Assembly: GCA_000091205.1 (NCBI GenBank)
Contig: AP006491.2
Reading direction: 5' to 3' (one strand)
Source of the DNA: Cyanidioschyzon merolae
Taxonomy: Eukaryota
DNA length: 64,000 nucleotides
Shown here: piece by piece, positions 1 to 64,000 of the stretch
Layout: the number at the start of each line of letters is the position of its first letter
How positions within the stretch are numbered: position 1 is the first letter of the stretch
Made by a program: the position numbers and the translations under genes
The notes under the pieces: model-generated
What the model was told of the DNA's origin: nothing
Databases searched by the model: none
What the model saw: the letters and a program-made list of their open reading frames with translations, nothing else

Positions 1-1544
1 TATTTCTTCAAATGGACGCACTGCGGAAGCGTCTGATATAAATCGCGAAAAACCAGTAGACGACATGTAGTAGGGGTGGAACCCAAACGAGGTAAGAGAC
101 TATAAAATGCGACACTGAACTGCTCGCTCTTTGGCTGCCTTGCGATTTTTCCGAGCTTTTCTTGAGATGCGGATCCAAAATTCCAATTGTAGCAATTAGG
201 ACCGAGGATATCGTGGGTATAATGGGCTTCTTTGTCGTCTTTTCAAAGTGACACCTTCGACTCTTTGCTTCTAAAATCCGTTATGCCACCGTCAGCAAGA
301 TGATTTACGATGCCTTCGAAAGCGAGTTCTTAAAATAACCGCGATCATTGTCCAATTCACACATACAAGCCTCCATTCTCTTCTCCTTTCTTTACGTCTA
401 GTATGCGCACATCGCGCATTCTGCAAGGTTAAAATCTTTCCGTTTCGAGACTGCTCGTAGGATTTGCAATTTGCGCTGCTGGGTGGACGAGAAGAAAACT
501 CGACGCAGTACCCTGAAGACTTTTTTGCAAGCTCCTGCCGTAAGTTCAAGGAACTGTTCACTTCAAACAATAGGTTCCGTTCGAATCGCCAATTTTCTTC
601 TGTTTGCGGCCACCGACCATACGATTCTCGACAACAGCATGATGGCTTAAACGAGATAAGCTCCCAGAGGCCCCGTCGATTTTGCTTGCATGGAAAAGGG
701 TCTTTGACACGAATTCCAGCCTTCGCAGCGATCGCTTTCGGTAGAAATTGCATCCGTGCTTTGCATGGAGTGTAAATGGATCGAGATTCCTCGAGTCGTT
801 CTCCAATCTACATCCCCCTCCGATGTGTGATTCAAGGCGAACAACATTGCGTTCAACAAATCTATCATCGGATAGAGAGGCATGTCCATGCGCGAGCAGC
901 AGGCCAAGAACTCGCCGGCTGTATAATCCCGAAGCAGCCCATGAGCGCAGAGTACGCCACGGGGCGCGCAAACGGAGGAAAGCATTGGTAAGATCCTTCT
1001 ATATCCGTCAAGGGCATTTCCTGACCGATAATGCAAATGCTCCCGCGCCGCAGGGCAGCCCGTGGTGCAGATGTGATGGGAAAATGGAAAAACCTGGTTA
1101 CAGCCGAGTGTCACCTCTGCGAAAGGCACACCGGAGCTGTACAAAAAGCAAATGAAAAAGGCGAACGAAGCGTGGATCGCAAATTGGAACTGTGAAAGGA
1201 TTGCGTTGATAGCAGCGGGAAGAGGCGAAATTGGGTCTATAACGCTGGTATGATCCCCTTTAGCTTACGGCCATGGAGCTGGTAGGACGTGAATGATCAG
1301 CGTAACTGAGGCCGGAGATTAGACAGATGAGAAGAAATCAGCTGTAGAAAACGCACTCTAAGGCTGGTGTTGGTGAACGTGGGAAGAAATCCAAAATTTG
1401 AGAGTAAACGTCCGTGTTATTTGAGTGGACCTGTTCAATTTTACTCTATGCTGGGTGTGTCTCTGATCTAAACAAGGGAGTGGCGCTTCCCCTGTTCCAA
1501 AGTCGAATAGTTGAACAATTGCTAACGGCTCGCTTGCTCTCACT

Positions 1545-2738
1545 TTATGTCGAGAGACCATTCCCTGACAGCCAGTGAACCAAGGTTGCGCGAACGCGCT
1601 TCCAAAACCCCGGTCGATTCACCTTTCGCGGACGCGTTTCGGGAACTCTCGAAAAGGTCAGATTGTATCTCGAGGCCTGATCTGCGAACGGTGGAATATG
1701 CAGTGAAGTATTGCGGTGCTCTGCGGACTCGTCAGCATCCGTGACACTTCCATTGACGCCCAACCATTTTGCTGCCTGGAAGCTGTAAAACAACTGCTTG
1801 GCCGCATCGCGCACGTTTGGCTCTGAGCTGTGCTGTAGCTCTCCATAAAGCTTCCGTGCGTCTTCACACGAGCCGAGCGCGTCCTGACAGAGAGCAACTT
1901 GCAGCAAAACACGAGACCCCAGCTCGCCGCGGACTCTTGCAAGTGGCCTCACTGCAGTTAGTTGCTCCAGCGCGGATTCGTACTTCCCGGCCTGAAGCAT
2001 TCGCTCAGCTGACTCCAGAGCAGCGGATAACGCGCTCCTCTCTTCTTCAGTTTCCGCATTTTCGTTTCGTTTCATGCGATACCGTTCTAAAAGCACCCGG
2101 AGTCTCTGTTCTCGTTTTTGGGCGGCATCATCTGGGACAGATACTCCACCAATAGGGATCGATCGGCCACCACCGAATGTTTGTGAAACATCAAGAGGTC
2201 GGGGGAAAACGCCCCAGGTAGAGACCCTGGGCTTGTATACCGAGTCAGGCGGTGCTGCGCGCTCTAGCTTCTCGGGTTCCATGTTGTTCTCAGAACACAT
2301 AGCTGGCCCCGATAGAAACAATTTCATTCGGATAGGAACTCGCTTTGGGTTACCTCGCGCTGCGCCTTTGCAAATTTTCGGGCTAATGATCGATAAAAAC
2401 ACTAAGCAAGGCTGTCGGCAGCAGACCCTTCTCGGAGCAAGCCTCGGGTCCTCGTGCTCTAGCGGGAGTTCGTACAGACCTCCTCGGTCACAAGAGCTCG
2501 CGTGATTGAACGAAAATCTGAGGCGCATGAGACGTTCAAACAGTAGCTTATTCGTCACCGTCTTCGCCGATAGATAGGTGACCCTGAAAAACGAACAGCG
2601 GCAACGTGGCCTCGCCTCGGAGAGAAGTGCGCTGCACAGAATACTTTGCACGCTCGCTTCGAAAAACTGTCGTTCCAGCTGCTCTTGTTTGAGGTTGCTT
2701 TCGGAACCCCACTTTATTGCAAGTTCAGTACCTTCCAA
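1545..2738 (-). CDS. hypothetical protein with C-terminal TPR-like helical repeats (ORF 397 aa; true start uncertain)
   Basis: Long ORF. The C-terminal half has helical repeat character (ALEQL, LLQVALCQDALGS, KLYGEL, AAKQLFYSFQAA). No strong family match. Confidence 0.3.
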   Translation of the reverse strand: MEGTELAIKWGSESNLKQEQLERQFFEASVQSILCSALLSEARPRCRCSFFRVTYLSAKTVTNKLLFERLMRLRFSFNHASSCDRGGLYELPLEHEDPRLAPRRVCCRQPCLVFLSIISPKICKGAARGNPKRVPIRMKLFLSGPAMCSENNMEPEKLERAAPPDSVYKPRVSTWGVFPRPLDVSQTFGGGRSIPIGGVSVPDDAAQKREQRLRVLLERYRMKRNENAETEEERSALSAALESAERMLQAGKYESALEQLTAVRPLARVRGELGSRVLLQVALCQDALGSCEDARKLYGELQHSSEPNVRDAAKQLFYSFQAAKWLGVNGSVTDADESAEHRNTSLHIPPFADQASRYNLTFSRVPETRPRKVNRPGFWKRVRATLVHWLSGNGLST

Positions 2739-5700
2739 AACGTTCCGCTCTCTGGGTCTGTGGAAAGCACCAGCGTGCAGGTGACCGTGCTCCAGTGATC
2801 AGACGCCACTGGGGATCAAAATGTTTCACCAGTCATGAACCAAGTTGGCGCATGCGACTTTCTCAGATGACAGAACGTTTAGATTGACCATAGCTCCCAG
2901 AATTCGGAATGGATAATAGCTTTCGGGAGAGGGTCCATGATGAAGCGCCTATCTTAGAGTTCCATTACCCATACTTGCTCTCGGATATACTGGTCGTTTC
3001 GTATGCTCGATCGTGCGACAAGTGCCTGCCGTGAACACCCGCCGTGGCGCTTATACCACTGAAGCAGATGCTGCACGGAGACAGAACGGCTTTGCCATAC
3101 CACTGAGGGCGCCCGCTCGAAGAATGATTCATTCAACATAGGGTCGGAATACATAATAATAATCCTGGGAGCCTGTAAGCTGCGCAGACAGATGCGCTGC
3201 CTGCGACAGCGCGAAGCGATACACTAAGAGTCCACTGCGACCAGGGTGACGCCCAGACGCAGCATCCTGCTCCTAGTCCCAAAGTGAATTCCGTTGCGGA
3301 CGAGCTGCGCAGGTCTCGCCACAGCACCTGCCACTGGTGGAAGCGTGAAGCACTAGGCCTGCAGACTCGTCCGGCTCGCGGGACCTTCTGCCTAGAGGGT
3401 AAACTTTCGAAGATACTGAAACTTTTCCCCATTTCGACGCTTATTATCAATGTCGAAAGAAACTGTTATCGAGTTGCTAGTCAGTGGTTAGTTTCTGTTA
3501 TTTCTTCCCTAGGAGAGTACTTGCTGCTCACGGGACGGGCACAACTGGAGGGCCCACCAGTCCGAGGACTGGCCTTTGCTGCCGCTATCTCTATTCAAAG
3601 CCCTGCCGAGTGCTCTCTCATTTTCTCTCTCTACAACCTCCTGTCCGCGCCCTTGGCCAAACCTGTGAAAAGATATCGCTCGCGTCACTCGTGTTCATAT
3701 GTAGGGTACATTGGCGCATGCGATACCCAATGAAATCGGCGTCGTCATCTAACGGATTGGTTGCTAGACTTTGCGCGGCTGTTGGAGAAGTTATTGTATG
3801 GCCTGGCACCAAAGCATATCAGAGTTTGCGCGAACTTCCCGGTTTGGCTTGACAGGGGTGCCAGCTGTGGAAAATCCATCTGATGAACCATACGCCTTCC
3901 GATACTTCGTGCTACAGTTCAGAATTCGGTGTTCAGTTCGCGATGACGAGTGGCTAGGCGTTTGGGGCTCGCTTCCTCTGCTGCACGATTGTTTCAACGC
4001 ACCACTTCCGATGAAAAAACTACGTCGCTCAAGGGGCCAGATCGAGTGGGCTTTGCGTGTGCGTTTTCCAAAGCATCTTTATGACGGTTGCGAGTTTACG
4101 TATATATACTGCCTGTTACGGAAAGTTTCTGCGGATAGCCAGTATGAATCTTCCTACGAAGTCGTTGGCTGCGAGCCCTGTCCGTTACGCAAAAGTATTC
4201 TGAGCAGCGAAATCTTGCCATACGGTTTCTACGAACATGACGATCGCTGGGGTCATAATGACGGGAAGGTATATCCAAGGCAGGATCGCCTGGGTGTACT
4301 TGTATACAAGCATCTTTCGCGAGACGCCGCTCCATGCCGCATATCATAGGCAAGAGACAAAGTGACAGCTTGAACGCGCACGTCACACTTGTCTGCAGCA
4401 CTTTGACGTTTATGAGAAAGCGCTCAAGGTGTAGTCGAAAATTCCATCTCACGTGGCCCAAATGCACAGCGACACAGCACTTCATAGAGCGCGCTCCACC
4501 GGCAAACACGAACGGCGGCAGGCATCAATCGTGACCCTGTGCCCGAGCGGAATTTCCTCTGTTCTTACGACTTACAGTTGTTCCGCTCGGTGCAAATATT
4601 TCCTACTCAGCTTTAGTTGATAATGAGGCCGAGATCCCCAATATCTGGAATATTGGAATGAGAAGCATGAAGTCGTTTCGTGGTGGCGTCGATTAGCAGC
4701 AGTCTACCTAGAGAAATCGCCTATCCGCTCTTTTGCCCCCGGCTTCTTGTTGTATTTGGAGCTGTAATTTCTGGAATCATTGTACCAGAGCACCTTTTTG
4801 GTTTTGGTCTGTTTTCGTCGCAGTTATGGAACGAAAGCAATGTGTTCTGTAGATTCGAGAGAGGTCCCGGAAGTATGCTATACTGTCACTGTTAACTTGA
4901 GAAAGAATGGCCTTGGCCCTAGAGCTCACTTCTTCCACGGTAAGCAGGTTGATCAACCAAACATGTAGCAGTCCTTATTCTTAACGTCTCGCAATCTAGA
5001 CAGAATTTATGAATCTCCATTCACGCGAACGTCTTTTGATCAATTCATTCTGCACCATAAGCTCCGTGGGAAATTCTATCCAAGAATCCACGCGATTTTA
5101 AGCTTCCTTACCCCTGATACGAACGATAATGAAGAAACACGGATGGACAAGGAAAAAACACATTCTCGTGCGAGACCGTCGCATCTTGAACAACAGACTA
5201 CCGATTCCATACAGAAACGCGAAAGCTCATTACAGGAGTGAAGGGCGATCGCCTCACTCGATGCAGACTCATTAGGAAGAAATGGTAGACCTCTAGATGG
5301 ATAATTAAAGAGGGAGTAAACCATTTTTCATGAAGAAGAGACAAGCGAGAATGAGGACAATATTAGTCGTATCGGCAATTCGATCCTGTGGTCGCCTATA
5401 TGTCACTTAGATGACAGGGCCTGTCAACACCTTATCCATCATCGAAAGCGTCTGAAAGCTTTTCTTTTCAGTATTTCTCTTTAAAACTTGTCGAGAAAAC
5501 AGTTGCCATGACTCCAACGCGTTTAGAACATACGCAGCTGAGATTGGCGTGAAGCCGCTCCACGTGCCCACCTACTTTCACTGGTTCAGCCGAGTCGGGG
5601 GCGCACTCTCTGTGGTCAGACGCCATGATCACGCTCATGGATTCATGAAAGTGTCTTTTGTGTCCATTACACCGTTTTGTGACGAGCCTATTTTCTACAA

Positions 5701-5839
5701 GATGCTCTCTACCTTCACCAGGGTTGAGTTGCAGTGTTGGTCTTCTGCTTGGGCACGGGAGGGAGCCAAAAGGCGAGCCGGACTCGTTGGCGTGCTCGAG
5801 ACGGATAAGGTGACGGAAAATGTTCGTAGAAGTAGTAAA

Positions 5840-7235
5840 TGTACACATAGAAAACGCAAGTCTCAGAGCCATCGTAAACCCAGTGCATCTGAATACCGAG
5901 GAAAAACTGATATGGAGTATAGCGATCACATCTATACCACTTTTCGAAGAAGGGGAGAAATAGAAGAGAACACCAGACAAAGAAGAAAGCTCCATCCTGT
6001 GGGAGGACGAGGAGAGACAGGAAATCATAACACGTCGAAGCGGAAACATCAGTCTGAAACTTTTGACAAAGCCTCCCAGCTAAAACTCATGAGCGGCGAG
6101 AACCTTTGGTAATGTGGGATGCAGAACTCCATTGGGGAACGCGCTGACTGTCACTCCATGTGGGGGCGCTTAGCTTCCCTCGCCCTGGTGCATCTCGCCA
6201 AACGACTGATCGCAACAGTTTCATTCGCAGGGATCCAAGCTGTCAACATTCCTCTGTAACTTCTCGATCAAGCATGCATCTGAAACCTGATGCTCGGGAT
6301 AGACGATGCAATACGACCTGACTTTTTCCATGGCTCTGTATTATCTGGAGTCGGGCGTGATGGACGCCAGGCGGCATGCCAGCGGGTGGAATAGCGGCGT
6401 CAGACCCGATGATAGCGCTCTGAGCACCTGAACGAGTTGAGCGGGATGCGTTGTGCGCGCCACTCACAGAGCGTACAAGAGCGTGTATCTGGCTCACGTG
6501 GGCTATCCCTGGCAGGTTTCCATGAGACCGCATTGAGATCGCCAACCAGCTCGGTGCGATGAAACCACGAGCGCGCACCAGCTCACTTCTTCAATGGAGA
6601 GCAGAGGGAGATGATCGACAATTCGCGTCGTTTGGCGGTAGCCTGTGGCGCTCGACGCGCAGTGCTGCGCACAGGCTGTACTCCCGTGCCTTCGACGGCG
6701 GCGTGCAACGAGTGCACGAGTCGATTCTGCACTATTGCTGTCAATGCGAACAGGGCGATGGACGCGCATCACAGGCAGGGGTGCACGCTGGAGCTGGTAG
6801 AGAGGAACAGCGTAGAAGCGTGTCGGATGCACGGGCTGGTCAACGGCAAACTGACCGGGCGTCAGTTGACGAGGCCATCGAAGATAGGAGACTTGCTATG
6901 CCGCGGCTCGATCCGCAACAAGTGCACATGCACTTGCTGCACCCAGACCTGAGCGCCTCGATCAACTTACGGAAATGCCGGGAGCGTTCGGAGCGTCCCG
7001 CGGCATTGTGTCGAGCGAACTCTTGAGGGAATCCTTTAGTGCTCAGTGGAGGTATTGTGCTGGGAAGCTGATGCGTTGCGATGAATACGAATCGGTGGTC
7101 AGGTGGGCGGACATTGGATATCCGCCCTGGGCGAGTCGCTGGTGTAGCACGGGTCAGCGAACCGGAAAGGCTGGAGCATTACACAGATGTATATAATGGG
7201 AACCTTTTCTCCTGGGTGATTGGTGGACCACAATG
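5840..7235 (+). repeat. Family-A repeat, partial copy A1. 6321-7235 is nearly identical to the outer-end 0.9 kb of A2/A3; 5840-6320 is a more diverged (about 75%) continuation.
   Basis: ORFs 6559..7026 and 6975..7196 are near-identical to 39872..40339/40288..40509 and to 32245..32712/32075..32296. The segment around 5845-5950 (HRKRKSQSHRKPSASE) is a diverged homolog of 39220-39320. Confidence 0.85.
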
Positions 7236-7528
7236 AAGCTGGATAATCCCATATTACCGCGTATCCGTATTCCGACGCTCCCATGACTTTACGTGCATCG
7301 CATATGAACTCTACAGCCACGTCGCGCTGCACTGTCGCAGGGCCTGGGCCCGTACGCGTTCCGCCATCCCAGCTATGATCGCATAACCGATGCGGGCCGC
7401 TCATCGTTTCGCGTTCTGGGCACGCGGTCACCGCGATTCGCGGTAACATTACAGACCAGCTTTTTAACATTTTTTGTCTCGGTGACTTCGCGAACGGTGC
7501 TCACGACGCGAGTTACTTTACATAGGAC

Positions 7529-7795
7529 ATGAGTAGCGCGGATACACCCGAGAGGGTGCAAGCGTTCAAAGCTTACCTCGAAGAACAGGGCGTGAACGCT
7601 TTTCTGGTCGAGGCGATCAGCGATCTGTACGCTTCGCAACCACGACCGACGAACGCGCTGCAGTTTCTCGAGCAACGATTGAGTGAAACGCTTAAAAAGC
7701 GGAAAGATCCTTCGAAAGTCGCAGCTCCAGAAGCAAGCAAGACGGACGAAGGGATAGGTCCCGAAACTACAGGGAAGGAGACGGAAAATTATTAG
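7529..7795 (+). CDS. small RIIa/Dpy-30-like dimerisation-docking domain protein (88 aa)
   Basis: VQAFKAYLEEQGVNAFLVEAISDLYASQPRPTNALQFLEQRL matches the RIIa/Dpy-30 four-helix pattern. Lies in a clean intergenic context. The overlapping minus-strand ORF 7373..8026 is judged spurious. Confidence 0.5.
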   Translation: MSSADTPERVQAFKAYLEEQGVNAFLVEAISDLYASQPRPTNALQFLEQRLSETLKKRKDPSKVAAPEASKTDEGIGPETTGKETENY

Positions 7796-8201
7796 CGGAA
7801 GGAACAAGAGTGCTGGGGACAACGCCGAGAACTGCGCACGTTGAGTTCTCAAAGAACTCCACTGGTTGATAGCGCCTTCCTTGCAGAACGCTTCTACCGG
7901 CTGGCAGTTCCCAAGCTTGCTGTACGACGTCAGACGAGATGCGCAAGTGACTAGTATCCATGCGGATAACTTGGACAATGTAAACGACGTCTCGCAGCGC
8001 CGCGCCAATGGCTGGCGCCTTTCCAAGAATGCAGCTGTTCAGGAAAGTCTTTACTCCTCGGAAAACGCTCAGATTTGGGATACTAGAATCTCTGCTTCCT
8101 GCAAGAGGGTGTATGTTGGAATCGTCTCAATTTGCCTCGAGTTCTAGTCCAGGCTCAAGGTGATCGTGCCCCTTTTAAATATGGTGGGAATTCTACAGAT
8201 T

Positions 8202-9479
8202 TCAGTTATATACCATGTAGCGCCCTGTCGCGCTGAACTTGGCGTAACCGCGGATGACCTTATTGATCGCATCCAGAAAGTCCTGCTCACAGACAGTCTT
8301 CCTCCGAGCTCGAATGGCGAACATTCCCGCCTCGGTGCAGACACTGCGAAGATCCGCGCCGGTCGTGTTTGGGCACAGACGCGCCAAAAGTTCAAACCGG
8401 ATGCCTCGTTCACAATTCATGCTGCGTGAGTGAATGCGTAGTATCGAGGTTCTGCCTTCTAGGTCGGGCAAACTGAACTCAATCTTTCGATCGAGCCGTC
8501 CAGGACGTAAAAGTGCTGGGTCCAGCGTGTCGGGTCGGTTTGTAGCCATAAGAACCTTGATATTTCCCCGTGCATCGAATCCATCGAGCTGGTTAACAAT
8601 CTCAAGCATTGTTCTTTGTACTTCGTTATCACCTCCTTGCCCATCATCGTATCGCGCTCCACCAATCGCGTCCACTTCGTCAAAGAATACAATTGCAGCC
8701 CTTTTTGAGCGCGCCAACTGAAACAATTCACGCACCATGCGGGCGCCTTCTCCGACATACTTTTGCACAAGTTCAGATCCTATCACTCGAATGAACGTCG
8801 CATCGGTCCTGTTCGCAACTGCACGAGCAAGGAGAGTTTTTCCAGTACCAGGAGGGCCGTACAACAAGACTCCTTTCGGCGGATCGATGCCAAGTTCAAT
8901 GAACCTTTCCGGATGCAGAAGAGGTAATTCGACAACTTCCCGAATCCGTTCAATCTGCTCTTTGACACCGCCAATATCTGCATAAGTCACGTCAGGTTTC
9001 TCTTCCACGGTCATCATTGTAACGCTGGGATCAATACGTGGCGGCAGAGGAAGCTGGATTTGGAACTTGTTACGGTCGACGCCAACACGCATTCCCTCCT
9101 CAATGTCCGTGGGCGCAACGCGCTCCCCGAGACCCACAACGTACTTTGCAATCTGGCGGATGTTAATGACGTACTTTGCTCGCTCAGCTCCTTCATCGAT
9201 GATTTTGGTGCAACGCGCCACTTGTAGGGGCTGCTCTTCTTGCATAGCCTGTTTATCGGCAACGAGATCCCACGAACTCGGGGCTGCTAGACCCGTGTCA
9301 AGCTCGCGAACGCCCACAAGCTCGTCAATATTTTTCGTACACTCCTCTATCTCTTTCTCCAACTGCTTGATTCTGTTGCTGTAAGGGCCGAGACCGTAAG
9401 ACCGGAGCAGTTGTATATCTCCAGCATCAAGAGGTTTCGTGCTCTTACTTCCAGTACCCGTCTCAGAGTCCCCTGCCAT
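8202..9479 (-). CDS. RPT1: 26S proteasome regulatory ATPase subunit RPT1/PSMC2 (426 aa from Met MAGDSETG; ORF extends to 9551)
   Basis: N-terminus [18 protein letters not shown]...[31 protein letters not shown] aligns with PSMC2. Walker A GPPGTGKT, Walker [12 protein letters not shown] and the AAA SRH motif are present. Confidence 0.92.
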
Positions 9480-9730
9480 GATTAAGAAAGGTTGCCGCTG
9501 CAGGGCGTTCAACTCGCTAACAAATTGAGAGAAGACAATATTGTACGCCACGGGAATACAAAGAGAAGTGCGCCAGTGTCCGCCCTAAACTAATAGCGCC
9601 TCAGCGGTACTTCCCCGTGCTGAAAAGAACTCAAAGAATTCAACAGTCGGACCTATAGCTAAGATTCAGCGGCGCGCACACGCCATCAGAGCCACCGTAC
9701 GCCGCGTGCACCCATGTTGCCATAACACGG

Positions 9731-12370
9731 GCTATGTTCCCGAACTCACGACTATACTCGAAAGTTCGTGCCACTCACCGTTACCGCAAACGACGGCCTT
9801 GGCGGGCTTTTACCGCTATCGCTTCCATTTCCCCTCTCGCCTCTGGCTTTGAATACGCCGGTTGCTCATGTCTCTCCAGCCCCATGGTCACCAGCCGAAG
9901 GATACTGATCGTAGCGTTGAAGTCTCTGTTTCGCGGCTTCTCGCTGTTGTAGACCCGTTTTATGCACTGGCGCGAGTCACGATCTGAGCTTCGTTTACCA
10001 TTTGCATCCTCTTTCTGCACGGCCTCGGGGTGCACTCCCCAGCCGTTACACTTGGACCTGGTCAGGTGTTCCCATGTGCATCCACCAGTCCTCCACCGCC
10101 TCTGAGCGCCACTGTGTGGCGCGTAAACGCTTGACCCATCCCTCGGTACATGCGCTTTACCGTTCCGGAAGGCTCCGCCCGATGCCGTCCTCCGTTTCCG
10201 CGCGCTGCGCCATGCCCAATGATCACAGGCCTCTCCCGGGTGATTTCCTCAGCGAGTACTCTGTTCGCTGCACATTTGTGTGCGCGCTGTCGGATTCGAG
10301 TACTCGGACCCCGCCTCCTTGCCCGCTCTTCGTTTTTCTGCCAATTCTTCGCACAAAAAGTGCCGATGAGCTTGACGCGAATCGAGACACCTTGCCAACT
10401 CGTGGGTGTCGAGCCCGCATGTACTGTTTATTAGCGACGATGCGGCCAAGACGTCTGAGACTCACGCCGGGCTCGCTCGCAGGCGGCAGGCCTATCTTCG
10501 CCTCGGCGCCCTCGTATTTGAGGAATATTCGACCAAGGTTTAGAAACTGGCTGCTGATACCGGTTGCTCCCAGAAGCAGCGTCCGGGGTCGTCGTCGACG
10601 TCTCGCTGACCGTGATGTCCACGACATTCAGCACCAAAGAGTCGAAGGAGTGCTCAGAAACGAGGACCCGGAATCTCCAACATACCTATGAGTTCGTAGA
10701 ACATTACTGATGCGCTTCGAATGCCGAAGCTGTACGTCTGAACAAAAGTTCAGAAGCAAATCGAACGACGGCCACAGAGAAAGCAGTTTAGTGTTCTCTT
10801 TATAAATCTGACATGGACTAATGGTCTATAAACTCAACTGTATTCCTGCCGCACTGTGTATGATCGAATGCTGTTTGCGGTCTAGGGCGGGGGCCAGAAA
10901 TCACGATGCCATGTACCCGATAGATCGTAGGCGAATCGCCTGTGCGATACATATTCTTTCCTGAACAGTGCATGGAGGACTGCGTTCCTCCTCCAGGTCG
11001 GTCGTACAACAGTACTCAGATGGTTGACGAACACTGACCGAAAGAAGTAGATGCACTCTGCGTCAAACATCGATATTCTCAGAGAATGCGCGCGATCAAC
11101 GGTAGAAAACGGCCCGCTGACCACCTTTTACGAAAGACAAATGCGAAAATAGTAGTCGCTACGCGCGTCCCTGTTCCTTAAAAGCGTGTTCGAGTGGTCC
11201 TGAATACACGGGGTACAGTCGCAAAAAGAAAGTCTCAGTTCGTGCACGGCCATTTCCCACCGAGGTCACAGCTACTTCAGCGTTCGTGGAACGCCACTAT
11301 CCGTATGGAGCACAGGGACCGGGACACGGACGTCGGTTTGCTTGTTCAGTCGATGAAACTTGCTTCGGACGAGGCGGCCGGAGCGTAAATGGGTATTCGC
11401 GGACAGTGCACCCGCTGGATGTACGATCGAGCTCGAAGAGAGCGAGGATGTCATCATCTGCTCCAGACGGAGTGGACTTTATTTGCGGCCTCAGATTCAC
11501 TAGTGGAGAAGGCTCATCGACCAACACCAGCCACTTGATCGAATCATGGAAGATTTCGCCCCGACGTCGGGCGACGTCCTTCTGCTGGACACCGTGGCAT
11601 TTCACCATCCCCCTTGCGTTCGGGCTTTTGCCGATCCTGTCGAGGTATAGTGCTGCTTTTCATTCCTCTGTGCTCTACTTGATTCAACCTCATCAAAAGA
11701 ATGTTTTCCATTGTGAAACGTATGATGTCGCTCCAGTGGGGTCATCGCTGAAGCTTCCGGCACACGTTGACACACGGGCGCATGGTGTCTTACTTTCGCG
11801 AGTCCTAGCTTTTGCGGGAAGGTCCTCACCTAAACGAATGAACAATCGCTATGATTTTGAAGAAACAGAGAATCCAAGGGAATGGTATGGATGTGGAAGT
11901 CGGGGATCCTGAGTTCCGTCATTGCTGGATTCGACGCAGCCAGAACGAAAAATGCCTCTTCTCGCCGACCATCGAGCGAAGAAGAGCAAGTGGCGAAGAA
12001 GGAGAAGAACGGAGATAGGCGAGGGACGGTGTTTGTCGAGTGGAACGATGACGAGACTGTAGCGGAACAGAGGGCACGAGTACTAAGAACCGTCGGTGTG
12101 ATGAGATCAGGGATCGGCAGTAAACGCATGGAGCTCGTAAGCCGAGACTTGAACGCTGCTACCAATATCAGACGATGCGTTGTGCTGGAGACGAGACCCG
12201 AGCAGCTGACACGATCCAACGCTATGCGGCAACTGCTGAGGCTCGAAGTGTACGTGAATCAACTGGAACCGATTGCAGGCGGCGGGTCAAAAAAGGCTGG
12301 GAGGCGTCCGCATGTGGGTATATATTTACCCTCAATGGCCGGGAAGCATGTCTCGTTTTACTGAATATAG
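9731..12370 (+). mobile_element. Family-B element copy B1 (about 2.6 kb): degenerate TnpB/Fanzor-like OMEGA transposon relic. Left terminus ATGTTCCCGAAC...; right end about 12355-12380.
   Basis: More than 99% identical to B2 (15935-18491, inverted) and B3 (23260-24808, inverted). All six-frame ORFs are duplicated between copies. Carries the RuvC-III motif DLNAATNI about 200 bp from the right end and a subterminal hairpin GGGTATATATTTACCC at 12316-12331. Confidence 0.8.
11286..12364 (+). pseudogene. frameshifted TnpB/Fanzor-like RuvC nuclease relic: RuvC-I-like GVDFICGL (about 11469), RuvC-II-like VFVEWND (about 12038), RuvC-III DLNAATNI (12146-12169); no zinc finger
   Basis: ORF 11882..12364 encodes ...SKRMELVSRDLNAATNIRRCVV, matching the TnpB/Fanzor C-terminal consensus D-x-NAA-x-NI-(L/R)RRG. 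An upstream ORF in a different frame has a GVDxxxGL RuvC-I-like motif about 190 aa before the RuvC-II-like E. Motif order and spacing fit the family, but the frame is broken and the CxxC...CxxC finger is missing. Confidence 0.6.
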
Positions 12371-12709
12371 TGTTGGACCGCAGGCCATACTATTACCCTC
12401 TGTGAAGACGAACATCCCACTTCTGGGTTTCACTCGAGCGGAGCGAATGCTTCCCGCTCGGGGCATGCATCGGCACGTACTCCATGCAGCGCGTTGCGCA
12501 GCCGTCGTAGCACTGGCGCGCAGCTCGTTGGATTGTGAACTGGACATCGGGGCGCTGCGCGCTGCGCGCCAGTGTCCAATCTCCGGTAGCATGATGATCG
12601 CTGGATGCGTCCAGGCCAGGCGAGCGTGCTCATCTCCGTACGTGCGCAGGCGTGTGTGTCTGGATGTGCGTACATACTTTTTGCTGGAACGCCGGTTATT
12701 AAAGGCCGC

Positions 12710-15016
12710 ATGTCTGCTGCAGGTTTCCCTAGAGTTTCGACGGCACTTTCCGCCGCGCTGAGGTCTAGGGGAGCACAACGCTGTGGAAGAGTATGGTGGG
12801 CGAGGGCGCCATCGCAGAGCTTGCGGGTTCTGCTTCGGAACTACACACCAAGTCTGGGTTCTTTCGGGCTACGGCGGCAGCTTTATCGTCTGGAGCGAGA
12901 AGCAGACTTGTACCCTGAAGATTGGAGAAAGCAGATGATACTCTTAGAACAGCTAAACCGAGAAGGATCTGTTCAAAGTGCCGAGAAAGTTATTCAACGC
13001 ATCGAATCCGGGAGGTATGCTCTCGGAGAAGAGGCAAAGTACGAGTACATCAAAGCCCTTGTACGAGTTGGAAAACTGGAGGAGCGGTCGAAAACTGGCG
13101 GTGGCCTCGAGTCCGTGTTGCGAAATATTCCAGGCTCTGGAAGTGTCCTTTCTCGAACTGGGAATAGTTCGGAAAGTGGTCGCCTTCCCAGAGGCGCTGC
13201 CGAGCCTCCGACTGCCGCGCGCTACACAGACAACTTTAACAGTCCTCTCCAAATGTATGCCGGTGAAGGCACGCACCCAACGAGCGCCGGTGCGACAGCT
13301 CCCTCCTCAGCGCGAGCGTTGATGGGAGGTGCCTCCGGCGGAGCGTCCGGCAGCACCGAGGAACCGCTTGTCGTCACCCTTGCTGAGCCTACCTTCAGGA
13401 CGCAACTGTGGAAAACGATCCGCACGCTTGGCACTGTATTTCTGCTAATGTCAGGAGTTGGTGCAGTTATGGAGGAGCGGGGCCTATCCCGAGGAATCAG
13501 TATGCAGCAAGAGGTGCTACCCGAAGAAGGCAACAAAAATCTGCGACGGTTCTCTGATGTGAAAGGCTGTGACGAGGCGAAGGATGAACTCATAGAGATA
13601 GTCGAGTATTTGAAGGCGCCACAGAAGTTTACGCGCCTCGGCGGAAAACTCCCCAAGGGCGTGCTTCTAGTCGGGCCACCTGGAACAGGCAAGACACTGT
13701 TGGCGAGAGCGATTGCGGGCGAGGCTGGCGTTCCGTTTTTCTACGCATCCGGCTCTGAATTTGAAGAAATGTTCGTAGGCGTCGGCGCTCGCCGCGTGCG
13801 GGAACTCTTTAACGCAGCTAAGAAGCGGGCTCCCTGTATCGTGTTCATTGACGAAATAGACGCAATAGGCGGCAAGCGGAACCCCAAAGATCAAATGTAT
13901 ATGAAAATGACCCTGAATCAGCTGCTTGTTGAGCTCGACGGATTTTCGTCCTCTGAGGGTATTATCGTGATCGGAGCTACGAACTTCCCGGAATCGCTCG
14001 ACAAGGCGTTGATTCGTCCGGGCAGATTCGATCGCCATGTTATCGTTCCGAACCCTGACGTTCGTGGACGAGAAGAGATCCTCACCCTTCACACCGAGAA
14101 GATTCCGCTTGCGGACGATGTGAATCTCGAAATACTTGCTCGGAGCACGCCTGGATTTTCTGGCGCAGATCTAGCGAATCTGGTGAACATGGCAGCTTTG
14201 AAGGCGGCCCGTGAAGGCGCTTCCCTCGTTACTATGGAGAACTTTGAGTTCGCCAAAGACAAGATAATCATGGGTGCCGAGAGACGCAGCGCAGTTATAT
14301 CAGAGGAAAACCGTCGTTTAACTGCTTACCACGAAAGCGGGCACGCGCTAGTCGCGCTCTTCACGGATGGCGCGCTGCCGGTGCATAAGGCAACCATTGT
14401 GCCGCGTGGCGTCGCTCTCGGCATGGTCGCGCAGCTCCCGGAAAAGGATATGACGTCTATGTCACGCAAACAGATGCTTGCTAAACTCGACGTGTGCATG
14501 GGCGGCAGAGCTGCTGAGGAACTGATTTTCGGACCTGAAAATGTCACGAATGGGGCGGAGTCTGATATAGAGCAGGCAACAGAGCTGGCAGAGGCAATGG
14601 TGACCCGCTTTGGTATGAGTCCCAAGCTGGGTAACATGGCTTACGACATTCAGAGGGAGGTATGTGGGGAGCTTCTGCACGTGGTGGAGAAGGAGGTCAA
14701 ACGATTTTTGGACGAAAGCTACCAGCGGGCAAAGCAAGTGCTGCTGACTCATGAAAAGGAACTCCATCGAGTGGCAGCGGCCCTACTGGAGAAAGAAACC
14801 TTGGGCCGGGAGGAGATCATTCGTATCGTGAGGGGCGATCCTCTCCGCGAGCAGTTGTCGGAGGAAACGACCGTGAAATCCGAAGAGGAGGCCGCCGACA
14901 CTGGCAGCCTGGCTGAAAACGTTGCAGCAAGAGCACGAGGCGCTGTCGCCGCAGCAGCGGCAAAAGCTGGCGTGCCTCGGCCTGGAAAAGTCCCGGCAAC
15001 AGCGAAAACGGCCTGA
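12710..15016 (+). CDS. ATP-dependent zinc metalloprotease FtsH, mitochondrial i-AAA YME1-like (768 aa from Met MSAAGF; ORF opens at 12605)
   Basis: N-terminal presequence-like stretch, a single TM ([15 protein letters not shown]), AAA Walker A GPPGTGKT, Walker [12 protein letters not shown] and SRH, zinc motif HESGHAL, and a YME1-type C-terminal helical domain. Confidence 0.92.
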
Positions 15017-15934
15017 GCATAGAGCTGAAGGTGCAAATGCGATTGCTTTGCACCTCATCAGCTGAGCAGAAGAGCAACCTGGATTCTGCGTCCGGCTTCG
15101 GTTTGTTTCCGGGAACCGTGTCCTGTACAGGTATGACGATGCTCAAAGGTACATGAACCCGAATCGCTATTTCGAATGTGTGCAAATGCAAGTCTCCTCT
15201 GGAAAATTTCGTTCTGGATATCTCAACAGGTCGCAATGACCGTTGATTCGACGTACACCTGTACGCCCAGAAGACAGGATGAAAAGGAATGGATCTAGAT
15301 CTATCCGGGTCCGAACTAAATGCACATAAAATCAAAAATCCCACGATGCTAGGTGCTGCATGTTTCAGCGCTGACGCATTCTCTCTATAGGTGATGATGC
15401 TCTTCGCGTCGGCGGGATTTGGTAAGCTTCTTAAGAGAGGTACGAGGCACCCAGTCACCACCAAAACCATACATGCGTCATCATTTTTGACGGAAAGTAG
15501 GAATTCGCTCCTCATCGGACACTACAAACGGGTTTTGAGTCGCCACCCGAGCAGTTCGTTCCACGCATGCAGTTCGCTTGCGGCATTTTGAGGTTGAAGC
15601 ACTCTTGGTCCAAGAAAAAGCGTTTCGATATCCTGTTCGCGGCTGAGGGACTTTACATTGTTACTGGAACGAATATGTCGGTTCACAAACCTGGATATAT
15701 TGTCGAAACACTTCAGTATAAACAATCCTCAGAAACGAGAAATTTCAGACGTCGTAGTGCAACGTTTTTACTGGCACTCGAGCATCGTCACAGAGCTTTT
15801 TTATTGCCTGCTTCGAGACCGGCCTTAGAGCCAATTTTGAAGTTTGCGGCATATACATATGTTAAGCAGAAAAAAAGATTCGCAATTGTGTGCGGTAAAA
15901 GAATATCCACTCGCAGAAGCTTATTATCCTTTTT

Positions 15935-17171
15935 TGACCCGCCGCCTGCAATCGGTTCCAGTTGATTCACGCACACTTCGAGCCTCAGCAGTTGCCACAT
16001 AGCGTTGGATCGTGTCAGCTGCTCGGGTCTCGTCTTCAGCACAACGCATCGTCTGATATTGGTAGCAGCGTTCAAGTCTCGGCTTACGAGCTCCATGCGT
16101 TTACTGCCGATCCCTGATCTCATCACACCGAGGGTTCTTAGTACTCGTGCCCTCTGTTCCGCTACAGTCTCGTCATCGTTCCACTCGACAAACACCGTCC
16201 CTCGCCTATCTCCTTCTTCTCCTTCTTCGCCACTTGCTCTTCTTCGCTCGATGGTCGGCGAGAGGAGGCATTTCTCGTTCTGGCTGCGTCGAATCCAGCA
16301 ATGACGGAACTCAGGATCCCCGACTTCCACATCCATACCATTCCCTTGGATTCTCTGTTTCTTCAAAATCATAGCGATTGTTCATTCGTTTAGGTGAGGA
16401 CCTTCCCGCAAAAGCTAGGACTCGCGAAAGTAAGACACCATGCGCCCGTGTGTCAACGTGTGCCGGAAGCTTCAGCGATGACCCCACTGGAGCGACATCA
16501 TACGTTTCACAATGGAAAACATTCTTTTGATGAGGTTGAATCAAGTAGAGCACAGAGGAATGAAAAGCAGCACTATACCTCGACAGGATCGGCAAAAGCC
16601 CGAACGCAAGGGGAATGGTGAAATGCCACGGTGTCCAGCAGAAGGACGTCGCCCGACGTCGGGGCGAAATCTTCCATGATTCGATCAAGTGGCTGCTGTT
16701 GGTCGATGAGCCTTCTCCACTAGTGAATCTGAGGCCGCAAATAAAGTCCACTCCGTCTGGAGCAGATGATGACATCCTCGCTCTCTTCGAGCTCGATCGT
16801 ACATCCAGCGGGTGCACTGTCCGCGAATACCCATTTACGCTCCGGCCGCCTCGTCCGAAGCAAGTTTCATCGACTGAACAAGCAAACCGACGTCCGTGTC
16901 CCGGTCCCTGTGCTCCATACGGATAGTGGCGTTCCACGAACGCTGAAGTAGCTGTGACCTCGGTGGGAAATGGCCGTGCACGAACTGAGACTTTCTTTTT
17001 GCGACTGTACCCCGTGTATTCAGGACCACTCGAACACGCTTTTAAGGAACAGGGACGCGCGTAGCGACTACTATTTTCGCATTTGTCTTTCGTAAAAGGT
17101 GTCAACGGGCCGTTTTCTACCGTTGATCGCGCGCATTCTCTGAGAATATCGATGTTTGACGCAGAGTGCAT
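15935..17171 (-). pseudogene. TnpB/Fanzor-like nuclease relic in B2 (RuvC-III DLNAATNI at 16078..16055)
   Basis: ORFs 16311..17171 and 15788..16372 reproduce the B1 relic with a few substitutions (TLGVMR, VVLKTRPEQ, AMWQLL, EVCVNQ). Confidence 0.6.
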
Positions 17172-18491
17172 CTACTTCTTTCGGCCAGTGTTCGTCAACC
17201 ATCTGAGTACTGTTGTACGACCGACCTGGAGGAGGAACGCAGTCCTCCATGCACTGTTCAGGAAAGAATATGTATCGCACAGGCGATTCGCCTACGATCT
17301 ATCGGGTACATGGCATCGTGATTTCTGGCCCCCGCCCTAGACCGCAAACAGCATTCGATCATACACAGTGCGGCAGGAATACAGTTGAGTTTATAGACCA
17401 TTAGTCCATGTCAGATTTATAAAGAGAACACTAAACTGCTTTCTCTGTGGCCGTCGTTCGATTTGCTTCTGAACTTTTGTTCAGACGTACAGCTTCGGCA
17501 TTCGAAGCGCATCAGTAATGTTCTACGAACTCATAGGTATGTTGGAGATTCCGGGTCCTCGTTTCTGAGCACTCCTTCGACTCTTTGGTGCTGAATGTCG
17601 TGGACATCACGGTCAGCGAGACGTCGACGACGACCCCGGACGCTGCTTCTGGGAGCAACCGGTATCAGCAGCCAGTTTCTAAACCTTGGTCGAATATTCC
17701 TCAAATACGAGGGCGCCGAGGCGAAGATAGGCCTGCCGCCTGCGAGCGAGCCCGGCGTGAGTCTCAGACGTCTTGGCCGCATCGTCGCTAATAAACAGTA
17801 CATGCGGGCTCGACACCCACGAGTTGGCAAGGTGTCTCGATTCGCGTCAAGCTCATCGGCACTTTTTGTGCGAAGAATTGGCAGAAAAACGAAGAGCGGG
17901 CAAGGAGGCGGGGTCCGAGTACTCGAATCCGACAGCGCGCACACAAATGTGCAGCGAACAGAGTACTCGCTGAGGAAATCACCCGGGAGAGGCCTGTGAT
18001 CATTGGGCATGGCGCAGCGCGCGGAAACGGAGGACGGCATCGGGCGGAGCCTTCCGGAACGGTAAAGCGCATGTACCGAGGGATGGGTCAAGCGTTTACG
18101 CGCCACACAGTGGCGCTCAGAGGCGGTGGAGGACTGGTGGATGCACATGGGAACACCTGACCAGGTCCAAGTGTAACGGCTGGGGAGTGCACCCCGAGGC
18201 CGTGCAGAAAGAGGATGCAAATGGTAAACGAAGCTCAGATCGTGACTCGCGCCAGTGCATAAAACGGGTCTACAACAGCGAGAAGCCGCGAAACAGAGAC
18301 TTCAACGCTACGATCAGTATCCTTCGGCTGGTGACCATGGGGCTGGAGAGACATGAGCAACCGGCGTATTCAAAGCCAGAGGCGAGAGGGGAAATGGAAG
18401 CGATAGCGGTAAAAGCCCGCCAAGGCCGTCGTTTGCGGTAACGGTGAGTGGCACGAACTTTCGAGTATAGTCGTGAGTTCGGGAACATAAT
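15935..18491 (-). mobile_element. Family-B element copy B2, inverted relative to B1. It lacks the last roughly 100 bp of the right end, including the subterminal hairpin.
   Basis: Collinear reverse-complement identity to B1 across 9731-12290. Similarity to B1/B3 starts at ...CTTTTTTGACCCGCC (15935). The left terminus ...CGGGAACAT at 18491 matches B1 9731. Confidence 0.85.
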
Positions 18492-19816
18492 CCTTTTTGT
18501 AGTTACCTGGGTCTAAAATCGAAGGCTTGAACGAGATGCCCTATGGATGCGCGGTAGCTGCTATCATCTTTGGAGGAGACGGCTTCCCTTTTCTAATCAT
18601 CACGACGTTACACAAGCTTGGGCCCATTTCTTTCGTCGAAAATGGGGCCTGGATCGTTCCAGCGATGGATCCGCGCAACGCGAAGGCACCAAAGACAGAA
18701 ATTAATGGTAAACTGCGAACGGGTATACTGGATTAATCTGCTGCCCGGGGGGTTCCGTGTAAATTACATAGCACGTACGCGTGGTGGGCCTCATGCTCAG
18801 TAACTTTCGCGAAACTTCTCTCGGGCGCGATGCGGTTTCCAATCAATACCCTCGAATCAGTATTGTTTCGAGTCGTGACGGATTGAAGCATCCCCTGCGC
18901 TTTTCCCCCGAGCGATCGCAAGCAATGATTCACGGAATTCCCTGGCAAGAGCTCCACGAGATGCTTTTTTGCTCTAGGAGCACATGGTGCCGGATTGAAT
19001 TACCTGAGACTTATCTTGGCATGGTAGCCCTACCCTCCAAGGTAGCTACTGTCAGCCAACTCAGATACTAAAAAGCGAGGCATCTCGTTCAGATATCTGC
19101 TCACGCGCGTCGAACCGGACTGTGGGGATTTCGTGAGCTTTCCTGGCGCGTTTACCTCAGCCATAGGCATTTGCTGTAGTCACTGGAACCGAGGGCACAC
19201 TCGAGGTCTCATGCAGAATATCGCTTGGCGCTGGTATATTACCAAATCATATGCAGAGAATTAATGATTTGAGCGTATTGCACAAAACCGCTGTTCAACG
19301 AAAGAGAGGAGATTCATTTCGTGTAAAGCGGGCGAACGGAGACTCTTAAAGCCGGAACGGGATCGACGACATCAGATTTGCACGCGCGCTTCGGGTCCGA
19401 AGCTGAACGTGCGCGACTCCCGACAAGAGGCCCCGTCCATTTTTTTACCTCTGGAAGATTTACACTGACTATGGATCTCCCGTGGCGCGATTTGTGTTTG
19501 CATCCGGAAAAACGATCATTTTTCCACACTATATCATCACGTCCTGTCGCCCGCCACCCACATTTTCCAGACAGAGACACCGTTCATATTGCTTCCTCAG
19601 TAGAGCACCAAACTGTTGTGAGTACCGAAATTAGCGCCTAAAATGCCAGGGTAGACGCCCCAACGAGACGGAACGGCTTTGCCTTACCCTCATGGGCATC
19701 GGCCTCAGAGGCCACGTCCATGAGCGGTCGCAATCGCCACTTATGTGGAGCGTAGCGCACGCTTGCTGCACGAATCCCGGACTTCTTACAAGTGTGGCGC
19801 ATGGAAAAGTTGGCAG

Positions 19817-20509
19817 TCACATTACTATCGCCCGTGAACTCCAAAATTCAACGGCTTGAAGGTACAACTGCCTGTCGAAAGGCACACTGCTACCACCTTC
19901 CGTCAGGATTGCGTTTCGCATAATAGTTATTGGTTGCATGGGAGTCTCATACGGTTCATCCTGCGCTTTAATGCTCACAACGCGCCACGGGGCAGGGTCC
20001 TCCGGTGGCTTTTCAGCCATCGCTAGCGCCTCTTTGATGCACTGCTCTCGGGAATACAGAATAATGTCAAGATAGCGAGCAACGGGCAAACTTTCGTAAC
20101 CACCGATTTTTTCAAGTGGAAAATATCGAATTAGTACCGGAACCTCTTTCTCTGTGCGGGCATCATATTTCGTCCTCAAAAGAATTTCGTTCTCGGGTGT
20201 TATCTTCCAAACTGAAACGCGTGCGTTTGTAAAGTTTGGGATGAACAAATGCTTACAGAAATCAGCGTACCCTTGTACGAGAGCAGGTTTGTCTCTGAAC
20301 TCTAGCTCTAGAGCGAGTCGTTCCCTGTAATACTCGTTCAGCTTATCCTCGAACAGCTGAGGTTCAAAGAATATTCTCGTCCCACTGTGAGCAGGGTTAT
20401 TAAACTGACGCAGAACGAAGCGATCGAGCTTAAGGAAACTAGAAGTTGCCATAGAAGCGTCAACGACGATCGGAAATGTGGCGTCCAGATGGCTCTGATT
20501 TACGGCCAT
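19817..20509 (-). CDS. conserved hypothetical protein (230 aa; start may be the internal Met at 20452)
   Basis: Clean ORF with a globular composition (FCKHLFIPNFTNARVSVWKITPEN, VPVLIRYFPLEKIGGYESLPVARYLDIILYSREQ). Sits head-to-head with P5CR. No family recognised. Confidence 0.45.
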   Translation of the reverse strand: MAVNQSHLDATFPIVVDASMATSSFLKLDRFVLRQFNNPAHSGTRIFFEPQLFEDKLNEYYRERLALELEFRDKPALVQGYADFCKHLFIPNFTNARVSVWKITPENEILLRTKYDARTEKEVPVLIRYFPLEKIGGYESLPVARYLDIILYSREQCIKEALAMAEKPPEDPAPWRVVSIKAQDEPYETPMQPITIMRNAILTEGGSSVPFDRQLYLQAVEFWSSRAIVM

Positions 20510-20544
20510 GGAAGATTGGAGTTCTCATTAGCCCGAAAGTCAAA

Positions 20545-21372
20545 ATGGAGCCCCTAAGAATAGGTTTTCTTGGCGGAGGTGCCATGTGTGAAGCCATACT
20601 CCGTGGGCTGTTGGACAAAAAGGTTGTGCAGAGCTCCGATGTATGGGTAAGCGACGTCGCTGAGTCTCGTCTGGAAGTAATGCGAGGTCTCGGCGTCAAC
20701 GCCACTGCAAACGGTCGAAAGGTAGTTGAAAAAGCCTCTGTGATTTTGCTTGCCGTCAAACCGGACACGGTACCTGAGGTACTACGCGATGTTCACGACC
20801 TGATCAAGCAGAGCCAACTCCTTGTGTCAATCTGCGCTGGAGTGCCTTTACAAGCTTTGGAGGACCTCGTGCCGGACGGTGTGGCGGTCGTCCGAGTCAT
20901 GCCCAACACCCCGTGCCTCGTCGGCGCCGCAGGCTCCGCCTATGCTCTCGGAAAGAACGCTTCACTCGCAAACCATGCGAATATCGTGGAGGCAATATTT
21001 GGAGCCGTTGGACTGACTGTCCGTGTTCCAGAGAAGCTGCTCGATGCAGTTACGGGAGTGAGTGGCTCCGGACCGGCATACGTTTTTATGTTCATGGAGG
21101 CGCTCGCTGACGGAGGCGTTTGTGCGGGGCTCCCACGTGACATTGCAAAGAAACTGGCTGTCCAAACAGTGTACGGATCAGCGAAGATGGCCATGGAAAA
21201 CGAAAACATGCATCTCGCAGAGCTCCGTAACCGCGTTGAATCACCGGGTGGAACAACAATAGCAGCGTCTCGCGCTCTAGAGGCAAACAGCTTCCGTGCA
21301 ACTGTCATCGGCGCGGTCATGGCCGCGGCCCAGAGAAGCGCTGAAATGCGAACAAAGCCGTCGCCGTTCTAG
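20545..21372 (+). CDS. pyrroline-5-carboxylate reductase (275 aa from Met MEPLRIGFLGGGAM; ORF opens at 20476)
   Basis: N-terminal Rossmann motif IGFLGGGAMCEAIL, a P5CR C-terminal dimerisation domain (VESPGGTTIAASRALE), and full-length collinearity with ProC/PYCR. Confidence 0.88.
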   Translation: MEPLRIGFLGGGAMCEAILRGLLDKKVVQSSDVWVSDVAESRLEVMRGLGVNATANGRKVVEKASVILLAVKPDTVPEVLRDVHDLIKQSQLLVSICAGVPLQALEDLVPDGVAVVRVMPNTPCLVGAAGSAYALGKNASLANHANIVEAIFGAVGLTVRVPEKLLDAVTGVSGSGPAYVFMFMEALADGGVCAGLPRDIAKKLAVQTVYGSAKMAMENENMHLAELRNRVESPGGTTIAASRALEANSFRATVIGAVMAAAQRSAEMRTKPSPF

Positions 21373-21459
21373 AAAGGGGGCATGGCCTTCGTCAGACTGA
21401 ACCGTAACATAGTGGAACGAGAATTGTTTTAAGACCGCAAAACCAGAAAGTAATTTCTC

Positions 21460-22260
21460 TCATGAATCTATATCCTCAGCAGAGCCAAGTCTTTGGCCAG
21501 TACCCCAGTGATGCCCCCGTATTTGTGAAAGAATGGAAGCGCTGCGGGGCTGAGTTATTTCGTTTCTCTGATTGCGAGGTTGGTTGCGTGGACGTTCTCC
21601 AAACAGTCGGTACATCCAACTGGGCGTTTTGGTGATTCCCGCTCTTTGGTGTCCATGAAGCGATGGATATATCGCATCCAAGAAGTAGAAGAGGTGACCA
21701 CTGAGCACGCCAACGATGCCTGGGATATCGAGCCGTCCTGCGAGCAGCGTATTAATTGCCAAAAGCGCGAAAGAAAGGTACGCAGCGGGGACGGCAAAGA
21801 CAAAGACATGAACTCGTTCACGTGGAAACTTTCGCGACCATACATGCATTATGGCCATCATTAAACATCTGCCGAGAATCGGAAGTGGTACCAAGACCAT
21901 TGAGGCCAAACACAAGAAAAACTCGATTACTACCAACATCCAAGTGTACTCAGCGGAAGAGCCCATGAAGACTCCGGTTTCGAGGGATTTTGAGAAGCGA
22001 TAAAGAAACACTAGATCGAACAGGAAATTCAAGCCGAGCGGCCCCAGAAGAAATGACGCTGTCAACGGCCGCCAGATCTCGTACTTTCGAAGGACCCGAT
22101 CCCAGTCAAGAAGTACCGCCCCAAACGGAACGAAACCCAGACCACAGGCAAGGGTGAATAAAGTGGCAGCAGTCAGCCAAGTTCTTGTCACCCGGGGAAT
22201 AGAATAATAGAACGAGGTTAGAGACAGCTCGTCCCCTCTCCAGTCACGAACGTTTGCCAT
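21460..22260 (-). CDS. Derlin (Der1-like ERAD membrane protein; start MANVRDW, alternative Met at 22284)
   Basis: IPRVTRTWLTAATLFTL...YEIWRPLTASFLLGPLGLNFLFDLVFLYRFSKSLE...IMHVWSRKFPRERVHVF...LSGHLFYFLDAIYP...GQRLGS aligns across the whole length with Derlin-1/2. Confidence 0.85.
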   Translation of the reverse strand: MANVRDWRGDELSLTSFYYSIPRVTRTWLTAATLFTLACGLGFVPFGAVLLDWDRVLRKYEIWRPLTASFLLGPLGLNFLFDLVFLYRFSKSLETGVFMGSSAEYTWMLVVIEFFLCLASMVLVPLPILGRCLMMAIMHVWSRKFPRERVHVFVFAVPAAYLSFALLAINTLLAGRLDIPGIVGVLSGHLFYFLDAIYPSLHGHQRAGITKTPSWMYRLFGERPRNQPRNQRNEITQPRSASILSQIRGHHWGTGQRLGSAEDIDS

Positions 22261-22303
22261 TGTGCAGCAAGCAGTACGAAACAATTAGATTTAGGTTTCG
22301 CTC

Positions 22304-23284
22304 ATGGAATCGTGGAGACGTTCTTGCAAGTCGTGGAGGGAGCGCTTTTCCGATGATCTGGTTTATGAAATAAATATTCATACCGACGAATACTTCGGAA
22401 AATTGAAAATTTTTCTCCAACAGGCACCGTCTGGGAGTTACGTCAAGAAAAAGTTTAGAAGCTGCGAAGCCTCTGGTGGAGCAACTGTAGTGAAAAACTT
22501 GAGCTGCGGAGCACCAGTAACGTCAGGAACTCTGGCGTCGCACGGTCCACATCCCAGCGATTTCCGAATCGTCGGTTATGCTCTTAACGAAAAGCGCCTG
22601 TGTCGAGATATTACACCTCCAGAAGAACCGAATCGTTTGTGCGACAGCGCTGCCACTGGCTGGACCGCCTGGGATGCTAGCCTAGTACTAGCGAAGTGGT
22701 TGGAAAGGCGGCCTTACCTCGTGTGTAACAAGTTATGTCTTGAGCTCGGAGCTGGTATCGGCTTAGTATCCTCAGTAGCCTACTGCCTCGGGGCAAAGCT
22801 AACTGTATCCACAGACCGGGACGATGTGATATTCCTCCTGAAAAGCAACTTAAACCGTACAGTGGAGGCCTACATAGCGTATAATAATCAACTTAGGGTG
22901 AAACGAGCAGTTGACTCGAAGCTCGCGGCAGAAGTACTTCACTGGGAATCGAAGGAACATTTGGAGCGTGTACTGGCCGTGTATGGCGCTCCTGAAGTCA
23001 TTTTATGTTCAGATCTGGTTTACGAAGAGTTAGCTTCCCGCGCGCTTGTGCACGTACTTGTCCGAATATCGCGAGCAAGCTTGCAAATGGGGAGAAAACC
23101 TTTGATCATAATGGCGCAGGACGAGCACGTCCCTGAAGTTCTCGAACAATTCTTGGCCGGCATAAGTGCGTTTTTCACTGTTGACCGTGTGCCATGCTTA
23201 GATTTTAATCCGAATTTTAGCAGTGAGTTGATTAGAGTTTACCTTTTCCGGCCAAAAGCTGAACACTTTTTATATAATCAGTAA
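22304..23284 (+). CDS. protein-lysine N-methyltransferase, METTL21/FAM86 (Methyltransf_16) family
   Basis: AATGWTAWDASLVLAKWL...LCLELGAGIGLVSSVAYCLGAKLTVSTDRDD...CSDLVYEE matches the SAM-binding core of class I METTL21-type methyltransferases. The last 7 codons plus the stop lie inside the terminal sequence of repeat B3. Confidence 0.75.
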   Translation: MESWRRSCKSWRERFSDDLVYEINIHTDEYFGKLKIFLQQAPSGSYVKKKFRSCEASGGATVVKNLSCGAPVTSGTLASHGPHPSDFRIVGYALNEKRLCRDITPPEEPNRLCDSAATGWTAWDASLVLAKWLERRPYLVCNKLCLELGAGIGLVSSVAYCLGAKLTVSTDRDDVIFLLKSNLNRTVEAYIAYNNQLRVKRAVDSKLAAEVLHWESKEHLERVLAVYGAPEVILCSDLVYEELASRALVHVLVRISRASLQMGRKPLIIMAQDEHVPEVLEQFLAGISAFFTVDRVPCLDFNPNFSSELIRVYLFRPKAEHFLYNQ

Positions 23285-24808
23285 CACGAGACATGCTTCC
23301 CGGCCATTGAGGGTAAATATATACCCACATGCGGACGCCTCCCAGCCTTTTTTGACCCGCCGCCTGCAATCGGTTCCAGTTGATTCACGCACACTTCGAG
23401 CCTCAGCAGTTGCCACATAGCGTTGGATCGTGTCAGCTGCTCGGGTCTCGTCTTCAGCACAACGCATCGTCTGATATTGGTAGCAGCGTTCAAGTCTCGG
23501 CTTACGAGCTCCATGCGTTTACTGCCGATCCCTGATCTCATCACACCGAGGGTTCTTAGTACTCGTGCCCTCTGTTCCGCTACAGTCTCGTCATCGTTCC
23601 ACTCGACAAACACCGTCCCTCGCCTATCTCCTTCTTCTCCTTCTTCGCCACTTGCTCTTCTTCGCTCGATGGTCGGCGAGAGGAGGCATTTTTCGTTCTG
23701 GCTGCGTCGAATCCAGCAATGACGGAACTCAGGATCCCCGACTTCCACATCCATACCATTCCCTTGGATTCTCTGTTTCTTCAAAATCATAGCGATTGTT
23801 CATTCGTTTAGGTGAGGACCTTCCCGCAAAAGCTAGGACTCGCGAAAGTAAGACACCATGCGCCCGTGTGTCAACGTGTGCCGGAAGCTTCAGCGATGAC
23901 CCCACTGGAGCGACATCATACGTTTCACAATGGAAAACATTCTTTTGATGAGGTTGAATCAAGTAGAGCACAGAGGAATGAAAAGCAGCACTATACCTCG
24001 ACAGGATCGGCAAAAGCCCGAACGCAAGGGGAATGGTGAAATGCCACGGTGTCCAGCAGAAGGACGTCGCCCGACGTCGGGGCGAAATCTTCCATGATTC
24101 GATCAAGTGGCTGCTGTTGGTCGATGAGCCTTCTCCACTAGTGAATCTGAGGCCGCAAATAAAGTCCACTCCGTCTGGAGCAGATGATGACATCCTCGCT
24201 CTCTTCGAGCTCGATCGTACATCCAGCGGGTGCACTGTCCGCGAATACCCATTTACGCTCCGGCCGCCTCGTCCGAAGCAAGTTTCATCGACTGAACAAG
24301 CAAACCGACGTCCGTGTCCCGGTCCCTGTGCTCCATACGGATAGTGGCGTTCCACGAACGCTGAAGTAGCTGTGACCTCGGTGGGAAATGGCCGTGCACG
24401 AACTGAGACTTTCTTTTTGCGACTGTACCCCGTGTATTCAGGACCACTCGAACACGCTTTTAAGGAACAGGGACGCGCGTAGCGACTACTATTTTCGCAT
24501 TTGTCTTTCGTAAAAGGTGGTCAGCGGGCCGTTTTCTACCGTTGATCGCGCGCATTCTCTGAGAATATCGATGTTTGACGCAGAGTGCATCTACTTCTTT
24601 CGGTCAGTGTTCGTCAACCATCTGAGTACTGTTGTACGACCGACCTGGAGGAGGAACGCAGTCCTCCATGCACTGTTCAGGAAAGAATATGTATCGCACA
24701 GGCGATTCGCCTACGATCTATCGGGTACATGGCATCGTGATTTCTGGCCCCCGCCCTAGACCGCAAACAGCATTCGATCATACACAGTGCGGCAGGAATA
24801 CAGTTGAG
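23260..24808 (-). mobile_element. Family-B element copy B3: right-end 1.5 kb, same orientation as B2, truncated at 24808
   Basis: Identical ORF set to B2 (23278..23790, 23729..24355, 24033..24344 and others). Has the full right end including the hairpin GGGTAAATATATACCC (23311-23326, reverse-complement). Similarity to B2 is lost after ...GRNTVE (about 24808). Confidence 0.85.
23278..24355 (-). pseudogene. TnpB/Fanzor-like nuclease relic in B3 (RuvC-III DLNAATNI at 23496..23473)
   Basis: Same relic ORFs as B2 and identical to B2 at the sites where B1 differs. Confidence 0.6.
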
Positions 24809-25238
24809 TTGAAAAACTCTAGTATCCGAGGTCGATTTCCTTCAAGTCAATGCGTTCCGGTTCGTCGTCTTATGCGCAAGTTGTGGAAGCTACGTGCTGT
24901 ATTCCGTGTTGCCGCATTTAGGTACGCATTCGCATCCAGAGCGCTCTTTGATGCGAACCGGTCCGCAATATGCAGCGCACATGGCAAGGACTCACACCGT
25001 CAAAGCACGCCGAGCTTCGCACATGAAACTTTTCGAAAGCTGGGAAAGATAATTTGCTCGTCGGTTACCGGACGGGCATCCAGAAGAGACGTATCGACCT
25101 TGTCGAGACATCAAAGGTTTTAGGTTTCTCGTTGCAGCGTCAAGTCGCGCGGACACAAATCCAAGTTTCTTAAGATGATCATCGAGCGGTCGAGGTGGTG
25201 CTCTGTGAGAATAAAGCACATCGCTCGCATCGGTGCTC

Positions 25239-27296
25239 TCAGTACGATGGATACGTGCCGGATGCCTGGCCTGGCAGCGCTCCCGGAACATTCCCAGTGC
25301 CTCCAGTGTTAAAGGGTGACTGCATGCCCCCGCCGGCGGCACGCTGGCCCTGCCATACAGGGTATTGCTGGCTGCCATATGGTTGTGTGGCATACGGTTG
25401 ACCAGCAAACGCCTGTCCAGTATAACCGGAACCGCCGAAAGACTGGTTTCCGTAGCCCTGGGCGTTATACATCATTCCTCCATATGGTTGCGACGCGGCT
25501 GCCTGGTGAGATGTCCCGTAAAATGAACCGAATCCACTGCCGTAGTTGCCTCCTACGGACATGCTTCCACTCGCTGGGTAGAAGTCTGGGTTGCGATTGC
25601 GTCGGACGCTACGAGTCTGCTCATTGGGGACGCCGACCCCTAGGCCTCCTGATGAAATGCCATACGCAGCGGCGTACTGCTGGGGATACGCACCGCTACC
25701 GTAATACAACTCAGTTTGGTTGTAGCCAGTGCTGTGCGTGGGTGCTGCTCCCGAGCTGCCCATTGATGCCGGTTGCGCATGGGGCATCGTACTCAGTTTC
25801 GGTTCACCAGGACCGGCAGCATATGAAAGGTTTTGGTTTGTCATATTCGGCGCTGCTTTCGGGGGGTATGCTGTGTCGGTGTAGCCACCATACGGCTGGT
25901 AATACGGATAGCCCTGGAGGCCATAATTTGGAACATGGCCCGGCACTCCGTAGGGGTAGTATCCGTAATAGTTAGGGGGTACACCGTTCACTTGTGCCGG
26001 ATAATGTTGTGGTGACTGAATGTGCTCCGCAGGCGCCGAGTAAGTTTGTCCGCTGTTATTCTCATTCGATGTGTTCGCAGCGGTTTCAGAACCCGACTGC
26101 TGGTTCTCTAACCGCGCATTCTCGCGTGGTTGGCTGCGAACTGCGTTCGGGTTTGGTGCCATCGACCATGATTCTGGCGTGCTGAGTTTTGCATTTGATT
26201 CAACCTGCAAGGACTTGCTCTGCGCAGCAGAAATTGTTGCAGGGGGCTGCAGGCCCGACGGCAGTCTTTCGGCCCCATCGTACGGAACTTGCCTCGAGGG
26301 CTCTAATGGCCGGCTCCCTTGTGCAACACCGCTTTCCGTACTGTCCAATGATTGGTTGGGCAGAGGCTGCCCGTTCACCGCCATGTTGCTAAAGCTCATG
26401 CTCAGATGGTGCTCTTCATTCGGGTAATGCTTCTCTATAGTCGGCATATTCGATACAGGCGGAGCATTAGCCCGGCTTTCAGTCGATACCATGCGTCCGT
26501 GACTCACTGTCTCCGCTCCGGTCTCCGCTGATGTCGCTACCGCAGAACTCGAGGCAGTGTACTGCGCTTTGTGAGACTCGAGCGACGAGCCAGTAGGCGC
26601 CGTGCTAGGCTCGAGACTCGAATTCGCACCAGCATCCACGGGCTGATTATTCTCAGTGGGTGCTGTTACTTCTTGCACTTTCTTCGCCTTCAAACGATCC
26701 GCCCAGGTAGGGCCCGCTGGTTTCGGTGGGGCGAGCCCCGCAGCCTTCGTCGGAGCTGGTGCGTTGTCCGCTTCCTCTTTAGCAGCGGTCTGCTTCGAGC
26801 GCTCCCCGTTCCTGGCGCTAGCGTTTGCCTTGCGTTCAGGAAACGGCTTCCCTGATTTAGCGCCACCTTTTGGTCTCGACGGACCGGGGCGTCTCGGCTT
26901 GATTTTTGAGTCTGGTTCAGCAGCAGCGCTCGAGGCTCGACTATTCTGCTGACGCACCTGCGCGCCCTCCGTGTTGGGCACTCCCCGCCCCTGGTGCACC
27001 TTCCTGGGTGCACCACCGGTAAGGGGCACCGATCGATTGTTATTGTTGTTTTTTGTCTGGCTCCCGGGACGTCTCTTCTTGTCGCCAACCTCGTGCCATA
27101 CGTCGACCTTGCCCGTGAGAAACTTTTCAACAGCCACTTCCTCGTCCATATGTACCTGCTGGAGAATCCTGTACGCGTCTTCCTTCCCAACGTTACAAAC
27201 TTCCGCGACGTTCGCGACTTTCTTAGCTGCCGAAGCAGGGATACGAGTGGAACTCATTGCTTCGTTCTCGCTAGAAGATAGCTGGCTCCAACGCAA
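25239..27296 (-). CDS. GIP1-N (DUF1296, CUE/UBA-like) domain protein with a long Q/N/Y/G/P-rich prion-like low-complexity C-terminal region (685 aa; start possibly Met MSSTRIP at 27257)
   Basis: N-terminus KKVANVAEVCNVGKEDAYRILQQVHMDEEVAVEKFL fits the GBF-interacting-protein N-terminal helical domain. The rest is compositionally biased (YGYYPYGVPGHVPNYGLQGYPYYQPYGGY). Confidence 0.5.
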   Translation of the reverse strand: MRWSQLSSSENEAMSSTRIPASAAKKVANVAEVCNVGKEDAYRILQQVHMDEEVAVEKFLTGKVDVWHEVGDKKRRPGSQTKNNNNNRSVPLTGGAPRKVHQGRGVPNTEGAQVRQQNSRASSAAAEPDSKIKPRRPGPSRPKGGAKSGKPFPERKANASARNGERSKQTAAKEEADNAPAPTKAAGLAPPKPAGPTWADRLKAKKVQEVTAPTENNQPVDAGANSSLEPSTAPTGSSLESHKAQYTASSSAVATSAETGAETVSHGRMVSTESRANAPPVSNMPTIEKHYPNEEHHLSMSFSNMAVNGQPLPNQSLDSTESGVAQGSRPLEPSRQVPYDGAERLPSGLQPPATISAAQSKSLQVESNAKLSTPESWSMAPNPNAVRSQPRENARLENQQSGSETAANTSNENNSGQTYSAPAEHIQSPQHYPAQVNGVPPNYYGYYPYGVPGHVPNYGLQGYPYYQPYGGYTDTAYPPKAAPNMTNQNLSYAAGPGEPKLSTMPHAQPASMGSSGAAPTHSTGYNQTELYYGSGAYPQQYAAAYGISSGGLGVGVPNEQTRSVRRNRNPDFYPASGSMSVGGNYGSGFGSFYGTSHQAAASQPYGGMMYNAQGYGNQSFGGSGYTGQAFAGQPYATQPYGSQQYPVWQGQRAAGGGMQSPFNTGGTGNVPGALPGQASGTYPSY

Positions 27297-28991
27297 TCCC
27301 AGCGACAGTTGCTGCAGCGCGCGTGATGGGAGCCGCCGCGCATGCGGCCGGCCGCGTTCCCGGCGGCGGGCGATTGCTGGCGGCGCTCATGCCAAGGTGT
27401 CCAGCACCTGCGGAGCAGTACGGATGCCAGTGCTGGTGCTAGTGTTAGAGGCGTCCTTATTGGGTGGAGCTCGAAGGTCTGTAGAGTCCACATCGACGAT
27501 GAGGATATCGGGTAGGGTGCACAGCGGTCAGGCATAGTTCACAGAAGCGTCAAGCAAAATTCCACGAAGCCGAAGAGAGCTTGCGCACACATGAGCGGAG
27601 ATCGCGGAGGTCATTCTGTGGGTACCGCCCACCTTATATGCATCATCTCTTGATGAGCTTGCCTTGGCGTTCGAGGAATGCACCTGTGCAGCTTATCCAG
27701 GTCTGAAACGCTGCTGCGCTGCGCCTCACCTGCTCTGGCAGCTGCGACGTGACGGAGTTGCGGTTGCAGCTACGTCAAAGACAAAAACCTTTCAGTGATG
27801 GTCTCGGAAGGATTTTGTTGAAGAACAGGTTGCATTATTCAACGGACATGGAGAGTGTGATTCAGCTTAGATTAGGCGGGAACAGCAAGGAATGGGGCGT
27901 GGCCCTTGGGTGAGGCTTTGGGAATGTCGGAGACGGTCATGAAGGTTGCGCACGGCCTGGTGGGCACCAGTACGGACAGCACCATACGGCAGCGCTTGAA
28001 GGCATTCTCAGGCAGCTGTCCGTCGAGGGCGCGGATCAGCCAATTGCTCAATTCTAGCGATGATTTTTTTCATTTCGCTCTCCGAGTGACAGGCTCGCGC
28101 TCCCTGTAAACTTCATCCCATGCCTGGAATGGCGAGCATGTATCGACTCAAACCAGATTTCTACGAATGTATATTTTCAAAGCGTGCAGAAGCTTTTTGA
28201 CCGCTGCTCGCAATGCTTTCCGAGACAGGTATTCCAAAACTAACCGGAAAGCACCGAGATAGGAACGAGGCCGTCAAAAGGTTTTCCATCTCGCGGAAAG
28301 CAAGGTTCATTTTTTCTTAAACTTTTCATCTAAATATTTAACACGACTGCCGATAAAACTACTGAGAAAGCACGGCCTGAGCATTTCATCTGTGCTACCG
28401 CTGGTGTTGAACGCACCCACAGCTCGCCTGCTTCTATGCAGCTTCGCGGCCTTACAAGCCTTACGAACCGGAGCGCGCTCACTCGTAGGTGCCATTACTT
28501 CTCGTGTCAGCGCATAGAGCGTGTACGTTCAAGGCACGCTTTCCCGAAGAATATGCACGCACAGCCGTCTCCCCTGGTAAACCAAGCGTATCGTGCACCG
28601 TTGCAATGATTAGGATTCGTCCTGCATAACGTACAAAGCTCGTCGAGAACTTGCAGCAAACGTCTCACTGCCCTTCGTTCGTCTGTAATATGAAAGCAGA
28701 AACTCCAAAGAGGCACCGTATCCAGCGCATAGCAAAGCTGCGCAACAGACACTGCACGAAGCGCGTGCGGATCCATCGCTCAGATCGCGCGCGATGCAAC
28801 CCGGCGAGCCGTGCGACGTTGCGTGACAACGGGACGCCCTGCAGCGCACAGCCGCCGGATCCGCTCGATCCAGAAAAGCTGCACGCCTCCGCTGGAGGAT
28901 CGCAACTGATGCCGGTGCGCGTGTAATGCAGCCGGACAGACGGCACTTCGGAGCGCTGTTCCTGGGTACTCTTGCGTAGCCTTTACTCACG

Positions 28992-30419
28992 ATGAGCCTG
29001 CCTGCCCGGGTGCCGTCTAATTCTGCAGATGATGAGCTCCACCCTTACACAAGGATTTTGTCCCCACGAGAAAACCTGCTCGGAGGTGAGCCTGTCGGTA
29101 AGTTTGGCGTCCCGCACTTGCGACAGTTCTTTGAACATATAGGGCGCTTCCCTTCGCCCCTTTTGACGGCGACGGAGACGCACTCTCTTGGAAGGTCATT
29201 CATACCCGACGATGAGACTGTGCTCGTGGACATTGTGACCAGATGGGGTGAACCGTCTCCATCACGCGAATATATGCGTTCTGGTCCACGGGAGTTTCTT
29301 GCATTTCATCCGCAAACGGTTCGCGCAGCTATTGTTACTTGTGGTGGCCTTTGCCCCGGTATTAATACGGTAGTGAAAGAAATTTACCAATCGCTACGCA
29401 ACATCTATGGCGTGAAGGAGGTTCACGGTGTACAAATGGGCTACCGTGGCTTTTACACTGCCGAGCTCGATACCATTCTCTTGAACGACGTGTACCTGAA
29501 GGGAATACAACATCGTGGTGGCAGCGTTCTGGGCACCACAAGAGGCGGCTTCGACTTAGGGCTGATTGTCGACTCGATTGCTTCCAGGGGTTTCAATCAG
29601 GTGTATATTATCGGCGGGGATGGCACGCATCGAGGCGCATACAAGATCTTTGAAGAATGCATCCGGCGGAGACTCATGGTTTCCGTCGTTGGCATCCCGA
29701 AGACAATTGATAATGATATTGCAATCATCGACCACAGCTTCGGATTTGTTACTGCTGTCCAGGAAGCGCAGCGCGCTATTCGGGCTGCTTACGTAGAGGC
29801 CACCTCCGGATACAATGGAATTGGACTCGTGCGTCTTATGGGACGAAACTCGGGCTATATCTCTATGATGGCTACGCTGGCGGCCGGTGACGTTGACGTC
29901 TGCCTCATACCTGAGATCGACTTCGACCTGGATGGGCCTCACGGCTTGCTTGTGCATATCGAAAATCTGCTTCGGCACAAGAAATACTGCGTCATTGTGA
30001 TTGCGGAAGGAGCGGGACTGCAGTATACTCAGAATGCTCAAGAAGAGAAGAAGGAAGTTGACGCGAGCGGGAATATTAAGATGCAAAATGTGGGGCTGTG
30101 GTTGGCCGAGAGGATCAACAGTTGGTTCAGCCTCCGAGGAATTGAGGTCAACCTGAAATTCTTGGATCCGACCTACGAGATCAGATCAGTTCCCGCCGTG
30201 GCGACTGACAACATTATGTGCACGTTGCTGGCGCAGAGCGCAGTACACGGAGCTATGGCTGGATTTACTGGCTTTACATGCGGGACGGTGAATACACACC
30301 ACGTCATGATACCGATGAAAGAAATTATCAGCAGAGGGCGAAATCGTGTGGATCTCAGCTCCCGTATGTGGCATCGAGTGCTCGCGGCGACCATGCAGCC
30401 ACCACTGAAGAACAAGTGA
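28992..30419 (+). CDS. 6-phosphofructokinase, plant/protist long type (475 aa)
   Basis: GGLCPGINTVVKEI, IIGGDGTHRGA, GIPKTIDNDI and MGRNSGYI active-site blocks. Gly (GGDGT) at one discriminator position and Lys (PKTID) at the other, as in plant ATP-PFKs. Confidence 0.9.
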   Translation: MSLPARVPSNSADDELHPYTRILSPRENLLGGEPVGKFGVPHLRQFFEHIGRFPSPLLTATETHSLGRSFIPDDETVLVDIVTRWGEPSPSREYMRSGPREFLAFHPQTVRAAIVTCGGLCPGINTVVKEIYQSLRNIYGVKEVHGVQMGYRGFYTAELDTILLNDVYLKGIQHRGGSVLGTTRGGFDLGLIVDSIASRGFNQVYIIGGDGTHRGAYKIFEECIRRRLMVSVVGIPKTIDNDIAIIDHSFGFVTAVQEAQRAIRAAYVEATSGYNGIGLVRLMGRNSGYISMMATLAAGDVDVCLIPEIDFDLDGPHGLLVHIENLLRHKKYCVIVIAEGAGLQYTQNAQEEKKEVDASGNIKMQNVGLWLAERINSWFSLRGIEVNLKFLDPTYEIRSVPAVATDNIMCTLLAQSAVHGAMAGFTGFTCGTVNTHHVMIPMKEIISRGRNRVDLSSRMWHRVLAATMQPPLKNK

Positions 30420-31261
30420 TGTCACTGGAGAGCTCCGTGTCTATGCGCTCAATCATGTATGTCGAAGGAAACGGGTTCTGGTTGGTGGCCCTTTCACAAT
30501 AACTGAGATTGCCGAGACTTTGCACGCCCAGAGCGGAACTCAGGTTCCAGCGTATAGTTTTCGAGACCAGGAACTATGGAATATGCTGCCAGCCTGCTCA
30601 AGTAGTCCGACGAGGAGATGTCGATGCCAGAATTGAGAGCCTTTCACGGTAAATGTATGGCGAAGTCTCATTTACGAGTGCAGCTCTAAAGCCGTGGTGG
30701 AGCGATTCAGCGGGCTAAGCCAGAGGCTTCCATACGAAGATGGGTCGCTCCACAAGGAATCGGTCGACGACTGATCCTCGGAACGCACACAACATTGGAG
30801 AATCCCGAAGAGCACCATCACTCAGGAGGCCCAGGAGTGAATTGTGCGATGCGCTCAGCCAGCCGACATCGTTCTGGTGACCAGGCAAACGCACATCCCG
30901 CATCTGTCTGCCCTGAAAACTCAATCCCCAAGACCACTGCCGACGACATATGGTGAGTTGCTATGCACTCATGGCCCTTTCTGACAGCATGCCACGGACT
31001 TGGCAAACATCATGCGAAGGGTAACCTTTGCAGGATTTGCCGCTTGCCACCGAATACGGCAAACATGTCGAAACCAAGTGCTAAGGATATCTGTGGTAAA
31101 ATGCAGTGCTGTTCTGTGCTCTGGCACAGACTATTATAGGTGAAATCTGAACCGAAGTTTCTGCGACCTTTCTTCGAATAGAATGACCCAGCACCGCTGG
31201 TTCACTCAAGCCCAAAAGCGCAGAGCTTTTTGTGACCTGCAAGGAGATTTGGTGCGTTTCT

Positions 31262-31490
31262 GGGAGGCAAACCATGTACACATATTTGCCCAAAACATGT
31301 ATATGCATTTACACAACTTTACGTCCATAGACACATGTACACGGACACACGAGAATATCCGCATCTGCACGAAAGTTCACGCACACGTGCGCGACTAGAG
31401 GCATATACATACATAAATGCGGACGCAGCGATATACGCAAACACGCACTGCCTGAGGGACTATAGAAAACTTGGTTCTCTAGCCATAAAC
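31262..31490. repeat. CA/AC-rich low-complexity tract (acacatgtacacggacacacgag...catatacatacataaatg)
   Basis: Direct reading of the sequence. The composition differs sharply from the surrounding GC-rich DNA. Confidence 0.6.
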
Positions 31491-32014
31491 AACCGCATGC
31501 AACACCAATACTCGAAAGTAGTTCTTCAGCAGCGCAATGAACATGTCCAGGACGTATGAAAAAGTGCATGGCGATCTCTCCCGCGTCTATCGAGTACAGC
31601 AGATGAGTTGAAAGGCTTCCTTGTTTTCCACAGCGCCTCCGAAGCACAGACCAATGGCAGCGAAAACTGTTTCCAGGCGTCGCATGAGAGAGTCTCAAGA
31701 CAAGTACCGTCGGGAAGGGCCAACGCATCAGTTGACTTATACAACCGCGAGCACTATCCACTTGAATGCGAGATGTTCAGTTCGTCTTTGAGACATAACA
31801 TCCTGAACATTAAGTTTAAAATCGATAGCAAACAGGACCCAATGAAGCCTCTCCACATATGCTCGCGACCAGTTAGCCACGAAGCCCATGTCACAGACGT
31901 GAAATCTTTCAGAGCTGGTATGCAAAAGAATGACAAAACCTGGTTTGACGGAGCCATCGGACCAGCAGGAATGTCTTCGATTGGACAGATGTGATGTGCG
32001 TGTCGGGCATACTG

Positions 32015-34435
32015 TGTGGCACACATTCATATAGCAGCTCCATCGTTCACCAATTGCCCAGGAGAAGGTTCCCATTACATACATCTTTGTAGTGCTCCAG
32101 CCTTTCCGGTTCGCTGACCCGTGCTACACCAGCGACTCGCCCAGGGCGGATATCCAATGCCCGCCCACCTGACCACCGATTCGTATTCATCGCAACGCAT
32201 CAGCTTCCCAGCACAATACCTCCACTGAGCACTAGAGGATTCCCTCAAGAGTTCGCTCGACACAATGCCGCGGGACGCTCCGAACGCTCCCGGCATTTCC
32301 GTAAGTTGATCGAGGCGCTCAGGTCTGGGTGCAGCAAGTGCATGCGCACTTGTTGCGGATCGAGCCGCGGCATAGCAAGTCTCCTATCTTCGATGGCCTC
32401 GTCAACTGACGCCCGGTCAGTTTGCCGTTGACCAGCCCGTGCATCCGACACGCTTCTACGCTGTTCCTCTCTACCAGCTCCAGCGTGCACCCCTGCCTGT
32501 GATGCGCGTACATCGCCCTGTTCGCATTGACAGCAATAGTGCAGAATCGACTCGTGCACTCGTTGCACGCCGCCGTCGAAGGCACGGGAGTACAGCCTGT
32601 GCGCAGCACTGCGCGTCGAGCGCCACAGGCTACCGCCAAACGACGCGAATTGTCGATCATCTCCCTCTGCTCTCCATTGAAGAAGTGAGCTGGTGCGCGC
32701 TCGTGGTTTCATCGCACCGAGCTGGTTGGCGATCTCAATGCGGTCTCATGAAAACCTGCCAGGGATAGCCCACGTGAGCCAGATACACGCTCTTGTACGC
32801 TCTGTGAGTGGCGCGCACAACGCATCCCGCTCAACTCGTTCAGGTGCTCAGAGCGCCATCATCGGGTCTGACGCCGCTATTCCACCCGCTGGCATGCCGC
32901 CTGGCGTCCATCACGCCCGACTCCAGATAATACAGAGCCATGGAAAAACTTGAGCAGCCTCATGTGCTTTCCATTCACTTCGTAGCGTCTGAGCGCTTCA
33001 CCCAGAGGTACGGCGATGTCCTTGAGGTTGATAGACCGGAGATTCACACCCGCCACGACGCTTGTCTCCTTCTCTCGGTTGAACTGTCGCAAAGCACCCT
33101 CTTTGCTCGATTCAAGCCTCCGTTTCACAAAGTGTGGGCAAATGGATATTCAGTGTGATCTTGACCCTCGGATAATTTCCCCCGGGTGCCCTCCCGGGTC
33201 CTCTTGTCATACGGATTCTGCTGTTCTGTAACCAACGGAATTTTCTCCATCTCCTAATGTTGGCGCGGTGCTATAGACGTGGACCCTATATCGCATGCCC
33301 GCTTTTCTTCCTCGGGGTTCAGAGGCACTGGATGGCCGCCGGCACTGAGACTTGCGTTTTCTGTGTATGTATCTCCAAGTCTTCGAGCGCTCTTCCTCAC
33401 CTGCTCTGTCGCGGGCACGCTCACGCACCGTAGTGCACCTGTCCGCCCCCTTGGTTTCACACGCGATCGGAGAAGCGGGAGTGCGGTTCAGGCCTGGTGA
33501 AGCAAGAGAACGAGTCGTCGTAGGACGGTGCTGCGGATGCAAACGAAGCGTCTATGGATCCGTGAAAGTAGAGACGGCGTTTGACGAAACAGAAGTCGCC
33601 TTCGGCTGGGTGCAACCAAAGAGCCTAGGTTGGAACGAGGGACAGCTCAACGCCAATCTCAATTGCAGACGCCCTGACCGCGTTTGACCGATGGAAAAGC
33701 GGCACTGCCGAAGAGCAGTGCAGAAGAATTCGGTACTGGGAGCTCACGAACCGCTTCGATGAGGAAATGGACCATTGAACGATCCTGTCTGTTTGGTGAT
33801 TTGAGGGCGATCCCAACTGAATCCGGGGGCGAGGCGCATGTCGTCACCGTACGCGCCTGTGCCATATTTACGACCAGCGGTGATCCGCTGTTTGAGCACC
33901 CATATCGAGGTCGACCATTTCGCTCGGATGATACCTCATCGAGTGAAACGGAGACCGGCCCGTTCTGTACTAACCGTGCGCGTTACAGCATGAGATCGGT
34001 AGCGCGTTATTCAACGCACGACGGTCTCCCGAAGAAGAGCGCTTTTTGCTCTGTCCATCCGTGTCTCTTGGTGGCCATTGTATCGAGGGCACGGAAGCTA
34101 CACATCCTGTTGGTTCGTTAGGAACGTTTCCGAGAGCACGTATGGAGTGGATTGGATTGACTGGGAGACAATTTTGTGTACCGAGTTTGATCGTTTCCGT
34201 CGTGATGCCCAGAACGCAGAATAAGTAGTATGAGGAGTGCGGCTCATGTACCAGCTCACCGTAGAACAACTGACTTGAGCAAGTAAGGCCGTGTGTCGGA
34301 AGCTGGCAGTCACAGCATAAAGCATTTCCGCGATCTTTCTCCGATCCACGAGATACGTTCCTCTTGGTGAATACCTGCGCGAAGAGAACAAAAGAGGGTG
34401 TGCTTGTAAAGATATCCTAGAACGTACTGCTCTGC
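32015..34435 (-). repeat. Family-A repeat copy A2 (about 2.4 kb): inverted arm, outer end at about 32015-32040
   Basis: Reverse-complement near-identity to A3 (38150-40570). Every ORF 32075..34391 has a mirror ORF in 38087..40509. The boundary was determined by where the flanks diverge. Confidence 0.9.
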
Positions 34436-34808
34436 ATACGGCATTTCGCTTGGGCTACTACTAACTGCGAGAGGCTTGCTGTCGGATGCGCGCTTTAGTG
34501 CGCTGCCCATGCAGAAAAGCTAAAAGACTGTATTCGCTCTTTACAGAGCTGACTGCTGCTCCTCGTGTGGTTCGTGGACCCTCTCGCTTCTCGGGCACGA
34601 GTGTCTGCAGGCCGCGCGTTGCACGTACCGAGAACAGAAAGCAGAACTGCTCGTTTGAGACGCTAGGCGCGGCAGGGAAACGAAAACAGTCGGCACTGTC
34701 CTGTGGTAGTCCCTGCTCCAGGGACTTTTGGCGGTGGCTCTTGAGCCAGTCCACAAACACTGAGCGTTAGCTACGAGAAAAAAGTGTGTTCTGGAAAGCC
34801 GGTGTAAA

Positions 34809-35372
34809 ATGGCGGAGCATCGAAAGCGCAAGCCGACGAAGTGTCTGCGGAATCTTCTCCTCACTGGAACTCCGGGAACCGGCAAATCTACAGTTGCTGC
34901 GAAGTTTTGTGCGAGAATGCGGTTGAACGTACCTGCAAACGACTGGCCTGTTCATATAAACGTCTCTGAACTGATCAAGGAGAACCCGTCGCGGTTCGCT
35001 GAGGAGTTTGATAGCGAACGCGACTGCTTCGTTATCAACGAAGACGCCGTAGTTGAGCACCTAGAGCCCATAGTGCAAAAGTGTAATGTGGTCTTAGAGC
35101 ACCATTCCAGTGACTGGTTCCCGGAACGCTGGTTTTCCCGAGTTGTGGTCCTGGCCAGCGCGACTGATGTACTGTATCGACGACTCGAGGCGAGAGGATA
35201 CACGACGGAAAAAGTGCAAGAAAACGTAGAAGCAGAAATCATGCAAGTTTGTGCAGATGAAGCGATGACGAGTTATGACCGCAAGATTGTTGACATTTAC
35301 GAGAACAATACTGAGGACGATATGGAGCGAATCGTAGGGAACCTCTGCGAATGGTGGTTGATCAGAAGTTGA
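34809..35372 (+). CDS. AK6: adenylate kinase isoenzyme 6 (AK6/Fap7/hCINAP), 187 aa
   Basis: P-loop LLTGTPGTGKST and the diagnostic DWFPERWF block (human DFFPERWF). Collinear with AK6 across the whole length. Confidence 0.85.
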   Translation: MAEHRKRKPTKCLRNLLLTGTPGTGKSTVAAKFCARMRLNVPANDWPVHINVSELIKENPSRFAEEFDSERDCFVINEDAVVEHLEPIVQKCNVVLEHHSSDWFPERWFSRVVVLASATDVLYRRLEARGYTTEKVQENVEAEIMQVCADEAMTSYDRKIVDIYENNTEDDMERIVGNLCEWWLIRS

Positions 35373-36846
35373 TCTGTCGACAAGCAGCAACCTGCTGCTC
35401 ACTCGGGCAATATGGGCACTTGAATCTTGTGTTGCCCCTGGGCAGGCGGTTCACTGTTTCTTTGCAGAGCACGTGGCCACAGGGGAGCAAGTACGGCGGA
35501 TTCGTTGGAGTGCTCTGCTCTCTGGAAACTGGGCAGACGAATATAGAGTGGTATTTGTACTTCTTGCCCAGGTCTATCTCAACAGGAAGTTCTTCCCGTT
35601 GTGTCCAGGATTCACGCGTTGCGAGCAGTCGAGTAGCGCGCATCAAAACTGGCAGTGCTATCGTTCCGCACGCAACAACGCTGTACAGGGGACTCTCCTC
35701 GCTTAGATCGAGATGTGCCCAGAAACAACGCCGAAAGGATTGCTCGGCGTCATCGGATAGCGCAGAGGTAAAAAATGAGGCATATGGAGATTTTGCGATA
35801 CGCGATACGAAGGCAAAGCAACCCATAAGTTGCTGAATTTCCTTAGTCTGGGAACGCTGGAAACGAGCAAAATGCTGGCGGGCGTATGCCAGGGCCTCTG
35901 GTAGTCGCCTTTCCTGTAGATAATTGACGAATCGCAAACGATGAAGTTTGAATTCCAGTTCACGTAGTTTTTCGGCAAGCGCTTGACGTCCAGCGTTCGT
36001 GGGTACAGACGGGGTAGCGCTGTGCGGTATGTATGTCGAGTCCTGCATCCTTTGCGCCGCTGAGCTCTCCGAGGCGCCGTCCTGGCTATCGCTGCTTCGC
36101 TCTATCCAGGAAGAGACCCGCTGTGTCCAGAGAATAGCAGGCTCAAGCGTTCCGTGGCGAATATCGTTCAAAATAGCGTACAAATCCCTGAAAGGGAGTC
36201 GATACGTGTCCTCAAAGCTTTGGCCGGACTCTCTAGCGAAGGAGTCCGCGATATCGAAGTGACCTTCTCGATAGAGGTGCTCACCGATTGCTCGTTCAAG
36301 AAGTGTTTTCTCCAGCGGTTGAACATTGCATAGTTGAGAGATCTGTGGGTCAAAACAATTTTCCCCGCTTTTCGTGTACTTGGTAATTGCAGCTTTCAAC
36401 TCCTTCTCTCGTACAGACAGAGTCTCGAAGAGAGCCAAAACTTGTTGCTGAAACTCTGCCAACAGCAACTTGCGTGCTTCTACAGATGTCGTAGGCGACA
36501 GTATGGCGACTTGGAAGCGATCCAGAGCATCCTTCAGGTTCTGGCACGCGTCAAAACTGGAGCCCGAAAGTTTCTTCTGTTTCGCGACCAGCCGCACCAG
36601 GTCCGCCGCAACACTCACAAGTCCAGCGCCGCGTTCTTTTGGCAACTGGCCGCTCATCAGAGCCTGTGATGTCTCGGTGCCAGACATGTCGCCTCCTGGG
36701 GGCCTTTTCCACAAGCGCCGACACGAGAGTAACGACCTCGTATACCAGCACAGGAACCGTTCCAGGACACGCACTCGATCTGCTTCGTCTGTTGATGAGT
36801 CGCAGTCGATCGCGGCCGTCGCCCCTGTTGCGGCCCCCAGCAGCAA
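35362..36846 (-). CDS. CTLH-complex RING subunit (MAEA/GID9 or RMD5/GID2-like): LisH-CTLH-CRA plus C-terminal degenerate RING (494 aa ORF; start may be Met MSGTETS at 36687)
   Basis: CTLH/CRA region (LLERAIGEHLYREGHFDIADSFARESGQ...) and a C-terminal Gid-type RING (PYLLPCGHVLCKETVNRLPRGNTRFKCPYCP). Converges on AK6, with the two stops overlapping by 11 bp. Confidence 0.7.
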   Translation of the reverse strand: MLLGAATGATAAIDCDSSTDEADRVRVLERFLCWYTRSLLSCRRLWKRPPGGDMSGTETSQALMSGQLPKERGAGLVSVAADLVRLVAKQKKLSGSSFDACQNLKDALDRFQVAILSPTTSVEARKLLLAEFQQQVLALFETLSVREKELKAAITKYTKSGENCFDPQISQLCNVQPLEKTLLERAIGEHLYREGHFDIADSFARESGQSFEDTYRLPFRDLYAILNDIRHGTLEPAILWTQRVSSWIERSSDSQDGASESSAAQRMQDSTYIPHSATPSVPTNAGRQALAEKLRELEFKLHRLRFVNYLQERRLPEALAYARQHFARFQRSQTKEIQQLMGCFAFVSRIAKSPYASFFTSALSDDAEQSFRRCFWAHLDLSEESPLYSVVACGTIALPVLMRATRLLATRESWTQREELPVEIDLGKKYKYHSIFVCPVSREQSTPTNPPYLLPCGHVLCKETVNRLPRGNTRFKCPYCPSEQQVAACRQINF

Positions 36847-38149
36847 AGGCGACAGCAGCAGCGTCGTGAAACAATACCGAGAGACGTCCCAGCGGGTATC
36901 AGTTGTTACTCCCCGAAATTACCATAGGAAATATGGCGCTGAAATATGCGGAAAAGAAAGCATCACGGTTGGCGCGACTTTTTCTGTCCGTGCTGACGCC
37001 CTGTTAAGCTTGGATGTTCATCGGAAGGGGCGCTGTGCTCCAGTAGATTCATGTTGCAGCGCTGCGGCTGTTGTATCTCTTTCCGAGAGATAAGATGTGG
37101 AAATTCTCGTTATGTGCCGCTCTTGTGCACTGAACATGCGTCTTGAAACTTGGCAATACATTGCCTTGGCTCGTGGGAGAGTGCATGCATTAGACGCCTT
37201 CAGCCGTGGTCAGTGCATGTCGATGGTGCCGTGGTGACTGGGAGCAATCCGCCATGGTGGCTGATAATTGCGCAAAACCCCGCTCAATACGGAGCAAAAT
37301 ACGTCTGGCGCTCGAATCCGCACCGTCACCACAGATATAGAGCCCGTTGGCAACAAGCGAGTCGCGATTATGTCCCACGTTTGGACTTGGTTGCATCGCG
37401 CCTGCGGTTAATGTGCATGCTTGCAGCTATTGCCGCGTTTGCGCCGGGCATGCGTGCCCGCCTGAGGCTTCCCCTCGTTATGCATTTCCAAAGCGCACTC
37501 GGGATTGCGCAGCTGCTACTTCAAGCACACACGAGCCCGAGGACGGCCGCCGCCATAGCATAGAGAAGTACCGCTGTTCGTGAATGCCGCCAGAGAGGTC
37601 CCCGAATGCAGCCTCTCTTCTGAACGAGGATTACTGTTCGGGAAGTCCAAAAGGATGCTCCTCTTGGGGGCTTGTATCGAGCGTTCGCAAGATTTCTCCT
37701 GACACGCGCTCGGAGGACAGCAATGCAACACCGGCCCGAGTGGTCAGCGATCTTTCAACTCCGGGGGCACTTTCGCTCTACCTACCAAACTGTCGATGGT
37801 CTGGACGCATGAATAAGCTGCTAGATTCCGGACTTTACGACGCAAAACAACAGGTTTGCGTCATGGTACAGAGGTGCGCCCTCGGTAGAGGTGCCTGAAG
37901 GACCCATTCCATGCCAGGCTGAACACCAGAACGATACGGCGCAGAAACAACCATCACGCGTTCAGATGATGCTGGTTAGATTCAGGAAGCCAGAAGTACC
38001 CACATCTGGGAAGCGGCTTGAGCTCCTTTGGACAGAGCTGCGTATGCTTTACTGGCAAGTGGGTCAATTAGAGTCCAGCCGAGCCAGTGACTCTCCAGCA
38101 GGACGTGCACACGATGCTGATTTCCGGTTTGTCGGTACGCGTTACATTC

Positions 38150-40570
38150 AAAGCAGTACGTTCTAGGATATCTTTACAAGCACACCCTCTTTTATTCTCT
38201 TCGCGCAGGTATTCACCAAGAGGAACGTATCTCGTGGATCGGAGAAAGATCGCGGAAATGCTTTATGCTGTGACTGCCAGCTTCCGACACACGGCCTTAC
38301 TTGCTCAAGTCAGTTGTTCTACGGTGAGCTGGTACATGGGCCGCACTCCTCATACTACTTATTCTGCGTTCTGGACATCACGACGGAAACGACCAAACTC
38401 GGTACACAAAATTGTCTCCCAGTCAATCCAATCCACTCCATACGTGCTCTCGGAAACGTTCCTAACGAACCAACAGGATGTGTAGCTTCCGTGCCCTCGA
38501 TACCAATGGCCACCAAGAGACACGGATGGACAGAGCAAAAAGCGCTCTTCTTCGGGAGACCGTCGTGCGTTGAATAACGTGCTACCGATCTCATGCTGTA
38601 ACGCGCACGGTTAGTACAGAACGGGCCGGTCTCCGTTTCACTCGATGAGGTATCATCCGAGCGAAATGGTCGACCTCGATATGGGTGCTCAAACAGCGGA
38701 TCACCGCTGGTCGTAAATATGGCACAGGCGCGTACGGTGACAACATGCGCCTCGCCCCCGGATTCAGTTGGGATCGCCCTCAAATCACCAAACAGACAGG
38801 ATCGTTCAATGGTCCATTTCCTCATCGAAGCGGTTCGTGAGCTCCCAGTACCGAATTCTTCTGCACTGCTCTTCGGCAGTGCCGCTTTTCCATCGGTCAA
38901 ACGCGGTCAGAGCGTATGCAATTGAGATTGGCGTTGAGCTGTCCCTCGTTCCAACTTAGGCTCTTTGGTTGCACCCAGCCGAAGGCGACTTCTGTTTCGT
39001 CAAACGCCGTCTCTACTTTCACGGATCCATAGACGCTTCGTTTGCATCCGCAACACCGTCCTACGACGACTCGTTCTCTTGCTTCACCAGGCCTGAACCG
39101 CACTCCCGCTTCTCCGATCGCGTGTGAAACCAAGGGGGCGGACAGGTGCACTACGGTGCGTGAGCGTGCCCGCGACAGAGCAGGTGAGGAAGAGCGCTCG
39201 AAGACTTGGAGATACATACACAGAAAACGCAAGTCTCAGTGCCGGCGGCCATCCAGTGCCTCTGAACCCCGAGGAAGAAAAGCGGGCATGCGATATAGGG
39301 TCCACGTCTATAGCACCGCGCCAACATTAGGAGATGGAGAAAATTCCGTTGGTTACAGAACAGCAGAATCCGTATGACAAGAGGACCCGGGAGGGCACCA
39401 GGGGGGAATTATCCGAGGGTCAAGATCACACTGAATATCCATTTGCCCACACTTTGTGAAACGGAGGCTTGAATCGAGCAAAGAGGGTGCTTTGCGACAG
39501 TTCAACCGAGAGAAGGAGACAAGCGTCGTGGCGGGTGTGAATCTCCGGTCTATCAACCTCAAGGACATCGCCGTACCTCTGGGTGAAGCGCTCAGACGCT
39601 ACGAAGTGAATGGAAAGCACATGAGGCTGCTCAAGTTTTTCCATGGCTCTGTGTTATCTGGAGTCGGGCGTGATGGACGCCAGGCGGCATGCCAGCGGGT
39701 GGAATAGCGGCGTCAGACCCGATGATGGCGCTCTGAGCACCTGAACGAGTTGAGCGGGATGCGTTGTGCGCGCCACTCACAGAGCGTACAAGAGCGTGTA
39801 TCTGGCTCATGTGGGCTATCCCTGGCAGGTTTCCATGAGACCGCATTGAGATCGCCAACCAGCGCGGTGCGATGAAACCACGAGCGCGCACCAGCTCACT
39901 TCTTCAATGGAGAGCAGAGGGAGATGATCGACAATTCGCGTCGTTTGGCGGTAGCCTGTGGCGCTCGACGCGCAGTGCTGCGCACAGGCTGTACTCCCGT
40001 GCCTTCGACGGCGGCGTGCAACGAGTGCACGAGTCGATTCTGCACTATTGCTGTCAATGCGAACAGGGCGATGTACGCGCATCACAGGCAGGGGTGCACG
40101 CTGGAGCTGGTAGAGAGGAACAGCGTAGAAGCGTGTCGGATGCACGGGCTGGTCAACGGCAAACTGACCGGGCGTCAGTTGACGAGGCCATCGAAGATAG
40201 GAGACTTGCTATGCCGCGGCTCGATCCGCAACAAGTGCACATGCACTTGCTGCACCCAGACCTGAGCGCCTCGATCAACTTACGGAAATGCCGGGAGCGT
40301 TCGGAGCGTCCCGCGGCATTGTGTCGAGCGAACTCTTGAGGGAATCCTTTAGTGCTCAGTGGAGGTATTGTGCTGGGAAGCTGATGCGTTGCAATGAATA
40401 TGAATCGGTGGTCAGGTGGGCGGGCATTGGATATCTGCCCTGGGCGAGTCGCTGGTGTAGCACGGGTCAGCGAACCGGAAAGGCTGGAGCACTACAAAGA
40501 TGTATGTAATGGGAACCTTCTCCTGGGCAATTGGTGAACGATAGAGGTGTTATATCATTGGATACTAGTA
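38150..40570 (+). repeat. Family-A repeat copy A3 (about 2.4 kb), inverted partner of A2
   Basis: See A2. The inner boundary at about 38150 (...CAGTACGTTCTAGGATATC) mirrors A2's 34435. Confidence 0.9.
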
Positions 40571-41349
40571 AGAATACTCGGGATATAACGAGAGCGTTTG
40601 GTAGCATTGCTACAACGCAGGATCGGAGTCCTGGTTATGCATTGAAATATTAAATAACTCTCAGCGGAAACCTCCGAGGGCGTTTTCAAATCAAGAGGGA
40701 AAACGGTTCGCTCGGAGTCTACACCTGTGTGACACTAATACAGAAAACTGAAGAGCTCGCTCTCTTCATGCCTCGAGATTTTCCCGACCTTATTCAGCTG
40801 ACGTCCAATTACAAGGGTTCGTAAAGTAACCGATATCATCATCCTGTTCATACGGCCAGGCCAAGCGTCCACTCGCCTCGTTTTTTTTTCTGTTTAGCAT
40901 GCTCGAATCAAGCAGACTACAAGCTTTCGCTCTTTCTTTTTCAGAGGTAACTCGTGAGCGTAGTGATCTGTGCAACGGGATTGATGAGTAAAAATACTTG
41001 ACGTCGCCCATGCGCGACCTCTTCACAAGCTCATGCCGAAACTTCACTGAATTTCTCCCGTTAAATGATAAATTACGTTCGGATTACAAATTCAGCTCTT
41101 TTTGTGGCCATTTACGAAGCGGTATTCAATTGCTGTTGGATAGCTCTCACGGGATATGCTGCCAGAGGCTCCCGTCTCGTTGGTTTGCAGGGAAAAGAGT
41201 TTCGGACTGGGACTAGAGACATCGCTGCGGTCGCTCCCAGTGTAGGGAGTGTAACGATTTTGTACGACGCGAGCGTAGAACGGATCGAAATCCATCGATT
41301 TCTTCACCACCCTGGATTTTCGTTCCGGAACTTGTTTCAGTACGCAGAA

Positions 41350-41962
41350 AGTAGCGTTCCACAAATCCTCTATCCAATGGAGCAGCATGCGCTTACGTGT
41401 GCTGCGGACGGAGCATTCGCAATGGGAATCGCCCAGAAGAAGCCTTTGATCATGTGATAGGGCAGCAGGCGTCGAAAACAAAGACCGCATCAGGCGGAGC
41501 CTTCTAGACCGGTAAAGGGCGTGTACCGAGCGTTGAAGGAAGCGTTCACGCTTCACAAGGCAACCATCGGAGGAGCAGTAACGGCCGACACGTGGGATCA
41601 CTTCAACTCTGTTAAATGTTACCGCTACGAGGGGCGACTTGGGGCTGCGTTCGAATGTGATGAAAATAGCAAACAGACTGTAGATCGCTTCTTCCGCCTG
41701 TGTATGAAATGCATCACCAGCAGCAGCAAGCAGCAGAGTCGGGACTTGAGTAGCGCCATCCACATCCTTCCCCTGGTGACATCGAAGCTGATGGGAACGG
41801 AGAGACCACCATAGAAATCCGCATATTACAGTGGAAAAGTAAGTAGTGGCAGAACGAGCCTACAAGACTAATGTTGATGATAGCGCGAAGAGACCCAAAC
41901 GTCTGCTCGTACGTTCCTGTTAGCTAGACGGGACTCGTTCCGTTTTAGTGTGACATGGAGCC
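41350..41962 (-). mobile_element. old diverged Family-B left-end fragment (B5), about 75% identical, terminus ...TGACAT at 41962
   Basis: 41380-41530 reverse-complement aligns to B1 10121-10260 (SVHALYRS.RLR.M...). 41860-41962 aligns to the terminal 100 bp of B2 (GATAGCG...AAAG.CC..AA..CGTC...) and ends at the same position as the B terminus. Confidence 0.65.
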
Positions 41963-42281
41963 CATACTTTGCGTGGAGCTCTTGGAGGGATTGGACGTCT
42001 GGCATCCGGCAGGCCGCCGTTTAAGCTACGTGTATGGTTTTGTGCTGAAGTAGACGTGCGACGAGCTGCCTTCGTGTCCACTTGTACACATGCCTTCACT
42101 TGTTGGCGTCTAAGGAGCAAGCGGACGCGCACGGGTCGCGGACGCGAGTTGGCGCCAAACAACTTGAAAGTGTGCTCCTCCTCGTCGAGGTCGACGTTTT
42201 CGCAGCTCACAGAGAAGCGAAAAGTCTTTCCTGCAGAGTTCTCGCCGCTCCCTGATTCGATCTTTTGGGTGGAGCTTCGAC

Positions 42282-43706
42282 ATGAAGGTTCCATTCTGGC
42301 TATTTGCACTTATGGTTGCTTTGGTTTCGTTCAACGGGTGCAATATAGCGAAACCCGCTCAGTCTTGCCTTGGCTCGGGGCTCGCAGGCTGCTCGGCGCA
42401 GTTGTATTCTGGGAACCGGAAGGGTTGGTTCAGCGTATCCGGCTCCGTACAGGATACAATATTTACTCAGAATGAGCTTGCATCAAGCTTGGAGAGACTC
42501 GTCAGCCACATAATAGAACCTTTCCGAAATGCAACAGCGGAGGAGCTTCGCCACAGACTACGCACACTGTTCGAGCGCAAGACGTATCGCGTAACCCCGA
42601 ACGGTGCACGCAAAGCCGAAGGTTGTGTCGTCTGGTCGTGGCAGGGAGGAAACCTTACGTTCAACGCACCGACAGAGACGGAAACGATGATGCACCGCAC
42701 GAAACCTTTCTGGTACAATCGCTTACGCTGGACGTGGGAGCTGTTTGAAGCGATAAAAATGCCCAGAGACGACTTTGAGATAGCGCAGTGCCTGCATGAC
42801 TGTGTTCAGACTGTTCGAAAGGAGCCGCAGTTCGCCAAAATGCCTCGGTATCCCGAACCTGGACCGATTCCAATTCTCAGTCTCATCCAGTGCTGCGGCA
42901 TTAGCGATGATATTCCCGCACCAGTTTTTGAATCTGGCAGACCTGGCCCGAGAACGATTTTCTCAACTGGTCTTCGCGACTGGGATGTTGCTTGCGCGCT
43001 CCAAGCTGCTTCTGCTTTACCGTGGGCGTTTAGACTGCCCAAGGCAGTCTTCCGCGGCTCCGCTCGAGAATCTCTAGAGGAAACCAGACTTGCGACCGTC
43101 TCTGGGCGGAGAGGAATCCACGGACGCAGAGGGTCGAACGCGTATGGCCGGCGAGCCCTGGCAGAGCATGGCCGCCGACACCCAGCATTGCTGGATGTAC
43201 TTGTCACAGAATCCGGGGGCAACAGAAGTGCCGGCGGCTTTATGTCTGTCCGGAAGTTGGTGAACTACCGCTACTCTGTGCATGCTGAAGGCAACTGTGG
43301 CTGGGCAGACCGCTTATGGTGGCAGCTACACGCTCCGCAAGTGCTGCTAAAGCAGCGATCACCGTGCGGTCTGTACTTCGAACCCCTGATGAAGCCATAC
43401 AGAGATCACATCCCTGTCTCTGGGTCATTTGACGACCTCAGTCGCAAAGTAAAGTGGCTCCAGCGCCACGAGTCGGATGCTCTCGTAATGGCGACGAATG
43501 CAATGAGATTCGCGGAGGCGTACCTCGTTAGACGGAGCATACTCAAATACTTTGAGATGGTCCTAAACCAGTACGCACAAATTTGGCGACATCATTCTTA
43601 TGGAGATCGCGGGCACTTCCAATCAGGAGGTGGTGGCGCTGAATGCCTTCGACCTCGTTTCGACTTTTGGTTCTTAGAAGAAAAAAGGGATGCAGATGCG
43701 GGATAG
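42282..43706 (+). CDS. secreted/ER-lumenal glycosyltransferase, CAP10/GT90 (POGLUT/KDELC-like) family (474 aa)
   Basis: N-terminal signal peptide MKVPFWLFALMVALVSFNGCNIA and a CAP10-domain core (KAVFRGSARE..., HAEGNCGWADRLWWQL). Confidence 0.6.
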   Translation: MKVPFWLFALMVALVSFNGCNIAKPAQSCLGSGLAGCSAQLYSGNRKGWFSVSGSVQDTIFTQNELASSLERLVSHIIEPFRNATAEELRHRLRTLFERKTYRVTPNGARKAEGCVVWSWQGGNLTFNAPTETETMMHRTKPFWYNRLRWTWELFEAIKMPRDDFEIAQCLHDCVQTVRKEPQFAKMPRYPEPGPIPILSLIQCCGISDDIPAPVFESGRPGPRTIFSTGLRDWDVACALQAASALPWAFRLPKAVFRGSARESLEETRLATVSGRRGIHGRRGSNAYGRRALAEHGRRHPALLDVLVTESGGNRSAGGFMSVRKLVNYRYSVHAEGNCGWADRLWWQLHAPQVLLKQRSPCGLYFEPLMKPYRDHIPVSGSFDDLSRKVKWLQRHESDALVMATNAMRFAEAYLVRRSILKYFEMVLNQYAQIWRHHSYGDRGHFQSGGGGAECLRPRFDFWFLEEKRDADAG

Positions 43707-44593
43707 GGGCCCACCTCGTAAGCAAGCTTTCAAGTCGCGTTTACCGATCAGTATTGCCATGCATTCTGCACTGTCCATAAACGTACCCAGGAAGTGGCTG
43801 TCACTGCTGGTCGAGCAGGTTCCCGGAACGATGCTACGTCTTGCGTCTTGGACGATTATTGTTCCGGAGTATGGAACAGGCGGATCTTTTTTTGATTCGT
43901 CCATGATGTACAGAGAATCTACCATGATCATAATGGAAATCGTGCGCCCTGAGTAAATGTCGACAGCGGCCTGCGCGGAGCGCCGAGTTATAAACAGTAC
44001 CGGGTAATTCGACACTGGAGCGAATCAAATACAAAGGTCTAAGCGTTGCAAATGAACCCCACAGGAAGGCATGGGTATGCGCCGGCGTGCTGCAGCGGGC
44101 AACTGGACCCTTCTCATCTAGTCATGCGTGAAGGTTATCATCACGATGGCCGGTAGTAGAACCTGAAACGCTTTCATCGTGGATGCCACCTTCTCGGGCC
44201 AAGCCGGATGGCCCTCATCACAATGAATGGAAGCAAAAGCCCGGTATCCTTTTATCCCGAACAGGCAAGGCCAGCAGAAGCATCATGTTTCGTAACAGAC
44301 TGCTGCTCAACGAGCTTCGGATTCGACGGCGTACGATGCGAGCAGCCCCAGGCCATCTGCAAGCTGCAACGTGACAGAGATTATTCTCGCACAGCGAAAA
44401 AAGTCTTTCTCATTCGGGACGCCTGCATCCCTCGCAAGCGCTCGCAGCCACTTACGCGCAGTTTTGGAAGCTTCGTCTTCCACAAGCCGACTGCGAGGAT
44501 CGCTCGCAAAATCATGATAATTGAGCACCGATATTCAGTAAGCGTTCTGCGAAAGCCCAATCTTTCTTCCTAACAACCACCCACAAGGCGATG

Positions 44594-44989
44594 CTACGTG
44601 CAGGTCGCTACCCCCGTAAAAGTCGAGGTTGTCGTACCACCTGTTCCACAGGTAAAGCGGTACAGCAACCGACCTGCTTCCGCGCACTCGAGCACCAAGT
44701 TTCCATTCCCAGTCGTACCGGACGCACGAAGGAGTTCATTCAGATCAAACCGAGTAGTTTGTGAACGAATAGTCGCCAGGTTTTGGTCGTTCTGTTCCAA
44801 TGCAGACACGTGCGCCCGGAGTTGGGAAACAACAGCCCGCAACTCTGCGTTCTCAGCTGACGCTTTCCGCACAGCAACATCTAAAGAACTAGCCACCGTG
44901 CCAAAGCAGGTCCCGAAAGATCCTACAAAAAGACTTATCCCAATAAGTATGACGAGAGCCTGCCAAGGCTTGAGACTGAAAGTTTGCAT
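44594..44989 (-). CDS. small type-II single-pass membrane protein, novel paralog 1 (132 aa from Met MQTFSLKPW; ORF opens at 45163)
   Basis: A TM helix (ALVILIGISLFVGSFG), a coiled-coil segment, and a C-terminal Cys motif ...ECAEAGRLLYRFTCGTGG...TGVATCT shared with 45278..45712. Confidence 0.45.
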   Translation of the reverse strand: MQTFSLKPWQALVILIGISLFVGSFGTCFGTVASSLDVAVRKASAENAELRAVVSQLRAHVSALEQNDQNLATIRSQTTRFDLNELLRASGTTGNGNLVLECAEAGRLLYRFTCGTGGTTTSTFTGVATCT

Positions 44990-45277
44990 CTTCGAACAAT
45001 ACTTGTCTTTACAAAACAGAGTAGGAAAAAGAATTTTAATGAGATGCAAGCGGCGTAAAGGTGCGTGTTGCGCGCCGTCACGCGGAGCATCCGTTGATCC
45101 CAGTGTCACGAATCGACGACACCAGTGCAACAAACAAGCGACGGCGGCCGGCGGCAACAACACATATCGATGGAAAAATTGCCACTACGTGCTGGAGATC
45201 ACTGGAGGGATCGGATCGCATCGATCGATCCGTGTCTGCTCTGCTCACCATCGCATCTAGCGTTGTTTCTCTCAAAA
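44990..45277. promoter_or_regulatory. 288-bp shared divergent intergenic region between the two paralogous small membrane-protein genes
   Basis: Head-to-head arrangement. Inferred bidirectional promoter. Confidence 0.35.
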
Positions 45278-45712
45278 ATGACGCAACGGAGTTACCACCT
45301 TACGCCAGTATTCGTATGCTGCTTCTGGATTATGGCGTGGTTCGTTTGCATATTTACGTTAGGAGCGGTGGAGGCTTTGGGACGCTTTTCTCTGGGAAGT
45401 ACAAGGGAGGGCGTGCTTGCGGCACTTGTAGAGGACAATATTCGCCTGCGAAATGAAGCACGCATTCTGCTCAACCGCTTGAACCACTTTGAGGCTTCGA
45501 ACAGGCGTCAGATTTTGGTTTCCCACGGCAGCGTGCCAGGAGTCTATCCGTATGGAGGTATTTTCAATACCACCGTGCGTGCGAGCACGGGCAGCGGCGG
45601 AGCGGCGACTTCCGTGATTGAGTGCGCCGCGACCGAGAGAGTCCTGTACCGTTTTTCATGCCCAGCAGACGTTGTAGCCGCCACGACGATGACCGGTGTG
45701 ATTGACTGTTAA
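45278..45712 (+). CDS. small type-II single-pass membrane protein, novel paralog 2 (144 aa from Met MTQRSYHL; ORF opens at 45125)
   Basis: A TM helix (VFVCCFWIMAWFVCIFTLGAV), a coiled-coil segment, and a C-terminus ...ECAATERVLYRFSCPADV...TGVIDC homologous to paralog 1. Confidence 0.45.
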   Translation: MTQRSYHLTPVFVCCFWIMAWFVCIFTLGAVEALGRFSLGSTREGVLAALVEDNIRLRNEARILLNRLNHFEASNRRQILVSHGSVPGVYPYGGIFNTTVRASTGSGGAATSVIECAATERVLYRFSCPADVVAATTMTGVIDC

Positions 45713-45731
45713 CGGAACGCGCTTCGAGCGT

Positions 45732-46352
45732 TCACTGCGTTTCGAAAAAGTCAAGTGTTTGCCAACCGAGACGATCCCGAATTCGTTCCAAACGTTTTCT
45801 GTTGGACCCAAAGTCACCAAGCGGTTGATGGAAAGGATATATATAGGTGACCTTCTGTGACCTCGATCGGTAAAGTACAAGCTTCTCCTCAGGTCGGAGC
45901 AGAAACTCGATGTCGTCCTCGCCGCCCGGTGGAAATACACTCGGTGCAGTCGCATGTAGATAGAAACCATCCACTTCGCGGACAGCGACGCCAGGCTCCG
46001 CTCTTACCGCCGCCTCGAGTGCCGACCAGGCTTCTCGAGGACTATCAGTGACTGTAGCATACGACCACGGCGCGCCGTACTTGACGGGACTCCCGATTGC
46101 GGAAGAGGAGACACAGTTTTCTTCGCTGCCACAGCTCCCGAGCGACTTGATCTGCACCGCCGAGAAAATGCCACCATCGGCACTGGAAACTGGCACTCGA
46201 AAAGCCCCTTCAAGCGAAAGTGCAATCATGACAGCAGCGCAAGCTGACGATCGTCCCCAGGGAGTAGCGGCCGTGGCCGCTAGTCGGAAGCTGCGCCAGC
46301 TCCTGTGCAGGGCGAAACGGCGAGTTCTGACCCTGGAATTGACCACAAACAT
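45732..46352 (-). CDS. DUF1499-family protein with an N-terminal organelle-targeting-like extension (206 aa)
   Basis: Arg/Ser-rich N-terminus followed by ...LGSCGSEENCVSSSA, which resembles the DUF1499 CPxxPNCVSS signature. Confidence 0.45.
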   Translation of the reverse strand: MFVVNSRVRTRRFALHRSWRSFRLAATAATPWGRSSACAAVMIALSLEGAFRVPVSSADGGIFSAVQIKSLGSCGSEENCVSSSAIGSPVKYGAPWSYATVTDSPREAWSALEAAVRAEPGVAVREVDGFYLHATAPSVFPPGGEDDIEFLLRPEEKLVLYRSRSQKVTYIYPFHQPLGDFGSNRKRLERIRDRLGWQTLDFFETQ

Positions 46353-46699
46353 GTCTGTACCCTAGAAAATCCTACTTATTCCTAACGTTATTCGGAAGTG
46401 TATCTGACGTTCGCGCAGAGGTATCGTTTGACCACCACAGGAACCTAATGGTGATCGATAAGAGTCAGCGGCCAACTGTTTGCAAAAATTACAGCGCCGC
46501 TGTGTAGCCGGGTAACCCGTACCTCAACATAGTCGCTCTTGAAAGCGTTAAGTTGGCGTTACAGGCAGTTCGCTGACTCCGAATCGAGTACATCTTTGGT
46601 ACGAAAAGAATCAAGCAAGCTCTTATAGTCTTTAACGTCAATTCTGTTGAATCCTTAAGTGAAAGTAATCAACTGCTTTTTCGCGGTCCACGGCAAACG

Positions 46700-47215
46700 T
46701 GTTCGAAGTACGCTGTTTTTTAAGAATAGAAAATCCTAGGCTAAGTTATGGACTTGCAAGTCGCGAATCGAGGAAGGCCATCACCGCCGGCTGCCGACAG
46801 AAGAAAAAGCAAAAATCCTCTTCTCGCCGAACATCAAACGAAGAAAAGCAAGTGACGAAGAAGAAGAGCGGAGATATGCGAGAAAAGGCGTTCGTACGAC
46901 GGGGCGATGACGAGGCTGTAGTGGCATAGAGGTCGCGAACTCTAGGAATCTTTGCAATGGTACGTTCCACCAGCGGCAGCAAACGCATGCAGTTCGTGGA
47001 CCGAGACTTCAGCACCGCCATGAATATCAGACGATGTATGATGCTGAAGAAGAGAACTGAGGAGCTGACGCGATCCAACGTCGTGGTGCAGCCTCTCAGG
47101 CTCGAAGTGTGCCTGCGTAAACTGAAACCGATAGCAGTGGTCCGGTCACAAAAGTCTGGGAGACGTCTGCGCGTGGGTGTATCTGTATACACTCTATGGT
47201 CGTTGAACGTTTATC
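46700..47215 (+). mobile_element. old diverged Family-B right-end relic (B4) with a decayed RuvC-III (DRDFSTAMNI at 47005-47028) and a conserved hairpin GGGTGTATCTGTATACACTC (47175-47194)
   Basis: ORF 46957..47433 (SKRMQFVDRDFSTAMNIRRCMML...LRLEVCLRKLKPIA) is about 70% identical to the B1 relic. Upstream, KKSGDMREKAFVRRGDDEAVVA parallels KNGDRRGTVFVEWNDDETVAEQ. Confidence 0.65.
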
Positions 47216-48346
47216 TTTTTGCCGATCACAAACAGAGACTGCGTGAATACGTTACGGGGCTGGCGCTGCGGATGAGCCAACTTCCATACGAGCTCGATGG
47301 AAGGGCCCGGAGACAAGGACACCGCAGCGTTCCAATGCACTCTGTAGGGTTTGTAACCCAACCTGTCTTTCACACAATGAACACATTTCCCACCATGCTC
47401 CACCAGATACGTATCTTTGTTTCCAATTTTTAAGAGACTTTGCAACAGATGCTGGATGCATCCAATTTTCTTTCCGTCAACAGGAGCTCGCTCGCATCAA
47501 TTCCCGGTACACACACATCCATCGCAGTGCTGTTAGAGCGGCTGATGCGATTTTTAATTTCGGTAATGAAGATGTTTCAAGCCGATGTGATCCTCCAAAG
47601 CAAAATGTCTTACAGAGTCCATTGCTGTGGGCCTGAAACCAACAACGCCTGCTTGACTGGTCGAATAACAGGGTAGAGGTGAGCGCGCCATCAACTCGCA
47701 TCTTGCGAAAGTTCTCCCCGCACCCGGAATTCGAAAACCAAGCGCATCACTGGTCGAACAGGCACCGAAACTCCGGCAAGGACAGCAAGATGTTAGATGT
47801 TGGAATGTCACCTTTGGCGTCGGTGACTCACGTGGGCAACGGCAGGTATTTGCACCTGCTGCGCATAAATTCTTGCCATTTTACTCGATGCATTAGAGAA
47901 GTGGCATTATTCAAAGCAATACGGCTGCGCACGATGTCTGCACCGAGAGCCCTCGTGCAGCAATTCCGAACATTAACGGAGAAAGACGTGCTTGAGCTTT
48001 TCAAGTAAGTACCGTACCAGTGTGAAACCTGTTTAGGCGACTCCTTCATGCGTTCGTCGCGCACCGCTTCGTTTTGAATAGTCCATCGTGCGGTTTGGTG
48101 CTATAGTCGTGATCAGCGGACACAAGCGAATTTTGAATCACGCAGCACCGCAGAAAAAGACAAGCCGTCGAAGCTCCGTGTCGACGACGTCTGCGCAGCG
48201 CTCAGCCGCTCCAACAAGTCATCGGTTGCAAGACCGATGGCCGTAATCGAGCTTTTCGCTCTTCTGCGCAGTGCGGGACAAGCGCTCGCAACGGATACAC
48301 GATGCGCCACGTAGTGCATCGAACTGCGGCGGAATGGGTGAAACCG

Positions 48347-50332
48347 TCAACAGGGAGCCCTTTTTCTCGTCAAGTCGGGGTCACTGCTATCTGCAGCATC
48401 CTGTGGAGTATATCGCCTGCGGAAAAATATCTCGAGTTCCCTTGTCGTGAGCTGGCGAAACGTTGGACGCCCATGCGGACACGTGCGAGGTGCTTTCGTT
48501 CGGAGCCATTGGTCCACCAATGACTGCATCCTCTCTCGATCCAATTGCGTTCCGTTCTTCACCGCTGCCCTGCAGGCGAGAAGCGCTAAGCGATCCTCCA
48601 GACTGGATGCAGAACCGAGTGCTTGTAGCAGGAATTGCATCTTTCGCTCAGACTGCGACCTGGGGCAATCATTCTCAGGGTCTAGGAGTCCCGCTTCGAT
48701 GAACATTTGCGGGGCGCGTTCCACTTTCCATTCCAATGGACCGATCATGGTCATGTGGATGCCCAGGGATTCTCGCAGCTCCTCGACCTGAGCTTGAGCG
48801 AACAGACCTCGCATAATAATTGGTTCGCGGAGCTCGACAATATTACGCGCCAGAGACGTATACTGGTCCCTGTACTTTTCGTAGAGCACGCGTTCGTGTG
48901 CGGTATGCTGTTCAATAATCCAAATATCACCGCTCTCCATATTGGTGGCGATGATGTAGGTCTTACCAATCTGGGTCATGGCTTCGAGTCTGAGCAGCTG
49001 GTTACTTTGGGGTTCATCAGCGGCACCGTTTAAGGCGCCTTCTTCCATATCGATAAGTTTCCGAAGATAGGTCGATGCAAATAAGTCTGCGGCGGATACC
49101 TCTGATAGCGGCATCGAGAAGCAACGATCGATGCCCTCTCGAAGTTTCTGAAACCAGTACTCGGGGTCACGTAAACGCATCATAGTTTTCATCGGGTGAA
49201 TATTCCAATCGACATCTCTTCCAGGGCATCTTATGTGAATGAAGATTATCGGGAAGCGACCGGAAGGTAACGTGTGCTGCACATGGCTCAGCGCCGCGTT
49301 CACGAGGTCCGCGTTCTGTACAGCTCTACCGTTCACAGCCACAATGACCGCATCCGCCCGTGAGCGATGGTGCCCCCGGTCCGGATACCCGAGCACACAG
49401 AGGACTTGATCGCTAGCGAAAGCACCACACTCCTCAGGCGCAATTTCCATGATCTGACTAAACATGCGGATAAGGGCGTGCTTAGCTCGCTCTGTCTCCG
49501 ATTCCTCGTCAGAGAATTCAAGTTTGCCGTATAGGGTAAGAAGATTGCGTCCGCTATCTCGAACTCTCCAAGAAACGTTCGGATGGCATAAAGCCGTTGC
49601 GCGGACGAAGGATAGGAGCTGTTGCCGCAGCTGCCTCTTGTGCGGCATGGCGGAACGCCGCGGGGCAAACTGTTCGTCGCAAAAGAGACCAGTGACCTGG
49701 ACAATGGTTCCCTGGGGAAGGCCGACAGGCTCAACCGGTTTCGTTTCAACTTGTTGTGGGCTGTATTGAATCATGTAACCACAGGGGCTGGTCTCCCCTT
49801 TCGAGCGAACCTCAATACACGCACAGAGCTGGGATATTGCCCAGAGACCCTGACCTCGAAAGCCGAGTGTGTGCACCCGTCCAGCAACGAGCTGCTCCAG
49901 TGAGGCGAGCTTACTCGTCGCGTTCTGCTGAAGACAACGTTCAAGGTCATTTGGCCTCATCCCTCGTCCATTATCTCGTACGACGATATTGCCAGCATCA
50001 AAGTCGATGTCGATCTCCACCGCGGTGGCCTCCGCGTCCAGCGCGTTCTCGACGAGCTCTCGCACAGCAGCGACGGGGCTATCAATGACTTCGCCACTCG
50101 CTATTCGCTGAATGACCTCTGTAGGCAAGACGGAGATCCGCAAGGTCAACGGTACTGACCTCCTTGGGGATGTTCGTCGATAAACGGATCTCGGACAGAG
50201 CTTCAACGGCGTTGACGACCAAGGCTGCGCTGGGCTCAGAACAACCCGTCGTGATGATGCGTCGCTTTGCTGCAGCTTGCCCACGTTGCTCGAGATATGC
50301 TTTCTTCTGATGAAACAATATGATATGAACAT
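48347..50332 (-). CDS. DNA mismatch repair protein MutL homolog, compact bacterial-type with endonuclease motif and an N-terminal targeting-like extension (661 aa)
   Basis: GHKL ATPase N-terminus (VIQRIASGEVIDSPVAAVRELVENALDA, VRDNGRGM). C-terminal dimerisation domain carrying DQHA(x)2E(x)4E as EQHTAHERVLYE, and CPHGRP. About 55 N-terminal residues precede the conserved core. Confidence 0.85.
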   Translation of the reverse strand: MFISYCFIRRKHISSNVGKLQQSDASSRRVVLSPAQPWSSTPLKLCPRSVYRRTSPRRSVPLTLRISVLPTEVIQRIASGEVIDSPVAAVRELVENALDAEATAVEIDIDFDAGNIVVRDNGRGMRPNDLERCLQQNATSKLASLEQLVAGRVHTLGFRGQGLWAISQLCACIEVRSKGETSPCGYMIQYSPQQVETKPVEPVGLPQGTIVQVTGLFCDEQFAPRRSAMPHKRQLRQQLLSFVRATALCHPNVSWRVRDSGRNLLTLYGKLEFSDEESETERAKHALIRMFSQIMEIAPEECGAFASDQVLCVLGYPDRGHHRSRADAVIVAVNGRAVQNADLVNAALSHVQHTLPSGRFPIIFIHIRCPGRDVDWNIHPMKTMMRLRDPEYWFQKLREGIDRCFSMPLSEVSAADLFASTYLRKLIDMEEGALNGAADEPQSNQLLRLEAMTQIGKTYIIATNMESGDIWIIEQHTAHERVLYEKYRDQYTSLARNIVELREPIIMRGLFAQAQVEELRESLGIHMTMIGPLEWKVERAPQMFIEAGLLDPENDCPRSQSERKMQFLLQALGSASSLEDRLALLACRAAVKNGTQLDRERMQSLVDQWLRTKAPRTCPHGRPTFRQLTTRELEIFFRRRYTPQDAADSSDPDLTRKRAPC

Positions 50333-51569
50333 ACTTGACTACCCTGGTGGTCACTAAAACCGCACGACGACTCTCCACATCAGCGCAGCGGATTATCGGT
50401 GATGTGATATGGATATTCGTGTCTGAGAAGCCACGCCAACGCGTTCCCGCTGATCGCAGTCCGGTGCTTTTGTGGCGAAACCTGCACCAGATTCAAAGGG
50501 AACAAAAAGCCACTCATTCTAAGACTGAATTTCGTTCTTTCCGAGCTTTTTGTCAGATGAGCAGCCTCGACATCCGAAGTGCATCAGTAAGGGCACTGCG
50601 GATTCATGCAAAGCTTGAGGAGTTTCGGGGGTGTTTTCGGAGTGACCCCTTCGACGCTCTGCAGCCAGAATTCGTCCGTCATCGGTACCAGGACGATTCG
50701 CGACGGCCTCGAAGAAGGACCCCTAAACTAAGCGACGGCACCATTGAATTCACATGTACGAGACTCCAGGCCGCTCGTTTCCATGCGTTCAGGGTGTCCT
50801 ACTCACGCATGCCTCGCACGCTCGACCTTTCTGTTCCAGGGCAACTCGTAGGCACAACAACTCGCGCTCCTTCGTTGACGGGTAAGTAAATCGACTTTAT
50901 GCGTTGGCGGCATGCTCACAATATCATGCGCAAACTTCACCGAAATTCTCGCTTCGAAAAAATAGACTCCGTTCAAACGACACATCCGGCTCTCTTTGGA
51001 GCCAACTAGGCATCGGCTTTGCACAGAAGCAGTTTCCCGTCGACGGGGCATGCTCCCAGAGGCTCCCGGCTCTTGTCATCGGAAACCGGACTCGGGCTCG
51101 GGCTCGGACTTTAGTCATCGCGGAGGTCGCTTCTGGTACGGTCTGCATCACTGCCTTGGACGAGCGCAGCGGACATAGATCGAATTCTCTGGGCTTGTTC
51201 ACCAACCGGGATTTCCCTTCCTGGGCTTGTTCACCATCGACATCATCGCATGGCACAAGTCCACTGTCGACTGGGACAGCGTGCGTCTGCGTGTCCAGCG
51301 CGCAGGGCACTTGCCCAGCGCATGACCCCGAAGAAGCCCGTGATCGTCGAGTGCAGCACCGGTCGCGCAAAAGCATGAGGGCATCGAGGCGAGCGTTCTG
51401 TGCACGCTCACGGCATGTATCTGGCGCAGGAACAAGTGCTCAAGCAACACAGGGCCTCTTGTCTGAAGAGACTGCGTTGTAGTCACATGGGATCACCTGA
51501 TGACGCAGACAGGTCACCGCTGCAACAAGGCGCACAGCGTCTGTATACAACGAGGATGGAAATGGCAAA

Positions 51570-51862
51570 CGCAGCGTAGATCGCAACCTTTGCGTGTGCT
51601 CGAAAGACGTCAACAACGAGCCGGAAGCGGCGAAATCGGGACTTGAGCGCTGCTATCAACATGGTTCGTCTGTCGGCACCTGAGCTGGTGGGAAAAAGAT
51701 AGACCAGCGCGTTTGAAGCTGGATAGCAGAGTTAGGAACAGTAAACACGTGCAGAGACATCCCGTAGCGGCTTGTGTTGATGATAGCGAGAAGGGACCCA
51801 AACCTGAGCGTGTACTTCCGTGTTAGATAAGTTGGCCCGTTCCGTTCTATTCTGACATAGTT
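51570..51862 (-). mobile_element. old diverged Family-B left-end fragment (B6), terminus ...CTGACAT at 51862
   Basis: About 75% identical to 41660-41962 (B5) over roughly 300 bp, and homologous to the B1/B2 terminal region. Confidence 0.55.
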
Positions 51863-52878
51863 GTAGAGGCTGCCCCTGCCATTGATGCTTTCCTTTGAAA
51901 ACTTGAAACCCCGCTGACGCGGCCCATTCCCCAAGTTGCATGCAGCGTGATCTCCGATGGCTGCGAACGCAGTAGCTTGCGAACGGTACAGGAGCGATCT
52001 CTCTAAACGCCATTTTCCGCTGAATCGTTCCATAACCGCTCGCCTTCGAGACGGACGTGCGCCCCACAGCCATGATATCCAATCTTTCGCATTCTGGAGG
52101 CGGTGGGGGCGGGAGGCGGCTATACGCATCCAGAGGCGATAGTCTCCATGATACCTAGAAAAGCAAGGGTATTCGGGATGCCCTTCCAGGCGATGTCGTG
52201 ACGTATGCTAGTTGCGCTGAAAACAAGATGGTATGTACCACAAAGCAGATACATTACAGGTGGAAACGGACAATGCAGTGAATTCTACGTGAATTGCCAA
52301 CCAAACTAGCGGGGTTTTCACTGATCCATGTAAACTCAGAGGCATGCGAGCGCGCTTGTAGGCAGCGAAACACCCCAGAGCACCCCAAATGCATAATGTA
52401 TGGCGCTGTGCAACTCAAAAGGCCGCCCACTCTACTTTGCATCGCCACTTGGCCGGATGGTAAACGGAAGCTGTCTTCTTTTGCGCTCATGGTGCAAGTC
52501 AACTGGAGAATGAGGTTCATGTGCTAACTAAGGGCACCAGTAACCTATGCAGAGTGAAAGGATGCAAATGAGACAGTACTCATATGACACGTGTTGCGCG
52601 CAAAAACCGTTTTCCATGAGTAACGCATGTGGCTGAGCATCACAATCGAGACGAGCGCGATCATCTGGGAAGATCCTGCAGCGAAATCTGGCGCATGAAA
52701 ATGAACGCGATGATCAGTCGGCGGTAGCGCAGTTCCCGGCAAGCACAGCGCCACGATGCGTAGCGATCGCGTTGCCCCACCAGGAACGGAACCCTGAGAC
52801 CTGCCAGGAGGCGCGAGGAGAACACCTTTCGTTTAGACCTAAGACTGCCTGGCGCAGCGTTCACAACCGAACGCGCTT

Positions 52879-54675
52879 CTAGATGTTGATGTTGAACGAC
52901 ACACCAAGGTTCCCGGGCCCGACTCCGCTCGTGAACCCGTTCGGGCCCAGCAGACCCGCCTGCTCATCGGGTACCATGCTCAGCTGGACCTGCGTCCGGC
53001 CCTGCTGATGCAGCAGCGACATGTTCACATTCGTATCCGGAGGCCGGTACGCCAGCCCAATGTTCCAGTTGCCGAGCGCACCACCATACTGCTGCTGCTG
53101 AACCGCCTGCAGCTGCGCCTGCTGCAGCTGCATGTACTGCATTGCCTGACGCTGCTGCTCAGCCGCCTGGATCTGCACGTGAATAAGCTGCTTCCGCCGT
53201 GCAGAGATCTCCGCCATGGTCTGCTGCAGGTCGCTACGCTCATTCGCATAGGACCAGTCGGATCCGGGCCGCACGCTCTCCTCCGCCTCGCGCTGGAAAA
53301 GCGCATCCGCTGTGTAGAACGCAAAGTCGCCAGGAATCTCCTCAGATGAAGACGCAGTCTTAAAGTGCTGCAGCGCGTTCTCCCGAATTATCTGCAGCTG
53401 CTTCAGGAACAGCGACTGCAACGACGCATCGAGCACAGTCTCGAGCTCCGCCAGTTTCCGCTCGCGCACTTCAGTTCCCGCATACGCCTCCGTAGCCGAT
53501 TCAAAGCCACTCAGGTACTTTTGCAGAAGCTCCTCCGCCCGGCGTCCAAAACCACTGATCTTCTCGCCCTCGTCCAGTTGACTCGCAAGCTCCCCGAGCT
53601 CCTCGGCGCTGTTCCGAAGCGCCTCGGAGAAAGCGGCATCGCAGTGATACGCTGCTGCCAGTGCCTCTGGCGTGAGCGCTTCCCCAGCGGCTCCTTCATC
53701 CGCCGCCGCCGCCGCCGCCGCCGCCGTAGCGACACGCATGGCCAGCGGCTTCGCAGCACGCATCGCCCCAGCGGGCTGTGCACGAATGCCCTCCCAGAGG
53801 CGTCGACTGAAGGCACCGAATCCATCCGCAGGCAGACCCTTGCTGTATTGCGAGGACAGCAGGCCGCCATCGCCACTGCCACTGCCACTGCCGTCTAGGA
53901 GGTCCCGCCGCAGACGCTGCACAGCGGCGTCGTAGGCTGAACGCGACGTGCGCGGCGACGGCAGCAGAGCTACGCGCAGCTCGAGGGCAGCGCGCAGCGC
54001 CTCCACCGAGTGACTCGCTGCTGTCGGTGCTGATGCTGCTCCGTCGCCGATTTCGCGCTGCCAGTGCTCCTCGGCGTCCAGCCAGAGAGACTCCGCGATC
54101 AACGATGCAGTGCTCTCGGTGGTATCCGCGTCCGCGCCCGTATCCGCGTCTGCGTCGCGCACCACGAACACAACGCAGGTGCGCAGGAGAGGGCCCTCCG
54201 CGTGAGCCAACTCGCGCACGATCGTGCTCAAGTACCACTGTGGGTCTGCGTCGTAGCGTCCCAGGTCGTGGTACCAGACGTTGCACAGAACAACATCGGA
54301 CACACTGGACACGTAGCGGAGGCAGCGCTCCTGCAGCTGCTGCCCCGTCGCGCCTCCGTCCCCGCCGTCGATCTCCAGCACCAGAAGCGTCTCCTGGTTT
54401 GCTGCCAGTGCTGCAGAGACGCCGCGGGTCTTCCAGCGCCGACGCTCAGTCGCCCGCGCGTGCGACACCGCGAAACGCGTCCCGAAAATGTCATTCAAGA
54501 GACTCGACTTGCCTGATAGCGGGCTCCCGATGCACCCGACGACACGATAGCATTCAGCGCCGACATCGAGCTCGCTTGGGAACCAGGGCGTGCGCTCCAG
54601 CATCACGCCATGTTCATCAATGATCTGCAGCACGCCCGCTGGCGCACTGGCAGATTGCGCTGTTCCGTTGCTCAT
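52879..54675 (-). CDS. RHD3/Sey1-type dynamin-like GTPase. It is short at 598 aa, has no C-terminal TM segments, and has a Q-rich tail.
   Basis: N-terminal GTPase region VVGCIGSPLSGKSSLLNDIFGTRF with an RHD3 helical middle domain. Contains a poly-Ala run encoded by (CCG)8. Confidence 0.72.
   Translation of the reverse strand: MSNGTAQSASAPAGVLQIIDEHGVMLERTPWFPSELDVGAECYRVVGCIGSPLSGKSSLLNDIFGTRFAVSHARATERRRWKTRGVSAALAANQETLLVLEIDGGDGGATGQQLQERCLRYVSSVSDVVLCNVWYHDLGRYDADPQWYLSTIVRELAHAEGPLLRTCVVFVVRDADADTGADADTTESTASLIAESLWLDAEEHWQREIGDGAASAPTAASHSVEALRAALELRVALLPSPRTSRSAYDAAVQRLRRDLLDGSGSGSGDGGLLSSQYSKGLPADGFGAFSRRLWEGIRAQPAGAMRAAKPLAMRVATAAAAAAAADEGAAGEALTPEALAAAYHCDAAFSEALRNSAEELGELASQLDEGEKISGFGRRAEELLQKYLSGFESATEAYAGTEVRERKLAELETVLDASLQSLFLKQLQIIRENALQHFKTASSSEEIPGDFAFYTADALFQREAEESVRPGSDWSYANERSDLQQTMAEISARRKQLIHVQIQAAEQQRQAMQYMQLQQAQLQAVQQQQYGGALGNWNIGLAYRPPDTNVNMSLLHQQGRTQVQLSMVPDEQAGLLGPNGFTSGVGPGNLGVSFNINI
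53700..53723. repeat. (CCG)8 trinucleotide microsatellite inside the RHD3/Sey1-like CDS (encodes poly-Ala)
   Basis: Direct reading: ccgccgccgccgccgccgccgccg. Confidence 0.9.
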
Positions 54676-56370
54676 GGGCAGTGTTCAATGCTTCGCTGAA
54701 GGCACCTGGTGTCCCCACAGTTCAGCTCTGTACCGTATGAGGCTTTGTAAAGACTTGACTCCGATCCACTGTGAAGTGTATTCGGTTGGGTTCCGGGCGC
54801 AGCACTGCGTGGGACGCCGTCCGCGTTTCCAGCTGTGTACGCGTTTCTAGCCACAAGAGCGCTGCTCGCCACGGTAGTGACTCCGGTTAGGCGCGAGGTG
54901 ACAGCACGTGCGCACGTTTGGTGTTATTTGGGCAGAGTTCCCGTCAGCAGGCTGCTGTGCCTTTAGGGCTGGGCCTTCTGGCTGCGCTGCAAACCCAACA
55001 GGAAGCTGAACTGCCGCAGTGCGCTCGAGTACGCCTAGGTCGTTGCGGTGCGCGCCGGCGTGTGCTGCTCGCGCTCAGGGTAGTTGCCGTAGACCGCGCT
55101 GGAAACCAACTAGGCACGCGCCTCGTCGTCCTTCTACTCGCAGGGGCCTCCTACCGCACTGCGCTTCTCGCTCGCGCTGCAGACTCGGGTAGGGTTCCGC
55201 GGCGCCGTGCTCAGAATTCGCACAGGCTATGAAACCTTGGTGCCTGAGAGCACGAACCTGTCTCCAGATGCGGTCGGGGCTCACCGGCTCAACGCGCTGG
55301 TGCTTTCCTCTCTTGTGGGTGCGCGCACGCGTAACTGGTCAATAGTGCTCGCAAGGCGTGTTGGTATGCAGCCCCTTCAAACTCCCCGTTTCACCGGGCA
55401 GAGACTCGGACTCGCTCACGCGTTTATGATCTGCGTACCACGGGCAAAGCGTCGAGTTGCACGCGCACCTAGCGCTCGAAGCTATCTATAAGAAAAGAAT
55501 GTTCACGACACAGCGCGACGCTAACGGCGACGTCCTGCAGCCTGGAGTCGTCTGCGCGCAGCCAGCGGTCATTTGGCGACGGCGGGGCGGGCGACGCGGC
55601 GGCTGCGCGCTGGTGCAGCGCCCTGCTGGTGTCCGTATTGTCGCAGAGCGCAATCGCCGCACCAGCGCAAGGCGCGCGCATCCCAGCGGCAGTGCACGCC
55701 ATCACTCAGGCAGGCAACCTGGCGCATCGTGCAGCGCACCCAGCGGCAGCGCACGTCTGTTGCCCATCCAGCTCGCTGAGCCTGTGAACGGCCAGGCCGC
55801 ATGCCGGACGCTTCGGGCGCGCGCCTCTCGCGATTCGCACGAGCGTTCCGTTTCGACGCGAGACGTCGACACTCGCGTCAGCACACGGTGAATTCCGCGT
55901 ACTGGACAGCATAAGGAGACGCTCGCTCTCGCTTGCTGGAGCCGTGTGCAGCGCACAAGTTGCGCAGCAGAAGAGCTGTCTTGTACAGACCGAGACAATA
56001 TCCGATACGTCGAGCAAGCCACAGAGCTGCCGGAAATACACAACGAGGAAGCAGTGTCGCGAGCTGTTATAGCGCTACACCTGACACGTCGAGCCTCGGG
56101 GGTGCTACGACCTGCACGAGGGCAACGACGGCGCACGGCATAACAAGCACGGGTAGACGGGTGCTGGGCACGTTCGGCTTGCTGCGACGCTGGTAGGAAC
56201 CGAACGGGGTGCTCGTACTCGCACCGCTCGCCACTCAGGGTCGCGATCGACACGAGAAGCGCCCACAGGGGAAACGATGGCACCACGAGCGCTGGACGCA
56301 TCGTCGGTGATCTCGGAACCGCTGACACTGCCGCTGACGGGCCGCGCCGCACGAGACCGGGACGCACTCT

Positions 56371-57531
56371 TTGGAGCAAGCGCGGGCACTGCGCCTAACC
56401 CTGCGCCTGTGTCGAGGCGCAAGCAGCCAGTCGCTGGTGCGGAGAAGCGCCCCGCGGCCCGGCCGACCGTTGAACGGAGCCGCTGATGCGGCCGTTCGCG
56501 GGCTGGAAGTCGCAGGGGAAGCGGCTCCACCTTCCACATTCGCAGCAAGCACCAGTGCGCCGGACGCCGAGCTGTTGCAGAGCCGCCAAACTCAGGTTGA
56601 GCAGCTGCGGCGCCAGGCTACGGACGCTGCGCTGCGGGGGCGTCAGTCATCGCGCCGGGCGCTGCAGCTTGCACGAGAGGCGCGAGCGATAGGCGTCGAC
56701 GTTACCATGAGGCTGGGCGAGCAGGACGAACAGCTGGATCGCGTGCAAAACGATCTGGACGAGATTCACGGCCACCTGACGCACAGCGACGAAATCATTC
56801 ACGACATGCAGAGTTTCTGGAAGAAGATGTGGCCTTGGGCGCGCGATCGGAATCGGCGGCACGAGCGCTACGCCCCGGTGCTGGGGGCAGACGGGCCCTC
56901 GACGTCAGCGACGCGGCACGAGATTGCATGCCTGCAGCGCCAGCGCGAGGCGGGGACACTGAACCTGCGGGAACGGCCGCCAGCTGCTTGCTCGTCTGAG
57001 CGTTCGGCGGATGAAGCGCGAGCAGCTGACGATGCGCAGGTCGGGTCATCGCCAGGGTCGGTACCGGCGCACGCGCTTCTACAGGACGCGGTGGATGGCG
57101 AGGCGGCGTCGCTCGATGGCGACAGCGAGCGTCGGCGGGGTCTGCTCTCGTCGCTGCGGCGCGTAACGCGGCGGGTACGCGGCGTCGACGAGCCCGAGGA
57201 CCGTGTGCGGCGCGAGCGGGCTGCGCTGCTCGCAGAGGGTACCGCTCCGACGGCTGCTGCTGGTGCTGCGGCAGCGTCGCCTGCGGACGCAACCGAATGC
57301 GCGGATGCGTCTGCGCAGGCCTCGGCGGCGCCGTGGGAAGAGCACGTTCAGGCACAGGATCGGGACCTCGACGAGCTGAGCGTTGTGGTGTCGGACCTGC
57401 GGACGCTTGCAGTTGGCATCGGAGAGCAGGTGCGCCACCAGAGCACCAAGATCGACGTGATTTCGAAGGACGTGGACTATGGGCGCGAGCGCATCCACGA
57501 GAATAACCGTCGCATTCGACGCATGCTCTAG
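56371..57531 (+). CDS. SNAP25-family Qbc-SNARE (two SNARE motifs; SNAP33-like), 386 aa
   Basis: Qb motif ...RRALQLAREARAIGVDVTMRLGEQDEQLDRVQNDLDEIHGHL... and a C-terminal Qc motif ...IGEQVRHQSTKIDVISKDVDYGRERIHENNRRIRRML, with a long low-complexity linker. Confidence 0.65.
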   Translation: MEQARALRLTLRLCRGASSQSLVRRSAPRPGRPLNGAADAAVRGLEVAGEAAPPSTFAASTSAPDAELLQSRQTQVEQLRRQATDAALRGRQSSRRALQLAREARAIGVDVTMRLGEQDEQLDRVQNDLDEIHGHLTHSDEIIHDMQSFWKKMWPWARDRNRRHERYAPVLGADGPSTSATRHEIACLQRQREAGTLNLRERPPAACSSERSADEARAADDAQVGSSPGSVPAHALLQDAVDGEAASLDGDSERRRGLLSSLRRVTRRVRGVDEPEDRVRRERAALLAEGTAPTAAAGAAAASPADATECADASAQASAAPWEEHVQAQDRDLDELSVVVSDLRTLAVGIGEQVRHQSTKIDVISKDVDYGRERIHENNRRIRRML

Positions 57532-60500
57532 AGCTACGGATGTGGCGGCAGCGAATGCCGCCGCCACTGCCGCCGCCGCCGCCTGGACGCACGCACGCAC
57601 GCAGGTGTCTGTTCGTGTGCGCGGTGCGTGCGATCGAGGCCTGTATGTGAGGCCGGCGAGCGCTGCTGTTGTGTTTGACGGGAAGCGCGAAGCGCTGCAT
57701 GCGCGCAGCGCCTCATCGATCTCATCGAACGATGGACAGGCGCGCTTGCGCACTGTACGCCAATGCGGGAGATGGAGGATGAGCGGTGAGGCCAGGAGCG
57801 CCTCGGTGTCTTCGGGGTGCGTCTGGGGTGCAGAGCTGCGAGGCAAGCGGCTGGCGCGTCCAACGCGAGATCGTTGTGTGTCAGTGTCGGGCGTTTCGTG
57901 GCGTGACTTGGCGGTGCTTCAGGGAGTTATCCACGTGCGAGGTATCCGTTGTCGATCGGCGGAGGACGCTGGTTCTGGTTCGCGCTTCTCTCTGTGCGTC
58001 ACTGAGACAGGGGGCGGTACTGCATGGCATCGATATTTAATACCTGGATTGGCTGAATCACTTGAAATGAACTTCTGACCTGGCATTAGTCTGTGCGCCT
58101 CCAGTCCTGTTTGATAGACCATGATTGAATTGGATCCGATGTGAATGGGCAGAAGTGACTGACTCTATGAAGTTAATGATAAGACCTCACCCGCTGATCG
58201 AAGTTTTCGGTCAGTGAACACAGTATCTGTTCTAGCGGGGGGTCTTATGGGTTGAAATATACTCTGAGGAGTGAATTCCGGACCGAATGTAGCAGCACGT
58301 CCTCTTTGATTTTTATGTGTCTCTTTCGCAGGTATCCGACATAAGGAAAGTGTCACGCGGGCTGGAGAAAGGTCGCGGGACGTTTTATGCTGTTACTGCT
58401 AGTTTGCGAGAAAACATTCTTACTTGTCTATATCAGTTATTCAACGCTGAGTAGCTGGATAATCCACTCTTCTCGTCGTCCCTGTTCCGAACGTCGTGCA
58501 CCCAAAACGGTGCTTGACAGACGCGATCTACTCGACCCTATCATCGTCGATCCATTCTACGCCGTAACTTCTCTACGAAATGCGACTAGACAAGCCACAG
58601 GATGGCACGTTGCTGTACGGTCCGTGCGAACAGTAATGAAGTGCCACGGATGGATGAAGAACGAAGCGCGACTCTAGAGGAGAACACTGCGCGTTGAACA
58701 GCACGCCAGCGATTTAGCACGGAAACGCGAACGCGTATGCCGGGATTGACCGATGTTTGTCTCGGTCACCCTCGATGGGAGATTATGATGGGGGTCTATG
58801 TGGTATTCCTCCATATGCGTAATGCAAGACAGGGGCTAACCAGTATCCGTCAAGAAGAGACAAACAGCGTGCATGACAACGACACAAGTCCTACTGGCTT
58901 TGCTATCATCGTGTGGTCACTTCCATATCGCCAAACGGACTAGTCCGTTCAACACCTCGTGCACCATCGAAACAGTGTTTGGCTTCACCGCCTCACGCAT
59001 GCTTTTGTCCTGCTCTTTGACAACGTCGGTTTTCATCGCTCATGAGCGTTCAGGGCGCACACCGCTGGGGCTGCTGTTCAGCTGCGCTTCATACCAGCAT
59101 CGATATCCGGGTTCAAGGCAGTCGAAGGCGTCATCTGTGTTGCGGAGCGTCTTTTGCGGACTGGTGGATCAATAGACGAGTCGTTCGGATCTGTGGCCCC
59201 GTTCTTCGACGAATCTTTCTGTACGAGCCTCACCAGCGCTGAACAGCTCTGCTGCTCGTATGCTGTTGCGCAGCAGGGGGCGGAAAGGCGCGCGTCGGTC
59301 CGCGAGCACACTCGCGACAACGAAGGCGACCACGAGGTGCATAAGGAGAAATAGACGCACACGTCGATAGGAAGTGTGGGCTTCAATTCCGCCGCCCACC
59401 GTGTGCGTATGGACTCTCAGGGAAAAAACGTAGACGAACTGCCGCGAACGCCTGTTTGTTGTCGCACCAAGTTTCGGCGAAGGACAGGATACCAGGGACA
59501 CGGAGGTGAACGGTCCTCCAGAAGAGACGGCGAGCAGGTACCGGAAACAGACACCTCTGGAGCGGAAAGTCGAGTCTGAGCCGAACACCACGGCCGCAGT
59601 ACCGAACACACATCGTTTGGGAGGATCTCCCAGACAGTGCGGTGCAGGGTGCCTTGGCTAGTCGCGTGGCGTCTTTCTAGGATACGGTAGGCCTAGTGTC
59701 TCTCGCTTTGACGCCCCTCGTCAAGCAGTAGTTTGTTGGAGTTCCGGATGCGAGGCTGAGCTGCCAGCGATGCACATTCTGCGGGAATACTTGAATCCAA
59801 CCTTCGTGCGACGACACAGCTGGTACTCGGGACACAAGATGCACTGGGGCCTGATCGTGGAATCCGAGGACACCACAAACGCTTCCCAGCAAATACCCTG
59901 AGGTGTCGCTGCGCCAGTTCGGCGCTCGTGATATCGTCAGCGCAGGAGCAGAAACGTATGAGAAAATTACCGTCTAACGAACCGGAATCGTATGCGAGTC
60001 CGAGTCGAGCGCTGCATGAGGCGCATACTGTGTCCGTTGGGCCCGCTGTAGCTTCGCTTTACGAGTGGCGAAAATTGGGGACGGACACGAGCGGTATTTG
60101 GAGTGCGGCTGGAGACTGCGGACGAGCTGGCGGTGGCGGAAGAAGCCGAAGCTGTAGCGAGTGCGGAAGCGATCTCGCAAGGAGCGCGAGACTCGCTTCA
60201 GAGTGTCGGAGCATATCGAGTTAGTCTTGGCCTCGAGGTTACGGAAGTCGTACCTGGGGGCTGGTTGGAACGTGATGTCTGTCTGCGTTTCATCGTGGGG
60301 TAGAAGGTTTTCCGGAACAAAGCCCTGCAGAGCAAAGCCGACTACCTCATCGAGTGCGAGCGCCCTAGCCGCCTCAAGCATCTATCTGGTGTGATCCGCG
60401 TATCTCAGATCAAGGCGCATGACCGCACCGTAGACGCCCGTAGAGTGTATGACGGCAGGGATGAGCGACCACTGGTCTCTGAAGGCTGTGACGACACATG

Positions 60501-61020
60501 GAAACAGCTTTGCGAAGAGCGTCGGCCGATGTTGTCCAAAGCTTGTGGTTTGCAGGCAGGGCACGGGAAGCAGTTTACGGGGATGATGAAGTCCGACGGA
60601 ACATCAATCTGGGTGCGCTTTGTGAAACCTATAAAACTCTTGAAATTGTTGAAACCCGCGAAACCTAGATCTGTGCCGAGCAGCGATAATAATTCCGAGC
60701 CGTTCGAGGCGGATGAAGAGGACGACTCTGTAGCGGGCTTCGATTCTAGGTCGAGGTCGCTCGTAGTCGTTGCGGTATCTCCGAAAAGGAAGCAGACAGC
60801 GCCCAGATTCTGAACGGAAAACGAGTGACGCCGCTTAGTTTTTCCAGAGCTCATAATTCACGGGAGTCAGGTTCCATGGACAAGAGGAGTCATCCCCACA
60901 AATTGAATGACGGCATCAGGACCCGTTTTTGCGTGCCGAGCACCGTGCCGTGCAGAGGCGAATGCTCCGCACGCGGTTTTCAGAGCGTCCATGTGCGTGC
61001 GGACGACACTCAGCAAGCGA

Positions 61021-61119
61021 GCATGAGCATAATCATAAATATAAATAAGCTTGAGCACGAGCACGAGCACGAGCAAAAGCATGAGCATAATCATAAATAT
61101 AAATAAGCTTGAGCACGAG
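61021..61119. repeat. tandem duplication of a 41-nt unit with a 17-nt spacer (period 58): GCATGAGCATAATCATAAATATAAATAAGCTTGAGCACGAG
   Basis: Units at 61021-61061 and 61079-61119 are identical. Confidence 0.85.
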
Positions 61120-62324
61120 CTTGAGCTTGCACTGAGGCCGCCAACGATTTCGGTTGAACGGAGGCAAGCAGCGTGCACTCTCCTACTCTTTCACTGACTT
61201 GGCAACGTAACTGACCGATACTTCGCGTCGCGTGGTATGGTGGAGGTCGTGTATTGCGCGGCATGTTCTGTAGCACGCAATGGTTGCCCGCCTGCTCGCT
61301 CGATGGAGGCGCGCAACAAGTGGAGGCACCGATTCTGCTCGATTCTCGTTGATGCGCTCGGGACGGCATGTGTGCACGACGAGCACGAGTACACGCTGGA
61401 AAATATAGAGAGGAAGAGTGTGGAACGTTGATGGGCGCACGAGGTCTTGTGCGGGAAGTTTATCGAACGTCAGATGCCGAGCCAATCGCAGGCGTGATGC
61501 TCGCTATGATGCATCTCCATAAGCAAGGAGGCACGCGAGCACCCTCTGCACCACCGAGACGTCAACGCCTCGAAACAAGTCTGGAAATGTCTCGCGCTTG
61601 GGGACCATCCAACGACTGTGTGCTCGATGGAGCCTCCTGAGGGAGTCACTCTGCGCGCAGTGCGAGATTTGTGGTGAAACGCTGAGGAGCTCTGATGAAC
61701 AAGTCCGTGACCTGGAGAAAGGAGTTTTTTGATTCTCGCCTGGAGCAGAGCAGTGGTATTGAACTGTGCAGGAATGCAGAGAGCTCGGTATACCGCATAT
61801 TCAAGACCGCAACGGGTCTCCTGGGCAATTGTTGAAAGATAATGGTGGTCTGTTTGTCGATATCACAGAGTGTAATGTGAAGGATTCGAGAATCATGAAG
61901 GGTTTCCAAACATTTGGTCTGCATGGTGAGGTAAATTTAGCAGTATAGCTAAAGATCCAGAGGACTCCGCCACGAAAAACCGTCAGGACAGGATAACACC
62001 CCTCGCCGCTTGGGTCGTGGTTTTCTCCACACTTGATAAAAACGTTTGACGTTCTGTATCCTACATGGATCCGACGGGGGATTTCTTCGGAGTCTGTCCA
62101 CCACGGAAGGAGAATAGAAAAATAGAGCCCTCGAACGAAGAACGCATTCGGATGATCATCTCAATCAGTGGAATCAAGTCACAGAGGCAACGGATACAGA
62201 TCGGGCTTCCTCGGCAATCATGTTGCAGTCGCTGCGTACGGAATGCAATGCGCGTTGCAGCGCAGAACTGTTGCTGACGCGCATGGCACGTAGGAAGGAC
62301 CTCTGCGAGAAGCAATGCAAGGCT

Positions 62325-63293
62325 TCATGCCAATTCTTCTTTATCGCGAATCCAGCCCAACGAAGAAAGCAAACCAACGCTCGTAAATAGTCCTTTCCTC
62401 GAAGCACGTCCTCGACGCCCAACCCGCGGCAACACTCTTGTGATCATGTACACCGTGTACCCGACGTAGACTGCTAGACCTGCATAGGCTATAGCGCCGA
62501 AAGAATCCCGCGTTAGCGCTCCTTGGAGTAGCATTCCAACATGAACATTATAAAAGTCAAAGGGTGGTTCAAGCCAGGCTGCACATTGCGGGTCGCTCAG
62601 TAGTTCATTCGGCGCGATGGTAAGGCATCGCAATGTGCTTAGTTGCGTGACAGCACCCGCGAGCGCTAAAATTGTTGCCAAGGGCCTCCATAACAAAAAG
62701 AGGCGCTCTAAAGAGCGTCCCTGGGTTGCGGAGACTCTAATTTCTTCTTCGAGATCACGCCACCAAAATAATGAGATTGGGATCATTACTTGCGCGACAA
62801 GCGCCGTCAAAAAGCCTATTGGCTGTTGCGCGATGTTAAAGAAAACAGTCAGCATGAGCATAGAGCTCGCTTGCCAGTAGCCAACCATAAGTCGACGGAG
62901 CGCTTCATGCGCGTCATCTTGCGTGAAGCTGCCGAAAAAGATCCCCAGAGGCGCCACAACGAAAAGCGGCACGGCTAGCTCGAAGTCCAGCCATACGAGA
63001 GTGCGCAACGCCGCTGGAGTGGCCTCGTTCAGCACAGTCGCAATCACAGGAGCACCTAAGAGAGTTGCTCGCAGAGCACGCCCATTACGTGGGCCTATGC
63101 GTTTCCGCCTGGAATCCGCAGGAGTGTAACGCCAAGCTACAGATCTTCTCACCGGTGACGTGCGTGAGTTACACAAGCAAAGCTTTTGCTGTTTGTGTGC
63201 GCCGTCTGCAAAGCTAAGCTCCTTTCCCTCAAAAGCTTTCTGATAAGTTGCTGCACTAACGAAGAACACTCTTTGAATGAGGCTGTTTGACAT
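62325..63293 (-). CDS. conserved multi-pass membrane protein of unknown function (322 aa)
   Basis: At least five hydrophobic helices (VWLDFELAVPLFVVAPLGIFFG, MLMLTVFFNIAQ, LVAQVMIPISLFWW, LATILALAGAV, AYAGLAVYVGYTVYMI). Clean ORF. Confidence 0.45.
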   Translation of the reverse strand: MSNSLIQRVFFVSAATYQKAFEGKELSFADGAHKQQKLCLCNSRTSPVRRSVAWRYTPADSRRKRIGPRNGRALRATLLGAPVIATVLNEATPAALRTLVWLDFELAVPLFVVAPLGIFFGSFTQDDAHEALRRLMVGYWQASSMLMLTVFFNIAQQPIGFLTALVAQVMIPISLFWWRDLEEEIRVSATQGRSLERLFLLWRPLATILALAGAVTQLSTLRCLTIAPNELLSDPQCAAWLEPPFDFYNVHVGMLLQGALTRDSFGAIAYAGLAVYVGYTVYMITRVLPRVGRRGRASRKGLFTSVGLLSSLGWIRDKEELA

Positions 63294-64000
63294 ATACAGC
63301 AGAGCAATCTGAGCTTTCTGTCGCGCAACACAGACAACGTCCTCTCTTTTCTGAAACTATTGCACTACATCAAACACATTGATCACTTGCTGATCCAAAG
63401 GGCCGGTACGGCGCCGTGCCTGCGGCCGTGAAACGCCATCCGCAGGCTGCGTACGCGCAATGTACCGAGTGCAATAGCAGTATGCCGATCCCGTCAGAGA
63501 AGAGGCTTTGCTCGTGATGCATATCGGTCGGGATTCTAGGTGAGTCGCTTCTCGGAAATCGATATGTTCGGAAGACTGGAGTGAGGACTTCCCGAGTGTA
63601 GGCGATCTTCATCGATGGCATGATGGCAACGCGACACGTGCCGATGCAGCGCCCGTATTCATGCCTGCGATACAAGACGGAGGCAGCAGCATGGATTGTA
63701 ATCACAGAGGCACGTGCTGCGTGTAGTTGGAGCTGTGTGAGATGGTTGGCTCAACCCCGGCCGTGAAGCTGCTCCATTTGGATCCCTTCGTTAGAATCTG
63801 CGGGATTAGAAAGATTCTTCATCGCAGTAACGTAAAATAGAGATCGGGAATCGCTGTGTAGCGGATTTTGCAACAACTCGCTTGCTGATTGTACACATAC
63901 TCATCGAGTTCAGATGTATACCTGCGCGGAGAAACGATGCATCCTGGAGTGCTATCGGCGTGCTCACCGCTGGAACCAGGCGCTCTCCGGGCCTGCGCTC

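Follow-up and report, generated by a model that had tools for sequence, protein, structure and literature searches.

Probable remnants of a Fanzor1-carrying DDE_3 transposon in a repeat on chromosome 9 of Cyanidioschyzon merolae

The window analyzed here, a 64,000-nucleotide stretch of chromosome 9 of the red alga Cyanidioschyzon merolae 10D, contains three near-identical copies of a repeat, referred to below as Family B, at 9710-12369 (plus strand), 15894-18512 (minus strand, 98.7% identical to copy 1) and 23273-24817 (minus strand, 99% identical and limited to the core unit). This core unit, common to all three copies and represented in copy 1 by positions 10828-12369 on the plus strand, holds a decayed DDE_3 transposase gene and then, on the same strand, an internally deleted Fanzor1 gene, which is also the gene order of the intact metagenomic relatives L009 and L010. 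In copy 1 the transposase relic lies at 10952-11838 and the Fanzor1 relic, delimited by blastn, tblastn and HMM, at 11876-12364, both on the plus strand. Their minus-strand counterparts are, in copy 2, a transposase relic at 17270-16385, which includes its longest ORF (16311-17171, 286 aa), and a deleted Fanzor ORF at 15788-16372, and, in copy 3, a transposase relic at 24689-23803 and a 170-aa deleted Fanzor ORF at 23278-23790. This last ORF abuts the 3' end of a Methyltransf_16 gene, an arrangement also present in environmental strains (L001-L006).

Copy 3 shares positions 10824/10831-12369 of copy 1, as 24817/24810-23273, at 99% identity and with sharp junctions, and the junction alignments show that the repeat unit common to copies 1 and 3 ends on the right at 12365-12369 (plus strand). 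In copy 2, the identity falls from ~99% to ~60% from ~12298 onward in copy 1 coordinates. Neither TIRs nor a clear TA target-site duplication were found at 10828/12369 or 9733/12369, the ends considered for Family B, and the element boundaries 10828/12369 are proposed solely from the copy 3 junctions and the comparison with L009 and L010. Copies 1 and 2, and only these, also carry a left segment (9733-10827 in copy 1, minus strand) that holds an older relic of a Fanzor1 tail, spanning about 9781-10295 on the minus strand and including NRDFNATISI at 9901-9930. Two matches identify this relic, each weak alone and the two collinear on the minus strand: one by tblastn (aa 614-685 at 10083-9883) and one by HMM (positions 547-606 at 10295-10110). 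A 31-nt inverted match between 9901-9931 and 12139-12169 corresponds, in fact, to two opposed RuvC-III coding motifs. Because copies 1 and 2 share this neighboring older relic, and because copy 2 shows a sudden loss of identity close to one of its ends, the presence of three ~99% copies within 15 kb probably reflects local duplication and/or gene conversion, not fresh transposition. Environmental strains have these copies in common with the window.

A more diverged copy of the deleted Fanzor derivative (72% nucleotide identity) was found at 46624-47202 on the plus strand. Where Family B has the transposase, this copy has a 5' leader of the type seen in CMe-1A, a member of the CMe-1/CMe-1A family described in C. 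merolae as Fanzor1, with ~150 copies (Bao & Jurka 2013, Mobile DNA 4:12). It matches CMe-1A by blastn at 786-969 and 2809-3088 and the CMe-1 protein by tblastn over aa 646-728 (E 1.4e-20), and its RuvC-III motif has decayed to DFSTAMNI (47005-47028). ORF variants of 193 and 226 aa in this copy were set aside as C-terminal read-through and nothing more. A search for TIRs around a relic at 58-61.9 kb gave nothing convincing, and the tRNA scan was empty.

The ORF at 11882-12364 (plus strand) of copy 1 encodes ...SKRMELVSRDLNAATNIRRCVV, in which SRDLNAATNI (12140-12169) aligns to NRDFNAAINI of the CMe-1 protein. The RuvC-III Asp block (R-D-x-NAA-x-NI) is hence present as DLNAATNI at 12146-12169 on the plus strand, homologous to CMe-1 D672. 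In the window, D.NAA.NI is confined to the three Family B copies, and its chance expectation from six-frame composition is 0.0007 per window; the initial annotation, which put this figure at 0.002, was right about the rarity of the motif, which is even greater than it assumed. The published CMe-1 Fanzor1 protein matches the three copies by tblastn with E-values of 6e-20, 2e-17 and 8e-20, the alignment to copy 1 covering aa 640-729 at 51% identity, and the family HMM matches the relic at E 1.8e-15, at positions 648-716 only. These matches bear out the earlier proposal of a Fanzor-derived RuvC-III peptide, part of a dead Fanzor-type nuclease relic at the right end of the repeat, and also its position about 200 bp from that end (12146-12169, with the repeat ending at ~12366-12369). 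Judged from its sequence, the D-x-NAA-x-NI motif is a genuine remnant of a Fanzor RuvC-III domain and the sole catalytic block to survive.

The rest of the gene has largely been removed by a deletion. Homology to the start-codon region begins at 11887 (MDVEVGDPE against MEKEVEDPG of CMe-1), and some 20-50 codons of the N-terminus are now joined directly to the final ~100, corresponding to CMe-1 aa ~635-729. By blastn, 11876-11911 corresponds to positions 895-930 of the CMe-1A consensus and 12116-12315 to positions 2889-3088, with ~1.8 kb missing in between. The deleted portion includes the catalytic Asp of RuvC-I (G-x-DPG block, CMe-1 D431), which intact relatives keep, and the catalytic Glu block DE(F/Y)xTS (VDEFRTS, with CMe-1 E603); on the relic strand, the family HMM gave no match before position 648. 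We discounted a tblastn extension to CMe-1 aa 615 (CWIRRSQNEKC against CTLQRVEMEKC) as spurious, because these residues belong to the N-terminal region according to both the homology at the DNA level and the intermediate P0003. With RuvC-I and the Glu gone, and the RuvC-III block alone left, no nuclease can therefore be made from the window relic. The gene had previously been considered dead due to a broken frame and the loss of a zinc finger; dead it is, but the cause is the ~1.8-kb internal deletion. The deletion junction of the 46624-47202 copy is collinear with those of B1, B3 and L007, and the derivative, found in 72%-diverged copies, is also present in a further Cyanidiales genome.

The initial annotation had instead read over 11286-12370 a TnpB/Fanzor gene that was complete apart from frameshifts, with RuvC-I, RuvC-II and RuvC-III in the right order and spacing, and two look-alike motifs, DGVDFICGL and VFVEWND, do sit upstream of the true RuvC-III. 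However, the Fanzor family HMM is blank upstream of 12062 on the plus strand, and the Fanzor start-codon homolog is found only at 11887, which is 395 bp downstream of the putative RuvC-I motif DGVDFICGL (11466-11492). In its context, moreover, DGVDFICGL scores -4.8 bits against that HMM (database size 1), and it aligns inside the DDE_3 transposase. VFVEWND (12029-12049), taken for RuvC-II, falls within an insertion in the tblastn alignment, opposite CMe-1 ~632-640 and downstream of the real Glu E603, and Fanzors lack the canonical, TnpB-style hhhE(D/N)L block of RuvC-II, their catalytic Glu being rearranged (Jiang et al. 2023). As both motifs are spurious and RuvC-III alone is present, the apparent fit of order and spacing is coincidental, and we give the reading built on it hardly any credence. 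Just as negligible is the probability that we are dealing with a chance motif, a fragment of an ordinary host gene, as the initial annotation had also contemplated, or contamination with or transfer of a bacterial TnpB. In keeping with such an origin, searches of the relic ORFs against Pfam, NCBIfam and PDB sequences returned nothing relevant and no TnpB or Fanzor match, and when the 170-aa ORF was searched against 5.8 billion proteins, three near relatives were recovered and no others. Yet the homology to published eukaryotic Fanzor1 covers ~90-115 residues, more than one motif, at E ~1e-20; the motif is expected by chance 0.0007 times per window, the region belongs to a repeat family of 253 copies, and the locus is on a finished eukaryotic chromosome with eukaryotic genes on both sides.

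The transposase relic, interrupted by stops and frameshifts and including the ORF at 11286-11912, is of the IS630/Tc1-mariner type (DDE_3). Its tblastn match to the intact transposase P0182 (E 3e-27) consists of four collinear segments that together cover aa 6-291, and P0182 also matches the 286-aa ORF of copy 2 by BLASTP at E 5e-13; P0182 is itself assigned to Pfam DDE_3 (E 2.7e-25, 89 bits), with HTH_Tnp_Tc3_2 at 8.6e-4. A consensus of 33 diverged transposase copies matches DDE_3 at E 2.4e-6 with 27.9 bits, which is 0.7 bits under the Pfam curated cut-off (28.6), so that membership rests on the bridging P0182. No match was obtained with a profile of the transposase relic against PDB sequences, and direct comparison with the PUl-1 mariner transposase showed marginal similarity. 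When motifs were compared to those of the L009 transposase, the relic was found to keep the first Asp of the triad (SVDETCF), while the second Asp has become Thr (FCWTPWHF) and the Glu has become Gln (QPHQ). We discarded a minus-strand match (E 0.25) between 11046-10903 and CMe-1 aa 116-157, as it lies inside the HTH region of the plus-strand transposase. In L010, the N-terminus of Fanzor1 (E 1e-20) is located 90 bp downstream of the DDE_3 gene, and in L009 the transposase ORF (301 aa) is open and has a D..D34E triad, the Fanzor1 (702 aa) is intact, as would be hoped for from the earlier expectation of intact relatives, and there are 28-nt TIRs with TATAC...GTATA ends. Within the window, three further relic sets show the transposase-Fanzor1 order. 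With four such independent sets in the window and two intact elements from metagenomes, we conclude from gene order and homology that a DDE_3 transposon of the Tc1/mariner/IS630 type carried the C. merolae Fanzor1 lineage.

As for the nature of the lineage, the CMe-family HMM finds green-algal Fanzor1 proteins by hmmsearch at 1e-23 to 2e-6 (VCa-1 1e-23, CVu-1 4e-9), and hhalign to green-algal Fanzor1, over 350 columns, assigns a probability of 99.4% (E 1e-21), with RuvC-I, the Glu and RuvC-III aligned. Fold comparison was carried out on an intact relative, P0144, rather than on the relic, and the six best Foldseek PDB hits of its AlphaFold model are GtFz, SpuFz and PpFz (E 6e-8 to 1e-6, the next match being at 0.16); confidence in the model is low (mean pLDDT 60, TM-scores 0.23-0.31), and the fold evidence is supportive only. 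The C4 zinc ribbon (CxxC...CxxC), whose place would be between the Glu block and RuvC-III, is absent from the relic and from every full-length member of the lineage (CMe-1, P0105, P0144-P0147), and its absence, correctly noted before, is no sign of death, as the intact members do without it as well. When full-length CMe-1 and its relatives were run against Pfam, NCBIfam and PDB sequences, CMe-1 and P0105 reached only sub-threshold E-values of 0.52 and 0.23 against PF07282, over just 11 residues of the NAAxNI tail, and this was the sole match. To discard the relic for want of a significant profile hit, as had been suggested, would hence be wrong, given that generic profiles miss even the intact protein; lineage-specific comparison alone reveals the homology. 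Reading at the motif level was in this case more sensitive than standard annotation, yet it gave two false motif assignments. Part of the Cyanidiales Fanzor1 lineage is labeled DUF8286 in Pfam.

The window repeat is, very probably, a dead non-autonomous remnant of a Tc1/mariner/IS630 (DDE_3) transposon in which Fanzor1 lay downstream of the transposase gene. A living element would, judging from the transposase family, be cut and pasted by its transposase, and Fanzor1 would cut DNA guided by RNA from the element's 3' end, by analogy with other Fanzor1 proteins. Both genes are destroyed in the window copies, the transposase by stops, frameshifts and the loss of two of its three catalytic residues, and Fanzor1 by the loss of ~1.8 kb, which joins its first ~20-50 codons to the last ~100. 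Since the same junction occurs in 72%-diverged copies, the deletion derivative is likely to have spread as such, presumably mobilized in trans.

Alternatively, the deletion derivative might not be inert, and could act as a guide-RNA-only or satellite element providing an omega/f-RNA for an intact Fanzor1 in trans, or encode a domesticated protein of 160-194 aa. That the derivative persists in 72%-diverged copies as well as in a further Cyanidiales genome would be consistent with such a role, and so would the three copies held at ~99% identity, the ORFs that remain open through the tail and are called as genes in metagenomes, the overlap of Fanzor guide RNAs with the 3' end of the ORF, and the reported transcription of the repeat family (Nozaki et al. 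2007). We nonetheless consider this very improbable, as the retained 3' 276 nt form no more stable a fold than shuffled sequences do (z = +1.13), the intact element itself has a 3' end of mild stability at most (z = -1.59), no Rfam match was found, and the 3' terminal ~80 nt are unlike those of CMe-1A. Furthermore, the frame of the N-terminal ORF differs between copy 1 and copies 2 and 3, RuvC-III decays in relatives (DFSTAMNI; RGFNAAINI in P0003), and ORF lengths vary through read-through. Only a shade less doubtful is the broader proposal that Cyanidiales Fanzor1 constitutes a zinc-ribbon-less lineage on a DD34E DDE_3 transposon, whose derivatives, reduced to the start and the 3' tail, could be guide-RNA satellites using the intact nuclease in trans.

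To return to the dead remnant that we favor, the repeat is not new. It is the same as the novel interspersed repetitive element that Nozaki et al. (2007) reported in 253 copies, making up ~5% of the C. merolae genome, and found to be transcribed, and it was also mentioned in the 2004 paper on the C. merolae genome. C. merolae is, in addition, one of the species on which Fanzor1 was first defined (Bao & Jurka 2013), and the window repeat falls within the lineage already catalogued there, so that the suggestion of a new Fanzor-bearing family has to be abandoned. Our one modest addition is the DDE_3 carrier, since the classification of CMe-1A was left open: in 2013 the C. merolae Fanzor1 elements were unclassified, without TIRs and without a transposase (Bao & Jurka 2013). 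As a discovery, then, the finding carries little weight, C. merolae Fanzor1 being a founding example of the family. To specialists, it offers a thermo-acidophile lineage that entirely lacks a zinc ribbon described as strictly conserved across TnpB and Fanzor, and one that generic profile libraries miss.

With CMe-1/CMe-1A, from the same organism and protein lineage, the window repeat shares 51-53% identity over the C-terminal ~90 residues, a stretch that includes NRDFNAAINIRRC...RP..LTR...GGRSKK.GRR.HV, and both sets of elements have the gene at the right end, no detectable TIRs, and old, decayed copies. Over the retained 200-280 nt, however, the window repeat is 69-72% identical to the CMe-1A consensus (3,169 bp), as opposed to ~80% for typical members, and it differs in the ~1.8-kb deletion of its Fanzor gene, in the last ~80 nt, and in having a DDE_3 transposase relic where CMe-1A has a 5' 635-bp TE-N2_CMe module. 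It is a sister sub-lineage to CMe-1A, not a member.

Associations of Fanzors with transposases have been described in general (Jiang et al. 2023), and the Fanzor1-bearing Tc1/mariner elements PUl-1, PUl-2 and SPu-1 (Bao & Jurka 2013) likewise have a DDE transposase and then Fanzor1 on the same strand, in ~3.5 kb. The relative L009 resembles them in its ~28-nt TIRs, TA-containing ends and D..D34E triad, whereas the window copies are dead and lack detectable TIRs or a TA duplication, the Pfam DDE_3 transposase of the lineage is only weakly similar to that of PUl-1, and its Fanzor1 has no CxxC...CxxC zinc ribbon. The solved Fanzor1 proteins SpuFz1, GtFz1 and PpFz (PDB 8GKH, 9CEU, 9CER, 9CF1), the sole significant fold matches of the P0144 model, share with the intact relatives an Asp in RuvC-I, another in RuvC-III and, within DE(F/Y)xTS, the rearranged Glu, but identity to the intact lineage is 13-15%, the lineage is without their zinc ribbon, and the window relic keeps the RuvC-III segment only. 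Prokaryotic TnpB (IS200/IS605, IS607) also has D-x-NAA-x-NI near the C-terminus and its gene at the right end of the element. In contrast to it, the window lineage shows no Pfam OrfB_IS605 or Cas12f1-like_TNB match beyond the motif, has a rearranged RuvC-II Glu and a long N-terminal domain of eukaryotic type, and is carried by a DDE transposon, not by an IS with a Y1 transposase or serine recombinase. The Cyanidiales inhabit hot, acidic springs, and the two-gene L009 copy with its TIRs, from an environmental genome, is apparently intact.

In the case of the 2.6-kb Family B repeat, the RuvC-III motif DLNAATNI recognized in the initial annotation is real, and it belongs to a Fanzor1 family already known from this alga. 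A motif scan of the window found D.NAA.NI confined to the three near-identical copies of the repeat (copy 1, 9710-12369, +; copy 2, 15894-18512, -; copy 3, 23273-24817, -), against a chance expectation of 0.0007 occurrences given the window's six-frame composition. The ORF concerned, at 11882-12364 (+), encodes SKRMELVSRDLNAATNIRRCVV, and a fourth, partial and diverged copy (72% identical) lies at ~46714-47202. The genes flanking the repeat are eukaryotic and intron-less, and six of them correspond exactly to Cyanidioschyzon merolae 10D proteins (BAM80041-BAM80052) of chromosome 9. The relic ORFs returned nothing relevant from Pfam, NCBIfam or PDB sequences, and among 5.8 billion proteins its close relatives numbered just three, from metagenomes of hot-spring type. 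It is the literature that settles the identity of the relic. Bao & Jurka (2013), who defined Fanzor, listed one Fanzor1 family (CMe) for C. merolae; its element, CMe-1A, is 3,169 bp long, encodes a 734-aa protein, and occurs in about 150 copies, each ~80% identical to the consensus, without TIRs and with TSDs that could not be determined; its classification was left open. Using the CMe-1A consensus DNA and CMe-1 protein from their supplementary files, we found by tblastn that CMe-1 matches all three copies (E 6e-20, 2e-17 and 8e-20; 40-51% identity across aa 615/640-729) as well as the diverged one (E 1.4e-20). Nozaki et al. (2007) had also reported an interspersed, transcribed ~3.2-kb repeat with 253 copies, about 5% of the genome, whose truncated ORF weakly resembles protein WSV486 of WSSV, a virus that also has a Fanzor1 listed by Bao & Jurka (2013). 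The suggestion of a new Fanzor family must therefore be withdrawn.

The reading of a decayed Fanzor element survives through this homology to CMe-1, but not the three-motif architecture proposed for it. The catalytic residues of CMe-1 are D431 (GADPGN), E603 (VDEFRTS) and D672 (NRDFNAAINI), E603 being the rearranged Glu typical of Fanzors, and the canonical RuvC-II position reads VVAYGAG, in agreement with Jiang et al. (2023). A family HMM built from CMe-1 and 43 metagenomic relatives succeeded where the Pfam and NCBIfam profiles had not: run over all six frames of the window, it matched Family B on this strand only with positions 648-716, at 12062-12265 (E 1.8e-15), and nowhere upstream of 12062. 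VFVEWND, previously taken for RuvC-II, lies in residues inserted with respect to CMe-1 aa ~632-640. In the nucleotide comparison, 11876-11911 corresponds to CMe-1A consensus 895-930, the start-codon region (MDVEVGDPE vs MEKEVEDPG), and 12116-12315 to consensus 2889-3088, so that the Fanzor gene is missing ~1.8 kb from its interior, and RuvC-I and the Glu with it. The diverged copy matches consensus 828-969 and 2809-3088, and the deletion junction is collinear in copies 1 and 3, the diverged copy and a metagenomic locus (L007); since all of them share it, the deletion derivative would be older than their 28% divergence and would have spread in deleted form. With only RuvC-III left, the remnant cannot act as a nuclease. 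A continuing role of its 3' tail as a guide RNA is a remote possibility that neither folding (z = +1.13; z = -1.59 for the intact element) nor Rfam supports. Within the retained 5' coding part, a ~47-nt block, CCTCTTCTCGCCGACCATCGAGCGAAGAAGAGCAAGTGGCGAAGAA (11955-12005; alignment A6, columns ~108-154), is near-invariant among Family B, the 46.8-kb copy and L007, which are otherwise ~72% identical.

The supposed RuvC-I, DGVDFICGL, belongs to a different protein. Its context scores -4.8 bits on the Fanzor HMM, and a representative library of 1.84 billion proteins yielded 34 diverged short-ORF relatives of the 286-aa ORF in which it lies in copy 2; their consensus matches Pfam DDE_3 (E 2.4e-6; 27.9 bits, cut-off 28.6) with weak Tc3-type HTH matches N-terminal to it. 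A profile search found P0182, an intact 294-aa transposase (DDE_3 2.7e-25, HTH_Tnp_Tc3_2 8.6e-4) that aligns with the window ORF by BLASTP (E 5e-13), pairing ...APDGVDFICGL... with ...LAAVDTSGRV... in the transposase core; by tblastn, P0182 aa 6-291 places the relic at 10952-11838 (E 3e-27). Of the triad seen in the open transposase of locus L009 (VSLDETSF, LLDNVAFH, NPIE; D..D34E), only the first Asp survives in the relic; T stands in place of the second and Q in place of the Glu, and the relic is dead.

The suggestion that intact relatives may exist was borne out by the metagenomic locus L009 (JGI 3300008963, 1-3538), where an open 301-aa transposase ORF (53-958), overlooked by the gene caller, is followed by P0144, an intact 702-aa Fanzor1 (1146-3254), though one devoid of a zinc ribbon. 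Both genes are enclosed by 28-nt inverted repeats (3-30 / 3429-3456; ends TATAC...GTATA), and the locus is apparently an intact two-gene element of DD34E DDE_3 transposase, Fanzor1 and TIRs. On L010 (Logan SRR30639611, 1-1392), whose start nearly equals the L009 left end (GTTATACT-TGT), a gene 90 bp after that of P0182, on the same strand, matches the N-terminus of the Fanzor HMM (E 1e-20) over 96 residues, up to the contig edge. The same order recurs in window relics at 34093-33508 then 33113-32251 (-), 38425-39076 then 39631-40351 (+), and 58372-59219 then 60052-61674 (+); a fourth instance is the transposase relic at 4868-5671 (+; P0182 aa 4-269, E 8e-17), upstream of a Family A-type Fanzor relic at 6318-7038 (+). 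The CMe-1A consensus and L008, an intact-Fanzor locus, are both without a transposase, which in the former fits its description as non-autonomous by Bao & Jurka (2013).

Pfam is indecisive on whether the CMe-1 lineage is Fanzor1: the best that PF07282 achieves is E 0.52, at the NAAxNI tail, and PF26935, a precomputed match, is a DUF (DUF8286, which covers CMe-1 and the full-length relatives P0105 and P0144-P0147 in part only). The family HMM, in turn, matches published green-algal Fanzor1 proteins (VCa-1 1e-23, CVu-1 4e-9, CRe-1/4/5 ~2e-6), and hhalign aligns the two groups over 350 columns (99.4% probability, E 1e-21), pairing GADPG/GVDPG, VDEFRTS/IDEYKTS and NRDFNAAINI/NRDVSAANVI. Even with a mediocre AlphaFold model of P0144 (pLDDT 60), the six best Foldseek PDB matches are solved Fanzor1 structures (GtFz, SpuFz, PpFz; E 6e-8 to 1e-6), no other falling below E 1e-3 (next, 0.16). 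The missing CxxC...CxxC zinc finger, counted earlier as decay, is indeed missing, but it is equally absent from every full-length member of the lineage (CMe-1, P0105, P0144-P0147; alignments A1, A2). While Bao & Jurka (2013) describe this ribbon as strictly conserved, the Cyanidiales lineage shows 'THHELGC...C' or lacks Cys altogether; a ~40-residue insertion also lies ahead of RuvC-III. The lack of a zinc ribbon and the DDE_3 (Tc1/mariner/IS630-type) carrier are the sole, modest additions made here.

As for the copies themselves, the core unit (~10828-12369) is the portion common to copy 3, with sharp junctions, and 9733-10827 is additionally common to copies 1 and 2. On the minus strand of the latter segment lies an older Fanzor tail (with NRDFNATISI at 9901-9930), its HMM and tblastn pieces collinear but each weak on its own. 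That two unrelated relics were copied as one makes segmental duplication the most likely origin of copies 1 and 2. The identity of copy 2 stays at ~99% as far as ~12297 and falls to ~60-68% over the last ~70 nt, a drop suggestive of the edge of a gene-conversion tract. According to environmental contigs, related strains also have copies 2 and 3, and neither TIRs nor clear TA duplications were detectable at the ends of the window copies. Copies 1 and 2 (98.7% identical) are inverted around an FtsH/YME1-type AAA protease gene (12605-15016), their Fanzor tails facing inward, and Family A likewise brackets another segment; inverted pairs of this kind could make the gene between them prone to inversion. 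L007:328-1041 (JGI 3300025503), which comes from a less closely related Cyanidiales genome, has the deleted Fanzor tail and, ~180 bp beyond it, a homolog of window 9841-9971, the same relic pair as in Family B arranged tail-to-tail. Weak similarities to Family B parts and the Fanzor tail at 51604-51687 (+), 41398-41557 and 50539-50590 (E 0.4-6) could be ancient fragments or coincidence.

Family A, a second repeat family, forms a 99%-identical inverted pair (32024-34437, -; 38146-40560, +) around a unique 3.7-kb segment, with a partial third copy at 6323-7209 (+). Each arm is a dead transposase-then-Fanzor1 element, with a DDE_3 relic (34093-33508 / 38425-39076) and a frameshifted Fanzor relic (HMM positions 467-701 at 32953-32251 / 39631-40333, E ~3e-24); the latter has a mutated Glu block (TIAVNANRA) and, as its RuvC-III, HPDLSASINLRKC. 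The most complete relic of the window, at 58372-61674 (+), joins a DDE_3 transposase (P0182 aa 1-281, E 4e-20) to a near full-length, heavily decayed Fanzor1 (seven collinear pieces that together span HMM ~124-696; RuvC-I VAGFDSRS, Glu block ILVDALGTA, RuvC-III HHRDVNASKQV); its left flank (58255-58280, ATATACTCTGAGGAGTGAAT) is similar to the L009 left TIR, and no convincing right TIR was found for it. The sequence at 2866-3507 (+) is 83% identical to consensus 2-640, the 5' module of CMe-1A, to which the separate element TE-N2_CMe (~70 copies; Bao & Jurka 2013) corresponds; a fragment similar to consensus 786-892 opens the window (1-104, -). Finally, 54001-58000 is markedly GC-rich (0.63-0.67 vs ~0.53 elsewhere) and contains, at 55702-57846, long ORFs that overlap on both strands.

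What the first reader, a model, noticed from the sequence alone, without database searches (positions are those of the whole stretch)
44594..45712. Head-to-head pair of novel paralogous small membrane proteins with a conserved Cys-containing C-terminal motif
Seen in sequence: two divergently transcribed genes of about 132 and 144 aa, 288 bp apart. Each has one N-terminal TM helix and a coiled-coil stretch, and they share a C-terminal block RAS.G.G......ECA...R.LYRF(T/S)C........T.TGV..C. They are clearly homologous yet only about 35% identical. I recognise no known family. A tandem-inverted paralog pair sharing one promoter region suggests co-regulated subunits, for example of a hetero-oligomer of type-II membrane proteins with lumenal or extracellular disulfide-bearing tips.
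Basis: seen in the sequence. Interest (0 to 1): 0.5.

Follow-up and report, generated by a model that had tools for sequence, protein, structure and literature searches.

The report
Diploid-specific pair of small secreted proteins
Two back-to-back genes of the red alga Cyanidioschyzon merolae encode related small exported proteins of an undescribed family; published RNA-seq shows both are switched on together only in the walled diploid stage, so they probably belong to, or help build, its protein-rich cell wall.

Summary
The window is C. merolae 10D chromosome 9. Gene A (44594-44989, minus, 131 aa) is the annotated hypothetical protein CMI166C. Gene B (45278-45712, plus, 144 aa) is missing from the 2007 annotation and, by position, is CMX068C of the 2026 re-annotation. 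The two are paralogs over the whole mature region (hhalign 98%, E 8e-14). Both are under purifying selection (dN/dS 0.10-0.15). The head-to-head pair keeps its place between GT90 and DUF1499 genes in Cyanidioschyzon, Cyanidiococcus, Cyanidium and an unnamed metagenomic lineage. Each protein has a fast-evolving N-terminal hydrophobic targeting segment, a short heptad zipper with a central Asn, a variable linker, and a 44-residue C-terminal domain that is 74-89% identical between genera and carries three invariant cysteines. No Pfam, NCBIfam or PDB relative was found; AlphaFold models were poor. Supplementary tables of Hirooka et al. 2026 show both genes 13- to 190-fold higher in the walled diploid than in the wall-less haploid, in two genera, while flanking genes stay flat. 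SignalP calls both Cyanidium orthologs secreted. Best reading: a co-regulated pair of diploid-specific secretory proteins, probably disulfide-linked dimers tied to the cell wall. Co-regulation is supported; the heterodimer and the type-II membrane topology remain untested.

The parts
44594..44989 (-). Gene A, CDS with stop; identical to C. merolae 10D CMI166C (BAM80047.1, 131 aa, 'hypothetical protein')
   Evidence: P0030 identical; orthologs; dN/dS; diploid-specific expression
44897..44989 (-). A residues 1-31: N-terminal hydrophobic targeting segment (signal peptide or signal anchor)
   Evidence: 7-16% identity from C. merolae to other genera, dN about 1.1-1.5
44798..44872 (-). A residues 40-64: heptad zipper; a/d positions read V A N L V L V L, with Asn47 at a central 'a' position
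   Evidence: AlphaFold puts one long helix over residues 7-78
44597..44728 (-). A residues 88-131: conserved C-terminal domain with Cys102, Cys114, Cys130
   Evidence: 74-89% identity between genera, dN 0.06-0.16; four beta strands predicted at low confidence
44990..45277 (.). 288-bp shared intergenic region, presumed bidirectional promoter plus 5' UTRs
   Evidence: Flanking genes are not co-regulated. Sequence conservation to other genera is only marginal
45278..45712 (+). Gene B, CDS with stop (144 aa); by position it is CMX068C of the 2026 re-annotation; absent from the 2007 annotation
   Evidence: the ATG is conserved in aligned relatives; orthologs; dN/dS; expression
45278..45376 (+). B residues 1-33: N-terminal hydrophobic targeting segment
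   Evidence: 18-26% identity to other genera
45416..45490 (+). B residues 47-71: heptad zipper; a/d positions read L L N L A L L F, with Asn54 at a central 'a' position
   Evidence: helix over residues 9-73 in the model
45578..45709 (+). B residues 101-144: conserved C-terminal domain with Cys116, Cys128, Cys144. An N-x-T sequon (Asn97) lies just upstream
   Evidence: 75-89% identity between genera

Best explanation
CMI166C (A) and CMX068C (B) are an ancient, divergently transcribed paralog pair specific to the Cyanidioschyzon/Cyanidiococcus/Cyanidium lineage. One short shared control region switches both on in the cell-walled diploid phase and keeps both nearly silent in the wall-less haploid, which includes strain 10D.

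Each precursor enters the ER through a poorly conserved N-terminal hydrophobic segment, most likely a cleaved signal peptide. The mature protein of about 100 aa pairs through a short parallel leucine-zipper-like coiled coil with a buried Asn. This presents a highly conserved 44-residue beta-rich C-terminal knob. The knob's three invariant cysteines would give one intrachain disulfide plus one free cysteine for an interchain or matrix link.

The product is proposed to be a disulfide-bonded dimer, A-B more likely than homodimers. It would be deposited in, or help organise, the largely proteinaceous cell wall of the diploid.

Shown: paralogy, conservation, purifying selection, modular constraint, joint diploid-specific expression, and absence of known relatives. 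Inferred: signal-peptide cleavage, dimerisation, the disulfide pattern and the wall location.
For: Identity and annotation: A equals CMI166C exactly. B lies where CMX068C is listed, between CMI166C and CMI167C. The GT90, DUF1499 and MutL neighbours match the table's descriptions.

Expression (Hirooka et al. 2026, PMC13353863, Data Sets S8 and S9):
- CMI166C: about 303 TPM in 2n against 19-37 (MS1 Ha3) and 8-17 (10D); logFC 3.74 and 4.78.
- CMX068C: about 610 TPM in 2n against 14-18 and 4-6; logFC 5.46 and 7.10.
- Cyanidium orthologs g253 and g254: about 770 and 810 TPM in 2n against 3-14; logFC 7.59 and 6.31.
- Flanking genes: |logFC| below 0.75 in both species.

The same paper reports that the diploid is walled and the haploid wall-less, that a large share of secretory-protein genes are phase-specific, and that the Cyanidium-type wall was reported as 50-55% protein.

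Secretory targeting: SignalP-5 calls both Cyanidium orthologs Sec/SPI with 0 TM. Orthologs show n-h-c architecture with C-E-A, V-G-A, G-D-A and A-E-A before the mature part. The N-terminal segment evolves almost neutrally. An N-x-T sequon is conserved in B of three lineages.

Dimer: the a/d heptad pattern with Asn at the same central 'a' position holds in 8 of 9 sequences of both paralogs. From established coiled-coil knowledge (GCN4 Asn16), a buried Asn at 'a' favours parallel, in-register dimers. The only PDB profile hits, all sub-threshold, are coiled coils, mostly bZIP zippers.

Functional core: the C-terminal domain is 74-89% identical between genera while dS is saturated, yet only about 43% identical between the paralogs. 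There are exactly three cysteines per mature protein, all in that domain.

Age: the pair and its synteny are conserved in five lineages. No Galdieria, other eukaryotic or prokaryotic homolog was found among 1.84 billion representative proteins or in GTDB genomes.
Against: - There is no direct localisation or protein-level evidence. The Cyanidiococcus table that holds proteome and H3K27me3 data was cut before these orthologs.
- For the C. merolae proteins themselves the published SignalP run gives no signal peptide, and Phobius gives 1 TM for B. Their hydrophobic cores are 21-26 residues long, which fits a membrane anchor.
- An in-frame upstream ATG at 45170 could add 36 cytosolic residues to B.
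- Both AlphaFold models are poor: pLDDT 64 and 58, with the C-terminal domain mostly below 68. The fold and the cysteine pairing are therefore unknown.
- The heterodimer could not be modelled, and both zippers look equally able to form homodimers.
- The mature proteins hold only 0-3 lysines each, so they are unlikely to be major substrates of lysyl-oxidase cross-linking.
- A 2018 study of Cyanidium culture medium saw only lysyl oxidase as a free extracellular band. That argues, weakly, against a freely soluble secreted form.
Confidence: 0.5

Rival explanations
1. The hydrophobic segment is an uncleaved signal anchor. A and B form a type-II membrane hetero-oligomer, with a zipper stalk holding the cysteine knobs at the outer face of the plasma membrane or in a lumen. 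It would act, for example, as a membrane-to-wall tether or a wall-assembly scaffold of the diploid.
For: Phobius gives 1 TM for CMX068C and SignalP gives no signal peptide for either C. merolae protein. The hydrophobic cores are 21-26 residues in the C. merolae proteins and in Cyanidiococcus B. AlphaFold draws one continuous helix from the hydrophobic segment into the zipper. No small free protein was seen in Cyanidium medium (weak).
Against: Both Cyanidium orthologs are called Sec/SPI with 0 TM. Several orthologs have cores of 16-19 residues followed by small -3/-1 residues. The segment is the least conserved part of both proteins, with dN about equal to dS, which is unusual for an anchor that takes part in oligomer assembly. 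The cytosolic N-terminus would be only 4-13 residues long and is not conserved.
Confidence: 0.25
2. Both are diploid-specific secretory-pathway proteins, but they are not wall components and not obligate partners. They could be separate homodimeric ligands or regulators, acting for example in endospore formation and hatching or in phase maintenance, or they could be lumenal or vacuolar proteins. Their adjacency would then reflect only tandem duplication with a shared promoter.
For: Each paralog's C-terminal domain is conserved in its own version, about 43% identical between paralogs against 74-89% within each. That fits distinct partners as well as a heteromer. Each zipper has favourable g-e' pairs for homodimers on inspection of the register. 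Nothing ties the proteins physically to the wall.
Against: The inverted pair has been kept strictly together, with near-equal high expression of both members in Cyanidium (about 770 against about 810 TPM), and neither has been lost in any lineage sampled. The taxonomic range matches the genera with the protein-rich wall type and excludes Galdieria.
Confidence: 0.2
3. The frames are chance ORFs, or the similarity is a shared low-complexity repeat.
For: None found. B was absent from the older annotations.
Against: Orthologs exist in five lineages with dN/dS 0.10-0.15. The profile-profile comparison gives E 8e-14 over 99 columns. Expression reaches 300-870 TPM in diploids.
Confidence: 0.01

Closest known systems
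Diploid-phase-specific secretory proteins of Cyanidiophyceae (FAS1-domain proteins, lysyl oxidase, TFF-like proteins; Hirooka et al. 2026)
   Same: Same organisms and same expression class: high in the walled diploid and near-silent in the wall-less haploid. They carry a secretory signal, at least in the Cyanidium orthologs. Like lysyl oxidase, they are present in the three Cyanidiaceae genera and not found in Galdieria.
   Different: There is no sequence or domain relationship to FAS1, LOX or TFF. The proteins are much smaller. They form a coiled-coil plus three-cysteine-knob architecture and occur as a fixed head-to-head paralog pair. The paper's text does not mention them.
Parallel dimeric leucine zippers with a buried Asn at an 'a' position (GCN4 / bZIP type)
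   Same: About 3.5 heptads with hydrophobic a/d positions and one central Asn at 'a', in the same register in both paralogs. The only PDB profile hits, all sub-threshold, are coiled coils, mostly such zippers.
   Different: There is no basic DNA-binding region. The proteins are targeted to the secretory pathway. The similarity is a pattern, not homology (best E 0.014-0.3). The oligomeric state is untested.
Extracellular 'coiled-coil neck plus C-terminal globular head' proteins (collectins, tetranectin, type-II C-type lectin receptors) - comparison from general knowledge
   Same: The order of modules matches: targeting or anchor segment, oligomerising helix, then a small disulfide-bearing C-terminal head facing outward.
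   Different: The head is only 44 residues with three cysteines and shows no C-type-lectin or other known domain signal. There is no evidence of sugar binding.
Bacterial GloVer tandem repeat (NCBIfam TIGR03803, 'choice-of-anchor tandem repeat GloVer-containing protein')
   Same: A shared local motif of about 19-21 residues, (A/S)G.ER(V/L)LYRF.GG.DG, within a unit of about 45-50 residues predicted to be beta-rich. Whole-library E-values were 5e-5 to 9e-4. Local hhalign gave 92% over 21 columns.
   Different: The TIGR03803 model itself does not hit A or B at E up to 1. Single repeats score only about 5-16 bits, and the total is inflated because seven near-identical repeats are not independent. 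Global hhalign probability is 19%. GloVer repeats lack the cysteines and the T.TGV..C end and occur as seven or more tandem copies, whereas here there is a single copy.
Divergent gene pairs with a shared promoter that encode partner subunits (e.g. histone H2A-H2B) - comparison from general knowledge
   Same: A head-to-head arrangement with a short shared control region (288 bp) and tightly matched expression, while neighbours differ.
   Different: Physical partnership of A and B is not shown. Promoter sequence conservation beyond close relatives is marginal.

Membership tests
Any Pfam / NCBIfam family or solved structure | A significant profile match over the protein or its C-terminal domain | tested here: not met
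   Pfam gave 0 families for both proteins and for all nine C-terminal domains, even at E up to 10. NCBIfam gave only E about 0.1 coiled-coil noise. PDB profile searches gave best E 0.014 (coiled coil) and 0.02 (repeat-inflated). Foldseek against the PDB gave best E 0.56, on a low-confidence model.
GloVer repeat proteins (TIGR03803) | A match to the 50-position repeat model above its cut-off (44 bits), in tandem copies | tested here: not met
   There was no TIGR03803 hit for A, B or their relatives at E up to 1, while the control GloVer proteins scored 167-303 bits with 7 repeats. Only a motif of 19-21 residues aligns. The domain occurs as a single copy.
Cleaved-signal-peptide secretory proteins | An N-terminal n-h-c signal with a cleavage site, predicted by a dedicated tool | tested here: inconclusive
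   No predictor was available here. The published SignalP-5 and Phobius columns give Sec/SPI with 0 TM for both Cyanidium orthologs. For C. merolae they give no signal peptide, with 0 TM (A) and 1 TM (B). Apolar runs are 16-26 residues, with small -3/-1 residues in most orthologs.
Type-II (signal-anchor) single-pass membrane proteins | An uncleaved hydrophobic span of about 20 or more residues, with the N-terminus cytosolic and the C-terminus outside | tested here: inconclusive
   Span length is adequate in the C. merolae proteins at 21-26 residues, and shorter, at 16-19, in several orthologs. The segment evolves neutrally. Cleavage cannot be tested with these tools.
Parallel dimeric coiled coil (leucine-zipper type) | A heptad repeat with apolar a/d positions and a buried Asn at 'a' that sets a dimeric, in-register pairing | tested here: met
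   The sequence pattern is met in all nine sequences for a/d. Asn sits at the central 'a' in 8 of 9, with Arg in Cyanidium A. A helix is predicted. The actual oligomeric state is not testable here.
Diploid-predominant genes of Cyanidiophyceae (criteria of Hirooka et al. 2026: FDR < 0.01, log2CPM > 2, log2FC(2n/n) > 2) | RNA-seq values that meet those three thresholds | tested here: met
   These values were read from the published tables. CMI166C: logFC 3.74 and 4.78, logCPM 5.8, FDR below 1e-200. CMX068C: logFC 5.46 and 7.10, logCPM 6.9, FDR 0. Cyanidium g253 and g254: logFC 7.59 and 6.31, logCPM 7.3-7.4, FDR 0. The criteria are quoted.
Cell-wall structural proteins | Physical presence in the isolated wall or extracellular matrix | not testable with these tools
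   Only correlative evidence exists: the walled-phase expression and the secretory signal. The Cyanidiococcus proteome table is not held for these orthologs.

The most novel reading that the evidence does not exclude
The 44-residue three-cysteine C-terminal domain is a new extracellular fold unit related to single blades or subdomains of repeat lectin-like proteins, such as bacterial GloVer repeats or beta-trefoil subdomains. Brought together by the zipper and by interchain disulfides, A and B knobs would assemble into a closed multi-chain beta structure. That structure would cross-link the cellulose-free, protein-rich and reportedly proton-tight wall of Cyanidiaceae. The pair would then be a key structural element of acid resistance in the diploid.
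Probability: 0.07. Interest if true: 0.65.

Novelty: new member of a known kind. Interest (0 to 1): 0.38.

Why it matters
The wall of Cyanidioschyzon, Cyanidiococcus and Cyanidium lacks cellulose and was reported as about half protein. It is thought to protect cells at pH 0-2, yet its components are almost unknown beyond FAS1, lysyl oxidase and TFF-like candidates.

This pair adds a lineage-restricted and highly expressed candidate. It is strictly diploid-specific and conserved across all three genera, and its domain has not been described. It sits in organisms where gene targeting and controlled haploid-diploid switching are now available.

The 288-bp divergent control region is a compact candidate diploid-specific bidirectional promoter, which could be useful as a phase reporter or expression tool.

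The case also shows that phase-specific small genes were missed by the older annotations. B is missing or truncated in four public assemblies.

Tried and rejected
- **Structure prediction.** AlphaFold2 was run on A with a 6-sequence alignment and on B with a 9-sequence alignment. Mean pLDDT was 63.7 and 58.2, and the C-terminal domain was not trustworthy. Cysteine pairing and fold were therefore left open.
- **Fold search.** Foldseek against the PDB found nothing below E 0.5. The afdb50 library was unavailable.
- **Wider homolog searches.** The GTDB genome scan found no relatives. The metagenome scan found only loci identical to C. merolae.
- **GloVer repeat lead.** Rejected as membership. The match is motif-level only and is inflated by repeats.
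- **MITSUBA-1 beta-trefoil hit.** It scored 4.9 bits per repeat and was rejected.
- **Promoter motif CGCATCG(A).** It is shared by all six intergenic regions. It is not enriched in the window, with 4 found against 4.3 expected. Shared k-mers between C. merolae and other genera are only marginally above shuffles. It is not claimed as a regulatory element.
- **H3K27me3.** The supplement of Mikulski et al. 2017 has no entry for CMI165-167.
- **Ribo-seq.** The supplement of that paper is not held.
- **Cyanidiococcus data.** The proteome and ChIP table is cut before the orthologs, in both the paper and the preprint.
- **Literature.** A full-text search for 'CMI166C' returned 0 papers.
- **Mating-type region.** It lies elsewhere, between CMK076C and CMK078C, so the pair is not mating-type linked.
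- **RNA genes and repeats.** No tRNA, Rfam or tandem-repeat feature touches the locus.
Full report
**What is at the coordinates.** The minus-strand frame running 44989 to 44597 (stop at 44594-44596) encodes 131 aa, called gene A here. The plus-strand frame 45278-45709 (stop at 45710-45712) encodes 144 aa, called gene B. The two start codons face away from each other across 288 bp. BLASTP of A against B gives 43% identity over the last 49 residues, E 3e-9. Within the 64-kb window each C-terminal domain finds only the other one.

**Which organism and which genes.** Neighbouring ORFs are typical eukaryotic genes: PFK, FtsH, MutL, RHD3/Sey1, GT90 and DUF1499. Gene A is identical over its full length to CMI166C of Cyanidioschyzon merolae 10D (BAM80047.1, 'hypothetical protein'). 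The window is therefore chromosome 9 of that red alga. Gene B has no NCBI-sourced member in its 90% cluster. It is also uncalled in both GenBank assemblies of Cyanidiococcus yangmingshanensis although the ORF is intact there, and it is truncated to 102 aa in the Cyanidium caldarium annotation. The 2026 re-annotation of 10D added 219 genes. Its table lists a gene without a GenBank accession, CMX068C, exactly between CMI166C and CMI167C. Its Cyanidium counterpart sits between the A ortholog and the DUF1499 gene, which is where B lies in locus L005. B is therefore assigned to CMX068C by position.

**The genes are real and the pair is old.**
- Orthologs of both genes occur head-to-head between the GT90 and DUF1499 genes in four further lineages. 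These are an unnamed lineage from a JGI metagenome (L001), a Logan assembly (L004), Cyanidiococcus (L002, L003) and Cyanidium caldarium (L005).
- Where synonymous sites are not saturated, dN/dS is 0.10-0.15 for both genes.
- A profile of the A orthologs aligns with a profile of the B orthologs over 99 columns, the whole mature region, at 98.1% probability and E 7.8e-14. The similarity is homology, not low complexity, and the duplication predates the split of the three genera.
- An exhaustive HMM search of 1.84 billion representative proteins found only these proteins, one A-like gene on a roughly 70%-GC contig of unknown origin (P0011, L007), coiled-coil noise, and weak hits to repeat proteins.
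- An index search of 5.8 billion proteins with the family profile returned nine clusters, all of them family members.
- GTDB genomes and JGI metagenomes added nothing new. No Galdieria homolog was detected.

**Anatomy.** Conservation is strongly modular.
- The N-terminal hydrophobic segment is 7-38% identical between lineages, with dN about equal to dS.
- The helix plus linker is intermediate, at 18-71% identity.
- The last 44 residues are 74-89% identical between genera, with dN 0.06-0.23 while dS is saturated.
- The helical part carries about 3.5 heptads with apolar a/d positions: V A N L V L V in A and L L N L A L L F in B. An Asn sits at the same central 'a' position in 8 of 9 sequences. 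From established coiled-coil knowledge, a buried Asn at 'a' (GCN4 Asn16) favours parallel, in-register dimers. The only PDB profile hits, all below threshold, are coiled coils, mostly bZIP zippers.
- Each mature protein has exactly three cysteines, all invariant and all in the C-terminal domain. Lysines are very few, at 0-3. B carries a conserved N-x-T sequon in three lineages.
- The C-terminal domain has no Pfam, NCBIfam or PDB relative.
- AlphaFold2 predicts one long helix and three to four strands, but at low confidence (pLDDT 64 and 58). Foldseek found nothing.

**Signal peptide or membrane anchor.** Most orthologs show a charged n-region, an apolar core of 16-19 residues and small residues at -3/-1 before the mature part, for example VCEA|S, SVGA|R, AGDA|M and AEA|L. 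The SignalP-5 column of the published tables calls both Cyanidium orthologs Sec/SPI with 0 TM. For the C. merolae proteins it gives no signal peptide, and Phobius gives 0 TM for A and 1 TM for B. Their apolar runs are longer, at 21-26 residues. In either case the conserved end lies outside the cytoplasm. Near-neutral evolution of the segment favours a pure targeting role, and I regard cleavage as the more likely outcome without claiming it is settled. In C. merolae an in-frame ATG at 45170 could extend B by 36 residues. That extension is not conserved in frame or in start codon in relatives, whereas the ATG at 45278 is.

**Expression is the decisive external evidence.** Hirooka et al. 2026 (Plant Cell, PMC13353863) showed that 10D is a wall-less haploid and that Cyanidioschyzon, Cyanidiococcus and Cyanidium also have a walled diploid phase. 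Their Data Sets S8 and S9 give the following.

| Gene | TPM in 2n | TPM in n | log2FC (2n/n) |
|---|---|---|---|
| CMI166C (A) | 301 / 299 / 309 | 25 / 19 / 37 (MS1 Ha3); 7.5 / 13 / 17 (10D) | 3.74; 4.78 |
| CMX068C (B) | 631 / 564 / 637 | 18 / 18 / 14 (MS1 Ha3); 4 / 5 / 6 (10D) | 5.46; 7.10 |
| CMI165C (flanking) | 94-105 | 71-75 | 0.73; 0.71 |
| CMI167C (flanking) | 34-39 | 29-67 | -0.55; +0.44 |
| Cyanidium g253 (A ortholog) | 773 / 750 / 776 | 7.6 / 4.8 / 2.9 | 7.59 |
| Cyanidium g254 (B ortholog) | 746 / 820 / 872 | 14 / 11 / 13 | 6.31 |
| Cyanidium g252 and g255 (flanking) | 43-46; 137-142 | 43-49; 195-207 | 0.23; -0.23 |

Both genes meet the paper's criteria for diploid-predominant genes. 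The paper's text does not mention these genes. The candidate mating-type region lies elsewhere, between CMK076C and CMK078C.

**Most likely function.** The paper notes that these algae lack cellulose synthases and that the Cyanidium-type wall was reported as 50-55% protein. It also notes that many secretory-protein genes are diploid-specific, including FAS1, lysyl oxidase and TFF-like genes. A and B fit that class. They are highly expressed only in the walled phase, they are targeted to the secretory pathway, and they are restricted to the three genera that share this wall type. I therefore propose secreted or surface-retained zipper dimers with disulfide-stabilised C-terminal knobs that are part of, or organise, the diploid wall. 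The odd number of cysteines points to one interchain or matrix disulfide. An A-B heterodimer is attractive for three reasons:
- The pair is never separated.
- Both members are expressed at similar levels.
- Each knob is conserved in its own version.

These steps are inference. Homodimers and a membrane-anchored form remain open. The near-absence of lysine argues against the proteins being substrates of lysyl-oxidase cross-linking. A 2018 study saw only lysyl oxidase free in Cyanidium medium, which weakly favours wall- or membrane-bound forms.

**Leads that did not hold.**
- The family profile hit bacterial GloVer-repeat proteins at E 5e-5 to 9e-4. The match is a motif of 19-21 residues, ER(V/L)LYRF.GG.DG, scoring 5-16 bits per repeat and summed over seven near-identical repeats. 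The TIGR03803 model does not hit A or B, and global hhalign probability is 19%. A similar repeat-inflated hit to the designed beta-trefoil MITSUBA-1 is meaningless on its own. Both targets are four-stranded repeat units of about 45-50 residues. I keep this only as the basis of the low-probability 'novel case'.
- A CGCATCG(A) element occurs in all six intergenic regions. It is not enriched in the window, and intergenic conservation between C. merolae and other genera is marginal.

**Verdict.** Both genes are now annotated, as hypothetical proteins, and their phase-specific expression sits in a supplementary table. The family, its architecture and the conserved divergent pair have not been described. 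I rate it as a new member of a known kind, namely phase-specific secretory proteins of Cyanidiophyceae. Interest is moderate, mainly for specialists in red-algal cell walls and life cycles.

Noticed in passing
window 45278-45712; L002 5285-5719 (-); L005 6220-6660 (-): Gene B was missed or truncated by several public annotations. It is absent from the 2007 C. merolae 10D gene set. It is uncalled in both Cyanidiococcus GenBank assemblies despite an intact ORF. In Cyanidium caldarium it is annotated as a 102-aa fragment without its signal segment (CDCA01G0218). It appears as CMX068C only in the 2026 re-annotation.
   Followed up: yes
L007 1-1479 (Logan SRR31152685): An A-like family member (P0011) lies on a roughly 70%-GC contig of an unidentified organism, so the family extends beyond the named genera. 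About 480-530 nt upstream is a run of GATCCGC/GATTCGC heptamers (L007 308-352). A divergent ORF starts at the contig edge.
   Followed up: partly
window 45170-45277: An in-frame upstream ATG at 45170 would give a 180-aa form of B with a 36-residue N-terminal extension, as in some automatic gene calls (P0019, P0023, P0026). The extension is not conserved in frame or in start codon in relatives. Whether it lies inside the mRNA is unknown.
   Followed up: partly
window 36847-42281: There are 5.4 kb between the CTLH/RING gene and the GT90 gene (CMI165C) with no ORF that hits Pfam and no internal repeats, in an otherwise compact genome. The same interval is about 1.1-1.4 kb in L001 and L002.
   Followed up: partly
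window 44990-45277 and the homologous intergenic regions of L001, L002, L004, L005, L007: The heptamer CGCATCG (often CGCATCGA) occurs in all six intergenic or upstream regions. L001 and Cyanidiococcus share long conserved blocks, for example GTGACGCATCGACG. The motif is not enriched in the window, and conservation between C. merolae and the other genera is marginal.
   Followed up: yes
L005 13334-14435: In Cyanidium caldarium, two tandem fasciclin (FAS1) genes lie about 6 kb from the A/B pair, beyond PFK. The 2026 paper describes FAS1 genes as diploid-specific and wall-related. None of the window ORFs scanned on the far side of PFK (20.5-27.3 kb) matched FAS1.
   Followed up: partly
L006 1-1410 (Logan SRR29604929): A 1.4-kb contig identical to the window starts 33 nt upstream of B's ATG and runs through the convergent DUF1499 gene. 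The two CDSs are only 19 bp apart. If the run is RNA-seq, this would mark B's 5' end and overlapping 3' UTRs. The type of run could not be checked.
   Followed up: no

Follow-up and report, generated by a model that had tools for sequence, protein, structure and literature searches.

Plant and algal organelle genomes mutate slowly, and their proofreading is only partly understood. In this respect, a MutL gene of Cyanidioschyzon merolae raises the question of whether a bacterial-style mismatch repair nuclease may be supplied to an organelle from the nucleus. The gene lies in the window analysed here, a stretch of 64,000 nucleotides from contig AP006491.2. With a probability of roughly 70%, it encodes a cyanobacterium-derived MutL that is imported into an organelle by means of its leader and works as a nicking nuclease partnered by MutS1; the import, the choice of organelle, the partnership and the nicking are what we infer from the features described below.

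The gene, its family and its origin

The precursor is encoded by an intact open reading frame of 661 aa at 48347..50332 (-) in the ORF list of the window. The protein matches exactly XP_005536335.1 / BAM80049.1 of C. merolae 10D, titled “probable DNA mismatch repair protein”, and the public annotation already carries the identical 661-aa model. The following features describe the gene and its ATPase half:

48347..50332, minus strand: complete MutL gene, intron-less (stop codon 48347..48349)
49103..50143, minus strand: N-terminal ATPase region, residues 64-410 (Pfam, alignment, AlphaFold2)
within 49103..50143, minus strand: GHKL fold, residues 88-200
50033..50059, minus strand: GHKL motif I, ELVENALDA
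49958..49975, minus strand: GHKL motif II, DNGRGM
49844..49864, minus strand: GHKL motif III, GFRGQGL
49124..49375, minus strand: transducer domain, residues 320-403, with Lys382
48992..49102, minus strand: inter-domain linker, residues 411-447 (AlphaFold2)

The host contig is a nuclear chromosome of 810,151 bp, and the genes around MutL, which encode a proteasome Rpt subunit, PFK, a CTLH/RING E3 and an RHD3-like GTPase, belong to a eukaryote. The order RHD3-like / MutL / DUF1499 is kept in Cyanidium caldarium and the order MutL / DUF1499 / GT90 in one metagenomic relative, while a gene for a PTF-type import GTPase adjoins MutL in the conserved gene order. The size of the contig, the neighbours and the synteny together place the gene in the nucleus, and the same three observations rule out bacterial contamination. 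Literature searches by the locus tags CMI305C-CMI315C returned nothing except PTF1 (CMI311C), and a paper on Pyropia under high light and another on the haem proteome mention only the nuclear PMS1 and MSH5; no laboratory test of the cyanobacterial-type MutL of C. merolae was found in the literature.

The protein contains the Pfam domains HATPase_c_3 (E=6e-14), DNA_mis_repair (PF01119, E=2.2e-18) and MutL_C (PF08676, E=2e-11, with 142/142 profile positions covered). It scored 436.1 bits with the NCBIfam MutL equivalog NF000951 (cut-off 391) and 313.6 with TIGR00585 (cut-off 180). In addition to the motifs listed above, GHKL motif IV (GT) was found at G208-T209. In an alignment of 34 sequences the ATPase residues (E92, N96, D120, G122, G124, G157-G160), K382 of the transducer domain (in HPMKT) and the endonuclease residues are invariant throughout. 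Both domains are confidently modelled by AlphaFold2 and are joined by a linker of only ~37 residues, in which predicted disorder is confined to ~432-445; the heterodimer-type long linker of eukaryotic MLH1/PMS1/MLH3 is absent. Membership of the MLH/PMS group was rejected on bit scores of 109 (MLH1 NTD), 60 (PMS2 NTD) and 29 (PMS1 CTD), compared to 334 for cyanobacterial MutL.

Among the 120 matches listed, the only eukaryotic sequences ranking above cyanobacterial MutL were five from Cyanidiales, that of C. merolae included; other red algae, glaucophytes and the green lineage were not found among these 120 with either single-sequence or profile queries. All named matches listed after the five Cyanidiales were cyanobacterial MutLs, which align with 87-88% of the query length at an identity of 33-38%. 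The best 80 prokaryotic loci were nearly all titled as cyanobacteria, a few as “uncultured bacterium” and none as another phylum, in a scan that took one genome per species and was pattern-biased, as it relied on cyanobacteria-specific peptide patterns (EQH[ITV]AHER). In a neighbour-joining tree with E. coli as the sole outgroup, the Cyanidiales MutLs were monophyletic with 100% support, and 77 cyanobacteria formed their sister group at 72% bootstrap; published trees show the same affinity (PMC7884376). The original prediction of a bacterial-type MutL is thus borne out by bit scores, best matches and the tree, which set the protein with cyanobacteria rather than with MLH/PMS, and on these comparisons we class it as cyanobacterial-type. 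The algal sequences sit on a long branch, at a distance of 2.38 from E. coli compared to 1.84 for cyanobacteria, which may point to a shift in function. We also note that the placement of the algal clade as sister group is not decisive, since an artefact of long-branch attraction towards E. coli at the root could produce it.

The gene would have its source in a cyanobacterial mutL, the simplest route to the nucleus being transfer from the plastid ancestor. Its restriction to five Cyanidiales among the eukaryotes ranked above cyanobacteria in the 120 matches listed would also fit a later horizontal transfer from a free-living cyanobacterium to the ancestor of Cyanidiales, a group known for the uptake of prokaryotic genes, and the gene is absent from green algae and glaucophytes (PMC7884376, PMC11275761). 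Nevertheless, we regard such a transfer as the less probable origin, if a serious one: the identity to cyanobacteria is uniformly low (33-38%; distances 1.18-1.43) and favours no donor clade, the 77 sampled cyanobacteria group together to the exclusion of the algal sequences, and published trees treat the red-algal gene as plastid-derived.

The N-terminal leader and the destination of the protein

50144..50332, minus strand: leader, residues 1-63 (MFISYCFIRRKH...), putative organelle transit peptide with Phe2 and Phe7

Cyanobacterial MutLs start, in the alignment, at the column of C. merolae residue ~64. The targeting-like extension that had been proposed from the sequence is therefore present, but it measures 63 residues rather than the ~55 first estimated. 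An in-frame TAG precedes Met1 by two codons, and the second Met of the reading frame is residue 125, past ATPase motifs I and II and within the GHKL fold; the leader must therefore be translated in C. merolae. An internal start is ruled out by the position of Met125, and the upstream in-frame exon that might have removed the leader, or any longer reading frame, is ruled out by the TAG unless splicing is invoked.

The leader has a net charge of +11, one acidic residue and 30/63 residues that are S, T, R or P, and not one of 5385 windows of 63 residues from the other long ORFs of the 64,000-nucleotide stretch matched all three values; such a composition is not chance-like. Residues 1-66 have an AlphaFold2 pLDDT below 50 and no secondary structure, residue 58 excepted. 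Coding potential for a leader of 55-84 aa with a net charge of +11 to +13 was found in all five orthologues (5/5). In three of these the mature domain begins precisely with an ATG, which makes a leaderless product possible there, and in the annotated Cyanidiococcus leader the first Phe does not occur before residue 18; both points tell against the preferred reading. Rhodophyte transit peptides are described as characteristically carrying a Phe close to the N-terminus (PMC9407449). Being obligatory, extreme in composition and predicted to be unstructured, the extension looks like a targeting peptide, as had been proposed.

The plastid is the most likely destination. No localisation report for the C. 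merolae MutL was found in the literature. Mitochondrial or dual import is improbable by our estimate. It would agree with a leader that is Arg-rich and nearly free of acidic residues, with the mitochondrial-presequence-like hydrophobic moments (0.54-0.58) of some orthologue leaders, with the presence of POP and LIG1 of C. merolae in both organelles (PMC3914683), and with the mixed mitochondrial and plastid TargetP predictions for MutS1 proteins of Archaeplastida (PMC11275761). However, the amphipathic moment of the C. merolae leader itself is low (0.30), 63 aa is long for a presequence, and its Met-Phe start is that of rhodophyte plastid transit peptides (PMC9407449). Moreover, the C. merolae DNA enzymes of cyanobacterial origin that have been tested (DnaB, DnaG and gyrase) are plastid-only (PMC3914683). 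A mitochondrial MutL has been traced in no eukaryote (PMC7884376) and the chloroplast type only in red algae (PMC7884376; PMC11275761), in agreement with the earlier remark that organellar MutL is rare in eukaryotes.

It is far less probable that the protein acts outside the organelles, as a fifth homologue of MutL that resides in the nucleus or cytosol and has a basic, NLS-like leader, or that the gene is a contaminant or a mis-annotated ORF. The basic clusters RRKH and RRTSPRR can be read as an NLS, and prokaryotic callers run on metagenomes begin at TTG Leu62 and omit the leader, yielding JGI models of 593-600 aa. These TTG starts are artefacts of the callers. In a eukaryote, an intact ATPase is obtained only by starting from the ATG at 50332. 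The gene further lies inside an 810-kb eukaryotic chromosome with synteny across genera, and Mlh1, Mlh2, Mlh3 and Pms1 have all been inventoried as present in C. merolae (PMC2488364).

The endonuclease domain and a proposed mechanism

48413..48991, minus strand: dimerisation/endonuclease domain (MutL_C), residues 448-640 (Pfam; confident AlphaFold2 fold)
48878..48913, minus strand: metal-binding endonuclease motif EQHTAHERVLYE, residues 474-485, aligned with B. subtilis DQHAAQERIKYE
48821..48838, minus strand: VELREP, residues 499-504, aligned with the beta-clamp-binding QEMIVP of B. subtilis (3gab)
48569..48577, minus strand: ACR motif, residues 586-588 (SCK in B. subtilis)
48464..48481, minus strand: CPHGRP motif, residues 618-623
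48416..48424, minus strand: FxR motif (FRR), residues 637-639
48350..48412, minus strand: Cyanidiales-specific tail, residues 641-661, ending in Cys661 (alignment)

Each motif of the C-terminal domain has its aligned counterpart in the endonuclease domain of B. subtilis MutL (3gab), and both the endonuclease motif and CPHGRP had been correctly recognised in the original prediction. The former had been given as DQHA(x)2E(x)4E; the metal motif stands, but the exact consensus does not, as EQHTAHERVLYE is a variant with E in place of D and T in place of A. The change from D to E is common to all the cyanobacterial MutLs aligned. In Cyanidiales, the cyanobacterial end (...WVIGKSHGI) is replaced by a variable tail terminating in a Cys that is invariant in the five proteins (5/5).

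MutL of B. subtilis is activated through binding of QEMIVP to the beta clamp. At the aligned site of the C. merolae C-terminal domain the canonical motif Qxx[LI]xP was not found, VELREP lacking both the Gln and the [LI]. Cyanobacterial homologues also have no canonical motif at this position, and its absence may therefore be ancestral. Neither a clamp nor an accessory factor is known for the organellar polymerase POP (PMC4166229). Both the usual activator and the strand signal of bacterial MutL endonucleases are thus missing, which tells against the preferred reading.

We propose that the 661-aa precursor would be synthesised in the cytosol, and that its basic, hydroxyl-rich, Phe-initiated leader of 63 residues would bring about its import into an organelle (the plastid being the most probable one) and then be removed. 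The mature protein of ~600 aa would work like the homodimer of a MutH-independent bacterial MutL: mismatch-bound MutS1 of the cyanobacterial type would recruit it, the GHKL domains at the N-terminus would close on binding ATP, and the strand due for excision would be nicked at the C-terminal metal site (E474/H476/E480, C587, C618/H620). As partner, one would expect a cyanobacterial-like MutS1 that stands alone rather than the plant MSH1 type (PMC11275761). Within the window the only MutS-length ORFs are FtsH and a 685-aa ORF without MutS domains.

Post-replicative mismatch correction need not be the main role of an organellar MutL, which could instead police recombination or gene conversion among plastid genome copies, or serve another partner of the MutS family. 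With the clamp motif missing and no clamp known, replication-coupled strand discrimination has no obvious basis (PMC4166229); the algal branch is accelerated, and stimulation of the MutS2 nuclease by Thermus MutL is reported in a reference cited by 10.1101/2025.09.02.673837. Even so, we consider a different main role unlikely. The residues for ATP hydrolysis and the endonuclease metal site are all invariant, which fits retention of canonical nicking, the architecture of MutS1 in red algae is still the standard bacterial one (PMC11275761), and the role now attributed to MutS2 is ribosome rescue (10.1101/2025.09.02.673837).

Within the preferred reading of MutS1-partnered nicking, the missing clamp motif and the lack of a known clamp for POP also lead to a more specific and rather doubtful idea, namely that mismatch repair by MutS1 and MutL in the Cyanidiales plastid is clamp-independent, with the tail Cys folding into the metal site of the endonuclease. 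In MutL-alpha, the C-terminal Cys of MLH1 completes the metal site of PMS1. If the idea were true, the tail Cys would be a convergent analogue of this “FERC” Cys of MLH1 and a new means of regulating or activating a MutL nuclease.

Significance and comparison with known systems

C. merolae contains one plastid and one mitochondrion per cell. It is also transformable, as GFP-fusion transformants (PMC3914683) and CRISPR-Cas9 (10.1101/2021.05.23.445365) have been reported, and its MutL gene is therefore a practical handle on whether true bacterial-style mismatch repair operates in a plastid; it could also reveal how the strand to be cut is chosen where no sliding clamp is known. The gene class and the idea of an organellar MutL have already been published and the gene is already annotated, so neither is a discovery of this analysis. 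The small new points are the C-terminal Cys invariant in five Cyanidiales, the lack of a canonical clamp motif and the gene order beside the PTF-type GTPase.

The closest known system is the red-algal mutL of cyanobacterial affinity. A “chloroplastic mutL” retained by red algae was described by Hofstatter & Lahr (2021; PMC7884376), and Sloan et al. (2024) discussed the red-algal MutL as partner of a cyanobacterial-like MutS1 (PMC11275761). The C. merolae gene belongs to the same class, nuclear-encoded and with a proposed action in the plastid together with MutS1. While these papers are confined to phylogenetic placement, the present analysis adds the obligatory leader, the status of the motifs, the lack of a motif for clamp binding, the Cys at the C-terminus and the conserved gene order. 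Cyanobacterial MutL itself shares the three-domain architecture, the short linker and the E-Q-H variant of the endonuclease motif. The algal protein differs from it by the 63-aa leader, an acidic insert of ~15 aa in the N-terminal domain, an insert of ~12 aa in the CTD and five extra residues before the clamp-motif position, as well as by a much longer branch.

The MutL endonuclease of B. subtilis (3GAB/3KDG/3KDK) provides the mechanistic model for MutH-independent nicking, and its DQHA(x)2E(x)4E, SCK/ACR, CPHGRP and FxR motifs align residue for residue with the algal protein. The two differ at the QEMIVP site, which is VELREP in the alga, and no clamp is known in algal organelles. MutL-alpha (MLH1-PMS1/PMS2) resembles the algal MutL in its N-terminal domain of GHKL and transducer and in endonuclease motifs like those of PMS1/PMS2, and the C-terminal Cys of MLH1 recalls the invariant terminal Cys of Cyanidiales. 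However, MutL-alpha is a PCNA-activated heterodimer with long linkers and has a separate, Asgard-related origin (PMC7884376).

Finally, plant MSH1 can be seen as a functional analogue, being likewise a nuclear-encoded, organelle-targeted form of mismatch surveillance of non-host origin. It belongs to another protein family, in which MutS is fused to a GIY-YIG nuclease in a single polypeptide, and it was gained by Viridiplantae via horizontal gene transfer and occurs as well in a variety of further lineages (PMC11275761). In red algae, by contrast, a separate MutS1 and a cyanobacterial-like MutL have been reported (PMC11275761).

Identity and origin of the gene

The minus strand at window positions 48347..50332 carries one ATG-initiated ORF of 661 codons, in which all three MutL modules were detected by Pfam, and in which the GHKL motifs and the transducer Lys382 were also found. 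An exact-sequence look-up returned C. merolae strain 10D BAM80049.1 / XP_005536335.1 / UniProt M1V7S5, the identical model of 661 aa, located on a contig of 810,151 bp and annotated as “probable DNA mismatch repair protein”. The 661-aa ORF, its endonuclease motif and CPHGRP, as described in the original prediction, were all borne out, and both its reading of the sequence and its interpretation were made correctly.

Modules and motifs of C. merolae MutL (residues)
88-200: HATPase_c_3 (Pfam)
320-403: DNA_mis_repair (Pfam)
453-597: MutL_C (Pfam)
474-485: endonuclease motif EQHTAHERVLYE
586-588: ACR
618-623: CPHGRP
637-639: FRR

The protein scored 436 bits against the NCBI MutL equivalog model NF000951 (curated cut-off 391), and relatives were sought with it among 5.8 billion proteins.

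Relatives of C. merolae MutL (identity to the query)
C. merolae-like metagenome cluster: 100%, two substitutions, alignment covering 91% of the query
Cyanidiococcus yangmingshanensis MutL: 62%
One further relative: 58%
Cyanidium caldarium MutL: 39%
Another further relative: 38%
Cyanobacterial MutL (every remaining named match): 33-38%

When the five algal proteins were combined into a profile, the picture was the same: scores fell from 901 to 456 bits, and the best 120 matches contained no additional eukaryote. In a collection holding one genome per prokaryotic species, the best 80 loci were nearly all titled cyanobacteria, a few only ‘uncultured bacterium’, and none was assigned to another phylum; this result is not independent, since the search patterns were themselves cyanobacteria-flavoured. 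Placement within nuclear MLH3/PMS1, the alternative named in the original prediction, found no backing: in the comparison with solved structures the N-terminal domain of MLH1 reached 109 bits, that of PMS2 60 bits and the C-terminal domain of yeast PMS1 29 bits, far below the 334 bits obtained with cyanobacterial MutL. The protein is of bacterial type, as had been predicted.

In a neighbour-joining tree (549 columns, 100 bootstraps, rooted on E. coli MutL), the five algal MutLs were monophyletic (100% bootstrap) and sister to 77 cyanobacteria (72%). Distances from C. merolae MutL to each cyanobacterium were alike (1.18-1.43), so that no donor lineage stands out, and the algal branch exceeded the cyanobacterial ones in length (2.38 versus 1.84 from E. 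coli). The tree does not separate endosymbiotic transfer from a later cyanobacterial transfer into the ancestor of the Cyanidiales. Hofstatter & Lahr (2021, PMC7884376) described a branch of eukaryotic mutL that goes with Cyanobacteria, a ‘chloroplastic mutL’ retained by red algae.

Chromosomal neighbourhood

The ORFs around MutL are ordinary eukaryotic nuclear genes. The order RHD3-like / MutL / DUF1499 is repeated in Cyanidium caldarium, and MutL / DUF1499 / GT90 in a metagenomic relative. The eukaryotic neighbours and recurring gene order indicate that MutL is stably established in the nuclear chromosomes of Cyanidiales, and rule out a contaminant.

Genes of the window around MutL
12605..15016 (+): FtsH protease, 803 aa, neighbour
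45732..46352 (-): DUF1499 protein, downstream of MutL
52879..54675 (-): RHD3/Sey1-like GTPase, 598 aa (BAM80050.1), directly upstream of MutL
62325..63293 (-): DUF3177 protein, 322 aa, domain from residue 97
Further neighbours: proteasome Rpt-type ATPase, phosphofructokinase, CTLH/RING E3 ligase, GT90 glycosyltransferase

The RHD3/Sey1-like GTPase, adjacent to MutL in Cyanidium caldarium as well (locus L004), has a Gln-rich C-terminus without a transmembrane end and belongs to the PTF family, which binds transit peptides during C. merolae plastid import (PTF1 is CMI311C; PMC9407449). A paralogue more than 90% identical (BAM80068.1, 597 aa) lies on the same chromosome, and either copy is a candidate PTF1. 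In the G+C-rich region 54000..58000 (0.63-0.67) both strands carry long ORFs that overlap one another, the antisense ones probably being composition artefacts; the ORF at 56371..57531 (+), which matches V-SNARE_C only weakly, resembles a SNAP-25-like protein with two SNARE motifs.

The N-terminal leader

The predicted N-terminal extension is present, its length being 63 residues rather than about 55, as cyanobacterial MutLs begin at approximately residue 64. An upstream exon could not take it away without splicing, since a TAG lies in frame two codons before Met1. No further Met occurs until residue 125, past ATPase motifs I and II, and therefore a eukaryotic ribosome makes the intact enzyme only with the leader on. 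Arg/Lys account for 12 of the leader's residues and Ser/Thr for 15, with a single acidic residue, and none of 5385 windows of 63 residues, drawn from the other long ORFs of the 64-kb window, equalled it at once in net charge, scarcity of acidic residues and S/T/R/P content. AlphaFold2 modelled residues 1-66 with pLDDT below 50 and, residue 58 excepted, no secondary structure. This basic, acid-poor, apparently unstructured extension would fit the targeting-like role proposed for it.

In Cyanidiococcus MutL no ATG marks the beginning of the core, and the leader is basic and 55 aa long. Three other orthologues have models beginning at an “MRV” Met; in all three the upstream frame is open, with in-frame Mets at -63, at -65/-101 and at -69/-84, and the leaders encoded there carry a net charge between +11 and +13. 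In the closest of the three, the leader begins MFLYPYSCFSIR, versus MFISYCFIRR in C. merolae; apart from these starts the orthologue leaders are unconserved. Transit peptides are typically unconserved in sequence. The public models with internal ‘MRV’ starts (loci L001 1119, L003 3987 and L004 4001, including the NCBI Cyanidium caldarium model) omit the open basic extension, whose in-frame Mets lie 63-101 codons earlier; they are probably truncated at the N-terminus, or else a leaderless isoform is permitted by these genes.

Phe residues are characteristic of rhodophyte transit peptides, and recognition by PTF GTPases is affected when a C. merolae transit peptide lacks residues 2-13 (Baek et al., PMC9407449). 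In C. merolae the DNA machineries of plastid and mitochondrion are largely different, and DnaB, DnaG and gyrases of cyanobacterial origin are plastid-only (PMC3914683). From the leader, the orthologue leaders, the Phe residues and these plastid-only precedents, plastid import is most likely the fate of MutL.

For comparison with a C. merolae transit peptide, the DUF1499 protein offers a neighbouring example: its N-terminal extension of about 70 aa, beginning MFVVNSRVRTRRF, is similar in style to the MutL leader, with Phe as the second residue and, among the first 50 residues, 8 that are basic and 1 that is acidic. Long N-terminal extensions also occur in the FtsH and DUF3177 proteins (zero and three acidic among the first 50 residues), which are candidates for further organelle-targeted proteins of the window.

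Proposed mechanism and comparison with known MutL proteins

The literature search found no paper naming this locus or testing its localisation or activity. The gene is already annotated and its class already published; what C. merolae MutL could still add concerns where it is localised, whether it is active, and how repair might proceed where no clamp is known. The inventory of Malik et al. 2008 (PMC2488364) comprises canonical nuclear MutS and MutL homologues, and its table row reads Mlh1, Mlh2, Mlh3, Pms1, Msh2 and Msh6 as present in Cyanidioschyzon. Red-algal MutS1 resembles the standalone bacterial protein, and the cyanobacterial-like MutL of red algae is discussed as its partner (Sloan et al., PMC11275761). 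In the proposed mechanism, the precursor would be synthesised in the cytosol, imported by means of its leader, probably into the plastid, and act there as a homodimeric MutH-independent nuclease downstream of MutS1.

MutH-independent bacterial MutL endonucleases depend on the beta clamp. At the clamp-binding position B. subtilis has QEMIVP and C. merolae VELREP, in which the canonical motif is not recognisable by alignment to the B. subtilis C-terminal domain structure (3gab); cyanobacterial MutLs are likewise non-canonical at this position. The organellar replicase POP is processive alone, with no accessory protein known (PMC4166229). Activation and strand choice, given the unrecognisable motif and a POP of this kind, are the weak point of the model.

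Elsewhere in 3gab the alignment is close: DQHAAQERIKYE pairs with EQHTAHERVLYE, SCK with ACR and FKR with FRR, and CPHGRP is identical. At the first motif position C. merolae has Glu in place of Asp, as do all aligned cyanobacterial MutLs. Across 34 algal and cyanobacterial sequences, E474, Q475, H476, H479, E480, C587 and C618-P623 are invariant, as are the ATPase residues E92, N96, D120, G122, G124 and K382. AlphaFold2 models both domains confidently, joined by only a short disordered linker (~432-445). By the alignment to 3gab and the invariant metal-site residues, the endonuclease motifs are intact, as predicted.

The C-termini differ: cyanobacterial MutLs end in a conserved WVIGKSHGI, whereas all five Cyanidiales proteins terminate in an invariant Cys (columns 743-774 of A1, the alignment of algal and cyanobacterial MutLs; C. 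merolae 48350..48412, minus strand), preceded by a tail of 15-34 residues variable in length and sequence. In MLH1, the C-terminal Cys completes the PMS1 metal site, and as a lead the Cyanidiales terminal Cys may be its analogue.
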